This document shows positions 1-64,000 of a stretch of DNA of 64,000 nt, piece after piece. The first letter of the stretch is position 1. Each line of letters starts with the position of its first letter. The notes beneath the pieces were generated by a model. That model was given only the letters and a program-made list of their open reading frames with translations, did not search any database and had not been told where the DNA came from. The DNA comes from Macrostomum lignano (taxonomy: Eukaryota), in NCBI GenBank assembly GCA_002269645.1, contig NIVC01001009.1, forward strand, positions 153,402 through 217,401. The letters run 5' to 3'. Both the position numbers and the translations under genes were made by a program.

Positions 1-1295
1 GCAGCGCACAGTGTCGTAGGCGGACACGTACAGGGCGTAGTTATAAGGCCAGCGAACTCCGGCGCCGCGACTGCCGCTGTGCTGGAGGCGGCCGCCATCT
101 TGGGCCGGGGTAAGCTCGCGGGCACAGGTCCAGGTGAGCGGCCGCACGCTGGTGTGGCCGCAGAAAGCGGAACTGGAGCACCCGTCGGCGCAATAGTGCA
201 AGAAGGCGGCCGGTGACTGGACTGCGGACAACTCGGACTTTGTTGGACTTGCACGGCCTAGGCGCCAGAATGCCACAGGCGGTGCCGACGACTGGTGGCG
301 CACCTGTGCATGCATTGCGCGTTGGGATTTCTAAGATGAGCTTCTGCCATATAACTAGAAACGCAGCGATAAATCAAAGTTTTGGTTGATCTTGGTTGAA
401 GATCGTTGATTAACCGAAACTTTGATTTATCATCGCTGCGTCTCTATGCTTCAATCATTTGCTCTGAAACTTTTATCACTTCTTGACGCATGTCTCAGCT
501 TTGCAATGACATCTTAGACGCATGATTGTCTTTTGTATTTCCGAGATATTTGCTTCCAAAATGTGTTTGTAAGGGATGCACTGAATTCGTCATTGACACG
601 CTTTGCATTCATGCCATTGTTTTTTCTTTAGGACAGAAAATTTCTGCTTATTAAATTTTAAAGCTGAATGTGGCGTCAGAGTAAGGAATGCATCCCAAAA
701 CATGAATTCATTTTTTTGTTCGAATTATCTGTTCAGAGGAAAAATATTTGTTGGGAAACCCACACATCTTCTGATAGTTGCTTTGTCTTTGAAAACTTCC
801 AATACGGTTTTCATTCTAGCTAAAAAAAACCTTAACTTGATGCGAAATATCGGTCGCTAAGCCGAGAATTTAAGCCCCTCTGTAGATGCTGAAATCGCCT
901 TAAGAAACAACATTTACACGAAGTCCAAAGCGTAAACGCACCGACAACACGGATTGCCAATAGAGAACTGAATCTTCAACAAGCCTCCGCAGAGTGACAG
1001 ACTCCGAATCTGTGGCGGCAGCTAATGAAGGTTCATAATGCACCAGAATTCGAAGAGGCTCAGTAATTTGAGTAGTAGTTGTAGCTGATTGAATTGCAAC
1101 AACATCGCGTTCTCGACGAGCGAGCTCTGGTCCCTCGATTGACGTGGCTAAGGACGGAGCAGAGAATCCGCCGGTTTTGAAACCGTCATCAACGCACAGA
1201 CTGCCGCTGGCTGGCGAATGACGCGGCAAACGGTGCAGGCAGTCCGCGACGGCCTCGACTGACCTTAGCACCAGTAGAAGTGCCGCGAAGTTCAT
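1..1295 (-). CDS. Leishmanolysin/invadolysin-family (M8; LMLN/CIROP-like) metallopeptidase, 5' part; continues off the left edge
   Basis: Exon 1 1295-942 (ATG at 1295; signal-like MNFAALLLVLRSVEAVADCLH; EPLRILVHY...YWQSVLS; donor GTGCGT). Exon 2 303-1 (acceptor GCACAG, phase 0) translates ...GAGVRWPYNYALYVSAYDTVRC, resembling the M8 'DFxLYVSA..T.RC' segment. HEXXH is not in the window. Confidence 0.65.
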
Positions 1296-3072
1296 GGCGT
1301 TGTCCAGCCAGAGATGGTCCGATTGATAATTCACCGATAATCAACGGTCAGGAACTGCAAGCTAAATTAGTTGGTTAAACAACATAGTGTAAATTTACTG
1401 CTTTTAATACAAAGTGAGGAGAACCACATTGCAGTAACAGGAGCCCGATCGACCTTATTACTAGTACGCTGCAGTTGACAACTTGCAGCGATCTTTACAG
1501 CGATTAGTGTCAAGATGAAACTCAGCACCATGCTTGAGGTAAATAATGAATTTTGAGGCACACAGTACCAGTATACGAGTATACAGCATGCAATTATCAA
1601 GTGTGTCGGGGCACTTCTCTTTTGTCTTTGTGATCGACGTATGGCTCAATTTGATGTTGGTTGAGGGTTAGGCAGTAACTAACGCACTTAAGCACTGCTT
1701 ACATAGTAATTTAATACAGCTTGGAACTCAACGTAAAGAGACAGATTTTCTATCTTATACTAGCTTGGGACACTGTAGGACAAGAATTGTAGATTGTATC
1801 GAATCTACCTGTATCGAATCTATCTCTAAACAGATTTTCTTCTAAAAACAAAACAAAAATAAGCGAATACATAGGCCCACAGAGTGTGGAATTATATATA
1901 TATATATAATTGTGTATTGTATTCCTATATATGTATGTATTTGTATGTATTCCTATGTATTGTTAGGAAAAGTAAGGAAAGTGGGGAAAAGTAAATAACC
2001 CGAAATTATGCACTTCCAACTAATAAATAAAATAAAATTTCAAGATAGATATATTTTAGATTTTAAGGTACAGCACTAAAGAGATAAAATATTAGAAGCA
2101 GTGTACTCCAGTTTTTCAACAGATGCGCAAGTAGATTCAGGATATGAGTTGTTAATATTTACTTTCAGTAGTATAATAAATATGGTCGCAATGCTTTGTA
2201 TTGTTATAGAAAACTGGCACAAAGAAAGAAGCAATTAATTAAACGCAAAAACGAAGAGCTGACTTAACAATAAAAAAATTAACAAACATGTGAACGCATT
2301 TCGACTACTCACGACAAAGACATTGCAACGCTGGTTATATTACCGGTATAGTAAGCCAGGCGTTATTAGTCAAGCCAGAATGATTTAAATTAATTTCTAT
2401 CTAATCCTGTTGCTCTTGTTGCAACAAAAAGGAAAGGAAATTGCAAAAACCAACACTGCAAGACAAAATAAAAGAGAAGGCAGAAAACTTGATTAGAAAC
2501 GTATACGATAGAGATGCTTGATTAGGCGCCCATTCAAATCGGAGCATCTTGAGTTGTAGCTTGTTAATTTACTTGGTACTGATTATGCCCATGTTCAAAA
2601 GCAATGAAAATCGAAGAATTAAAATTTAATCAATTTATTTCTTACCATTTTGTTAGATTCTAAATTTGGGTCAATATAAAAAAAAATATAGACTGCTGCA
2701 GTGCTGTAGTCAGCATATCTTAGGTGAGGATTTACCAGCCCCGCCCCATCACTAATTATTAGAATATTGTAGGCAGTCTAGTTTACGTACGCTAGTACTA
2801 AACTGATACAGACCACAGTCTGACTTGTGGTACAGACTGAGGGCGTTAACCTAAGGTGTACTTTTTGTATTGAATCAGTCGTCATTTACATGCACTTACA
2901 TTTACATCATTTACAAATACAGGTTCGTACTCTGTACTTGATTCAGAGGTGCTCAAAATGTGACTACTTTGACGATATTCTGTACTACAGCGTCAAATTT
3001 TTTAAGTTTTCATTTTGCCACGAGTATGATTAAACTGAACGCTTTCAGTGGCAACTAGACTAAAAAAGTATA

Positions 3073-5060
3073 CTAAAGCTCAGTCTTGGCAGAATCATCA
3101 TGAGCTGCAGCCTCTTCAGACGCGGATTCAGCCGTTGCCTCTTCGGTCTTGGCCTCCTTATCATCTGTCGCCGCTGATGGCAAAGTTGGCGGCTCTTCAA
3201 TGGGCAAAGCAATGAGTGGCTCAGTGCAAACCCGAGCGGTTTCCAAGCACAGTTGGCGTTCAAACTGATCCATAGTCAGCGGCTTGGGCTGGCTGAGCTG
3301 CAGCAGGGATTTTGTAGCCTCTTCGTGATCGTCCAGCAGCGATTCGCATCGCATGCGCAGCCAGTTGTCAACCGAGGAGCCGCTGGTCAGGCGGCTCGTA
3401 TCGGCCGCTTGGCCGTCAGTTCGAGTTAATGGCACAAACGATCGAATACTTGGCTGGCTGGAGTGCGGCGAGTGGCCCCAGGATGACTGCACCTGTTCGC
3501 ATATAGTCTCCAGCGCGTTGGTCAGGTGCGTGTCCGAGCTGTAAGGGCGGTGGATAGATGCGTCACATTTTAGCGCCAGGATAGTGCACTGATATGATGG
3601 ATAGTGTCAGGATAGTGCACTGATATGGTTAATAGTGTCAGGATAGTGCACTGATATGATTAATAGTGTCAGGATAGTGCACTGATATGATTAATAGTGT
3701 CAGGATAGTGCACTGATATGATTAATAGTGTCAGGATAGTGCACTGATATGATTAATAGTGTCAGGATAGTGCACTGATATGATGGATAGTGTCAGGATA
3801 GTGCACTGGTATGATAGATAGTGTCAGGATAGTGCACTGGTATGATGGATAGTGTCAGGATAGTGCACTGATATGATGGATAGTGTCAGGATAGTGCACT
3901 GGTATGATGGATAGTGTCAGGATAGTGCACTGGTATGATGGATAGTGTCAGGATAGTGCACTGATATGATGGATAGTGTCAGGATAGTGCACTGATATGA
4001 TGGATAGTGTCAGGATAGTGCACTGATATGGTGGATAGTGTCAGGATAGTGCACTGATATGAGTGCCAGGATAGTGCACTGGTATGATGGATAGTGTCAG
4101 GATAGTGCACTGATATGATGGATAGTGTCAGGATAGTGCACTGGTATGATGGATAGTGTCAGGATAGTGCACTGATATGATGGATAGTGTCAGGATAGTG
4201 CACTGATATGATGGATAGTGTCAGGATAGTGCACTGATATGGTGGATAGTGTCAGGATAGTGCACTGATATGGTGGATAGTGTCAGGATAGTGCACTGAT
4301 ATGGTGGATAGTGTCAGGATAGTGCACTGATATGGTGGATAGTCAGGATAGTGCACTGGTATGATGGATAGTGTCAGGATAGTGCACTGGTATGATGGGT
4401 AGTGTCAGGATAGTGCACTGATATGATTAATAGTGTCAGGATAGTGCACTGGTATGATGGATAGTGTCAGGATAGTGCACTGGTATGATGGGTAGTGTCA
4501 GGATAGTGCACTGATATGATGGATAGTGTCAGGATAGTGCACTGGTATGATGGGTAGTGTCAGGATAGTGCACTGATATGATGGATAGTGTCAGGATAGT
4601 GCACTGGTATGATGGATAGTGTCAGGATAGTGCACTGGTATGATGGGTAGTGTCAGGATAGTGCACTGATATGGTGGATAGTGTCAGGATAGTGCACTGA
4701 TATGGTGGATAGTGTCAGGATAGTTTCTATTCGAAAATATTTGAGAATCCATAGCCTAAATCAAACCAACCAGAATCTAACGTACCGAGCATAGGGGACT
4801 TTAGTGACACGTTGATTGCCCTTGGAGTCAACCCGGAAGCTACCAGAATCCACTGTGCGACCTTCGTTAGCTTCGTTTTCAACATTCTGGTGCAGCTGGC
4901 GAGCAACTATACGACAGGCGGAGCAAACCAAGTCAGCGTCATTGGCACCGCTGACAGAGACGACTGACACAGTTAGTAACAGTGATGCAGCTAGCAGCTT
5001 TGGACTGGTCAGCAGCCCGGAATGGCTACGTGCCAGGACAGAGTATGGATCCCTACTCAT
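3073..5060 (-). CDS. CNPY2: Canopy family ER protein (saposin-like, CNPY2/MSAP-like)
   Basis: Exon 1 5060-4786 (signal peptide, CSACR, GSFRVD..G.Q....VPYAR; CG|gtacg). Exon 2 3538-3073 (ttacag|C; SDTHLTNALETICE, CESLLDDHEE, LCLETARVC). Splice phases match; six Cys; C-terminal KTEL ER-retention signal. Confidence 0.9.
3575..4725. repeat. 31-bp minisatellite (GATAGTGTCAGGATAGTGCACTGATATGATG) filling the CNPY2 intron
   Basis: Tandem copies read directly, with a few variant positions. Confidence 0.95.
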
Positions 5061-6328
5061 TTATCAGAAGCATGAATTGAAGTTTTTTTGTAAAAATATA
5101 AATATGAACGATCTTCAAATAATAACTCACACGAATACTTGAAGTATTAATACAAATGATTAGCTACAAAGCGAAATTAGGCAATCAGCTTGATTAGCAC
5201 GATAGATGGTTTAGTTAGGGTCGGCAGTCAAATGTGGACCCATTGTTTACATTGTTTATACCAAGTTAGTAAGCTCGTATTAGCAAGAACAGACTGACCT
5301 GTTGGTTCATCTAGTGAAAGTAAATATAAGGAATTAATGGATTGATTTATAGTTCACATATTCCTTGTAGAGCCTATTAAAATAAAAAGAATTTAAATAG
5401 TATGTGCTTAAAGTTGTATTATTCAACTTCTTTGTAACTTTTTTAATTTTGCCTGCATTGCTTAGGTTTTATTATAATTAAATCGGCTGATGTCAATCAG
5501 TCATTGAATTAATATTGAAAATTTATTTATAGCCTTTTAAAATCGAAGCCAAACGCAGGATTGTAGGACGACCATTATTAGTGTACATTATTAGTGAAAC
5601 AACTAATTAATGTCTAGATAATATTTGCATAAATTTGTTAAACGATTCTAAAGACAAAAGGATATAACTGATAAGATACAGTAAAGTGTTGAATCTTTAG
5701 CTGACAGATCTTACGGTTTTAAACATTACAAGGGCACCTGCCATTCAATTTTCATGCAACAATATCTAGGTAGAATATATAGGATAGTGCCACAATACCA
5801 TGTTAATTGATATACAGAGCCATAACAATGCAGCCATGACTTTTCAGAGTAATAGGCTAACTCGTTAAGATTTAGTCAACCCCTATCTTGCAAAATGACT
5901 AAATCGTATATAGTTGTTAATGTCTCTATGTAATTGATGTCAAATCAAATTCAAGAATATGCATAAGATTTATCTGTCTACATTACTCAACAATATATAG
6001 TCGATTAAAATAAACAACAAGCGAGAAAGAAGTTCGAAAGCAAAATTTTATTAACGCACAAGTACGACAATTTATTTAAACACTCAATAGGAACAAACAA
6101 ATGCCAGACAGCGTACGATTCCACAATGTCATATTGTTGCGCTAGCGTCAGGTCACGGGACACAAATCAGGCTTCAGTTGAACCAGCAGCTGTAATGGGG
6201 TTAGTGGAAAATATCGTAAGGAAAAATCGTAGAGATCAATTAGATTGAATCCTATATGGCCTGCTTTTTGTGCATCAACTTGGACTTCTGCCGTATAAAT
6301 TCAACTGCCAGCCTTCTGACTTCCACAG

Positions 6329-6391
6329 ATTGACTGCCGATCCTAACCCTAAGCCTAAACCCTACCCTAATCTAAATTGTCGGCAGTCAAT
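6329..6391. repeat. 12-bp inverted repeat enclosing telomere-like CCTAACCCT repeats (probable MITE/HINE-type remnant)
   Basis: ATTGACTGCCGA (6329-6340) and TCGGCAGTCAAT (6380-6391) flank cctaaccctaagcctaaaccctaccctaa. Confidence 0.5.
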
Positions 6392-6556
6392 TTTTAGTCA
6401 TGCTCTCTGGCCGCACTGTATAACACGCCCTCCGCGTACACAAAGAAAAACGAATTCTTTCTATCTTGGCGTCAACCGGAATATGCAAACCTTCAAAATG
6501 CTTTATGCGGAGCAATAGGCCAGTATATCATAGCTCTACATGTTTAAACATTAAAT

Positions 6557-9500
6557 TTAATAAAACTTACCATCCTTATCGGATCCAGCATTCTTTGGGA
6601 ACAGCTCAACTCGAGCCACAAGTCCCGGCCCGGCTGTGTCAAGCCAAGCCACAGCCTGCTGGCTCAGGTCAACACCGCCGCCGCAGTGCTGACGCAGCAG
6701 AACGCCGATACAGCGCCGCCGTAGCAGTCGCCAGAAAGTAAGCCGCCTGCCCGTGAGCAGCTGTTAGCCTGAGCACCAGCCGCTCAACCCAGTGAAAACC
6801 CGGACTATTAAATACGGAGCCGACCTCCGCGATGTCCGACTCGTCACAGTCTTGCTGCAACTCGGCGTCGGCCAGTCGGTCAAGCGCACACTCGGACAGC
6901 GGCGGCTGCGGCGCCAGATGAAGCAGAGCGTCAAAAGAGTCTGGCGCCGATCGAAAAGCGCCGGCCATAGAGGACGCAGAAAGCAGCTCAGACCTAGGAC
7001 TGGCCAGACGGGTCTCGAAGGCGGCCAGAGCGGCCCGAGCGCACCGCTGAAGCCGGCCGAGCAGTTGGGTGTCCGGCCGGGCGGTGGTGAGCATGGACTC
7101 TGTCCGGTCCTGCGGGCAGGCGATGAACATGGCTGGTAGGTGGCGCCGGCGCTTGCGAAAGTCGGCCTCGATGCTCGCTCGATCGGCGCCGCTCAGGGAC
7201 TCGTTCAGATTGACAATCAGCGGTTGTTGCTGGACAATTAAGGAAAAATTGAGAGTGCTGGGTAACAATATATTAAAAATAAACTTTTGTAGAAGGGTTG
7301 TGGCCCTTGTGCAAGGCCTTTGGCGACATTGTCCTGAGCACATACAAGCGCGGGGATACTGCCCGCAGACACGCACTTACACACACGCTCACAAAGGGTG
7401 TACAACGGCCCTAACTTTCTAAGCGTCCCATAGGTCCTAGGCCAATTTTTGTGCACTAAGCCCAAATTAATGTGCGCGCGCACGGGGTCGAACAAGCGGT
7501 CGTGACGCGAGACTCAGACGCGTTTACCGCTGAGCTGCTATGTCCTCTCTGCTGGAGTACAATAGAAAGGGCATATAGAAATGTACGCACATCCACGGAT
7601 ATGTACGCAGTACACAGATGTACATTTACATCTGTACTTGATTGCTTTCTCGATCTTGAGATCATAATTCGAAATCATTGTCCAAACTATGAATACTACT
7701 GGTTTCTAAGAACTTAAAAATCCTCATTAGCTGAGGGGATTGAAGCTTAGTGGTTTGAGCGTCGGACTCACGATCGAAAGCTCGGGATTCGATTATCGGC
7801 CCATTCTCTGAACAATCGGATCCTTAAGCAAGGCACTTAACTCTGCATTGCTTCAGTTCACCCATCTGTAAAACAGGTATCAGCATTAGCTGGGGTAATT
7901 GAGGGTTTGGCGACCCCCCCCCCCGTCCTTGGACTGAACAGCCGTACGCAAGCACCCTTTCACAGGCACCCCAAAGTCTTCTAATGATTTTAAATAAAAA
8001 GAATCTAGGAGTTTAGGTCTTTTTGAAAGCCTCTTGAGTTGTTAGACCATTTATCCCTGCTAGTTGGCTTTGACAATTAATTTCACAGACATTCGCTATT
8101 ACATGTAGGTTGCAAAAAGCGACTTCATTTATTATGATTGATGTTTAATTTAGTTTACATTAAAAATGTCACTAAGCAAGGGTGCACCCAGGGGGGGGGG
8201 CGGGAGGGGGGTTGTTAGTTGCCCTCCGTTAGGCGACCTGAAGAAAATCAAAGGGGGGAACAAGTGCATTTTTGCCACAATACAAAGCCGCCCCCTCCGC
8301 CCCTTGGGGTCTTTACCCTCCAGAATCCACCCCTCAACAGATTTCTGGTGGCACCACTGTCACTAAGAGTATCCTTAAATAAAAAGAAAACTTAAAATGA
8401 GTAGACAATAAGGACAATAAGGAAAATCAGAATACCAAGAACCCCTTAGCTTCAGGATCGGGACGATTAGCTTCAGGATCGGGATTCATGAGCTTTACGG
8501 GATTTGGACATTAGCTTCAGGACTTGAACCATTAGCTTTTGGATCGGGACGAATTAGATTCAGGATCGGGACTCATAAGATTCAGGATTGGAATTCATTA
8601 GCTTCAGGATCAGGACTCATTGGCTTCAGGATCGGGACTCAGTAGCTTCAGGATCGGAACTCAGTAGCTTCAGGATCGGAATTCACTAGCTTCAGGATCG
8701 GAACCAATTAGATTCAGGATCGGGACTCATAAGATTCAGGATTGGAATTCATTAGCTTCAGGATCAGGACTCATTGGCTTCAGGATCGGGACTCAGTAGC
8801 TTCAGGATCGGAACTCAGTAGCTTCAGGATCGGAATTCACTAGCTTCAGGATCGGAACCAATTAGATTCAGGATCGGGATTCATTAGCTTCAGGATCAGG
8901 ACTCATTAGCTTCAGGATCGGAACTCAGTAGCTTCAAGATCGGAATTCACTAGCTTCAGGATCGGAATTCACTAGCTTCAGATCGGAATTCACTAGCTTC
9001 AGGATCAGGACTCATGAGCTTCAGGATCGGGACTCAGTAGCTTCAGGATCGGAATTCATTAGCTTCAGGATCGGAATTTATTAGCTTCAGGATCGGAACC
9101 AATTAGATTCAGGATCGGAATTAATTAACTTCAGGATCGGGACTCGTTAGCCCGGGATTCATCGGATCTACCAGAACCTATCAGCGTCTCGTTATATATT
9201 CAGATTAAGGAGGATACGCTCGTAAAGAGACCATTGACGTTCTTAATGAAATGAAATGAAGCTTTGATTCAAGGATCACGCGGTGCGCAGATACACTACA
9301 AAGAAACATTTCAATTCTCACCGCAAAGTCGTGCCTGGCCAGCAGCTGCAGGAATAATAAAAAGCCTCGCATAGCCGAGCAGGGTGACGCATCGATGGCC
9401 ACCCAGGCGCACAGCAGTTCAACAGCCAGAGCATCCACAGCCATGTTCAGCAGCATGTGTCCGGCCAGCCAGCGAAGGCACAGTCGGACAGTTTCACTGT

Positions 9501-12500
9501 GAGTTGGCCGCTGGCTAGTCAGGCCGCGAAGTGCGCCAGCCAAAGCTGGCAGCAGCACGAGTTCGCGTTCTAATTGACGAGACTCTGTGCAGTCAGCTTG
9601 AATGAGCAGCTGCTGCTGTTGTTGAGCAGTTGACTGGCCAGAGCTCAGGCCTGCCTGCCTAGCTAGTGCGGCCTCTTTTGGCAGGGCCAATCTCAGGTAG
9701 AATCTGTGCCGCCTACGCCAGGTGACCAGGACGCCGGAGCGGCAGGCGATAATTTCGCTGGCCTCGGTTCGAGACAGACGAGAACGCATGGTCTGCGATG
9801 TTGTTGGGTAATTAGTGTGATAGGTAGAGCATCATTGGTGGATTTTAGTGCTGGTAGGATTTGTGGCTTTTATTTTTTCCTTATTTTTTAGTATTTGTCT
9901 GGTACCCTGCTACGAAAAGCTAAGTTGATGTTCTTCTTGCAAAGGAAATCCCAGGGGACACTGGGAAGCACGATCGGATCCCTGTCCATTGTGATTCTCC
10001 ATGGTTTCGCTAATTCGCTTACTACCCTGGGATGCCTGTCACATTGTGATTCTCTATGGTTTCGCTTACTACCTTGGGTGACTCAGTTAGGGTTTCACAA
10101 ACTGGGGATTTCAGAACCCTGTCTGATTGGCAAACCGTCTGTGTATGGTAATTAACTGCCAATAAGGATGGAAGCTTTAAGACTCATGCAATTTGTACAC
10201 GTGAACTAATAGTTCTGTCTATGGGCAGGAATCAGGGAAATCCCAGTCTCGTTGAGTCTCATTACTGTCTGAAAATCCTTTGTCTCATCATTTTGAGGTC
10301 GCCACAAGGCACTAACCATAGACGAAACTAGTGGGCACGGAACATGGATGAAGGAATAGAAAGGATCGCTCATCTGAAAGCGAGTATATGGCCAAGACTT
10401 CCTTAAAATTGGGATATTCCCCCCCCCCATGAATTTTATTGGCTGATGGAATTTAATAATAGTCCCCCCCCTAAGTTCTTACTGACTGAAGCTTGTACAA
10501 GGGGAAATTCCAAAGTCACGGATTAACGCGCATAGGAAAAGAATGCACTATTTATTATTTTAAAGACATACAAGTAACATGGCCTGACATGACATTTGCG
10601 TTCTTTTGCCTGGTAAACAAATTTTGCCTCTTGATAGACCGGCAGTTAGTTTGTATTTTTTGTACTTGACTGATTATGTAGAGAGAATTGAAGGAGGCAG
10701 TGATTGAAACAAATAACAAATTGTTGCAAAAGTTAAGAAACAAGACAACTAAGCATAAAGCGATTGAACTTTGAAGAAATGGGGGCAAGTTAGTCAGTGA
10801 AAAGTAAAAATGTCAAGTTACTTTTCGTAGCTTATTTAGAACCATATTCGAATGGGAAAGCTTTATTTGCTGATCCTCTATGCTAAAATTAAAAGAAAGA
10901 AGCCGATACTTTTTATGTGGCAAAGTTGGAAATAGTTATGAAGAAATGTTTGTTTAAAAAATAGTCTATTTTTTCGCTATTTTTTCTGACTAACTTGCAT
11001 ATAACAAAGAAGCTGCAGCGTAGCTGGGTATTGCATTGGTATTGCGCCAGGGTTAGCTAGGTTTTTTCTCTTTCCATTGGCGAAAGACCCTTGAGATAAC
11101 AACGAGTTTGAGTCTGGAGAAAAATGTTTGTCGCACAGCACAGTATTTCGCGTTGGCGTAAACTTTGGACTAGTCTTTATGCTCGATAGTCAAATAGAGA
11201 GCTGCTGGCTTGATTCAGCTTTAGACGAAAATAACTTATCACAGAACAAAAACAAAGCTACTTGTTGCATGTACGTTGGCTAGACATCTATAACTGCCTT
11301 CTTCCTCTGGGCCATGACGGCTTAGGGGAAAGAAATTAGCGTTTAAAACAAGAAACAAGCCTAGTATGCATGCTAATCGTGACTTTGGAATTTCCCCCTC
11401 GTACAAGCTTCAGCCAGTAAGAAATTAGGGGGGGGGACTATTATTAAATTCCAGCAGCCAATGAAATTCATGGGGGGGATATCCCAATTTTTAGTAGGTT
11501 TTGGCCATAGACTCGCTTTCAGATGAGCGATCCTTTCTTTTCCTTCATCCATGGCACGGAACAGATTCCTGCCCGCGTTCAAAAAAATTACTTCTCGCCA
11601 CTTTAGTCTGTGGTAATACCAAGGTGTTTTAAGTGTATTTTAAACTGTACTTTTATTTCCCCTCTTCCATGGCTAAGATAGGTCAGTCAGTCGCTACGCG
11701 GGGCAAAGAAAATATCTTTTTAGTCTGTTCCATGGATGAAGGAATAGAAAGGATCGCTACTGAATGCCTTTAAGTAGACAGCAGATGCAAAGGTTAAAAC
11801 AAGTCGCCCATCTACGGTTTAATTATGTATCTCGTATTTGCATGGATTATTCTTTCATCTACTGAATTTGCACCCAGTACAAGCGCTACATGTAGCACAA
11901 ATGCAAATTCAAATTTTGCACGAATGCACCTATCTTTCTTGTCTATTGTCTTGCTCTAGATTTATCGAATAATTAATCAGAATCGAACAGATTTCTCACC
12001 TGAGCTAAGCGCAAACAAAACAGCGTTTTCATCGCCCGGAATGGTCCAAGCAGCGTGGGCCACTTGCCGCTGGCCTCCAACTGCAGGTGGCACTCGTGCA
12101 CTAGCTGGTTTTGCTTGGCGCGCCCGCCCCATCCTGGCGGCAGTAAACAGGCGCCTCGGAAAGCCGGAGCCACAGCTAGAAGGCCATTGACGCTGAGCGG
12201 CATAGCAGACGAGCCGATGGCAGTAAGGCGACTAGACAGCTCAGCCAGTGATGCGTTCAGGTCAGATATAGCCGACGACCACACAGAATGATGGCGTTTC
12301 GCCGGCTGCAGCAGTGGCCGCAGCTGGCAGTGAAGCTGGCGGTACTGGCCGGGCCGACAGCTCAGCTGCTTGCGCAACACCCAGTCGATGACTCTCTGGG
12401 TAACGTGGCTGCCACGCCATACCAACGTCTCCCGGACTTCGCCCCCGGCGTGCCGAAGCTCGGATTTTCCCGACCAGAATTGGCGGAACTCAGCGGCCTG

Positions 12501-13406
12501 GATGAGAGTGCCCGTTTTAGCGCGTTACCGGTTGATGAGGATGCGGTTGAGACCGGTTCATGAGGATGAGGTTGAGACTGAGACTGGTTGATGAGGAATG
12601 AGGATGCGGTTGAGACTGGGACTGGTTGATGAGGAATGAGGACACGGTTGAGACCGATTGACGAGGATGCGGTTGAAACCGGTTCATGAGGATGAGGTTG
12701 AGACTGAGACTGGTTGATGAGGATGAGGTTGAGACTGAGACTGGTTGATGAGGATGAGGTTGAGACTGAGACTGGTTGATGAGGATGAGGTTGAGACTGA
12801 GACTGGTTGATGAGGATAAGGTTGAGACTGAGACTGGTTGATAAGGATGCAGTTGAGACTGAGACCGGTTGATGAGCTCTGTAGATGAGGTATTACTTAT
12901 TAAGAACTAGATCAGATGCTGAGTTATTGAGACTCATATCGGTTGGTGAGGATTTGAAAAGAAAGAGCATTAGATAGTAAGTACGAGTCTGTTCAATACG
13001 AAACTGATTGATTTATCACTTTTTATAAATCCAAATTTTAAAATGCATAAAAATTTGGAAGTAAACTGTGTACCTCTGGTGCGCCAAACTTGGGTCCCTT
13101 GTCAACTGCGGCGAAGTAGGTCAGTGGGTTAAGGTTGATTCCAAGTACAATACAGTGCTGCAATAATAAAAGAGCATATAAGGATTCTAGAAGAGTCTTA
13201 ACACATACTCTAAATACTATTTCAAATATTAATGAGCAAGCACTCACACTAAAAGCGCTAGTCTGAGCTAGCTGAATTTGAGTAGCTCGCGACTCCAAAG
13301 CCTTGCCCAGGTGACTAGCTAGGGCCTCAATCAAGCTGGCCCTGTCGGATACTGGACAACCTCGTTTCTTTAGCGAAACTGACAGCTGCTGCAACGTGTG
13401 CTCACC
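6557..13406 (-). CDS. NOL6: Nucleolar protein 6 (Nrap/Utp22), 3' half; two apparent 1-bp deletions near the C-terminus; 5' exons not found
   Basis: Five phase-0 exons with GT-AG sites: 13406-13248, 13157-13074, 12497-12000, 9792-9322, 7229-6557. Motifs: GPKFGAPE|AAEFRQFWSGKSELR, QLEASGKWP, LLPALAGALRGL...VRLCLRWL..H, GFLLFLQLLARHDF|AQQPLIVNLN, PAMFIACPQDR. Confidence 0.88.
7734..8000 (+). mobile_element. tRNA-derived SINE with CORE-like domain (in NOL6 intron, antisense)
   Basis: tRNA-like head with A box (GCTTAGTGG) and B box (GGATTCGAT). 7821-7878 TCCTTAAGCAAGGCACTTAACTCTGCATTGCTTCAGTTCACCCATCTGTAAAACAGG resembles the MIR/CORE consensus. AT-rich tail. End approximate. Confidence 0.7.
8177..8359. 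mobile_element. hAT-type MITE, 183 bp
   Basis: 8-bp TSD TCACTAAG at 8169-8176 and 8360-8367; imperfect TIRs CAAGGGTGCACCCAG / CTGGTGGCACCACTG. Confidence 0.8.
8445..9155. repeat. 22-bp minisatellite (TAGCTTCAGGATCGGGACTCAT) in NOL6 intron
   Basis: Tandem copies with diverged variants. Confidence 0.95.
10343..11553 (-). mobile_element. Non-autonomous P-superfamily DNA transposon with about 190-bp TIRs and decayed THAP domain
   Basis: 8-bp TSD GCACGGAA (10335-10342, 11554-11561). TIR starts CATGGATGAAGGAATAG, similar to the P-element CATGATGAAATAAC. Minus strand about 11270-11035 reads FSSKAESSQQLSI*LSSIKTSPKFTPTRNTVLCDKHFSP...NLANPGAIP (THAP W mutated to TGA; C..HF and AIP motifs kept). Confidence 0.75.
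12535..12880. repeat. About 31-bp minisatellite (GAGGATGAGGTTGAGACTGAGACTGGTTGAT) in NOL6 intron
   Basis: Tandem copies next to the 12497 acceptor. Confidence 0.9.
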
Positions 13407-14739
13407 CTGGATGCTGTGAAATATAAGTGGGTAATAGCAGGAATTTAGTGACATGCTCACATTTTCGTCTTATGAATAAAAAGGACAGACATATAGTTTA
13501 GGTATAAAGAAGAGATAAGAGTGGAAGGCAAGATCAAACAAATCTATAGATTGGACAGTACTGCATAAGAGAGAAAAACCAAAACGAGTCATCAACAGTT
13601 CCATAGATTGAAGGTATCAGTAAAGATGAGTGTGGAAGCTAAATTGAATCATCAACAGATCTATAGGATGGACTGCATGATTAACTTATTATTTATCATT
13701 TTCATACGAGCTATGCTCGTTTTTGCAACAATTTTCCATGACACAAAATGACTTTGAACCCAGGATTTCATTCAAACACTAAAAACTTAGTTCACATGTA
13801 AATGAATTAATATACTTACATTAGAATATGATCATGGGCAAGAAGGAAGCTCTTAGACATTAGCAAAGAAACTTTATTTTGACCAATATTGCCAGGAATA
13901 CTATTCTTTGATATCAAAGTCCCATTGCCTGTCCTTTTTGGGTGAACACTTCTCTTCAGAGAAGGCAAAATATACTTGCTCGTCTTCTTCTTTTTAACCA
14001 ACTTAGTGGATGCTTTATATTGATGTCTTGCCATTTGGATAACTTTATTATTAAAACAGCTCATGCATTAAAAAATGGATAATAACAAAATAGAAACAAA
14101 ATATAGCAGCCTAGCTTTTTAGTAGGCCTATAATTGAATAAAAAGGTAAAACAAAATATTAAGCTATAATAAGTATAATGATTAATGAATAGAATATGCA
14201 CAAAAAAAATTATTTACTATCTTTTTTCTCTTTAATTTGTGATTTTTGTGATCCATATTATTAGGTAAAACAAAATGATCTCACCATTTTTGAAGCCTTT
14301 ATTGAAATGAAGTACTAGAAGTATATGCAATAGAACTATAGGCCCTAGCACTATAGTTAAAACTTGAATATTCAGGTTGCTTTATATTAGTCAATGGCCT
14401 TTTTATACCTCTGCACGTGGCTTCTAGAAATTATATAGTTTTATCTTTATGAACCACGAGAACTATTTTATTCAATTAAGAACTTGAATAGAAATTTGTA
14501 TAATTTGAACTTAGAAAGACTACACTATATAAGACATGATTTTCAATTATAAATTAAACTAAAGTTAGGCCTCTGTCTAGCCTAGAACTTATATTTTTAT
14601 ATTCAAATTTGGGAGTCACTATATCTCTCAATATACTATAACTGACACATTGTTTGTGTGTATGTATGTATATTGCAAGTAAACTCCTACAATACTGCCA
14701 AGTCAGCGTCGAAACTTATATGGGAAAACTGCAAATTTT

Positions 14740-15330
14740 TCTAAATATAAAAATCAAAACTCTGTGTGTCTGTCTGGACAATTTTGATCACTATGGACTC
14801 CCAAACCGCTCAACCAAATTACACTAAACTTTACACCCACCCTAAACTTACTACGGATAATGTCTTAGGCTACCTTAAAATTTCCTAAATTTGACTCTTC
14901 CTACCTAAAAGTGCAAAAAATTGCTCAAAATGTGCAATTTTTTCACTAAATCCTCCATAGCGCCGCTCCATTTTTACAGATTCCCTTCAAATTTGACACA
15001 GACAGTCTTCAACTATTTTGGCACAATCATGTAAAAATTTTGAGTCTGAAAGTTAATCCTGAATGGCGCTGTGCACTTTTAAAGTTAGGCTGTTTTTTCA
15101 GCGAGGCAGCCATCCCAACATCCACCCGCCTGTCTCTCTTTCCCGATCTGGGCCCAGATGTGTAAAAGCCATAAGGGGTTTCAAAATTGACTAACTTTCA
15201 GCTGCCATAAGTTTGCTCCACATAAAGCGATTGACATCAAACTTGACACAATTCTTCATTGATTCATTCTCTGTCAAAATGTAAAGTTTCAACTCTGTAA
15301 CCCAATTAGAACAGAAACTGTAAGCATGAG
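14740..15330 (+). mobile_element. Probable Helitron/HINE-like non-autonomous element
   Basis: Starts TCTAAATATAAAAAT..(GTCT)n..CTCCCAAACCGCTCAACCAAATT..AAACTT, with two further degenerate AAAC/TTTGACACA core copies. This layout is typical of DINE/Lep1-like elements. The 3' end is not resolved. Confidence 0.4.
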
Positions 15331-15959
15331 AAGTTTGTCTGCTTTTTCTGTTGTTTGTGCCACTCACTCACTCATTCCCCCAGAGCCAGACCAAGGGTCA
15401 GGTGATAGGGCTGAATGTACATGGCAATGTACACTGTTTTGGAGTAGCTTTGTTTATGGCTTTCTCTGCACCCCTGTGGAGAGCTACGTTTAGCCATCCA
15501 TAACAGTTTAGTGAGTAGCACTGTCCTCTATATTGGCAAACTTTGCAGCAGTTTAACAGTGGATGGCAATTGGCAATGGCAAATCAAGGTAATCCAGCAT
15601 GGTTTGTAAAAGCGAAAATTTATGAAAAGGCGATGCAATGCGATTCAACCCTACTAAATTAGACACACCATGGAAATTTAAGGTTTCTCTTAAAGGTACT
15701 TTCAAATTTAAATGGCCTCCTAAGAAATGCGTATTTCCTTGGTTGTTAGACTGTTGCAGACTGCAGTGGAGCTGAAGATACACAAATTCCTTTCAGGACT
15801 GTAAAAAATTGGCAAGAAGGTGACATGATCAAAGCATGAGAACAACAATGAGAGTAGTACGTCCCACAAACTGGCTTTCAAAGCAGGGATTGGCAGACTT
15901 TTACTTCAAAAGCCAGATAAAGAATCCAGCTTATGTGCGGGCCAGATAGAGTGGAAAGG

Positions 15960-16960
15960 AGAAGAAATAGACTATTAGAAGAGAGGAGAGGCGAGAGAGG
16001 GGTAAGAGAAAACATGGAAGATAAGAGGAGAGACAAGTGGTGAGGAGAGAGCAGAGAAGAAGGGAGGAAGAAGCAAGAGGAGGGGAGAAAGGAGGGAGAG
16101 GAAAGAGTAAAGGTGAGAAGAGGGGAGAGATGAGACAGAGGATCGATGAGAGAGGAGAGTAGAGAAGATTGAGAAGAGAGTAGAGACGAGAGAGCAGAAA
16201 GAAGATGACAGAGGAGTGAGAAGAGAAGAGATAGAGATAAGAGAGTGGTGAAAGAAGAAGGGAGAAAGGAGAGATGGGAGACTAAAGGGAAGAGGAGGAG
16301 ATGAGATTGTAGAGATGAGACAGATGAAAGGAGAGATGAGAGAGTAAAGATGAGAGATTAAAAAGGTGAGAGGAGAGTGCAGAGAGACGAGAGAAGATAA
16401 TAGAGGAGAGAGAGTATAGAAGAGGGAAAAGAAAAGAAGAGAGGAGTAAGGAAAGAGAGGAGTCAGAAGAGGGGAAAGAGAAGAGTACACAGGAAAGAGG
16501 AGAGTAAAGATGACAGAAGAGCGAGGGGGATGAGAGAGCAAAGATGAAAGTGAACAGACGAAGGAGAGATGAGAAGTGAGATAAGAGAGATAAAGGAGGG
16601 GAGAGTGGAGAGAGAAGAGAGAAGACAAGAGAGGGAGAGAGGAAGAAAGAAGAGAAGAGAAGAGGAGAGGAGAAAGGAGAAAGGAAAGAGAGGAGTCAGA
16701 AGAGATGAAAGAGAAGAGTACAGAGGAGATAAGTGAGAGAACGTATAAGAGAGTAAAGATGAAAGATGAGAGAGCAGAGATGAGGGTGAACAGACGAGAG
16801 ATGGGAGAGTAGAGAGAACAGAGGAGAGATAAGAGAGAAGAGATTACAGAGACTAGAGGAGAGAGGAGAGACAGGGAGAGAAGAGGAAAGAGGAGAATGA
16901 AGAGGGGAGAGAGTAGAGAGGAGAAGAGAGATGGGAGAGGAGAGATAAAAGAGAGAGAAA

Positions 16961-17058
<98 letters not shown>

Positions 17059-17345
17059 CAGAGCAGAGCAGAGCAGAGCAGAGAGAAACGAGAAGAGATA
17101 AGAGAGAAAATATAAAAGAAGAGAAAGGAGAGATGAGAGAGCAGACGAGAGAAGAGAGGTGAGGGAAGAGACGAGAGACGAGGGGAGAGAGGAGAGATAA
17201 AACAAGAAGAGATGAGAGGAAAGAGAGGAAAGAGTAGAGAGGAGAAGGAAGAGACGAGAAAAAAGGGGGAGAGAGGAGAGGAGAAAGAGAAGAAAGGAGA
17301 GACGAGGGACGAGAGAGAAGAGAGGAAACAGAAGAGGAGATACAA
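15960..17345. repeat. 1.4-kb polypurine (GA-rich) low-complexity tract with a pure (GA)n core
   Basis: Almost only A/G on the plus strand; (GA)n at about 16965-17050; internal block similarity between about 16460 and about 16690. Confidence 0.95.
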
Positions 17346-17566
17346 GTTGCTCCAATCGATCCAAGGTATGTAGGGAGAGTCAGAGGCAGAGGCCAGAGTT
17401 TGCCAATACATGTTTTAGAGTTAGACAGACATTGCCCGATGTAGTGTGAGCATCTTTGCGTGTAAATTGACTGCATTAGTTTCTATATTGTTATTGAATT
17501 GTTATTTTGCTTTAGTTTAGTCATGCGTTTTTTGTGTACTTTTTCTAGTTGGTTGAAATCTAAAAT

Positions 17567-18590
17567 TGTAAACAGGTTAGAGTTAGACGCCATCTGTGAC
17601 TCAGCGGAGGGTTGAGTTTGTCTGCGAACCCCAGCTTTGCGCGGTCAGCCAATCAGAACCGGCCTGGACCCTGGCACGCGGCAAGTTTCAATTTTACCCG
17701 GCGCCGCGGGCACAGTGCGATTCGGCTTAAGCAAGCGGCCGGCCAGACGACCACCACCCGGCTTGAGGGGGTTTTGAGGGGTTGTGACTCTGACTATATA
17801 TGAGAGTGTGTTTTGGCAATTGGATCTCGCTTGCTCTCTTTCCCCGGTTTTGTCTTGTCCAGTTCCCGGCCGGTGGCCCGACTTTTCCTCCCCTTGTTGG
17901 TTCGCGCTTTGAGGCGTTTTGATTTCATCACCCCCGGTCCATATCTTTGTTCCCGCCCAAACGCAGTAGTCTTGTGGCGTAACGTCTACGGCATTCCTGT
18001 CTGAAGTCGTCGCTATCAAGCGCGGTTAGATAGAGACTGTCGGATCTGATCAAGTACGCGGCCTCGACCCCGAGGGCCTCAGTGTTACACTGAAGGGCAG
18101 TGCCGATAGAATTTAGTCGGTTCTCCGTTGAACGGTCGATTCGGCAGGGCTCTCGTTTGAGAGTAGGTTCTGGTTTAGGCCAGGGGTTAGGAGTCTTCTC
18201 CGTGGTCCTGTGTTCGGTGCCTTCTTCTTCTTCAGCTGAGATCCGCTTGCCAGTTGCGTAATTAATTTATTAGTTATTAATCGTTATTATCATCTGTGTC
18301 AATTTATCTGCGCCGCGAATTGCATCTTGTAATTGAATCTTGTTGAATCTTGTAACTCAGCTAATCAAATTAAACCGTCAATCAAGTTAGTTATTCTGAA
18401 ATAGGATTATCACTCTCTAAATCTTTCGGTTTGTGTTTCCTCGTGTTCTTTATTTTCTTGTACTGTACCTGCGGCTATTGGAGAAGACTGGTAGAACTCG
18501 CCGACCGGCGATAGGCGATTAGGATTAATAGCTTTAAAATCTCCGAACGCTCCAAGTAGGTTTGTCTAGGGCCTAATTAATTGCTCACCG
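17567..18590 (+). mobile_element. Possible solo LTR
   Basis: CpG-rich block starting TGTAAAC, with CCAAT (about 17649), TATA-like CTATATAT (about 17795) and AATTAAA (about 18368) in LTR order. No TSD found; end approximate. Confidence 0.35.
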
Positions 18591-19071
18591 TGCATGCTAT
18601 TATCTAATTGCCTATTCATCACACCGATATTCTGCGCAGCATGTACCCCAGCCAACAATATCAAATGTTTGCCTCAAATCCTAATTTTACACAATGTACT
18701 CCATTTTATGTTTACTCTATCCTATTAACTATTAACAAGCTTTTGTTTGAGTATGGCCTCAGATCTCAGAGCACATGCACAAATATTTCTGGGAATTGGA
18801 ATTCCCTAGGTTCAAAATCCACAGGTTTTAACAGCTTGTAAAGTTATATATTTTAGATTTTTACATTAACTATATAGTTTGGAAAGCAACATGTATGCTA
18901 GGATTTCCCACAATACAACAATGGTATTTGCCAGTTTTCAGCATATATCAGCATATATGACATAGTGGATACTGTCATATAAAAGTAACACATTTTTTCT
19001 CCTTGCATAAAAATGTGGTCCTATATTTCTTGCTTCCACTGTGTTGTAGAAATTGAACAAGGCCATTGATT

Positions 19072-19507
19072 GGGGGGGGGGGTTTAACAAACTCGAAATT
19101 TCATAACATTTAACTCAAATAGCAACCACTTTTACAAGGTCGAAATTTCACAACATTGAAAACTTTAGCAAGAGACTTCATAAGGTTGAAATTTCACAAC
19201 ATTGAAAACTCAAATAGCAACCACTTTCACAAGGACGAAACTTTACAAGGTCGAAATTTCACAATATAGAAAACTACTGCATAGTTCTTGTTATATTAAG
19301 TTTTTAACCTTGTGAAGTTTCAACCTTATGAAAGTGGTTTCTATTTGAGTTTTCAATGTTATGAAATTTTGACCTTGTAAAATTTCAACCTTATGAAGTC
19401 TCTTGCTAGAGTTTTCAATGTTGTGAAATTTTGACCTTGTGAAGTTTCAACCTTGTGAAATAATTTACTTTTCAACATTGTGAAATTTTGACCTTGTGAA
19501 AGCATCC
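19072..19507. mobile_element. Foldback MITE with 9-bp TSD (Mutator- or Merlin-like)
   Basis: CCATTGATT at 19063-19071 and 19508-19516. The body is built of inverted arrays of TTTCACAAGGTCGAAATTTCACAACATTGAAAA. Confidence 0.7.
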
Positions 19508-20084
19508 CCATTGATTTAGCTAAGAAAAAGCAACAATTAAGCATTCACTGAGAGGCCTGCAATACCTTATAATATATTTAACTCAAGTCTCTCAGAACAA
19601 CCACCCTATTATACACACAGAGGGGGGATGCCAAGTATACACAAACCAAAGGGTGCTAAGCAGTCATATAACTAACCCATAACACTCCCCTTAATGATTC
19701 ATTATTACAATAGACTTGATAACTAAAAATACAATGCACTATCACTAGAGTACTAAGTTATCAAGAAAGCAAAAATACAAAAGGTGCCAAGGAGCAAAAA
19801 TGTAAGCACTATCACTATCACTAGCATACTGTAACATAGGGAAAACCAATTGTTGCATTGAGGCTCAACTAATGTACTGGTAGGAGAGAAATGCTCATAG
19901 AGTATGAGCACAATATGCTAGGATAAGAATAAGAACTTGAATATTGAAACTAAGAAAGGAATAAAGACTGAGAACTCAGATGTCAATAGTCACTATCGGC
20001 TTTTGAAAAGTCAATAATAGTTCATTCAGTCATGGCTTCTAGCAAAATCAGGTTCTCAGCTTCCCTAGGAACTATGTTGAAAAT

Positions 20085-20790
20085 TGTTAACACTTTTCTC
20101 AATGGCAAACTGACTGAACCTACTCAGATGAAAGTTCGTGAATCCACCTCTGATTGTCCCTTGATCACTTTACCTTTCTTTGGGGTTTGATCTATTGAGT
20201 TCAAAAAGAAGATTGAAAAACTGTTCTATCAAGACTTAAACACTTAAATCCATGTTGTTTTTTGCACTGAAAAGGTTGCTAAGTTTGTCTATAAGCTGAA
20301 ATCCAGTATTCCTTGTCTTATTGCAGCAGGTGTCATATAAAAATTTATTTTCTCTGAGGACCAGAGCATCTCCTATATTAGGAAAACTAAACAATACCTG
20401 TACACGAGGGTTAGAGAGCACTGGCTAAAAAACTCTGCCATTAACAAAAACTTGCTAACTTGCAACAGTTGTTGTGATGCTGATCCACATGAGATGATTA
20501 AGGCTATTGATTTTTGCAATAGAGATCATATTCATATACTCTGCCTATTAGAAGCCCTGTATATTAAAATGAGACAGCCCATGTTAAATAACCAATTTGC
20601 GATAGGTGGGGCTAGCTGTCAACTCTGCATAGCTTTTAAACCATCAAAATTATATGTACTTTCATACTTCTCTCCACTTACTATATATACTGTTTGTGTG
20701 AAATAATTTGGTTCAAATATATTTCAACCCTGAAGATGTCCAATATTGGACAAAATGCATTGGTAACTCAAATAAATAACTAATACTTAA
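20085..20790 (+). mobile_element. Penelope-like element 3' fragment (linker plus GIY-YIG endonuclease, inactivated)
   Basis: One frame with stops reads ITLPFFGV*S..KKKIEKLF...VVF...GVI*KF...SYIRKTKQYLYTRVREH...SAI...C..C...LLEALYIKMRQPMLNNQ, followed by a hammerhead-like motif and AAATAAA. Confidence 0.8.
20710..20765 (+). ncRNA. Degenerate Penelope-type hammerhead ribozyme motif (probably inactive)
   Basis: CTGAAGA (20730-20736), stem II palindrome TGTCCAAT/ATTGGACA, then AAAA in place of the conserved GAAA, then TGCATTGG. Confidence 0.55.
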
Positions 20791-22201
20791 TGTTGATATT
20801 GAACTTTATTTATCTACTTTTCATTAAGCGAGCTACTTTACCTGATTTCATTTTAATATGGTTTTAGAATTTAGTTTGGGTGCCATATTGTAGAAATTAA
20901 ATAAGTAAAAGGGCTATCAATTAAGCAAATAATAAAAATTGACAATTAAGTGCTTATTGAAAGGCCTATAATACCTTATACTCTTTAACTTAGTCTCTTG
21001 CAACAATCACCCCATCATATACATGTATATAGACAAAAGAAGGAGGCTGGGAGATACTAAGCATATATACAAACTAGAGAGTGCTAGGCAGATACAATTA
21101 ACCTTAACATACTAGACCTAATATATAATAATACACAATCTAAATTATAGTAATATGGTAAAGCCTATTAGAGTTGCATATTCAAGTTGAGATCAATTAC
21201 TAATATGAATCATAGTCAAAATATCTAAATTCATTTTGTCTATTAGTACTATTATAGTATTATGTTATGATCTTTTTCCTAAATATTATTTTAATATATT
21301 TTTGATATGACTTTTACATGTCTTAGGCCTAACCAATTTCTATAGTAGAGGCCTACCTAAGAATAAAATTGATTTTAACCTTTTTATTTCTGTGGCCTTG
21401 CCTTGGCCTTCCTTATTTATTTATAAAAATAAATCTAATACTTTCCTATTTAGGTATAATTATTAATACTAAGCTAATATTAATTAATAAGCATACTTAA
21501 CTTAGTAAAAGTAATACACAAAAATAAAATAGGCATGGCAAAACCTTTCAAACAATTTTTTTTAAAGTGAGGCTTAGCCCTTAGACTTAGTAGGCCTAAA
21601 ATACATTGGGGAGACCACGGAAAAACATTTTTGTCATTGCTATTTGTCTGGAACCAGTAGCCTAACCAGACCAAGGACCACTTCAGTAGTATAGGCCCCT
21701 AACAGTTTGGCGTGGTCCTTAATACTTGCCTGCCTGCCATGCGCAAGTGCAAGGCCTTGGGCTTGTTGGGGTCGGTCGACAGTCGGTGATAAAGCAATCT
21801 GCACCAACGTCCGACATAGGCCTAACCTTTGCTTGTCACCGGAACGACTATAATCCACTACAAGTATATGTAAAAGCGAGTCAGCTCTTACTTTTATGTG
21901 TAAATTTGTAAAGTGCATTATCAGACCATCGCAAATCAATGTAAGCCTAAGGTGCGAGCCTGTTGTTCTGTTCTTCGGACTATAAGCAGTATGTCGTAGG
22001 TGTGCCATCGTATTTAGATAAAAAATTGTTTGAAGACTAGGCCTGGCCTGATTGGACCTTAAATTTTCTTGCTCACGAAGGCTGGATTATAATTAAGCAA
22101 TATTTGTTCTTCAATATTACATCTGCTTAAGTTAAACTACTCTGATTTCTAAGAATTATTAAGCATTTTTTTAATTTTCACCACATCTGCCGCGAGTCCT
22201 A

Positions 22202-22655
22202 GGTCCATCTCGTCATCTGCCATTTCGTCATCTGGGTGTCTGGGGTGCTCACCTCGACTATGGTCACTTTCGTCATCTTAATTAACATGCACTACCTGAA
22301 GAGAGTCATTTCGTCATCCACCAATCACATTAATTAGTTCTAACTTCAAGTGAATTATTGTGGCAATCAAATATATTTAGGCCCTACTTGGAATCCTAAT
22401 GATCCCAGTCATTTGACTCATTTTGTCATCTCGATTGATAAAACCTGTCGATCGATCGGTTCTGCTTGCCGCAGCTTATATTTATTAAACAAAAAATAGT
22501 TTACACTAACTCGAATCAAGCACAGATTGATTGGTTGATGACGAAGTATCCATCATAACTAAATATTTGGTCACTTCGTCATATTACTCTTCAAGCTACT
22601 TTGCTTCTGGTCACTTCGTCATCCGATATGACGAAATGGAATATTACGATCTGAC
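22202..22655. mobile_element. Degenerate MITE with repeated TTCGTCAT subterminal motifs
   Basis: Ends GGTCCATCTCGTCATCTGCCATTTCGTCAT / ATGACGAAATGGAATATTACGATCTGACC are imperfect inverted repeats. No TSD found. Confidence 0.5.
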
Positions 22656-24369
22656 CCTGCCCCATCCGTACCCATAATTTTTCATTTGTAATTTTTCATT
22701 TATTTATACTCGTTGTCTCGTTAGGTCCAAGGAATCTGCAACTTCTTTAACTTTAGACCTAGGTTGATAAGTTAGTTACAGTATTGATAGCATCATAATT
22801 TTGCCTCTAGGGTTTTTGATGGTGCTGATTTAAATTTAAATTTAATATAGGGTAAAGCATCATCAACCAAACAAGGGATCTTCAGAGCCGAATATACAAG
22901 TGACTTTCATTTTTACTGTCTCACAGGGAATATTAGATATTCCAAGAGTCCACAAAAGTGACATATCATTTGAAAGAAGATATTCTCATCTACAAAATGA
23001 GATACAGGTTTGACGATCTACTTAATGGATACTCGAGAAAATTAGCATTATTGATAAAAAATTTGAAGAAATATGCATTTTAAAGTTTTTTCTTGATTTG
23101 GGATGTCTATAGAATTGTTCTATAGACCACAATTTTAAACTTACATTCAAAAGGAAACACTTTTTGAATTCAGTGCTAAATTATCTACAAAATAATATAA
23201 CACATACCAATCTGATATAAAGTTGAGCAAAAAATGTCTTTGTTCGGTTGATGATATCAAATTGCATGTTCGGTTCGGTTTTCAGATCTCAGAATCATCA
23301 ACTGAACGGAAGAATCCTCAAATACGAACGAACAAAAATGGTCCAAAAAAACTTTTTGCTTGCTTCTTCTACCTTATATTAAAAAAGATATTTTATTTAA
23401 AAAACAACTCATTTAAGCTATGTGTTTTTATTTTTACTTGACTTTTTCCTTCTTTTCCTCCTTTATCGTTTAAAAATACTTATAATATAGTCAAAAGAGG
23501 ACGAAAGTAAACTAGGGGTACCTTTACTTTCTAAAAGCAAGGTATTATAGCAAAATAAATGCTCCTCGGGAGGCACTTTGAAATGAACAAAATATCTTGT
23601 CTGCTTTAAGAAACATGTGATAGTTTAAAATTCATTAATGTTAGTCTAATTAGATAGTCTAAAATCAGAAGAAAAGTTTGGCTTCTTCATTACTTTTAAC
23701 ATCAAAAAGTTTGAAGAAATCAGAAAAAAGTCACGATTTTTCTGTTCAATGGGGGTACTATATTCAAATGCAGATAAACAATATTTTTCTATAACTCTTA
23801 GTGCAAGAGTTATACTTTTTAGAAAGAGTATGAATTAATCTTTACAATAAGATATATTGCAGAAAAAACAAACAAGAAATAAAAAAGTTATTAGTGTTCG
23901 AACACAAAAACCGAACACCAGATACCCTGTTCGGTCTGAACATCCCCTAGATTAGAATCATCGTTTGGTTTTCAGATAAAATCATCAATAACTTTTTTTC
24001 TACTTGTGCAATAAAATAAAGCAACCATTCATTTAAAAGAAAAAAAATGTTCTAAACAACTTCTGGATAGTTTTATTTCACTACATATAAAACTTTTTTT
24101 GCTATGCAAGAAAGAAGGTTGAAAAATGATACTTTTATGTTCGGTTGATGATGCTTTACCCTAGCTACCCCAAGTGTGGTCATACATGCGCAACAGTCGG
24201 CCGATCCGGCCGACCGATTTGGCGGCCAACCAAGTAAGTCGCAAAATTGATTAACCGCCAAAAAAAAACGAAAAAACAAAAGACGAAAAAGGGGAAAGGA
24301 AAAGGAAAAAATGAGAAAAAGGGAGCAAAGAGAAAGAGAAAAACACAAAAAAAGTTGTAAGTGCTGTAA

Positions 24370-25895
24370 GTTGCAGCACTGAAGACAAGGTAAGTCGCAC
24401 CGAGGGCAAGCTAAGTCGCACCGAGGGCAAGCTAAGTCGCAGCAGGACCGAGCTAAGTCGCATCGAGGGCGAACTAAGTCGCACCGAGCGAGAGCTAAGT
24501 CGCACCGAGGGCGAGCTAAGTCGCACCGAGGGCAAAATAAGTCGCACCGAGCGAGAGCTAAGTCGCACTAAGTCGCAGCAGGACCGAGCTAAGTCGCACC
24601 GAGGGCGAGCTAAGTCGCAGCAGGACCGAGCTAAGTCGCACCGAGGGCGAACTAAGTCGCACCGAGCGAGAGCTAAGTCGCACTAAGTCGCAGCAGGACC
24701 AAGCTAAGTCGCACCGAGGGCGAGCTAAGTTGCAGCAGGACCGAGCTAAGTCGCACCGAGGGCGAACTAAGTCGCACCGAGCGAGAGCTAAGTCGCACTG
24801 AGGGCGAGCTAAGTCGCAGCAGGACCGAGCTAAGTCGCACCGAGGGCGAACTAAGTCGCACCGAGCGAGAGCTAAGTCGCACTAAGATGCAGCAGGACCA
24901 AGCTAAGTCGCACCGAGGGCGAGCTAAGTTGCAGCAGGACCGAGCTAAGTTGCATCGAGGGCGAACTAAGTCGCACCGAGCGAAAGCTAAGTCGCACTGA
25001 GGGCGAGCTATGTCGCAGCAGGACCGAGCTAAGTCGCACTAAGGGCGAGCTAAGTCGCACCGAGGGCAAAATAAGTCGCACCGAGCGAGAGCTAAGTCGC
25101 ACTAAGTCGCAGCAGGACCGAGCTAAGTCGCACCGAGGGCGAGCTAAGTTGCAGCAGGACCGAGCTAAGTCGCACCGAGGGCGAACTAAGTCGCACCGAG
25201 CGAGAGCTAAGTCGCACTGAGGGCGAGCTAAGTCGCAGCAGGACCGAGCTAAGTCGCACTAAGGGCGAGCTAAGTCGCACTGAGGGCAAAATAAGTCGCA
25301 CCGAGCGAGAGCTAAGTCGCACTAAGTCGCAGCAGGACCGAGCTAAGTCGCACCGAGGGCGAGCTAAGTCGCAGCAGGACCGAGCTAAGTCGCACCGAGG
25401 GCGAACTAAGTCGCACCGAGCGAGAGCTAAGTCGCACTAAGTCGCAGCAGGACCGAGCTAAGTCGCACTAAGTCGCAGCAGGACCGAGCTAAGTCGCACC
25501 GAGGGCGAGCTAAGTCGCACCGAGCGAGAGCTAAGTCGCACCGAGGGCGAGCTAAGTCGCAGCAGGACCGAGCTAAGTCGCATCGAGGGCGAACTAAGTC
25601 GCACCGAGCGAGAGCTAAGTCGCACTGAGGGCGAGCTATGTCGCAGCAGGACCGAGCTAAGTCGCACTAAGGGCGAGCTAAGTCGCACCGAGGGCAAAAT
25701 AAGTCGCACCGAGCGAGAGCTAAGTCGCACTAAGTCGCAGCAGGACCGAGCTAAGTCGCACCGAGGGTGAGCTAAGTCGCACCGAGGGCGAGCTAAGTCG
25801 CACCGAGCGAGAGCTAAGTCGCACTGAGGGCGAGCTAAGTCGCAGCAGGACCGAGTAAGTCGCAGCAGGGCCGAGGTAAGTCGCAGCAGGACTGA
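24370..25895. repeat. About 21-bp subterminal minisatellite of the hAT element (CTAAGTCGCACCGAGGGCGAG and variants)
   Basis: Tandem variant units, all containing TAAGTCGCA. Confidence 0.95.
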
Positions 25896-26110
25896 GTTAA
25901 GTCGCAGAGCATCTTTAGGATTATTAGGATAGGATTAGTTTAGGATGAATTTAATGTATCACTTACTAGGGTGTAGGCTACGTGTGCATTAACGCATCAA
26001 TTTGAAAAATTAAGAATTACGAAGCCAGAAATGGCTAAGGAATAGAAATAGGGATAGAATAACTTATAAGCAGTAATTTTTCAGCCCTATTACAATTGCA
26101 AATCATACTT

Positions 26111-29100
26111 TTAATAATATTTAATTAGCAAATTAAAACTGCAAGATTCTAACGGTCTTATATATGAACTTAGAAGAACTGTAGTCTGACCAGAGATTGT
26201 CCTTTCTGTAGCGCGTTCTGAAGCATCTGCATCTCTAGAGTCTGAATCAGAAAGATGGTCCTCTGTTTCAGATTCAGAGCTGTCATCTTCCATTCCAAAC
26301 CGTCTAGCAAGAGGTATGATTCTCGAACTGTATGTAAAGACAGTATGTAATGTTTCAGCATTAGGCAATAACACTGGGTTGAGCACATTAAATATTGAGT
26401 AGTCATCCTCAGGAAAATAATTACGCAGCTGATCAATTATGCTATCAATGATTCGACTGTGAATCTCATCCAGTGCTGGATAAGCTCCCATGTCAACAAC
26501 ACTGCCACGTCCACTAGCATCAAATAATCTATTTCTTAGAGATCTGTCTGCAGCAGAACCTGGTTGCTTCAACTCAAACCTCTCTGTTGGATCGCTGCTT
26601 CCAGGGCCGGAAGGACAAGCAAAGTTAGAATAAGATAGGTCTCTTGTGTGACATCCTGAATGGTATTCCAGCTGCGGATATCCATCTGCAGTTCCCAAAA
26701 CTCGACGACACTTGCAGGAAGCCAAAAAGTCCACAATGCGAGGACCATTGTTCGTTTTTAAGGTTTCTAGTGAATTGATAAGGTTAGTGTGGCGTTCTTG
26801 CAAGCCAATAAATGTACCCTTGGCTCTTTGAAACTGCAAGGACTCAAATTCCAGTAATTTTAGAATGTCCATGAGAAATAGATGTAATGAATAATACCGG
26901 ACATTTTGCAATGTTTTCAATAATCCAGAGGCAGTTGCTTTACTTTCGTCATCAAAGCCTGAGGAAGGTGATTTGATATTTTCTAAATTTGTCAGAAGCA
27001 AGTAGTACGACTTTCGAATCACATCAAGAGCAGACACTTCCGATGCAACCCACCTGATGCGATATATTCTTTTTAATTCATAGAAAACCAAGTTGAGTGC
27101 TTCCGAAGTTTGTGCCAAAGATGCCTTACGTTTAACAGCGTGGCTCATATAAAATTTGTGTAGAGAATTTATATTCTTATCGAGATGTTGCATAAATGGG
27201 AAGATTTCAAAGGCATGATAGATTGAAAGTTCTAACTTATGCGCTGCACAATGGTGCTGAAAAAATTGTTTGCTAGCCCAAGGCCTCAGTTGACTTATTA
27301 ATCCCACTCGACTTCCTGTCATTACGGATGCACCATCAGTTGTCACCCCCAATAGCCTTCGTTTGATTTCATCTTCTAGCTTGTCATCCGAAAATAAACG
27401 GATGAGAAGTTCATAAATGCTTCGTCCAGTCTCTACTTCAGTCAGACGTTTAAACCGATAAAAAACATCAAATGTTGGCTGTTTTCAAGAACTCTGAAGT
27501 ATATCATGACGTAGCTGTTTGAATGAATATCAGACGTTGTATCTAGTACAATAGAAATCGGAAGATTGTCAGCACTTTTAATGTAATTCACAAATGTCCG
27601 ATGCATTGTATTACTGATTGATTCCACCATTGCTGCGGCACTTTTGCGATGCTTATGATGGCTCCCCATATCCAACCCATTTTTTACTTGTAAATCAATC
27701 ATATTTGGATGAGCACTGAATGGAATATTAGATTTGACTTCGGCATAAACTGTTGTCAAAACTCGGGCTGTTATTTCATCTCGTTTAGTTTTAGCTAGTC
27801 TAGCGGCCTCATTCATCTGTTTGAGTTGCTTTGCAAGAACTGAAGTATGTTTTTCCTTCATCCACTTTATGGCGTCACTGAAGTGTATTTGATGAATGTT
27901 CCTGTAGTTTTCTTCGTACGCTATCTTTTGCATGACCTTTGGGAATGTAGCCTTGTTCTGTTGCAAAAGTTAACTTACGTTGGCTCTCTAGATTTGTCTC
28001 CTTTTTCTTATGTGCATTCAAAAATTTTCTGCAGATCCGACATTGTATTCCAGATCTTGATAGATCTTCGGTGTTTTGAACATATTGAAACCATGTCTTC
28101 ATTTCTTGTGACACAAATTTTCTTGAAAATGATCTGCAATGGTCAAATTAGAGAATATTTTGGGATTTGGACTATTTGTGAGTATCTAAAAGCAATATGC
28201 TAATAAGTGCAATACACAATACACTATACATTAATTTACAGTTCGTCAGTTTCCATTTACTTACTGTGACTGGTGCATCTCCAAAGAATGTAACCACTCC
28301 TCTCGAAAACCAGATGTATCCTCCCAGTCCTTTTTAGGGAAAACTTCAATATTTTCGCCCATCATAGAGGAAGACGAGGGCTTTGATGCTGAAGTGGCTA
28401 GACATGCGTCTGCAGATGTGCTTATGCATGGTATTTTTTTTTGCGATGGCCCTGCTTCTGCAGTATTTACTTGTACAATTTCAACATCACCTGAACCCCT
28501 TGAGTCGCTCGAATCTAAATCAACAATAGGACTTTGGCAAAGTGATCGTTTCGTTGATTGTCTTTGAATATTTACTTGCCTAATAATTTCCACTTGTAGT
28601 TTGCTTGTTTGCTGGTCATTCTCCAACAACTCTCTTCTTTCCTGTACATTTGCAGCAGAGCAAAAATTAGAAGTTTCTGCAGCAGCAGTTTGAACAGCAT
28701 GATCTCGATTAGCTGCTATTTGCTCTGAAAATTCATAGGACCTGGCCAATTCACTACGGTGTGAGCTTTCAGAACATGGAGCTGGAGCAGGAGCTAGTCG
28801 CATTTCGATTCTTTCTGTTGCTGATGAAGCAGATGCTAATGCTGAGTCTGCCAATGTACCTGCTTCTCTTGAAGGTGTATTTATGATGGCTTCAATATTG
28901 TCCTCTAAAATCCAATGAGCACCTGAGCAGTCATTTTCTCTACCTGGAGTCAACTGTCCAAGTTTCCACCTTGTAAAAAGCAAAGGCTTTCGTAACTCAC
29001 TGCTGGATTCAGGGCACCGGTTTATTGAATAGTCCTCATGACCAAGTTCATCCCATTCTCTTGCTGGCTTTAAGATGTAGTTGGGCTTGTCTCTTAGCCT

Positions 29101-29892
29101 ACGATAAATGGACTAAAAAAATGTGCACCTGTTATTTTGTGTACTTCGTGCATAGATGATCATGTCATGCACATTGTTCCTAATAATTTCAGCTAATGAG
29201 TTATCAATGATAATTTTATCTTCATAAACAGGTCTTCTTTGTGTTGCATGCATTTTAGCTAGTCGCAGTTTTCCAATGCTACTGGCAGTTGTGGAACTTG
29301 AACTGTCCGATTCTGATCTAGAAAAGTCTCGTTGATACAAGAGAATAATGGCCATAGCACTTTTACCATTCCCATTCTTTAATGCATTTGGTTCTGTTGG
29401 AATTGTCTTACTAGCAGACTTGAAAAAATCAATGATGGATGACTGCGATGATCCACTAGGAGCGGAACTTGGCAGCCCATGTCTAGTTTTTCCCTGATAC
29501 CCAATAGATGTATCGGTAAAAAACATATCTGCTGCTTCCTGCTTCTCTTTTGATGCAATAACAAAGAAACTGCTGTCCGTTTTGAAGCCCGAGGACCGAT
29601 AGAAGTCAGCAGAAAATGAAACCACAGGTCGTCTAAAATCGCCGCTATATTCTTGAACTCCAATCAGAAGAAAATCACGGAGTCTCACTGGCACTGATCC
29701 TAATAGCATTGCAGTTGTGGAACAAACTTTCTTCAGCTCAATGAACTCTGAAAATTCTTGAGATCCAATATTAGGCTCATCAGTATTTAACTCATTTATA
29801 ACAATTGAGCACTCACTCTCAGCTAGAATACCATTGATAGCTAGGATGCCACTTAGAATCAGTAGGCAAAGACAACTAAGGCTGTACATCAT
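26111..29892 (-). pseudogene. Disrupted gene: signal peptide + lamin-tail-like domain + linker + TTF-type Zn finger + ZNF862/KIAA1586-like hAT transposase
   Basis: ATG 29892 follows a 5'UTR intron (29987-29894). Frame is open to 28265 except one TAG (29113-29115). Intron 28264-28134 (CA|gtaagt...ttgcag|A) joins FREEWLH..HQSQ to SFSRKFVSQEMKTWFQY...CRIC. Frameshifts at about 27890 and about 27470. hAT motifs LDTTSD, GVTTDGASVMTG, HCAAHKLEL, RW. No C-terminal dimerisation domain. Confidence 0.85.
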
Positions 29893-32800
29893 TCTGTGAA
29901 AGATTAAGTCGAGTATATGATTTTGGTGATAAAATAAAATTGATTTATGAGTATTACTATATAAATAAAACATTTAAAAGCCCTTACCTTTACCAATTCA
30001 TGTACAGAAAGTAAGTGTAAATACAACCAATTGCCTTGGTAGTTTAGTTATATGCTCGTATCAGATGCAGGCAGACAGCATAGGCTGCCAAGGTGCTATA
30101 AGTTAAGGTTAACTTTCACTATTTGGCTTTACAGACTGCTTTTATCGCTGCATGCATTGACTTAGCCTTAGCTTGTGCCATCATACTCATACAGCTATAT
30201 ATACATATGTATCTCTGCCACTCCCCACTTTTGCAACCTTACACTGTACAATCATGCCTAAAACACTCCGTGTCAAGTGTACTGTTCTAGTGCCACATGG
30301 GGTACAAATACGATTAGGAATGACAAGAGTCAAAACCATACATGCACAATAGTTGGCCGATATGGACGACTGATTTGGCGGCCAACCAAGGTAAGTTGCA
30401 AAAATGCCCACCCAAATAAATACCAAAGTAGTATTAAGTAGCTGACGAAGCATTTTGCCTTAATAAAGACAGTTATAGTTACTCCTGCCGTTTACCCAAA
30501 GTTGCGTTAATTTTGCTTTTAGGTTTTTTTCATGTAAGTCGCATTTTTGGCCGAAAACTACGTCGCATTTTTGTTAAAACTAAGTCGCACGGCCGACCAA
30601 ATTTTGGAGGTTGCGCATGTATGAGTGTGGTAGTCTTGGTCCTTTACCCTACCATGCATACTAGCTCTTCAATAAAATATTGTATATATGCCACTGTGAT
30701 AATAATGCTTTTCTTATTTGTACAGTAGCTAAATTGTATTATATTTAGAAAAATGGGCCTGCTATTTTTAATTTAGTATGTGTAGTGCATATATCTATAA
30801 ATTATATAGGGCCTAATTATTAATTTGAAATTTTCCTGCCAAAGTTGCCAGTGATATAATAGTAACAGTCCACTTTAGTAACAAATGATAACCATTTTGA
30901 TAATAGCCACTTCTTGAACAAGTGAGAATAAAAATGTTAATATGATATGCTCCAAAAGAATATGTAAACAAACTTTAAAGAAAGAATAGCTAAAATTATT
31001 GAGATACATTATATTCTCACATACTTCAAGAGATTTGGATTGATGCAGACTTATGTATACATGCTAATATGCATAACTGATCTATTTTTATTTCTAGATA
31101 TGCTAGGGTTTAGATACATATACCATACCAAAGTAGACTCAAAGATATCTTATTGGGGCCTATTATAGACCAAATATTGTATATATTAGAATCTCTGAGT
31201 TGGTAACTTGAAATTATAGAATCTACTTTTTTCTTCAATAATTATTTCAAATATTTAATTTTTAATGTAGCATTATTTAATTTTTTCCTTTAATTTTTTC
31301 AAAAACTTAAAAAGCCATAGTCCAGATCATGTTGAGTGCATGCTAGAATGCTTTAAATCAATGTATACTAATGCCAAGTAAATAGACACTGACACTAAAT
31401 AGGGCCTAAGTGCATACCAATGCTAATTGCAGTTGCAACAATATAGTATGCATTTAAAATTTTCTGTGTGCAAATGAAGGAAAGTGTAGTTGTGAGCATG
31501 CATAATTGGCATGCAGTATACATTATAAAATATCAGTGTAAGGCATATAATAGATAGATATTTAAAGTTAGTTGCTGCAAAGTTTTTATAATTCAAGGCT
31601 AAATTGGAGGAGTGGTTTTTCTAAAGGTATTAACTAGGATAAATTTAAATAATTGAAAAGATATCGAGGTCATTCCATGAGAGGGTCCTATTATATATTT
31701 TTAAACTTTAAGCACTTGTAACTTTTGAACCATAATAGATAGAACAAAGCTTCAAAAATCAATATTTGTCAAACTTCTAGTTGTATTTTTCATATAGCTG
31801 CTAATATATTCTAAAACAACTGAACATATAGCAGAGCATAAACAATGCTGATAGTCATTTGATAGTTCTTTGATAAAATGAATATCAGCATAGTTTATGC
31901 TTTGTTATATGTTCAGTTGTTTAGAATTCATTAGCAGCTATATGAAAAATAGCAGCATTCAATAGCAGCAAATATAATTATACATTTCTATTTCAAGACT
32001 GTCAAAAATGACTTCAAATCTATCAAAGATAGCCAAAATCTATATAATCAGCTTCAGCTTATAAGCTATATCAAAGAACCTTAGATCAATTTTTTCACTA
32101 GTAACTTTAGATCTTATCTTCAATGAATCAAGTCTTTTTAAACAGATAAATAATTAATTAGAAGTAAAGTTCATGCATCAGTCATTAGGCAAAGATGTTT
32201 CATGGTAAAGGGTAATATCATCTGTCATTGAGCAATGTCTCAGCAATGCATTTACCAAATAAAAATATTAACATGGATATATAGATAGAATAGTATAAAT
32301 AGGCCCATTAGCTTGTAGATGCTAATTAGGCTTGATCTTAAATCTTGGTTGAATTTCATTTTATCTCAAAAGTATAGAACCCAAGTCTTAAAAATCTTAT
32401 AAATTTGATATTGTTTAGCCCTTAATGTCAACTAATACAGATCCTTTATTGCAGCCAATAGCCATTATTGCAAACACTGTCTATTGTAGATTGGCCCCTA
32501 GCAGTATAGGCAAGGTCTAGCATAGTCTGGCATAGAAAAATATGGTATCTGGCATGGTTACAATAGGGAAATAGATGCTTTCAAGCAAAATAGCAAAATA
32601 TTCTTTTGTAAATCTGTTGACATGGTATATGTAACGAACCAAAGTTGAGGACTCAGTAAAAACAATGGTCACATTAGGACTATACTAGCCAATAGCCATC
32701 AGTAATGCACATAGCCTAATCATTAATAGTTGTCTATCCCTTAGACCATAAAGTCCATAGGTTGAGTCCATATTAATTTGCATATATAATGTGCTCTTAG

Positions 32801-33615
32801 AGATAACCTTTATTCATTATCCATTGCATATATGCCAATTGTGCATCTTTGGTGCTTGGCAAATTCCAACCTACATGTATATGTCAGTTACATGTATACT
32901 TTAAAGTAATCAGAATGCTAGTTGAAGCTTTCATAAATTTTTAATAAACCCTAGACTTATTTTACCTTAAAAATAATATATTATATGACTAAACATTAAT
33001 GACCAAACAAGGGATCTTGCCAGTTCTACACCTTCTGTTTATCATGCCATCATATTGCTGCATTTGCAACCCTAAATGATGGTCTGATTTTTTAGATGTG
33101 TCAATTTGCATTTCAAGGTGCATATTAAGTCTATTGATTTTTATTCATTTAGGATGGCAAAATATATAAAGAAGATTTAATTGAAAATATATACTATGAA
33201 TAATAATATTTAACCTTACAAAACAGCATATTGATAAAATAATAGGATAACTGCATTATTGCCAAATATTTCCCTCCCATATCTTATCCAATTTAGTCAC
33301 TATTCCATAGGTTTCAAGCATTCAGCCATGCATATTTCTTTTCTTAAGAAGCCAAAGCTAAGGCCTCAGTGGGTCAAATAGGAGGGAAATTAGAAATGAA
33401 AAAATAATAGCATTGGTACAGCTGGTTTTAATAATTGGTTAACCATTGAAAGGCAGTTTTGATATTCTTGGACATGACATGCTCTAATGCTAGTCTCATA
33501 AATAGATGCCATGTTTATAAGTATTCCTAACTCAAGATTTATGCGTCTTAAATTTCCTTTATTCTATTTAGAAATAAAACAGTTGTATTTTTGTTCATTA
33601 TGCATTTTTCTGTTC

Positions 33616-36600
33616 ATGATGGACGCAGAAATCGATCAACTGGAGCACGAAGTTGAAAAGATTTACCAGCAGCTTGACTTGAGTGATGATCCTGAGCTGG
33701 AAAAACTGGTTGATGAAAATTTAAAGTGTCGCTACAGAGTCCAGCAATTAAAAATGGTGAGAGCAGAAATTATTCTTTGGCTAATGGCTAGTAGTATGAG
33801 CCTCGTAGAGTAGTCCAGTCTGTTAGGAGTCTGGTAGAGTAGTCCAGTCTGTTAGGAGTCTGGTAGAGTAGTTCAGTCTGTTAGGAGTCTGGTAGAGTAG
33901 TTCAGTCTGTTAGGAGTCTGGTAGAGTAGTTCAGTCTGTTAGGAGTCTGGTAGAGTAGTTCAGTCTGTTAGGAGTCTGGTAGAGTAGTTCAGTCTGTTAG
34001 GAGTCTGGTAGAGTAGTTCAGTCTGTTAGGAGTCTGGTAGAGTAGTTCAGTCTGTTAGGAGTCTGGTAGAGTAGTTCAGTCTGTTAGGAGTCTGGTAGAG
34101 TAGTTCAGTCTGTTAGGAGTCTGGTAGAGTAGTCCAGTCTGTTAGGAGTCTGGTAGAGTAGTTCAGTCTGTTAGGAGTCTGGTAGAGTAGTTCAGTCTGT
34201 TAGGAGTCTGGTAGAGTAGTTCAGTCTGTTAGGAGTCTGGTAGAGTAGTTCAGTCTGTTAGGAGTCTGGTAGAGTAGTTCAGTCTGTTAGGAGTCTGGTA
34301 GAGTAGTCCAGTCTGTTAGGAGTCTGGTAGAGTAGTCCAGTCTGTTAGGAGTCTGGTAGAGTAGTTCAGTCTGTTAGGAGTCTGGTAGAGTAGTTCAGTC
34401 TGTTAGGAGTCTGGTAGAGTAGCTCAGTCTGTTAGGAGTCTGGTAGAGTAGTCCAGTCTGTTCAGGTGAAAGCAGTCGAGGTTAGTTTACAGCTGGTAGA
34501 CAGACAGTTGCCAGACAATATGAGCACAGTTTAGGTAAACCCGAAACCCGCAGAGCATAGCAAAGGAGCGAGCCAAGCCCCTGGATCGCATGATCAGCGT
34601 GCAGGCGGCGCTGAGTGCCCATCTTCAAGCGGCAATACGGGCCGCTTATCCGGAAGCGGCAGCGGCGGTTAAAGTACAGCTGACATCGAGCGCTAAAGAA
34701 GAATTTGGCGACTATCAGTGCAGTAACGCAATGTCGCTGGCTAAAGCGGTCAAGCTGCAGCCAAGGCAGGTTGCCGCGGCGATAGTTGACAAGCTGGAAG
34801 CTGGCGATCTGATTGAGAAAACTGAGATCGCCGGTCCCGGCTTCATCAACATTTCGCTTCGTCGGCAGCCGGTTATTGAGGAGCTGAACCGGCTGCTGGT
34901 GCACGGCGTCCGTCCGCCGCCCGTGGACCGGAAGCGTCGCGTTATTGTGGATTATTCGTCGCCTAACATTGCTAAGCAGATGCACGTGGGTCATCTAAGG
35001 TCAACTATTATTGGTGATAGCGTAGCTCGACTGTGCCGTTTTTTAGGCCATGAAGTGTTGGCTTTGAATCACGTTGGCGATTGGGGCACCCAGTTCGGTA
35101 TGCTGATTGCACACCTGAAGGACCGATTCCCGGATTATGCGACCAAGTGTCCGCCTATTGGGGATCTGCAGGTGAGCAAATTGTAGCTGCTGCATGATTA
35201 TTAATGCTAGTAGTAGTATTAGTAGCAGTTGAAGAATTTAAGTTGTATAAAGTAGATAGTTGTTATTAATGATATTTATTATGAAAAAGTTACTCTCGTA
35301 AATCATTAGTTGTAGTAGTGTAGCATTAATCTTGCCAATAGATAGAAATTTATTGAGCGATAAAATTACAAAGGGCCTGTCAACTTAAGCTCATAAGGTG
35401 GAGCCCGAGTAACCTATGTATGCGTCATTCTGCTCACAGTGACACCAAGAATCTGGGTTGGGCAAAAAGCAACGAAAATTGGACTTGTAAATAATTTAGG
35501 GACTATTATGCTAACTTAAGCTCATAAGGTAGAGTCCTAATTATCCCCTTGGCCTTGCTTGTTCACCCCTATCCCAAGTCACCCCTATCCACTGCGAGAA
35601 GAATGACCTATCATTTGTGTACATAGGTTACTCGGGCTCCACTTTATGAGCTCAAGTTGATAGGCCCTTTACTGGTCATGCTTGGCCAGCTCTAACTCCC
35701 TATTCATCTACAATGCCATGCCGATAATTATTAACCGCAAGTTAATGAAATCATCACTTATCGCAGGCCTTCTACAAGGAGTCCAAGGTTCGATTCGACT
35801 CCGATGAGCAATTCAAACAGCGCGCCTACGCCGCCGTGGTGTCCTTGCAGCGCAGGGATCCGGATTCCACCGCCGCATGGAAACTAATCTGCGATGCTAG
35901 TAGGAAAGACTTTCAGGTAAGCTGTGTTGCTATGGAGTTTCCTTTTTTAGTTTCTTGAAATATTGCTGTAAAGCCATAATTGCATGCGTAAAATGCAAAC
36001 AACGCAGCGCCCATCGTGCGATCCCATTGAGCGGCAGGACTGCTCACAAACATACGCTTATATGGCTGCACCAGCTGTTATCATCCATTTTATATCGTCC
36101 TTAGTGGGTCATCTTGCATGATACTGTGGTACTCGAGGTGCCCTGGCACACCGCTTTTTGTTTTGCCAAAATGTCCGGGTTAACCATCCGTTCATGGTGG
36201 AGGTCACTAAGTTATAAAAATTGACTAATTCACAAATACGAAACATGTATGCACTGAAACTGGAGCACCGACAGCTCAAAACTAAAAGCTGACAAGCGTC
36301 TGTTTAACTGGACAAAGGAGCTGGCGGAAAATTTTACAGCTGAGTGCCAATTTGGCAGCCGGGGTCCAAATTCAGAATGGCAAAATTTGCCAATACGTAA
36401 TTTCTGACATGCTCCCTATTTATTTCCAGCGAGTGTACGGCCGCCTTGGCGTTGAGAATCTGGTTGAACGCGGCGAATCATTCTACCAGGACCTCATGAC
36501 CGAAGTTGTCGACGAATTGAAAAGCGGCGGTCATCTGGTGCCGGACGAGGGCCGCCTCATCATGTGGCCGCCTGGATGCGACATCCCCCTCACTGTGGTG

Positions 36601-38585
36601 AAATCTGACGGCGGCTTCACGTACGACACCTCCGATCTGGCCGCTATTAGACAGCGACTGTTTGCCGAGTCCGCTGATTGGCTGATCTACGTTGTTGATA
36701 TCGGACAGGGAGTGCATTTTAAGGTACGCAGCTTAAAGGCCCTCCTTTATTATTACTCTGCCCATTGTAGCCTCTGTAACAGGTAGGATTTTGGGTCCTG
36801 TCTGCACCTTCTGCTCACGTCGGATAACAAAGAATTGAACTCGAAGCACGGTATTTCTGGGCCCAGGCTGCTGCGGTTCTAGCTACAGCCCAGCCAAGGC
36901 AATGGCTATGCCTTTGGGCCCGCAGATGCGGGCGAGAGAAAAGTGAAGCCAACGCCTCCACTGTCTCTCCTTTCTATTTAAACACTGAAGAACATGCGCG
37001 TGGGAACGAAAACTCTTATAGGCTACATAGATCGAAATGCATACTACGCAGCTAGTTTTAGATGCAGCCGCCCTTTGCAGCTCATATCCCTCCGTGGTTG
37101 AAAAATCTTCGACACCTCGAAGTATAGTTGAAAGTTAAAACGTGCTTGAGAATACCAGCCATGAGTATAATAATGTTGGACTCCTCCAGCCGGGTCGCTA
37201 CCATTCGTCAGTTCGCGCTGCTCTAAGGGGGTCAGTCTCGTCCGCTACCTTGGAAACGGGCATGCAGTCCTCGTGAACTATCTCAAGTAGCTTGACTGGC
37301 ATGTCCATTGCATGCATAGATCGTGCTCCGGTCTTCCTGCCAGATGCACCACAAATTTCCCTCACCGTCTTCTGCTGTGGGGAGACGAGTCTTGGCCTTC
37401 GAGCCGAAACACTGCTCCACTATTGAGACGGATCGCCTCTCAGCGCAGGAAAATTGATCTGCATACCGGTCGCCAAGATAGTGACGTCGGGGTTGACTCT
37501 TTTCTTGTCGATCCATCCGAACGGCCGTTGAACACGCGTCAGTTGGGGCGGCGGCTGTACCGTGGTGGCAGTAGAACTGAACCGCTGTTGCGACTTAATG
37601 CCGTCAAGCACGCCAACGATGCAAGATATCCTCTGGTCGCCGGATCCCGATTTAGTAATGTTGTGCGTCCTTCAACCGGCTTCTATTCAACCCTCTGTTA
37701 TCCTTCGTGACAGGAACTTCGTCTAGCAGACTCACGCGATCAGGGCATGCTTCCCATGTATTCTTCCCATCTATAATTTCCTTCTTTCCCATCTCCCTTT
37801 CTTTTCCCTCTACTTTTTTGCCACAGCCCCAAGCTACCCCCCCCCCAACGTACATGCAACTCTCTTAGCCGTGAACCATTCCCCAGGGCATATTCTCAGC
37901 TGCCGAGAAGGCCGGCTGGCTCAATCCGGCCGTTGCCCGCGTCGACCACGTCGGTTTCGGCGTCGTACTCGGCGAAGATCGCAAGAAATTCAAAACCCGC
38001 AGCGGCGACACAGTCCGCCTGACCGACCTGCTGAACGAGGGTATCGAGCGGGCTGGCGCAAAGCTGGCAGAGAAAGGCCGGGACAAGGAGCTGACGCCTC
38101 AGGAGCTCAAGGCCGCCCAAGAGGCTGTAGCATATGGCTGCATTAAATACGCTGATTTGTCGCACAATCGCAACAATGACTACGTGTTCTCATTTGATAA
38201 GATGCTGGACGATCGAGGCAACACAGCCGTTTACCTGCTGTACGCCTATACTAGGATCAGCTCCATTGCCAGGACCGCCAATCTCAGCCCCGATCAGCTG
38301 CTCAAACTGGCTAAAAGTCCCGGCATCACCGAGCTGCAGCATCCAAAAGAGTGGAAATTGGCTAAACAGCTGCTTCGATTTGCCGACGTTGTTGATAAAC
38401 TGACCCAGGACTTGCTGCTGCACTCGCTGTGCGACTTTCTGTATGAGACCGCCTGCGTCTTCACTGAGTTCTACGATGCCTGCTACTGCATTGAGAAGAA
38501 CCGCGACTCTGGTGAGCTCTCTGTCTGTCTGTCTGTCTGTCTGTGTCTGGGTGTCTGCCTGTCTGTCTGTCTGTTTTTCTGTCCC

Positions 38586-38618
<33 letters not shown>

Positions 38619-38659
38619 GTCTGGGTGTCTGCCTGTCTGTCTGTCTGTTTTTCTGTCCC

Positions 38660-38692
<33 letters not shown>

Positions 38693-38943
38693 GTCTGGGT
38701 GTCTGCCTGTCTGTCTGTCTGTTTTTCTGTCCCTCTGTCTGTCTGTCTGTCTGCCTGCCTGTCTGTGTCTGGGTGTCTGTCTGTCTGTCTGTCTGTTTTT
38801 CTGTCCCTCTGTCTGTCTGTCTGTCTGCCTGCCTGTCTGTGTCTGGGTGTCTGCCTGTCTGTCTGTCTGTTTTTCTGTCCCTCTGTCTGTCTGTCTGTCT
38901 GTCTGCCTGTCTGTGTCTGGGTGTCTGCCTGTCTGTCTGTCTA

Positions 38944-38978
<35 letters not shown>

Positions 38979-39107
38979 GCCTGTCTGTCTGTGTCTGGGT
39001 GTCTGCCTGTCTGTCTGTCTATCTGTCTGTCTGTCTGCCTGTCTGTCTGTCTGTCTGCCTGTCTGTGTCTGGGTGTCTGCCTGTCTGTCTGTCTGTTTTT
39101 CTGTCCC

Positions 39108-39140
<33 letters not shown>

Positions 39141-39465
39141 GTCTGGGTGTCTGCCTGTCTGTCTGTCTATCTGTCTGTCTGTCTGCCTGTCTGTCTGTCT
39201 GTCTGCCTGTCTGTGTCTGGGTGTCTGTCTGTCTGTCTGTCTGTTTTTCTGTCCCTCTGTCTGTCTGTCTGTCTGCCTGCCTGTCTGTGTCTGGGTGTCT
39301 GCCTGTCTGTCTGTCTGTTTTTCTGTCCCTCTGTCTGTCTGTCTGTCTGCCTGCCTGTCTGTGTCTGGGTGTCTGCCTGTCTGTCTGTCTGTTTTTCTGT
39401 CCCTCTGTCTGTCTGTCTGTCTGCCTGCCTGTCTGTGTCTGGGTGTCTGCCTGTCTGTCTGTCTA

Positions 39466-39500
<35 letters not shown>

Positions 39501-40183
39501 GCCTGTCTCTCTGTGTCTGGGTGTCTGCCTGTCTGTCTGTCTATCTGTCTGTCTGTCTGCCTGTCTGTCTGTCTGTCTGCCTGTCTGTGTCTGGGTGTCT
39601 GTCTGTCTGTCTGTCTGTTTTTCTGTCCCTCTGTCTGTCTGTCTGTCTGCCTGCCTGTCTGTGTCTGGGTGTCTGCCTGTCTGTCTGTCTGTTTTTCTGT
39701 CCCTCTGTCTGTCTGTCTGTCTGCCTGCCTGTCTGTGTCTGGGTGTCTGCCTGTCTGTCTGTCTGTTTTTCTGTCCCTCTGTCTGTCTGTCTGTCTGCCT
39801 GCCTGTCTGTGTCTGGGTGTCTGCCTGTCTGTCTGTCTGTTTTTCTGTCCCTCTGTCTGTCTGTCTGTCTGCCTGTCTGTGTCTGGGTGTCTGTCTGTCT
39901 GTCTGTGTCTGGGTGTCTGTCTGCCTGTCTGTGTCTGGGTGTCTGTCTGTCTGTCTGTCTGTTTTTCTGTCCCTCTGTCTGTCTGTCTGTCTGCCTGCCT
40001 GTCTGTGTCTGGGTGTCTGCCTGTCTGTCTGTCTGTTTTTCTGTCCCTCTGTCTGTCTGTCTGTCTGCCTGCCTGTCTGTGTCTGGGTGTCTGCCTGTCT
40101 GTCTGTCTGTTTTTCTGTCCCTCTGTCTGTCTGTCTGTCTGCCTGCCTGTCTGTGTCTGGGTGTCTGCCTGTCTGTCTGTCTA

Positions 40184-40218
<35 letters not shown>

Positions 40219-40717
40219 GCCTGTCTGTCTGTGTCTGGGTGTCTGCCTGTCTGTCTGTCTATCTGTCTGTCTGTCTGCCTGTCTGTCTGTCTGTCTGCCT
40301 GTCTGTGTCTGGGTGTCTGTCTGTCTGTCTGTCTGTTTTTCTGTCCCTCTGTCTGTCTGTCTGTCTGCCTGCCTGTCTGTGTCTGGGTGTCTGCCTGTCT
40401 GTCTGTCTGTTTTTCTGTCCCTCTGTCTGTCTGTCTGTCTGCCTGCCTGTCTGTGTCTGGGTGTCTGCCTGTCTGTCTGTCTGTTTTTCTGTCCCTCTGT
40501 CTGTCTGTCTGTCTGCCTGCCTGTCTGTGTCTGGGTGTCTGCCTGTCTGTCTGTCTGTTTTTCTGTCCCTCTGTCTGTCTGTCTGTCTGCCTGCCTGTCT
40601 GTGTCTGGGTGTCTGCCTGTCTGTCTGTCTGTTTTTCTGTCCCTCTGTCTGTCTGTCTGTCTGCCTGCCTGTCTGTGTCTGGGTGTCTGCCTGTCTGTCT
40701 GTCTGTTTTTCTGTCCC

Positions 40718-40752
<35 letters not shown>

Positions 40753-41020
40753 GCCTGCCTGTCTGTGTCTGGGTGTCTGCCTGTCTGTCTGTCTGTTTTT
40801 CTGTCCCTCTGTCTGTCTGTCTGTCTGTCTGCCTGTCTGTGTCTGGGTGTCTGCCTGTCTGTCTGTCTGTTTTTCTGTCCCTCTGTCTGTCTGTCTGTCT
40901 GCCTGCCTGTCTGTGTCTGGGTGTCTGCCTGTCTGTCTGTCTGTTTTTCTGTCCCTCTGTCTGTCTGTCTGCCTGCCTGTCTGTGTCTGGGTGTCTGCCT
41001 GTCTGTTTTTTTCTGTCCCT

Positions 41021-41060
<40 letters not shown>

Positions 41061-41448
41061 ATGTCTGTCTATCTGTCTGTCTGTCTGTATGTCTGTCTAT
41101 CGTCTGTCTTAGTGTCTGTCTGGGTGTCTGCCTGTCTGTATGTATGTCTATCTTATCCCTCGCTCTCTTATCTGTATTTTTTTCTTTGTCTGTCCGTCTG
41201 TCGGTCCATTTCCTTTGTCCGTATAAGTTTACTATGGTATCTCTCAGACTTTCCAAACGTCTTTGTACATTTGCATGTACGAGTACGGTCGATAGACGAA
41301 CGTATTAAAGCAAGTCGTCCCTCCCGACCCCCTTGCAGGCGAGGTGATCCGCGTGAATCACTGGCGCATCCTGCTGTGCGACGCCACGGCCAAAATCATG
41401 AAGGCTGGCTTAGACATCCTCGGCATCCGGACTGTCGACCGGATGTAG
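33616..41448 (+). CDS. RARS1: Arginyl-tRNA synthetase, cytoplasmic (complete, about 646 aa)
   Basis: Exons 33616-33756, 34554-35171, 35767-35916, 36430-36723, 37887-38511, 41339-41448, all GT-AG with matching phases. N-terminal coiled coil, [65 protein letters not shown], ending GIRTVDRM*. Confidence 0.97.
33803..34465. repeat. 29-bp minisatellite (GTAGAGTAGTTCAGTCTGTTAGGAGTCTG) in RARS1 intron 1
   Basis: Highly homogeneous tandem copies. Confidence 0.95.
35372..35668. mobile_element. PIF/Harbinger-like MITE in RARS1 intron 2
   Basis: About 50-bp TIRs AGGGCCTGTCAACTTAAGCTCATAAGGTGGAGCCCGAGTAACCTATGTA / TACATAGGTTACTCGGGCTCCACTTTATGAGCTCAAGTTGATAGGCCCT with A/T-rich flanks. Confidence 0.75.
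38519..41150. repeat. (CTGT)n-based satellite with 74-bp higher-order unit in RARS1 intron 5
   Basis: The GTCTGGGTG landmark recurs at 40381, 40455 and 40529 (period 74). Confidence 0.95.
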
Positions 41449-44169
41449 TAGGCTCCTAGACTGGAAACCCAAAGCTGAAAATTTATCTTTTAATAATTAA
41501 AATGTAGCTGAAATATTAGGTGCGCCTGTGTTTTGCTTTTCTGAAGTAGCCAGGATTGTTGCTTCCTTTGGATTCGGTGTTCTTTTATAGATTTCTCTCG
41601 CCTTCTATTTGCTACAATGTTTAGCTGTCTTTTCAATTATACAGCTATTTTATTTAGTATCAAATCCGCGTCTCTGCAGATTGTTTCTGTGAGATGAAGT
41701 AATCGTTGAACTTTAGTTTTGTCCAAACTGCTACCAGAATCGCTGTTTAGTTTATTGTCTAATGATTAGCTTTAATTATCTTCCTAAAAATCTGCTCTTC
41801 ATTCCCTTTTCTAGGAATCACCCCTTTATTGCCCTTTCTAGAAATCGCCTTTTCTTTTTTAAGACAAGCCTGTCAAGTGTGTTTCCTACAAGCTAAACGT
41901 GCACAAAATTCTCTTCTATCTTTTTCTCGTTCAAGTGCGTTTTCTCATTGTTCTAGACAGAATGATAAGCACACTGGTATAAAATCACTTCGTGACTTTA
42001 ACCTGATTTATATCTCTTCTGTTTATGAATTTTATTACATAACTAACCCACTACGCGTCGGTAATATGAGTAAAATAACCCGAAAAAAGCTATATGATTT
42101 GCTTGACAAGTGATTTCTCTGTAAGGAAAGAATCGGTTTCGAGAAAATCAGTGGCACAAATACAATGCAGGCAGGAGCTCTGATAAAACAAGGAATATTT
42201 GATCAGATCGCAGGAATTGAATTTTTTCGTCCGCTATTGTCGACTTTCTCTCTGCATAGTAGCCGCCTTCTTGTTGCGGAGAAAAACCTGTCACTATCTT
42301 TGAGCATCTGCTTGATTGTAAATAAGCTCACACTGGCACTTAAGTATTTCCCACACTTACAATAGACTACATATTAGCCCAAGTATGCTACTGTTAGTAG
42401 CACTATGAGAACGATCGGTCCAGAGGAAAGTAGTTTGTCAAAATGCTAAGTTGGCTGCCCAAAAAAAAGTTCTCTCGACAATGACACGGACATTGTTTAT
42501 TGTATTTAGCATATTTTGATTCGATTTATAAGTTCATCCACCTTGCATAGGTGTTTTCATATCATACACAATCCGGTGCATATAGGTGTCATTTTAAGTG
42601 TTAAGTAATATTTAATCTTACAGGTCGCTAATACTATTTTGATGGTAGTAATTATGAATAATATACTCGTAGTAACAAATGTAGATAACTGCAAGAGCTA
42701 TACTGTAAGACTCACAGCGCATGCAAGCTGTTTCAACCTGCTTCGTACAAACATGTACAAACCTGTTAGGCTCATATACATGCTTGGCATATCATATGCA
42801 TATGTACGAGTATTTAGCTGCACTTGCTGATATAGTAGTCTCTGAGTATAGTTATTATTTGGACTATATTGACAGGGTCTCGGGGTGGGTTTGGTGTATC
42901 TGATAATAGGGGACACGCTAAAATATGCGGGCTGGGATCGGAGTTCGCATTCTCAAGTATGTTCATTTCAGTAAAATGGCTAAGGGCTAAGGAGATCTAA
43001 GACCAGAACCTGGAGTGCCAACTCTTTTCCAAGCCCTCGTTTTCAGACAGCTTAGACTGACTGGCTGCAGGTTTTCAGTTGACATACGAAATATAGACTA
43101 TATAGTGTCAAGACAAACATCGCGTCAGTTTTATTATATTGAATTTAACTAAATTTTAACTGAATTCATCCTTACTTCGGTTGCACCAAAGCATTTTTGA
43201 CAGTTGACACTGGAAACGAGGATTTGGGGATGCTGTACTCCATCATTTACTGGTTCTAGGTTCTTGATATAGCCCGGATAGTATGGCTACTAACTAGTAG
43301 TAGCTGGTAAAGCTAAGTTTCGAAATAACGCTAATAGATAATCTTGTAAAGTAAAAAACGCTTCCTGAGCATTGATCTAAGCTTATTTGTAATTCAGCTT
43401 AACAGTACGAGTATTAGCGGACAGCTGTCTATACTGTGGGTAGAGCGATTAATATCCTTTACATGCAAGACTTGATCTGTCATAAAGAATATGATCATAC
43501 ACTTAATAAACTTATATAGAATTTGCAAGTGGCAGTGCCAGTTTTAAGTGGCTGCAGTCTGCTGTGCTCGTCTGGTCACTCTGAATTCTAAATTTTAGCT
43601 CCTATTGAATTTTGCCCATGCAGTGTGCAGTCTGTCCCAGATAACCCGAGTGGAGAGGACAGTTCATTTGTGAGCAGAGGGGAGGGCGGGCAGTCATTCA
43701 ATAGCTTAGTTGTACGAGCTAGTAGTTGCTATGGGGCCTCAATGGTTAAGATAATTAGCCAGATTATAAACTCCAGGCATGGGGGTTTTAATGGAGCCGG
43801 GGCTTAATTGTAGAAAATCCGGGTTGAGTGCGTATGTTGAGAAATCAATGTTCATGTCGCAATCTGGGGGTCCCTCATCAAATTTTGAGCCTCGTGTTGG
43901 TTTGCGCTGGTGTGTCCTCTTGGAGGGCCATTTTTTTGATTGCCATTTGAAGTGGCTGTCCAATTTGAGTCTCCAAGGCATTCGAGTGTGGGGGGAGATG
44001 GCGACTGGACTGGAAACACCTGCTGTCTGCCAGTTGCGTTGAAAGAGCTGCGCACTGACCCCCACTGCCTTTTTATCATTGTGCTGGCTAGTCTCTTCAA
44101 TCACAATCACATGCTCTCCGGTTCCTGATTGATTACGATTACATGCTTGCCTGTGTTCTTGAAACTGAT

Positions 44170-44700
44170 TCTTTTACCTACATAAACCTACCTGTTTATC
44201 TACCTACCTGTCTGAATGCCCACTTACCTGTTTGCCCTACCTACGTTCTTACCTACCTACCTACCTGCATGTCTACCTACCTACCTGCATGTCTACCTAC
44301 CTACCTGCATGTCTACCTACCTACCTGCTTGTCTACCTACCTACCTGCTTGTCTACCTACCTACCTGTCTGAATGCCCACTTACCTGTTTGCCCTACCTA
44401 CGTTCTTACCTACCTACCTACCTGCATGTCTTACCTACCTACCTGCATGTCTACCTACCTACCTGCTTGTCTACCTAGCTACCTAGCTACCTACCTAAAT
44501 ATCGACCTACGTACCGTACCTACTTACTTACCTACTACTAACTAACTACCGATCTACCTATCCATTGTCTGCTTACCTACCTAACTACCTGCTTACTCTA
44601 CCTACCAACCTGCTTATCTACCTAGCTACCTTCTACCTTCATGCATCGTTCACCTACCCGCCTGCTTACCTCCCTACCTTTCTACCTACCTAGTGATCTT
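44170..44700. repeat. (CTAC)n imperfect microsatellite
   Basis: Read directly. Confidence 0.9.
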
Positions 44701-45235
44701 TCTGATCTGATCATATACGAGCTATTGTATAATTTATGCATGTATCTATCGATGGATGTAAATGTACACAGAAACCACGTCTGCCAGCTATAGTAGACAA
44801 TACATTAGTTTGTACCTAGAGTACAGACAGAACGTAGGGAGGAAGGATTAATATGCGCTCGCACTATAACAAGTTTATTACTGAGGGATTGCTGGATTTA
44901 AGAGCGAAATTATAGGGATTGTGAATGCGAGATGTTTGGAACCATAAAAGCGGTGAAGTTTCACTTTAACACAGCAAAAAACTGGTAAATTTAAATACGA
45001 GTACTATTTGACACCACTTTTTGACTTGTGTGTCCCGTGTTAATGAATTGGTAAAACTCTGAGTCGCCCCCTCAGCCCATGGACCAATGACAGACCAAGA
45101 CGCGAGGGGTTGGTGGCGCCAGCGGAGGGTGGGGTGGGTGGCGGAGCGACCTGCCGAGACAAGCCTCAAAAATCCCCCCACAGCCAGACAGCCTATTTTC
45201 CTGACCAGATTTTAAACTGCAGCGTCAGCGTAGCC

Positions 45236-48200
45236 ATGATTGAACCGCGACCTCTGACCTTGCGAAGCCAAGAGCAGCAGCAGCAGCAGCAGCAGCTTCC
45301 AGTTGCCATGGATACGGTTGTCACCAAGTCAACCGGACAGGCCATGGCAAGCACAAATTTTTCCATTGCTGGAATTTTGGCCAACTCGAAAAGACGACCA
45401 GATGAGGAGCATTTCTATGGTAAGATCTCAGTCTCACTGGCGGGAGCGACCCCATTCTGAAATTTATAAATTCAATTCTTTATTTCTAAAACTGCAACAG
45501 ATGTGAATGTGAAACCATAGATGAATTTGTATGAAAAATACCATTATTTCAGAAAAAATGATCCCCATATTTGAATACCTACTTATATAATGATTCAAAT
45601 TCTGCGAATGCTGATATGACTGAATTGATGCTTATACATTACGCTCATCATACACCTGAATAGAAAATTTTCATAACTTCAATGCCGCACTATTTGCTGC
45701 TAAACCGCAAGACACTGCATGCCCTATATGCAAAAAAATTCACCGCACACCAAAATCCGCCACTCAGCAGCCGCAGCACTCAGCCAGCATCGTCATCAGC
45801 ATCATCAGACCATGGAAAATAATTATCCGCACACTATTGGCGAAATCGGCGTGGGCGGTAGCTCCGCTGCCATGACTACAGATCCCGATAGCAACGAAGA
45901 GTTGGATGACGAGGACGGTGGCGGGGGCGGAGGCGGCGGCGAAGTCGGTGCCGCAGCGTCAAACGCCGATGATCTGCAGCCAGAGGACTCGATCGACGAC
46001 AAGGACGAGGAGGCGCCGAGGAAGATTCGCCGGTCGCGGACGACTTTCACCACTTTTCAGCTGCACCAGCTGGAGCAGGCGTTTGAGAAGTCGCAGTATC
46101 CCGACGTGTTCACTAGAGAGGAGCTAGCGCAGCGGCTTCAGCTTAGCGAGGCTCGGGTGCAGGTGAGCTGCTTGGTTGTTTGGTTGATTGACAGCTTTAG
46201 TTTACTGATTGATGTACATGTTCAGAGATGCGCCTGCTGCACAATTGCCCGTACTGCAAATTTCACCAACTATAAACTTTAGAAGCTTTAAATTTCCGTT
46301 CGATTTCGAGGAGTGAATGAGTGGGTGAATGAGAGTGAAAGGGAGTGAATAAGAGTGAGAGGGAATGAATGAGAGTGAGAGAGTGTGAATGAGAGTGAGA
46401 GGGAGTGAATGAGAGTGAGAGGGAGTGAATGAGAATGGGAGAGGGAGTGAATGAGAATGGGAGAGAGTGAATGAGAGTGAGAGGGAGTGAATGAGAGTGA
46501 GAGGGAGTGAATGAGAGTGAGAGGGAGTGAATGAGAATGGGAGAGGGAGTGAATGAGAATGGGAGAGAGTGAATGAGAGTGAGAGGGAGTGAATGAGAGT
46601 GAGAGGGAGTGAATGAGAGTGAGAGGGAGTGAATGAGAGTGAATGAGAGTGAGAGGGAGTGAATGAGAGTGAGAGAGGGTGAATGAGAGTGAGAGGGAGT
46701 GAATGAGAGTGAATGAGAGTGAGAGGGTAGTGAATAAGAGTGAGAGGGAGTGAATGAGAGTGAGAGGGAGTGAATGGGAGTGAGAGAGGGTGAATGAGAG
46801 TGAGAGGTAGTGAATGAGAGTGAATGAGAGTGAGAGGGAGCGAATGAGAGTGAGAGGGTAGTGAATGAGAGTGAATGAGAGCGAGAGGGAGCGAATGAGA
46901 GTGAGAGGTAGTGAATGAGAGTGAATGAGAGTGAGAGGGGGGAATGAGGGAGTTGAAATGTAAACGAAGAACTAGAGACAAAGAAAATAGTTTAAATTAC
47001 TGAATTAAAAGCAATTTCAATATGGCTTGAGAACTAAATAGCATCCAAAGTCTGAAAAATCGTATTTCAAAATTGCAGTAGTGATCAAAGCCAAACAAAC
47101 CAACCATATAGGTCGTAAGCACATTCTTTTTAATTTTAGTCCCGCACTCAGGATTCATATATCTGCACACGATTCTATATGACCATAATATCGCTGGGGA
47201 CAAACAGCTTTGATTTCTTTCGCCCCCCATGCGGCCCTCCGGCTTAATGGACAGGAAATTGTTGGACAGATGTCAAACGCACAATTCTGAAGTATGGCTT
47301 CGCAATTTCTACTCAAAGCTTTGAATGAAGTCTGTCGATAAAAGCGCGCATTTAATAATCTATCAGCTAATTCGCTGCTCGTTCGTTGGTGCGAATTTCG
47401 TTTCTGTATAGCGAGTCCTACCCGGCCCGAGCTCTGAGGAGATTCTCTCACTCACGGGCAATTAGGCCGGAACTCAAGGCTGCGGGCTGGCATTCCTGCG
47501 GCTATACTCCAACAGACAGGGGGCGGATGAGGGTGGGCAGGGGGGGGCAAAAAAGTGATCAACGAGGCGGAAATAATGGAATTAGCGGTGGGATCTGCTG
47601 AATTGGCTAAATGTAGGCTTGTTTATTTCTGTGGCCAATTTATATTTTATATAGATTCAATTGAGAAGACTCGAGGGTGCGACAGAGAAATCCCTCTGCT
47701 CAAGTGGACTAAACTTCTATATGCGGCTGTCTCTTCTCACTCTCCATGTTAGTTCATCCTCTGATCTAGTGATCTCTCCCGTCTGCTCTCTTCTACTGAC
47801 CCCTCTTACTTCTCCCTTTATCTTCTCTCCACCAACACCCTGTCCCTGCATTGTATCCAGCGCCCTGTCACCCTGTATCCAGTGCCCTGTCACCCTGTAT
47901 CCAGCACCCTGTCACCCTGTATCCAGTGCCCTGTCACCCTGTATCCAGTGCTCTGTCACCCTGTATCCAGCACCCTGTCACCCTGTATCCAGTGCCCTGT
48001 CACCCTGTATCCAGTGCCCTGTCACCCTGTATCCAGCACCCTGTCACCCTGTATCCAGCACCCTGTCACCCTGTATCCAGCACCCTGTCACCCTGTATCC
48101 AGTGCCCTGTCACCCTGTATCCAGCACCCTGTCACCCTGTATCCAGTGCCCTGTCACCCTGTATCCAGCACCCTGTCACCCTGTATCCAGCACCCTGTCA

Positions 48201-51151
48201 CCCTGTATCCAGCACCCTGTCACCCTGTATCCAGCACCCTGTCACCCTGTATCCAGCACCCTGTCACCCTGTATCCAGCACCCTGTCACCCTGTATCCAG
48301 CACCCTGTCACCCTGTCACCATCGCCCTGTCACCCTGTATCCAGTGCCTTGTCACCCCGTATCCATCGCCCTGTCACCCCGTATCCATCGCCCTGTCACC
48401 CTGCATTCCGCACCCTGTCACGCTGTATTCAGCAACCTGTCACCCTGTATCCAGCACCCTGTCACCCTGTATCCAGCAACCTGTCACCCTGTATCCAGCA
48501 CCCTGTCACCCTGTATCCAGCAACCTGTCACCCTGTATCCAGCAACCTGTCACCCTGTATCCAGCACCCTGTCACCCTGTCACCAGCATCCTGTCACCCT
48601 GTCACCAGCATCCTGTCACTCTGCATTCCGCACCCTGTCACCAACCCCTATCCATCTGGTAAGAAATGAAGCATGCAATTTCAGACAGACTGGGCAGCGA
48701 CTTTATCGATTTTTCCATCCACTTTCCAAGAATTTCTCAAATCGAAAGGCCAATTCTTAGCCGTGAGTTTTGTTTGGGCTAGATAATTTCAAGGGCAAAA
48801 ATCTGGCGCCAGAGCCTAGCTCTTCTTCTTTTTTCCCAATCCCCAGAAACCCTACACACTAAGCCGTGCCCTCTCGTCTGCAAGCCCGGCAAAGCTACTC
48901 AATCAGGTTATTACATTTGAATTAGGCAGTAACGAGATCAGGACTGATGGGGAGGGCGGGTTGAGGGCGTCGTCACCCGGGGGCCTCCCGCTGTGCCAGT
49001 TGGAGACGGCCAAGACTTAATAAGTAATTGAGAGGATTTGGCCAAGTGGCTAACAGGGTGAGCGGGGGTCTCGGGTTTTAATGAAAATTGGCCAATTCGC
49101 CACCTCAAATTGCCTCTCTGCACCGGGCCTGTTTGTCAATTGTTGTGTAAACTAATAATCGGTGGCCTCCCCAGCGCCCCCAATGTCATTACGCCTTATA
49201 ACAGCGCCTCGCGACCCCCGGGGGCGGCATTTCGAATCTCATTTTATTCGCTTGAGTCGCCCGTTTAGAGTCGTTATTACACTGAGCAGGATTATGGCGG
49301 ACCCTTGGGTTTCGGCCCGCATCTACGCAGCCAATAGGCCTAGAATTCCTTTCATTACGATTGATTTCCTGGATTGCTCGGCCACCCCAGGCCCCACCAA
49401 CCCAAGTTGGTAAATAGAGAAGATTTTTGGGCGTGTCCAGAGGGACAGAGAAGTTTTATTGCTCTAAATAATATCTCCAGCTTGATTGAGACAGTGCCGC
49501 CAGCAATATTGCATCTTTGCCTTCATCGACGGATATTGTAACTACTGCAGTCTATATTGACTGACTTCTCTGAAGTCGTTATTATTCATTTCCTTCTGTA
49601 GGTTGTGACTGCATGCTTTATTTGGATTTCACTGTCAAATTTGTGCTATAGTGCCAATTCTATGGGATTCCAGTGCCATTTCTATGGGATTCTAGTGCCA
49701 TTTCTATGAGATTCCAGTGCCATTTCTATGGGATTCCAGTGCCATTTCTATAGGATTCCAGTGCCATTTCTATGGGATTCCAGTGCCATTTCTATAGGAT
49801 TCCAGTGCCATTTCTATAGGATTCCAGTGCCATTTCTATAGGATTCCAGTGCCATTTCTATAGGATTCCAGTGCCATTTCTATGGGATTCTAGTGCCATT
49901 TCTATGAGATTCCAGTGCCATTTCGATAAGATTCCAGTGCCATTTCTATAGGATTCCAGTGCCATTTCTATAGGATTCCAGTGCCATTTCTGTGGGATTC
50001 CAGTGCCATTTCTATGGGATTCCAGTGCCATTTCTATAGGATTCCAGTGCCATTTCTATGGGATTCCAGTGCCATTTCTATAGGATTCCAGTGCCATTTC
50101 TATGGGATTCCAGTGCCAATTCTATGAGATTCCAGTGCCATTTCTATGGGATTCCAGTGCCATTTCTATCGGATTCTACGAGCGTAGTGCAAATTCTATG
50201 GGATTCCAGTGCCATTTCTATGGGATTCCAGTGCCATTTCTATCGGATTCTACGAGCGTAGTGCAAATTCTATGGGATTCCAGTGCCATTTCTATGGGAT
50301 TCTAGTGCCAATTATATGGGATTCCAGTATCATCTCCAACGCCAGTCCTTCCCCACCGCACACCGCAGGTGTGGTTCCAAAACCGCCGAGCAAAGTGGCG
50401 CAAGCGCGAGAAGCAGCTGACCAGCGAAACGGGTAGCTGTTTGGACGCCTGGCGCCTCACATCCGGGATGGCGCCTCATCACCATCCGCACCTGCTGGAG
50501 TCAATCTTTGGCCCGCCGTTTCCCCCAGGCCATCCGCCACCTCCGCCGCCGCCCCCGCCGCCGCCGCCGCCGCCGCCGCCCCCACCGCATCAGCTTCCGT
50601 CATCGACGTCTCCATCGTCGTCCGCTGCCTCTTCGAATTTTCTGTCCCGGTGCGCCGCTGCTGCCGCTGCTGCCGCCGCTGCGGCGGCCACCTCAACTGG
50701 AAGCGGAGGCGCCGCTGGTGGAGGAGGCAACGGCGGAGGCGGCGGCTGCCCACCAGAGCTTCTGTGGCTGGCGGCTGCCGCGGCGGCGGCTGGACGCGGT
50801 GGGGTCTCCCTGCCGTTCCTTCCGCCGGCGCTCCCGCCGCCACCTTCGATGCACCAGGCGTCGCTGCCGCCACTGACGCAGGCCGCTCATCGTCAAGCGG
50901 GATTCCGGAGCTCTGCTACGCCTGCGGTAACGTCTTCGGCGGCCAGCGCCTGCCCGAAACTGCCATTTGGTGGTTTGAATTTTCACCGCTCTGGCGCGGC
51001 GGCTGCTGCTGCAGCGGCAGCTGCCCAGCAGTTCTGCAGCTCGCCTACTGCTAGCGCCTCCTCTTCGCCGCCGGCGGATTCTGCGGCGGCGTCGGCGACG
51101 GCGGCGGCGGCGGCAGCAGCGGCGCAAGACAGCGACAGCACCTTTGAGTGA
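45236..51151 (+). CDS. hbn: Homeobrain-like paired-class (Q50) homeobox protein
   Basis: Exon 1 45236-45419 (eh1/octapeptide FSIAGIL). Exon 2 about 45768-46162 (acceptor uncertain; several in-phase CAGs). Exon 3 50369-51151. Homeodomain [47 protein letters not shown]|[15 protein letters not shown] fits the Homeobrain signature ([15 protein letters not shown]) better than Rx or Arx. Intron at the canonical Q|V position. Confidence 0.88.
46310..46945. repeat. GAGTGAATGA/GAGTGAGAGG degenerate minisatellite in hbn intron 2
   Basis: Read directly. Confidence 0.9.
47850..48650. repeat. 22-bp minisatellite (CCCTGTCACCCTGTATCCAGCA) in hbn intron 2
   Basis: Read directly. Confidence 0.95.
49648..50330. 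repeat. 22-bp minisatellite (GGGATTCCAGTGCCATTTCTAT), copy 1, just upstream of hbn exon 3
   Basis: Read directly. Confidence 0.95.
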
Positions 51152-51242
51152 CGGCTTGTGCGAAACAAACTCGCTGCATGACAAATTCATTTGTGATTCT
51201 CCCCTGCTGACTGCTACGGTATGCAGACTCCATCCTGTTCAC

Positions 51243-51890
51243 AGACTAGACCCCACCGAATCCGCTCCCTCTCAGACTAGACCCCACCGAATCCGCTCCC
51301 TCACAGACTAAACCCCACGGAATCCGCTCCCTCTCAGACTAAACCCCACCGAATCCGCTCCCTCTCAGACTAAACCCCATCGAATCCGCTCCCTCACAGA
51401 CTAAACCCCACCGAATCCGCTCCCTCAAAGACTAAACCCCACCGAATCCGCTCCCTCTCAGACTAGACCCCACCGAATCCTCTCCCTCACAGACTAGACC
51501 CCACCGAATCCTCTCCCTCTCAGACTAGACCCCACCGAATCCTCTCCCTCACAGACTAGACCCCACCGAATCCGCTCCCTCACAGACTAAACCCCACGGA
51601 ATCCGCTCCCTCTCAGACTAAACCCCACCGAATCCGCTCCCTCTCAGACTAAACCCCATCGAATCCGCTCCCTCACAGACTAAACCCCACGGAATCCGCT
51701 CCCTCTCAGACTAAACCCCACCGAATCCGCTCCCTCTCAGACTAAACCCCATCGAATCCGCTCCCTCACAGACTAAACCCCACCGAATCCGCTCCCTCAA
51801 AGACTAAACCCCATCGAATCCGCTCCCTCACAGACTAAACCCCACCGAATCCGCTCCCTCAAAGACTAAACCTCATCGAATCCGCCCATT
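51243..51890. repeat. 31-bp minisatellite (GACTAAACCCCACCGAATCCGCTCCCTCACA) just 3' of the hbn stop
   Basis: Read directly. Confidence 0.95.
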
Positions 51891-52675
51891 CGCAGCTTGA
51901 ATCCAGAAGAATCTGCCTCACTCTCAGCCTTAATCTGAATCACGTTGAAAAGACGCTTATTCTTGTTTTGTTTTTTCTAATCTGTTCTGTCGACTGTTTT
52001 GATCGCTTGCTTGAATTACGATTTTTGTTTTTTGTTGTTGCTAAATGGCCTTCCCACAACTTTGATTGTGCGATGTGGGAAATTAATTGGATCGATTCTT
52101 AGCCCCGCTCTGCCTCTGCTCCCCAATTTTCGTCTCGTGAAAATGTCCTGTACGCTAATCACGAGCTTATTGGAATGTAAAAATTGGTCTTTTTAAAACC
52201 TACTCCATGATACTTGATTTCAATAGCTTAATCTCATTTGTTAATTTTTTGCAAACTGTTTTAATGACAGCCTAGTCTTCAGAGATCCAAACCTAATGAA
52301 AGAGCTTAACTCATAATCTTGCGTGTCGTCTGTCTGTATTAACGAATGTCGTAATCCCTTCTATTATTTTGTGTGTTTGTACTTGCTCGTTTGTAATGCA
52401 AAAACGGGATTTTTTCGATTCCTCCGAGTTTTTGTTAATTCGATCTGACATTTTTGCCTTGTTTTCAATTTCAAATGCAAAGTTTCAAGGATGGAGTTGA
52501 ACTAAGCATCGAATCCTGCTTGCAAACAAGTGACTGTCCCATCACCTGCCCACTTCCTCTGTTGCTTAGTTTCTTCTTCATTTGAGGCTTGCTTCTTCTG
52601 TGAACAGAATTTGCTAAATATACTATACATTATCATTGACATTAATGTTGCCTGTTGAAATACGATGATAATTGC

Positions 52676-53620
52676 GAGTGCCATTTCTCTGGGATTCTAA
52701 TGCATTTATTATGGTATCTAGTGCCATTTCTATGGGATTCTAGTGCCATTTCTATGGGATTCCAGTGCCATTTCTATGGGATTCCAGTGCCATTTCTATG
52801 GGATTCTAGTGCCATTTCTCTGGGATTCTAATGCATTTATTATGGTATCTAGTGCCATTTCTATGGGATTCTAGTGCCATTTCTATGGGATTCTAGTGCC
52901 ATTTCTATGGGATTCTAGTGCCATTTCTATGGGATTCCAGTGCCTTTTCTATGGGATTCCAGTGCAAATTCTATGGGATTCCAGTGCTAATTCTATGGGA
53001 TTCCAGTGCCATTTCTATGGGATTCCAGTGCCATTTCTATGGGATTCCAGTGCCATTTCTATGGGATTCTAGTGCCATTTCTATGGGATTCCAGTGCCAT
53101 TTCTATGGGATTCTAGTGCCATTTCTATGGGATTCCAGTGCCATTTCTATGGGATTCCAGTGCCATTCTAGTGTCATTTGATGGGTTCCAGTTTGGGTTC
53201 TGAGGGATTGCCATGCCATTTCTATGAGATTCTACTAGTGTCATTTGATGGGTTCCAGTTTGGGTTCTGAGGGATTGCCATGCCATTTCTATGGGATTCT
53301 ACTAGTGTCATTTGATGGGTTCCAGTGTGAGTTCTGAGGGATTGCCATGCCATTTGTATGGGATTCTACTAGTGTCATTTGATGGGTTCCAGTTTGGGTT
53401 CTGAGGGATTGCCATGCCATTTCTATGGGATTCTACTAGTGTCATTTGATGGGTTCCAGTGTGAGTTCTGATGGATTGCCATGCCATTTCTATGGGATTC
53501 TACTAGTGTCATTTGATGGGTTCCAGTGTGAGTCCTGAGGGATTGCCATGCCATTTCTATGGGATTCTACTAGTGTCATTTGATGGGTTCCAGTGTGAGT
53601 CCTGAGGGATTGCCATGCCA
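52676..53620. repeat. Same 22-bp minisatellite, copy 2, grading into a 67-bp trimeric unit
   Basis: Monomer array to about 53167; CTAGTGTCAT then recurs at 53168, 53235 and 53302 (period 67). Confidence 0.93.
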
Positions 53621-54674
53621 CAAACATGCCAAATTTTATGTTTTCCACGAAATCAGTGCCGTTTTGCTCGTACTGATAAAGGCCGATAAAACACACCTGA
53701 AAAACACTTTCTGTGTTGCCACTGTCCCAGTTTTGCCAATAGAATAGGATTTGAAAGACTTAACCATCACTGCACCATAAGAACTCAATGATGGCCCCGT
53801 TTAATTGAATAAATTAGCAAATTAGGGACTAAAATTTGCTCTAATTAGCTCAAAGCATTGGACAATTTAGCAATAATTTAGCCTTTCTCTTTTTGCTCCC
53901 CGAGAGCTGATTGGGAAATAGAAAGGCAGGTAAATCTCATCTGCGTGGCCGCTTCATCCCCCAAGCCTGCAATTTGCAAATCTCTGCTTATAATTGATTG
54001 TCTTCTAAAGGGCTGGAATTAATTTTGCTACTTTCATCGCGCCCCTGCTTCACTATCTGCTTCGCTTAATTAATTGACTTAATTTTTCTGTTCACCTGAG
54101 AGCTCTCAGCTTTAATGAGAATAATATTTTCTGCCGGCAGGTGTTGGGACACTCAGTCACGACTTTTGCTGCCGCAGCCGAGGTGCAGTAAGTGGTTAAC
54201 GTGAATCATTCCCCGCCCGTGCAACAAAGTCAAAGGTGGTGCGGCCGGCAGTCTGGGCCCACTCAGCTGCACTTGGAGAAATTCCAATAGTTTCAGCGCG
54301 CCGAGCAGCGCTCTCTTCTGTCCCTTATTATTCGTCTGTCTGTCTCACCTGACTGCTGGGCAGTTCAAGACCAGCGTGTTATTGTGCTGGCAGTCTCTGG
54401 GGCGGCATTCAGTCAGTCACGGCTCGAGTATTTTGAAGGGTGCTACTATTTGATTAAATTGGACAGTTGAGACTGCCATATGCCACCTGATGGAAACTAA
54501 TTACCTAGGACCAGAAATTTTAATTGGTATCTCATCTATTTCTGAGTTCTCGTTTCTATTTGACTCTTCTCTCACGATAATTACCACTTAGAGATTCCCC
54601 TGTAGGGGAATTAATGGAGGGAATTACCGTAGGAGGTAATATTCTCAGGGCGATTTTCGAGCAGATTCTCGAGG

Positions 54675-54946
54675 GAGATTCTGGGTTCTGAGTCCTGGAT
54701 TCTCGATTAAGATTCTGGGTTCTGAGTCCTGGATTCTCGATTAAGATTCTGGGTTCTGAGTCCTGGATTCTCGATTAAGATTCTGGGTTCTGAGTCCTGG
54801 ATTCTCGATTAAGATTCTGGGTTCTGAGTCCTGGATTCTCGATTAAGATTCTGGGTTCTGAGTCCTGGATTCTCGATTAAGATTCTGGGTTCTGAGTCCT
54901 GGATTCTCGATTAAGATTCTGGGTTCTGAGTCCTGGGATTCGAGAC

Positions 54947-54987
<41 letters not shown>

Positions 54988-55375
54988 CTGGGTTCTGAGC
55001 CCTGGGATTCGAGACAGAGAGAGAGATTCTGGATTCTGAGTCCTGGGATTCTCGATGAAGATTCTGGGTTCTGAGTCCTGGGATTCTCGATGAAGATTCT
55101 GGGTTCTGAGTCCTGGGATTCTCGATGAAGATTCTGGGTTCTGAGTCCTGGGATTCTCGATGAAGATTCTGGGTTCTGAGTCCTGGGATTCTCGATGAAG
55201 ATTCTGGGTTCTGAGTCCTGGGATTCTCGATGAAGATTCTGGGTTCTGAGTCCTGGGATTCTCGATGAAGATTCTGGGTTCTGAGTCCTGGGATTCTCGA
55301 TGAAGATTCTGGGTTCTGAGTCCTGGGATTCTCTCTAAAGAGAGAGAGATTCTGAGTTCTGAGTTCTGAGATTCT
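54675..55375. repeat. 34/35-bp minisatellite (GATTCTGGGTTCTGAGTCCTGG[G]ATTCTCGAT[T/G]AA), two subarrays split by (GA)n
   Basis: Read directly. Confidence 0.93.
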
Positions 55376-57244
55376 CAAGGATTCTCAAGGAAGATTCTCG
55401 GAAAGTTTCTCAAGGAGATTCTCGGAAGATTCTTAGGCAAGATTCTTGGTGGATATTTTTAGGGGAGATTCTTAGATGGTATTCTTGGGGAAGATCGTCG
55501 AGGAGAGTCTCGCCGAGATTCTCAGAGATTGTCAGATAAGATTCTCGAGAATTCTCGAGCGTGATTCTCATGAAAGATTTTCGAGATTCTCGAGGAGATT
55601 GTCAGGTAAGATTCTGGAGGACGATTCTCGGGATCGATTCTCGGGGTGATCCTCTGGGACTCTGGATTGTGGTTCTCTCTTAAAGAATCTCGGTGTTGAT
55701 AATTAGGAAATTCCCCAGGGAATTTCTTGTGATGGAGATTTTCTGAAAGATGCTCGGAATTATTCGCGCTCCTCAAGGTAAGATTGATTTTTGTGCAGAG
55801 TTTACTGGGAACTAATTCTGATACTCGTAGTTAAGGCCTTGTTTGCCTGACAGCAGGGTTCAAGCAGAGTGTCGACATGAAATCAATTTTGACATATTTT
55901 AATCATTCCAATCATGCGGCCATTCAGTCGCGAAGGCGAGCTCTGCCTGGAATTAAATATGGCCAAAACTGGAGTAATTAAAGGCAGTGCAGCCCAAGGG
56001 CACTCCAGCAGCAAATTTCGAGGCTGGAAGCCTGCCTCAACTCATCAAAAACTTTCTCTCCCCCTCAGCTCCCGGGGCATTCCGTTTCGGGAATTAAACT
56101 CCGACGAGTGGACAATAATACGGCCATATCTGCTCGGGGATTTTGACCGAGCCGCCTCGATTCGGGGCTAATTTTCCCCACTTTCCTTCAATTTCTTGCT
56201 GTATAGCCTAAGCCTTCCCTGACCAAGGAGTTCTGGAACTGGGACCTGGCCTACCAACTGAGTGCAGCTGGCAAAGTCTCTTCAATTGAAACGCAGCAGA
56301 GTTTCTGAGTCTAAAACTTTGTGGGCCTAGACTACAAGCCTATTTAGTTGCCTCGAACTGAATCTGTTGCGGCTAAGATCCATCCAACAAATAAAACACG
56401 TTTTTGCGTCACACCTTTCTATGTTAATCCCGCAGGAATCCATGCCATGATCTTCAAGTGAAGTGACTGAATCGAAAGTGACACAGAAACTCGCCTACCT
56501 GCAGCGTGTAAACTGAACACACTCAGTCCGCCAGCCTCAATAGACGGTTGGGTGCAGAGCTGCTATTCCAGGTCCTAGTTCTAGAATTCCATGTCTTGAC
56601 TCTCGAACCCGGGCCAACCCCTTCCACCCCCATCCCCCTGGAAATCTCGACTAAATCGATGAAGGATTAAGTGATTAAGGGATTTGTGGGGTGTCGGAGA
56701 TGGCCCAAGGGGTTGGCAATTGAAAACTAGGCTGCTACGAGTAGAAGGAAGTTCAGCCGAAGCATTGATTTGCGGGCAGTGTTGGGGGTGGGGTCATATG
56801 AAGGAGGTCTCGGCGCTGATTGCAATTAACGCGTTTCGGAGAGCGACGGGATTCGAAATTAACTTATCTGCATGGCATTGCGGCCATTTTTCTGCGGCGC
56901 CTTCCTTGCGTGAGCCGCTGCCGATGGGATATTTCATTAATTTCTAACTAATCAATGCCCGAATTTTGTGCTGTTCCCCAAGCTTACATTGTAGAATGAG
57001 CTGGAAATTAAACGGTCTGATTATTATATTGATTCGATTGCCATAGTCCATAGAGATCTGCAAGAATATCGCCTTCATTGGCACAGAGAAATGTAATTTT
57101 TTTTCAATTTTAGATTAAGTTGATCTGAATTCCTAAAGTCAGTCGAGCATTAATAATTTTACTTATTTAGAAATCTAGCCGGTGCCAACTAGTTACTCAA
57201 GTTTGATCGCTTAAATGGACTAAATAGCCTTTGAAATAGTCCCT

Positions 57245-58075
57245 GCATAGTACAGTCACTCTACATAGTACAGTCACTCGGCATTGTACAGTCAATCTGC
57301 ATAGTACAGTCACTCTGCATAGTACAGTCACTCTATATAGTACAGTCACTCTGGATAGTACAGTCACTCTGCATAGTACAGTCAATCTGGATAGTACAGT
57401 CACTCTGGATGGTACAGTCACTCTGCATAGTACAGTCAATCTGGATAGTACAGTCACTCTATATGGTACAGTCACTCTATATAGAACAGTCACTCTGGAT
57501 AGTACAGTCACTCTGCATAGTACAGTCAATCTGCATAGTACAGTCACTCTGCATAGTACAGTCACTCTATATAGTACAGTCACTCTGGATAGTACAGTCA
57601 CTCTGCATAGTACAGTCACTCTATATAGAACAGTCACTCTGGATAGTACAGTCACTCTGCATAGTACAGTCAATCTGGATAGTACAGTCACTCTGGATGG
57701 TACAGTCACTCTGCATAGTACAGTCACTCTGGATAGTACAGTCACTCTGCATAGTACAGTCACTCTGCATAGTACAGTCACTCTATATGGTACAGTCACT
57801 CTATATGGTACAGTCACTCTATATGGTACAGTCACTCTATATGGTACAGTCACTCTATATGGTACAGTCACTCTATATGGTACAGTCACTCTATATGGTA
57901 CAGTCACTCTATATAGTACAGTCAATCTGGATAGTACAGTCACTCTGCATAGTACAGTCACTCTGCATAGTACAGTCACTCTATATGGTACAGTCACTCT
58001 ATATGGTACAGTCACTCTATATAGTACAGTCAATCTGGATAGTACAGTCACTCTGCATAGTACAGTCACTCCGGA
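57245..58075. repeat. 18-bp minisatellite (TAGTACAGTCACTCTGCA and variants)
   Basis: Read directly. Confidence 0.95.
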
Positions 58076-58787
58076 TAAGTCAGTGTTCAAAATAGCCACC
58101 TTTACCCTGCAATATTGATACAATTTCATCGAGAAAGAACTAAACAGTTTTGTTATGAACTGACAAGTTTAAGTTTTCAATGCTTACTATTAACAGTGAC
58201 CCTTAATCTCTCACGTATGTCCTGGCTTTGCTTAAAATGTTTGCACTGAAATATTCATGAGGCGATGAAAACTGAGAAGAAAAAATTCACTTAGAAAAAC
58301 AGAGACTCGGCTTCCCGAAATGAAGCTTTCGCAGCCGATCAGGAGATCCTCATCAGGAAAATTATCCCGGGCACTAAAAACAACAAAGCAATGCGACACT
58401 TCAGGTTGGCCAGATTAGTTTACAAGGAGCTTCGGCACAATTGAGAGTTTCTCCTCGAGAATAAATCAATAACTTTCAATTTCGGCACCTGAGAACAAAA
58501 GCAAAGCCAGGTGCTGAAGAAATTAATTATTGAGCTTAGATGGCAGTTTTGAAGTGGCACCGATGCAAATACACCCACACGGCTGGAGTTTCAGGGGCCC
58601 GTGGGTTTATCGAGTTAGTTTTTTGCGTATTTTGGCGGCGGGCGAGTGAAAATTGATATTCAGCTTGTTCGGCTATGGACTTGACTTGACTTAGCTGCAG
58701 GGTGGTCCGTAGACACAGCGGGGAGGCGAGGGTCGCCCATTCCGCTAGCCCCTGAAGGCCCGCAGACAGGCAGAGGCGTGGGGCCGG

Positions 58788-61700
58788 TCAGGGTGGTCCG
58801 CCGGTCCGTCCTGCAGCGTGATCTTCCGTTGGGAAGAAACTGGCTCGTCTAGTCGCCCGAAGGAACTGGATGAGCCGTGGGATGCTGTCGGGCTGGCAAA
58901 CCTCGTCAATGGACGGGTTCGGCCCGAGGTAGCGTAGCCGGTCTCTGTTAAAGAAAGGGCAGTGACAGACAAAGTGCTGAGCATCTTCATTGTCGCACTC
59001 GCAAAAGGGGCAAATTTCGCTCTCGAGGTCGCCTCGGAGGAAGCAGTGCCTGGCGAGGTAGCCATGGCCGGTAAGGGTCATGACAAGGGCTCGAATATCC
59101 TTCCGATTCTGGTTCAGAAGGATGTTTCTGAGCCTGTGAGACGGGCAAGGAACCGCGGCACGAGATTGCCGGCAGTTTTGGGTGCCCGCCCATCTGTCCC
59201 TGTGGAGGGAGTCAGCCCAGTCGTCGATCTGACGATTGATGACTGTCAAGGGCATAGGGACCAGGGGGGCAGGGCCGAAAAAAGAGCCAGAGCCGCCCCT
59301 CTTGGCGAGGGTGTCTGCCAGCTCGTTCCCCGGAAACCCTGCGTGCCCTGGGATCCACTTCAGCCTGACAGTATTGCTTCTGGCCAGGAGGTTGAGCTGC
59401 CGGGCGCAGTCGGCGACTGTCCGGGAGTTCGTTGTGGTGTGGCAAAGGGCCTGTAAGGCCGCTTGGCTGTCGGAGTGGATGACAATAGTCTTTCCTCTCG
59501 TAACCTTGGCGTTTAGCTCTGCAGCGCAAGAGCTGATGGCAAGGACTTCGTTCTGGAAGACTGTGGAGAGTCTACCAGTGTGCTGGGCATGCGTGGCAAT
59601 TACGCGGCCGTTGATGATGATGCAGACCCCAAAGCCGGCGCGACCGTCTTTGATGGATCCGTCCGTGTAGCAATGGACCTCCTGGAAATTCCAGTGGTCA
59701 TTGGCAGCATCCCTAGAGGGGATGGTGACCTTGTAGCGCTGAAAGAGGTTGAGAGTGCGGGGTTCGCCGTCAGATAGGACGTGGAGCCCGCCGCTGTCTC
59801 TCAAGTCCTTGAGGCAGAGGTCAGCGTGGGGCAGAAGCTTGCGCTTAGCCATGGCCCTATGGGGCTGGATTCGAATGCCAGCGTCAGCTAGACGGCGGGC
59901 AGTCTTAGCCGCTTCCCTGCGGACAAAGATGTCCAGCGGAGGAATGTTGAGGAAGGCGTTGAGGCCATCGTAAGGAGCAGACGGAGGGGCGCTCATGATC
60001 GTGCGACAAGCGCGCCCTTGCGCTCTCCTGAGAGCCTCTAGACAGGTCTTTATCTGCAGGGCGCTAGCCCAGATCAGGCCGCCATACGAGATAGCGGGCC
60101 TAACCATTGCAGTGTAGATCCACCAGAGGCGCTTGGGGGTGAGCCCCCAGGTGGTGCCGACGGCCCTGCGCAATTGCGCGAGGACTGCGAAGGCCTTTTT
60201 GGCTTTTGTTTGAACGTGGGGAGACCAGTTCAGCCTGTGGTCCAGGGTAATACCCAGACATTTAGTCTGCTTGCAGAAGGGGATTTCCCTTCCGTAAAGC
60301 GTGAGCGGCCGAATCTGCCACTTGGTCCTGCTGGTGAACATGATCGCTGCGGTCTTAGTCTCAGAGAGCCTTAAACCACAGCGGTCCGCCCATTGCTCAG
60401 CAGCGTAGATGAAGTTCTGAAGAAGGTCCCTGAGGGTATCAGGGGACGGACCAGATGCCACCGCGGTGACATCGTCCGCATATCCAACTTTCAGAATGGG
60501 GTCAGGCCGAACATCCCGGAGGAGCTCATCGATGACCATATTCCAGAGAACTGGAGACAGCACCCCACCTTGCGGGCTACCTTTGCAGACGGGGACCGTC
60601 CTCTGGTAGCCCAGCAGACTGGCGGTGGCCGTGCGATGGCTGATCATGTACATGATCCATCTGGTGAGATGTGAGTGCGTTAGCCTCTCACAAAGAGCTC
60701 TTCGGAACGCCTCAAAGAGGACGTTATCGAAGGCGCCAATGATGTCCAGGAAGATCCCCAGAGCAAAGCCACTACCAAGCACGGCCTTCTCGAGTTTATC
60801 GACCAGGACGTGCAGCGCGCTTTCAGTGGAGCGACCCGCCCGAAAAGCGTGCTGGTTCTCGCTGAGAGGTTTGTTCTTCAGCTCAACAGAGAGAAGGCGC
60901 CAAAGCACCAGTCTCTCCATCAGCTTGACCAGGGAGGAGGTCAAGCTGATCGGTCTGAAGGATTTGATAGAATGGTAGTCCGGGCGGCCTGGCTTAGGGA
61001 TAAAGATCACCTTTGCCTCGGTCCATGCCTGCGGGACATAACCAAGCGTGATGCATGCCCGAAGAAGGCTGCAAAGTTTGCGCAGGAAGCCTGGGCATTT
61101 AACCGCCTCTCTTAGAAGGGCCGGTACAATGCCGTCGGGTCCTGGGGCTTTGAAAGGCTTGAAGGAATTTGCCGCTCTCACAATGCGGTCCTCCGTGATG
61201 ATAGATGCAGCCAGCGCGTGACCTCCCTCCGAGTGATCCGGAGTGGTCTGGTTAGCTGGCTCGTTAGGGAAAAACGCAGTGAGCATTACATCAAGCGTTT
61301 CCCCTGGGTTGTCCGTGGACGTACCGTCGGTGCGTTTGACCGAGGAGAGCTTAGACATTTTGTCCAGCGTGAGCGCTTTCACAACTCTGGAGGTGGGGCG
61401 TGAGCCCTCTAGCTCCTCACAGTATTGTCGCCATTTTTGAGCCTTTGCATTCCTAACCTGCCTTTTAAACTCATGAATTGCTTCATGATAGGCGGTTTGG
61501 TCTGCAGGGCTCTTAGTTTTAGTTGCTCTGCGGTGGAGTCTCTTAGCCCTGCGACGGAGGTTGCCGAGCTCGGGATTCCACCACGGCGCCGATTTTTTCC
61601 CTTTATAGGCTTTTAAAGGGCAGGACGCCTCAAAGGCGGCGGTTAGCGTCTCTGTCAAAACAGTCGCGCACTCATCCGCCTCTCGGCACGACGTGATCGT

Positions 61701-62492
61701 GGATGGTTGGCCAGGAGACCGATGGAATTCCTTCAGGGCGAGCCCGAAGGTTTCCCAATCCGTATTTCTGGCGTTCCGTCTCCACGTAACACGAGTTGCG
61801 CTACGCGCGGCCATTAGGTTGAAGGAGATGAACTTGTGATCCGATAGTGAGGACACTGGAAGCACCCGCCACGCCCCAATACTCTGGTAGAGTCTGGGCG
61901 TTGCGAGCGTAGCGTCGATCACCTCCGACCACCGTCCGTTGTCAAAGGTAGGGGTGGACCCAGAGTTGCAGAACTCGAGGGTCGTAGAGGCAACGTAGGC
62001 TAGGAGGTCTTCGCCTCTCTGATTAATGCCAGTGCTGCCCCAGTGAGTGTGGTGGGCGTTGATGTCGCCGGCAACCATGAGCTCGTAGTTTTTGGCAGAG
62101 CAGAGCTCTACCAGCGTAGCGAGGGCTCTGGGGACGACCGCAGCATCGCCTGGTAGGTAAACCGAGGCAATGAGGGTGGTCTTCCCAGGAAGAAGGTCCT
62201 CGGATTGGATGACGCAGATGTCCCTGTTGGACAGGTCCGATCTGAGCCACGCACTGAGCGTTTTGCTCGCAAAGATGCAAGCTCTGGGAGGCTGGTTGGC
62301 CTCGCGAGGGTAAGTATAAAAACAATTGTAGCCAGCAGGGGCGTTTTGAGGCTTACCTCTGAGAGTCCAGGGTTCCTGGACGAGGATGAGCCCCGGCTTG
62401 TCGAGCTCGGCGTAACGCATAAGGTTGACCGAGGCTGCGACGCAGTGCTGCAGATTAATCTGCAGGCAATGGATTCCCTGGTTGCTGATCAT
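58788..62492 (-). CDS. LINE ORF2: AP endonuclease, reverse transcriptase, RNase H, CCHC finger (uninterrupted)
   Basis: INLQH, QEP, GDINAHH..WGS, SDH (APE); KAPGPDG, GSPQGGVLSP, GYADD (RT); YTDGS, SDSQAA, WIPGHAG..GNELAD (RNase H); CPFC...H...HC. First ATG at 62492; the track's 62498 is a GTG. Confidence 0.96.
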   Translation of the reverse strand: MISNQGIHCLQINLQHCVAASVNLMRYAELDKPGLILVQEPWTLRGKPQNAPAGYNCFYTYPREANQPPRACIFASKTLSAWLRSDLSNRDICVIQSEDLLPGKTTLIASVYLPGDAAVVPRALATLVELCSAKNYELMVAGDINAHHTHWGSTGINQRGEDLLAYVASTTLEFCNSGSTPTFDNGRWSEVIDATLATPRLYQSIGAWRVLPVSSLSDHKFISFNLMAARSATRVTWRRNARNTDWETFGLALKEFHRSPGQPSTITSCREADECATVLTETLTAAFEASCPLKAYKGKKSAPWWNPELGNLRRRAKRLHRRATKTKSPADQTAYHEAIHEFKRQVRNAKAQKWRQYCEELEGSRPTSRVVKALTLDKMSKLSSVKRTDGTSTDNPGETLDVMLTAFFPNEPANQTTPDHSEGGHALAASIITEDRIVRAANSFKPFKAPGPDGIVPALLREAVKCPGFLRKLCSLLRACITLGYVPQAWTEAKVIFIPKPGRPDYHSIKSFRPISLTSSLVKLMERLVLWRLLSVELKNKPLSENQHAFRAGRSTESALHVLVDKLEKAVLGSGFALGIFLDIIGAFDNVLFEAFRRALCERLTHSHLTRWIMYMISHRTATASLLGYQRTVPVCKGSPQGGVLSPVLWNMVIDELLRDVRPDPILKVGYADDVTAVASGPSPDTLRDLLQNFIYAAEQWADRCGLRLSETKTAAIMFTSRTKWQIRPLTLYGREIPFCKQTKCLGITLDHRLNWSPHVQTKAKKAFAVLAQLRRAVGTTWGLTPKRLWWIYTAMVRPAISYGGLIWASALQIKTCLEALRRAQGRACRTIMSAPPSAPYDGLNAFLNIPPLDIFVRREAAKTARRLADAGIRIQPHRAMAKRKLLPHADLCLKDLRDSGGLHVLSDGEPRTLNLFQRYKVTIPSRDAANDHWNFQEVHCYTDGSIKDGRAGFGVCIIINGRVIATHAQHTGRLSTVFQNEVLAISSCAAELNAKVTRGKTIVIHSDSQAALQALCHTTTNSRTVADCARQLNLLARSNTVRLKWIPGHAGFPGNELADTLAKRGGSGSFFGPAPLVPMPLTVINRQIDDWADSLHRDRWAGTQNCRQSRAAVPCPSHRLRNILLNQNRKDIRALVMTLTGHGYLARHCFLRGDLESEICPFCECDNEDAQHFVCHCPFFNRDRLRYLGPNPSIDEVCQPDSIPRLIQFLRATRRASFFPTEDHAAGRTGGPP

Positions 62493-62494
62493 TA

Positions 62495-63960
62495 TCACGC
62501 AGTTGGGGAATCGTTGAGCAGGTCATCCTCCTCCTTTTCAGTGGTGGGTGACCCGCAGACCTCCATGGGAGTTTCAGCGTCCTCAGCAGTTAGGGTGGCT
62601 GTGGAGTCCTCCGCGGACGTGAGCCCAGCGTGGACGTTACCGTCGCCTCTCCTGCGTGCTTCGGTGCTGTCACTGCCCGTCCCCTCTGCCTCGTCGGTCA
62701 GGTCGATGCGGGTGGCGCCAGCCTCCTGGTGAGTCACAGACTCGAACCAGTCGGTCGGAGCCTCCCCGCTTAGAGTCTGGCCTTCTGGCTGTTGGGGTGA
62801 GCGCGAGAAGCGCGGGCCCGCTCACGATGCGCACGAAGGTTCTTGGCCTGGTCCAGCGCGCGCTGGATCAGGCCGGACCTCCGGGTGCTCCTGGCGGGTC
62901 TGCGATTGCGATTTCCGGTTTCAGCAGCGCGAACTGCCTTACCGGGCATAGGATCGGCCGTTTGCCTCGGCTTCTTTGCCGGAGGAGCCTGGGCCCCAGT
63001 TCCGGTTTCGGAAGCTTTGGCATTCTTGGCTTCATCAGCTTTCCGCTCCTCGCAACGGAGGATGGTCAGCTGAGTCAGACCAATATGAATTGTGGACTTA
63101 GGCGGCAAGCGCTTAGCCCAGTCATCAGAGAGCCCTAGGATCACCGTAGCCCCCTTCTCCTTGCGGGAAGTGGCGTGGTGTAGGAGCCCGTTGACCTTAA
63201 GGTCGGGGTGCAGCTTTAGCAATATTTGCCTAAGCTGATCTCCGGACTTAATGGCACTGCCGGCCGGGATCCAGACGCGAAAGCGCTGGGTCTTCTGTCG
63301 TTCGCCCTCGCTGGCGAAGACGAGCTTGCCGAGCTTCTTGGGCCAGTTCAGCTTTGGCAGAAGCTCGCGTAGATTGCGGCTGCTCTCCTCCGAGCTGCAC
63401 CAGATGAAGATGCAGCCGTCGGTCTTGGCAGACTTGACCACGCTCACAGGGCGGCCCGCCAGGAGCTGGTCGATGAGCGCAGCATCGATGGTGCGCCAGG
63501 CACTGTCGAGCTCGTCGGCCGTGAGGTCCTGCTCTTCCCCGAAGACGATGACCGCCGGTTGGAGCTTGACCTTTGAGGCGTAGTTGGTGGCGGCGGTTCC
63601 CGAAGGCCCGGCCGCGCTTGTAGCAGGTATACTGGGTGGCACACCAGCGGGGGTTGTATCCTGGGGGGCAGGGGTTGCTGTGGTTCCTTTCGGCCCAACA
63701 GCAGCCTCGCCCTCCCTAGGTTCCCCTTCCGCCGGTGGCCGGCCCGCAGTACCCCGTAGTCGCCGTCGCCGCTCGTTGCGGCGTTGGTTGCGGGTGCGTC
63801 GGGCTTCAGCGGAGGGCCCGGTTGCGCGTGCGGGCATGTCACCAGCCGAGCCGGCGGCAAGCCCATCTGCCCCCGGTGGGGCGGCGCTGGTGCCAGAGTC
63901 ACCGGCCGGAGTTGCCGGGGCCCCGGCTTCAGCGGGGGTTAAAGAGGCGGATGACGCCAT
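62495..63960 (-). CDS. LINE ORF1 (DUF4780-like gag protein), split by one frameshift near 62795
   Basis: Frame 63960-62770 contains GCIFIWCSSEES...L....RFRVWIP. An acidic continuation EGQTLSGEAPTDWFESV...SPTA* in the adjacent frame ends TGA two bases before the ORF2 ATG. Confidence 0.75.
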
Positions 63961-64000
63961 AGCTGAAAGCGGGAAGGAGTGAGCTGAGTCACAAAAGAAA

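What the first reader, a model, noticed from the sequence alone, without database searches (positions are those of the whole stretch)
26111..29892. hAT transposon whose transposase is fused to a signal peptide and a bacterial-style lamin-tail-like domain
Seen: inside a TIR/TSD-bounded element the coding frame starts MMYSLSCLCLLILSGILAINGILAESEC (hydrophobic signal-like stretch). It continues IVINELNTDEPNIGSQEFSEFIELK and, past one in-frame TAG, D.SINRC...LGQLTPGRENDC. A clean GT-AG intron then joins it in frame to a TTF-type Zn finger and hAT core. Known: INE...EFIEL and a terminal TPG..N bracket lamin-tail domains of the kind found in secreted bacterial nucleases and spore-coat proteins. Ordinary hAT transposases are nuclear and lack such modules. 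Inference: a transposon lineage has stably carried a secretory LTD-like module, possibly of horizontal origin, with an unknown role such as extracellular cargo, host modulation or self-regulation.
Basis: partly seen in the sequence, partly recalled or inferred. Interest (0 to 1): 0.85.

Follow-up and report, generated by a model that had tools for sequence, protein, structure and literature searches.

The report
Dead hAT transposon with signal-peptide/LTD transposase
This is a broken copy of a flatworm cut-and-paste (hAT) transposon whose transposase begins with a secretion-type signal peptide and a divergent lamin-tail-like domain; over a hundred related sequences share that N-terminal module, which is unexpected for an enzyme that must work in the nucleus.

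Summary
The transposon spans window 24181-30623, with its gene on the minus strand. It has perfect 14-bp terminal inverted repeats (TIRs, CATACATGCGCAAC) and an 8-bp target-site duplication (TSD). Two other Macrostomum lignano insertions carry the same TIRs with different TSDs.

The gene has two exons:
- Exon 1 encodes a signal-like hydrophobic N-terminus, a ~295-aa module, and a helical linker with a basic patch.
- A 131-nt GT-AG intron follows, in frame.
- Exon 2 encodes a CxxC...Hx5H finger and a FAM200/ZBED5-type hAT core.

This copy is dead. It carries one TAG, two frameshifts and a ~504-bp deletion that removes the hAT dimerisation domain.

The module falls below Pfam's LTD threshold. 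A family profile nevertheless aligns end to end with true LTD repeats of an amphioxus surface protein (hhalign 99.4%, E 1e-21).

The fusion is not a one-off:
- A sensitive search found 202 relatives.
- 26 of the 27 listed relatives ≥600 aa continue into the transposase in one ORF.
- 55 of 73 testable N-termini keep a hydrophobic leader.
- dN/dS for signal plus module is about 0.15.

A bacterial or horizontal origin is not supported. What the module does remains inferred.

The parts
24173..24180 (.). Target-site duplication, left copy (AGTGTGGT)
   Evidence: The identical 8-mer abuts both TIRs. Sibling insertions have different 8-bp TSDs: L007 CTTGGGTT and L008 AATTTAAA.
24181..24194 (-). 3' terminal inverted repeat (CATACATGCGCAAC on the + strand)
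   Evidence: Perfect inverted match to 30610-30623. Homology to L007 stops exactly here.
24391..25906 (-). 3' subterminal 21-bp tandem array (unit TAAGTCGCACCGAGGGCGAGC, about 70 units)
   Evidence: Tandem Repeats Finder. The homologous array is shorter in L007. The same GCGACTTA core recurs near the 5' end.
26186..26187 (-). Junction of a ~504-bp internal deletion. It removes the last ~135 codons, including the hAT C-terminal dimerisation domain and the stop codon.
   Evidence: blastn against L007: L007 11519-12022 is absent from the window. tblastn with the C-terminus of P0005 finds nothing in the window.
26187..28133 (-). Exon 2: CxxC...Hx5H finger plus hAT RNase-H-like core (motifs LDTTSD, TTDGAS, HHCAAHKLEL, RIRWVAS). 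Disrupted by a 2-nt deletion near 27880 and a 1-nt deletion near 27465.
   Evidence: 98% identical to M. lignano P0005 and 70% to P0006, both carrying precomputed PF27073. Indels mapped against L007.
28134..28264 (-). 131-nt GT-AG intron (donor CA|GTAAGT, acceptor TTGCAG|A) that preserves the reading frame
   Evidence: The same intron position with in-frame junctions is seen in L007 (131 nt), L008 (105 nt) and L005 (179 nt). There is no intron at this junction in L009.
28265..28926 (-). Exon 1, linker: two predicted long helices, variable acidic/Ser-rich stretch, basic patch (SQKKIPC; KKKR/RKRR in relatives) and conserved KDWEDTSGFREEWL motif
   Evidence: Alignment A1. AF2 helices at P0001 398-430 and 447-485, pLDDT about 90. 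dN/dS 0.31-0.39.
28927..29811 (-). Exon 1, LTD-like module (Cys28 to Cys322; INELN...EFIEL...HDMIIY...SINRC...TPGRENDC). Two insertions relative to canonical LTD repeats. Four conserved Cys.
   Evidence: hhalign of A2 against amphioxus LTD repeats: 99.4%, E 9.5e-22, all 181 template columns. AF2 pLDDT mostly >90. Conserved columns in A4. dN/dS 0.14-0.18.
29113..29115 (-). In-frame TAG (Glu GAG/GAA in intact relatives), created by a G>T change that extends a T6 run
29821..29892 (-). Start codon and signal-peptide-like leader MMYSLSCLCLLILSGILAINGILA (putative cleavage ILA|ES)
   Evidence: Hydrophobicity is conserved but the sequence is not, across P0001-3 and 55 of 73 relatives. No SignalP run was possible.
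29893..30609 (-). 5' untranslated/subterminal region. Contains 22-bp repeats (30535-30589) with the GCGACTTA core and an internal inverted TIR-like copy at 30337-30350.
30610..30623 (-). 5' terminal inverted repeat
30624..30631 (.). Target-site duplication, right copy (AGTGTGGT)

Best explanation
SHOWN:
- Window 24181-30623 is a non-autonomous, decayed insertion of a hAT-superfamily DNA transposon of Macrostomum lignano or a very close relative.
- It moved by cut-and-paste, shown by 14-bp TIRs, an 8-bp TSD, and sibling insertions at other loci with other TSDs.
- Its single gene encodes one polypeptide, in this order: an N-terminal signal-type hydrophobic leader; a divergent, Cys-containing lamin-tail-like (LTD) beta-rich module; a helical linker with a basic patch; a CxxC...Hx5H finger; a FAM200/ZBED5-type RNase-H-like hAT core; and, in intact relatives, the hAT dimerisation domain.
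- This N-terminal module is the conserved hallmark of a whole clade of hAT transposases. It is under purifying selection, and it resembles the start (signal peptide plus first LTD) of metazoan cell-surface multi-LTD proteins.
- The window copy cannot make transposase. It has a stop codon, two frameshifts and a deleted C-terminus. It keeps intact ends, so it could at most be mobilised in trans.

INFERRED:
- The module probably arose by capture of the 5' exon(s) of a host gene for a secreted LTD protein.
- The element's mobility requires a nuclear transposase, yet the leader and conserved cysteines argue for entry into the ER.
- The most likely working model (my estimate about 0.35) is therefore a dual fate. 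Most product would enter the secretory pathway. A minority would reach the nucleus through the basic patch and carry out transposition. That minority could come from inefficient targeting or from an alternative isoform.
- Under this model the module acts mainly as a built-in brake or sorting device on transposase dosage.
For: Ends and mobility:
- TIRs and TSDs at three loci.

hAT identity:
- 98% and 70% identity to M. lignano proteins carrying PF27073 and PF05699.
- Dimer_Tnp_hAT hits in full-length relatives P0026 and P0030.

Fusion:
- Conserved in-frame intron in three lineages.
- A single ORF across the junction in L009, and in 26 of the 27 listed relatives ≥600 aa.
- An intact 1147-aa ORF on a contig bounded by 43-nt inverted repeats.

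LTD homology:
- The A1 profile hits a Branchiostoma protein with eight PF00932 stretches at E 3e-7 against 1.84 billion proteins.
- hhalign gives 99.4%, E 9.5e-22, over the full repeat.

Leader:
-. N-flanks tend to be basic and C-flanks acidic, which is the signal-peptide orientation.
- The amphioxus protein has the same 'signal peptide then INELN' start.

Selection:
- dN/dS 0.155 against L001 and 0.14 for L001 against L004, for leader plus module.

Lesions:
-.
Against: - No Pfam LTD hit for any family member.
- Foldseek against PDB gave no significant match. The best hits were weak Ig-like domains. The PDB sequence search was empty.
- No signal-peptide predictor could be run, and there is no RNA or protein evidence.
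- Splicing in Macrostomum is inferred from conservation only.
- A cleavable leader would place the whole transposase in the ER lumen, so the fusion is paradoxical. The dual-fate model is not demonstrated.
- The basic patch also resembles a furin-type RxK/RR site in some relatives.
- Host taxa of most relatives are unknown, because they sit on unnamed Logan, ENA or JGI contigs.
Confidence: 0.7

Rival explanations
1. Two products rather than an obligate fusion. In Macrostomum the element would make (a) a secreted leader-LTD-linker protein from exon 1, since intron retention gives an immediate TAA, and (b) a leaderless transposase from exon 2. The second product could arise by spliced-leader trans-splicing to the intron acceptor, or from an internal promoter, starting at the Met of EMKTW.
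For: - A Met lies 10 codons after the acceptor in all intron-bearing copies (window, L007, L008, L005). Intronless relatives have Arg there.
- The M. lignano annotation starts P0006 at exactly this Met.
- The donor context CA|GTAAGT gives a stop codon if the intron is unspliced.
Against: - The frame is preserved across the intron in three diverged lineages even though intron length and sequence differ.
- 26 of the 27 listed long relatives are single ORFs with no stop between the modules.
- The conserved basic patch and the WEDTSxF motif sit in exon 1, upstream of the finger.
Confidence: 0.2
2. The hydrophobic N-terminus is an uncleaved membrane anchor. It would tether an LTD-transposase that faces the cytoplasm or nucleoplasm to the ER or inner nuclear membrane, and so bias integration toward peripheral chromatin.
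For: - The hydrophobic stretch of about 18-20 residues is long enough for a membrane span.
- The arrangement of LTD, long linker and basic patch recalls lamina-associated proteins. This is my own inference.
Against: - The charge distribution (basic N-flank, acidic C-flank) favours the N-in signal-peptide orientation, which would translocate the LTD.
- The conserved Cys pattern is shared with extracellular LTD repeats.
- Small residues are present at positions -1 and -3 of the putative cleavage site.
Confidence: 0.07
3. The locus is a domesticated host gene, or an accidental juxtaposition of a host exon with a hAT fragment, and not a transposon gene.
For: - Some distant relatives look gene-like. 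L010 lies next to a ribosome-biogenesis-type gene (Pfam RIBIOP_C) and has degenerate catalytic motifs.
- The core belongs to the FAM200/ZBED5/KIAA1586 group, which contains domesticated vertebrate genes.
Against: - Exon 1 and exon 2 both lie inside the same TIR/TSD-bounded unit at three different loci.
- The copies are independently decaying pseudogenes.
- The architecture is conserved across more than 100 sequences.
Confidence: 0.03
4. The LTD-like module was acquired horizontally from bacteria.
For: The INE...EFIEL and TPG..N signatures are also typical of bacterial LTDs. This is from my own knowledge and was not tested here.
Against: - In an exhaustive HMMER search of a library dominated by prokaryotic metagenomes, the only sequence among the 150 listed hits identified as an LTD protein outside the family is from Branchiostoma. 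Not all 150 were individually classified.
- That Branchiostoma protein shares the signal-peptide-then-LTD start and the Cys positions.
Confidence: 0.05

Closest known systems
hAT-superfamily transposases of the FAM200/ZBED5/KIAA1586/C17orf113 group (Pfam PF27073 RNase-H-like core, PF14291 DUF4371, PF05699 hAT dimerisation)
   Same: - 8-bp TSDs and short TIRs.
- CxxC...H..H finger upstream of the RNase-H-like core.
- Core motifs (D...TTDGAS...HCxAHxLxL...RW) and, in sibling copies, the C-terminal dimerisation domain.
   Different: - It carries a ~320-aa signal-leader plus LTD-like module and a ~220-aa helical/basic linker at the N-terminus.
- Non-LTD relatives such as P0008 lack this module.
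- The window copy itself lacks the dimerisation domain and is frameshifted.
Lamin tail domain (Pfam PF00932), specifically the extracellular LTD repeats of the Branchiostoma floridae surface protein LOC118427361 (P0151)
   Same: - Full-length profile-profile alignment (99.4%).
- Shared motifs: INExN, EFIEL, FxIGS, NG..A..LL, vDxvvY, SxxRC, TPGxxNDC.
- Shared Cys positions.
- The signal peptide sits immediately before the first domain.
   Different: - Below the Pfam threshold.
- Two insertions of roughly 30-45 aa.
- A single copy rather than eight repeats.
- Fused to a transposase rather than to a transmembrane anchor.
Bacterial secreted LTD-nuclease fusions (for example ExeM/NucH-type extracellular nucleases). 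Recalled from my own knowledge, not tested here.
   Same: The domain logic is the same: signal peptide, then LTD, then a DNA-cleaving enzyme.
   Different: - No sequence link was found here.
- The catalytic domain is unrelated (endonuclease/exonuclease/phosphatase versus RNase-H-like DDE).
- The host is an animal genome.
Proteins with both a signal peptide and a nuclear localisation signal and a dual fate (for example FGF3, PTHrP). Recalled from my own knowledge.
   Same: They combine an ER-targeting leader with a basic nuclear-type patch in one polypeptide.
   Different: There is no homology. Dual targeting of this transposase is only a hypothesis.

Membership tests
hAT superfamily DNA transposon | 8-bp target-site duplication | tested here: met
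   AGTGTGGT flanks the window copy. L007 has CTTGGGTT and L008 has AATTTAAA.
hAT superfamily DNA transposon | Short terminal inverted repeats at the limits of inter-copy homology | tested here: met
   Perfect 14-bp CATACATGCGCAAC / GTTGCGCATGTATG. blastn homology to L007 ends exactly at the TIRs.
hAT superfamily DNA transposon | RNase-H-like DDE core of hAT type | tested here: met
   98% identity to P0005 and 70% to P0006, both with precomputed PF27073. Motifs are visible in translation. In the window the core is interrupted by two frameshifts. The local Pfam copy gave no hit.
hAT superfamily DNA transposon | C-terminal hAT dimerisation domain (PF05699) | tested here: not met
   Deleted from the window copy. 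Present in sibling L007/P0005 and in relatives P0007, P0026 and P0030. The family has the domain; this copy has lost it.
Lamin tail domain (PF00932) | Match to the Pfam LTD model at or above the gathering score | tested here: not met
   No hit at E≤1 for the window protein. No hit at E≤0.1 for 9 relatives.
Lamin tail domain (PF00932) | Homology to bona fide LTDs by profile methods | tested here: met
   The A1 profile hits P0151, a Branchiostoma protein with eight PF00932 stretches (E 7.5e-95), at E 3.2e-7. hhalign of A2 against A3 gives 99.4%, E 9.5e-22, covering columns 1-181 of 181.
Lamin tail domain (PF00932) | Ig-like beta-sandwich fold | tested here: inconclusive
   The AF2 model with 87 sequences is beta-rich, with pLDDT >90 in the module. 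Foldseek against PDB has no hit below E 0.1. The top weak hits are Ig domains.
Secretory (Sec-type) signal peptide | Short n-region, 10-20-residue hydrophobic h-region, small residues at -1/-3, located at the extreme N-terminus | tested here: inconclusive
   The pattern is present in the window (MMYSLS-CLCLLILSGILAINGILA|ES). Hydrophobicity is conserved in 55 of 73 relatives. This is a heuristic only. No SignalP and no experiment.
Domesticated hAT-derived host genes (ZBED5, FAM200, KIAA1586 type) | Loss of TIRs/TSDs and fixed single-locus orthology | tested here: not met
   TIRs and TSDs are intact at three different loci, and the copies are decaying independently.
   No Pfam hit in the window protein. 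PF14291 is precomputed only for more distant relatives P0007, P0011 and P0014. A conserved CxxC...Hx5H pattern is visible.

The most novel reading that the evidence does not exclude
A whole clade of animal hAT transposases would be genuinely routed through the secretory pathway by a conserved signal peptide and an extracellular-type LTD. The module would serve the element outside the nucleus, or even outside the cell. Possible roles include cell-to-cell or germline-directed delivery of transposase, binding of extracellular or cell-surface ligands, or an ER-gated release mechanism that times transposition. This would be a new layer of transposon biology, not a passive brake.
Probability: 0.15. 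Interest if true: 0.85.

Novelty: new variant of a known kind. Interest (0 to 1): 0.66.

Why it matters
Transposases act on nuclear DNA. A conserved, selected ER-targeting leader and an extracellular-type domain at the N-terminus of a transposase is therefore a paradox, and it is conserved over a large, previously unrecognised clade. The clade has at least 202 detectable members, almost all on unannotated contigs. I found no paper that combines LTD and hAT transposase in the searchable library.

Resolving the paradox could reveal a new way in which DNA transposons regulate or localise their enzyme. It also gives a clear example of host 5'-exon capture that became a stable part of a transposase. 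M. lignano is transgenic-tractable, and relatives with an uninterrupted full-length ORF exist (for example L012), so the question is directly testable. For genome annotation, the result shows that Pfam misses this domain. Current M. lignano gene models (P0005, P0006) also omit the N-terminal exon.

Tried and rejected
- Direct Pfam scans of both halves of the window protein and of 19 relatives gave no LTD, zf-TTF or DUF4371 hit. Only Dimer_Tnp_hAT appeared, in a few full-length relatives.
- An inverted-repeat scan of 25000-31000 missed the TIRs, because one lies at 24181. They were found by comparison with L007.
- The first AlphaFold run used 6 sequences and was useless, with pLDDT 36.
- Foldseek against PDB on the good model gave no significant match.
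- HMMER of the module profile against PDB sequences found nothing.
- The third word-indexed protein search, using the module alignment, returned only 7 hits and no taxon names.
- Cluster look-ups named only the amphioxus protein.
- Literature searches for LTD + hAT, LTD + transposable element, signal peptide + hAT, and the SRA run numbers found nothing relevant.
- Rfam on the window gave no match.
- I considered programmed read-through at the TAG, because L005/L006 have a stop at the same codon. I rejected it. Both are G>T changes extending a T6 run, and both occur in otherwise frameshifted pseudogenes.
- I considered classifying the element as Buster or Ac type from the TSD consensus. Three TSDs are too few.
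Full report
WHAT IS AT THE LOCUS

The gene reads on the minus strand. From ATG 29892 the frame gives MMYSLSCLCLLILSGILAINGILAESECSIVINELNTDEPNIGSQEFSEFIELK... It continues, with one in-frame TAG at 29113-29115, through ...DYSINRCPESSSELRKPLLFTRWKLGQLTPGRENDC... to ...KDWEDTSGFREEWLHSLEMHQSQ.

The exon ends CA|GTAAGT, with the donor G at 28264. The acceptor TTGCAG|A places exon 2 at 28133. The 131-nt intron joins the frames as ...HQSQ|SFSRKFVSQEMKTWFQY....

Exon 2 encodes a CxxC...Hx5H finger and a hAT core, with motifs LDTTSD, TTDGASVMTG, HHCAAHKLEL and RIRWVAS.

THE TRUE ELEMENT AND ITS ENDS

The hAT half is 98% identical to Macrostomum lignano protein BOX15_Mlig001790g1 (P0005) and 70% identical to BOX15_Mlig021755g1 (P0006). 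Both carry precomputed PF27073 (FAM200-ZBED5 RNase-like), and P0005 also carries PF05699.

I fetched P0005's locus (L007, GCA_002269645.1) and aligned it to the window. Identity is 98.4% from window 30624 down to 26186, and then again from 26187 to 24181. It stops abruptly at both ends.

At those ends:
- Both copies carry the perfect 14-bp inverted repeat CATACATGCGCAAC / GTTGCGCATGTATG.
- Each copy is flanked by its own 8-bp direct duplication: AGTGTGGT in the window and CTTGGGTT in L007.
- The 70%-identity subfamily copy (L008) has the same TIRs and the TSD AATTTAAA.

These are therefore three independent hAT-type insertions. The window element spans 24181-30623.

The 3' part of the element holds a 1.5-kb array of 21-bp repeats at 24391-25906. 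Its GCGACTTA core recurs in 22-bp repeats near the 5' end, at 30535-30589.

The element sits between Nrap/NOL6 exons (at or below 12425, minus strand) and an arginyl-tRNA synthetase gene (from 34590, plus strand).

The identical TIRs, the 98% identity to M. lignano copies and the richness in simple repeats point to M. lignano or a very close relative as the source. Tandem and simple repeats make up 15% of that genome (PMC5730564).

STATE OF THIS COPY

Relative to L007 and the protein relatives, the window copy has four lesions:
- the TAG, which is a GAG>TAG change extending a T6 run
- a 2-nt deletion near 27880
- a 1-nt deletion near 27465
- a ~504-bp deletion at 26186/26187, which removes about 135 C-terminal residues, including the hAT dimerisation domain and the stop codon

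The ORF end at 26111 is read-through past that last junction.

L007 has different lesions: a 40-nt deletion and a stop codon in exon 1, a 2-nt insertion, and E>K in the ERGFS motif. L008 has lost the first ~267 codons of exon 1. The copies therefore decayed independently after they inserted.

IS THE N-TERMINAL MODULE PART OF THE TRANSPOSASE?

A word-indexed search with the first 345 residues found only four relatives, all on Logan contigs:
- P0001: 95% identity, exon 1 intact
- P0002: 64% identity, exon 1 intact
- P0003 plus P0004: 59% identity

The contig carrying P0003/P0004 (L005) continues through an in-frame 179-nt intron into the same hAT core. L008 has an in-frame 105-nt intron at the same position.

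A 32%-identical relative (L009) has the module, the WEDTSHF motif and the zinc finger in one uninterrupted ORF.

An exhaustive HMMER search of 1.84 billion representatives with the exon-1 alignment returned 202 proteins at E≤1e-3, of which 94 were at E≤1e-10. Among the listed members:
- 26 of the 27 that are ≥600 aa continue into the hAT transposase in the same ORF. Examples are P0026 (1147 aa), P0027 (1120 aa) and P0030 (1131 aa).
- The ~350-400-aa members stop where the Macrostomum intron lies. In the one case examined (L010), a short intron and the finger plus core follow.

P0026's 4.6-kb contig is bounded by 43-nt inverted repeats.

dN/dS for leader plus module is 0.155 (window against L001, dS 0.12) and 0.14 (L001 against L004). 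For the linker it is 0.31-0.39.

Together these results exclude a one-off capture or a chance ORF.

WHAT THE MODULE IS

Pfam does not recognise it.

The family profile nevertheless hit one non-family protein at E 3.2e-7. This is P0151, a Branchiostoma floridae 'LTD domain-containing' surface protein with eight PF00932 stretches (E 7.5e-95).

I ran a profile-profile comparison of 87 family sequences (A2) against seven of its LTD repeats (A3). The result was 99.4% probability and E 9.5e-22, covering all 181 columns of the repeat. The following pairs align:
- INELN with INELN
- EFIEL with EYIEL
- FFVIAS with YFVIGS
- NGN..AIILL with NGPDAVALY
- HDMIIYGR with LVDAIVYSR
- YSINRC with ESLSRC
- TPGRENDC with TPGAANDC

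The transposon module has two insertions relative to the repeat.

Conserved residues include four cysteines (A4).

AlphaFold with the deep alignment gives a confident, beta-rich module with pLDDT mostly above 90. It also predicts two confident long helices in the linker. Foldseek against PDB found nothing significant, only weak Ig-like hits. The LTD assignment therefore rests on sequence profiles and not on fold.

THE LEADER

The N-terminus diverges in sequence but stays hydrophobic in P0001-P0003. Of 73 relatives whose ORF extends at least 8 residues upstream of the INE motif, 55 have a strongly hydrophobic 9-mer within 60 residues. This is usually followed by a Cys one or two residues before INE.

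N-flanks tend to be basic and C-flanks acidic, which is the orientation of a cleavable signal peptide. The amphioxus protein begins the same way: a signal peptide followed directly by VIINELN.

I could not run SignalP, so this assignment is a heuristic.

HOW IT MOST LIKELY WORKS

Shown: the element is a cut-and-paste hAT transposon. Its only gene is a leader-LTD-linker-finger-transposase fusion. This particular copy is dead.

Inferred origin: the module arose by capture of the 5' exon(s) (signal peptide plus first LTD) of a host gene for a secreted or surface LTD protein. The nearest LTD found is metazoan, not bacterial. Of the 150 listed hits, the only one identified as an LTD protein outside the family is the amphioxus protein, even though the library is dominated by prokaryotes. 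I did not classify all 150 hits individually.

Inferred mechanism: mobility requires a nuclear transposase. The conserved leader and cysteines argue for ER entry. A conserved basic patch (KKKR, RKRR) about 20 residues before the WEDxxxF motif looks like an NLS. In some members it equally resembles a furin site.

The most economical reconciliation is a dual fate. Most product would enter the secretory pathway, and a minority or an alternative isoform would reach the nucleus. The module would then act as a brake or sorting device. I rate this model at about 0.35.

A specific alternative for Macrostomum is two products. A Met lies 10 codons after the acceptor only in the intron-bearing lineage. 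P0006 is annotated from that Met. [quoted passage not shown] However, frame conservation across the intron and the single-ORF relatives argue that the fusion protein is made.

COMPARISON AND NOVELTY

The catalytic part is an ordinary member of the FAM200/ZBED5/KIAA1586-type hAT group. The ends and TSDs are canonical.

What is new is a conserved signal-leader plus LTD-like N-terminal module that defines a large clade. I found no description of it in the searchable literature. Pfam does not detect it, and the existing M. lignano gene models omit it.

I rate it a new variant of a known kind. It is of real interest to transposon biologists because of the localisation paradox. The function of the module remains unproven.

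Noticed in passing
window 29113-29115; L005/L006 ~1103-1105: The in-frame stop falls on the same Glu codon (CTFF|E|S) in the window (TAG) and in the 59%-identity relative L005/L006 (TAA). Both are G>T changes that turn TTTTTTG into TTTTTTT. This suggests a homopolymer-associated mutational hotspot, or possibly a sequencing artefact, and not read-through.
   Followed up: partly
window 30337-30350 with 30610-30623 (also L007 7117-7402): A TIR-like copy with 2 mismatches lies about 270 bp inside the 5' end, in inverted orientation. The first 287 bp therefore look like a MITE-sized unit bounded by TIRs. It is present in the window/L007 subfamily but was not detected in L008.
   Followed up: no
window 24391-25906: The 21-bp subterminal tandem array is about 1.5 kb here but clearly shorter in the sibling copy L007, where it starts near 12304 and is at most ~0.7 kb. 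The array therefore expands or contracts quickly. Its GCGACTTA core also occurs at the 5' end and may be a transposase-binding motif.
   Followed up: partly
L012 (Logan SRR23617196), 1-4625: An apparently uninterrupted 1147-aa ORF (leader, LTD, linker, finger, hAT core, dimerisation domain) lies on a contig whose two ends are 43-nt inverted repeats. It is a candidate autonomous element of the same clade.
   Followed up: partly
L010 (Logan SRR18067493), 3189-5652: A distant member lies about 0.5 kb from an intronless ribosome-biogenesis-type gene (Pfam RIBIOP_C). Its core motifs are degenerate (GCDASS for TTDGAS, HYMGHRLSL for HCAAHKLEL). It may be a domesticated or inactive derivative.
   Followed up: no
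L007 ~11690 (P0005 residues ~565-575): In the M. lignano sibling copy, the Glu of the conserved hAT C-terminal ERGFS motif is Lys (AEAKRGFS, against AEAERGFS in L008 and ADVERGFS in relatives). The annotated protein P0005 may therefore be catalytically dead as well, if that Glu is the catalytic one (my assumption, not tested).
   Followed up: no
window 34590-38520 (+) and 38520-41460: Arginyl-tRNA synthetase exons are present (Arg_tRNA_synt_N, tRNA-synt_1d, DALR_1). About 3 kb of GTCT-type microsatellite follows immediately and inflates a spurious 1100-aa ORF.
   Followed up: partly
window 45719-46282 and 50369-51151 (+): A paired-type homeobox gene is split across two exons (homeodomain RRSRTTF...ARVQ | [14 protein letters not shown]). 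Only the first exon gave a Pfam Homeodomain hit; the second was read by eye. Long low-complexity Pro/Ala tracts follow, and minisatellites lie between the exons.
   Followed up: partly
window 58788-63960 (-): An apparently intact non-LTR retrotransposon. ORF2 is 1236 aa with endonuclease, RT and RNase H domains. An upstream 396-aa ORF1-like protein is also present.
   Followed up: partly
window 6669-12425 (-): Exons of an Nrap/NOL6-type nucleolar protein gene (Nrap_D4, Nrap_D5) lie on the minus strand.
   Followed up: partly
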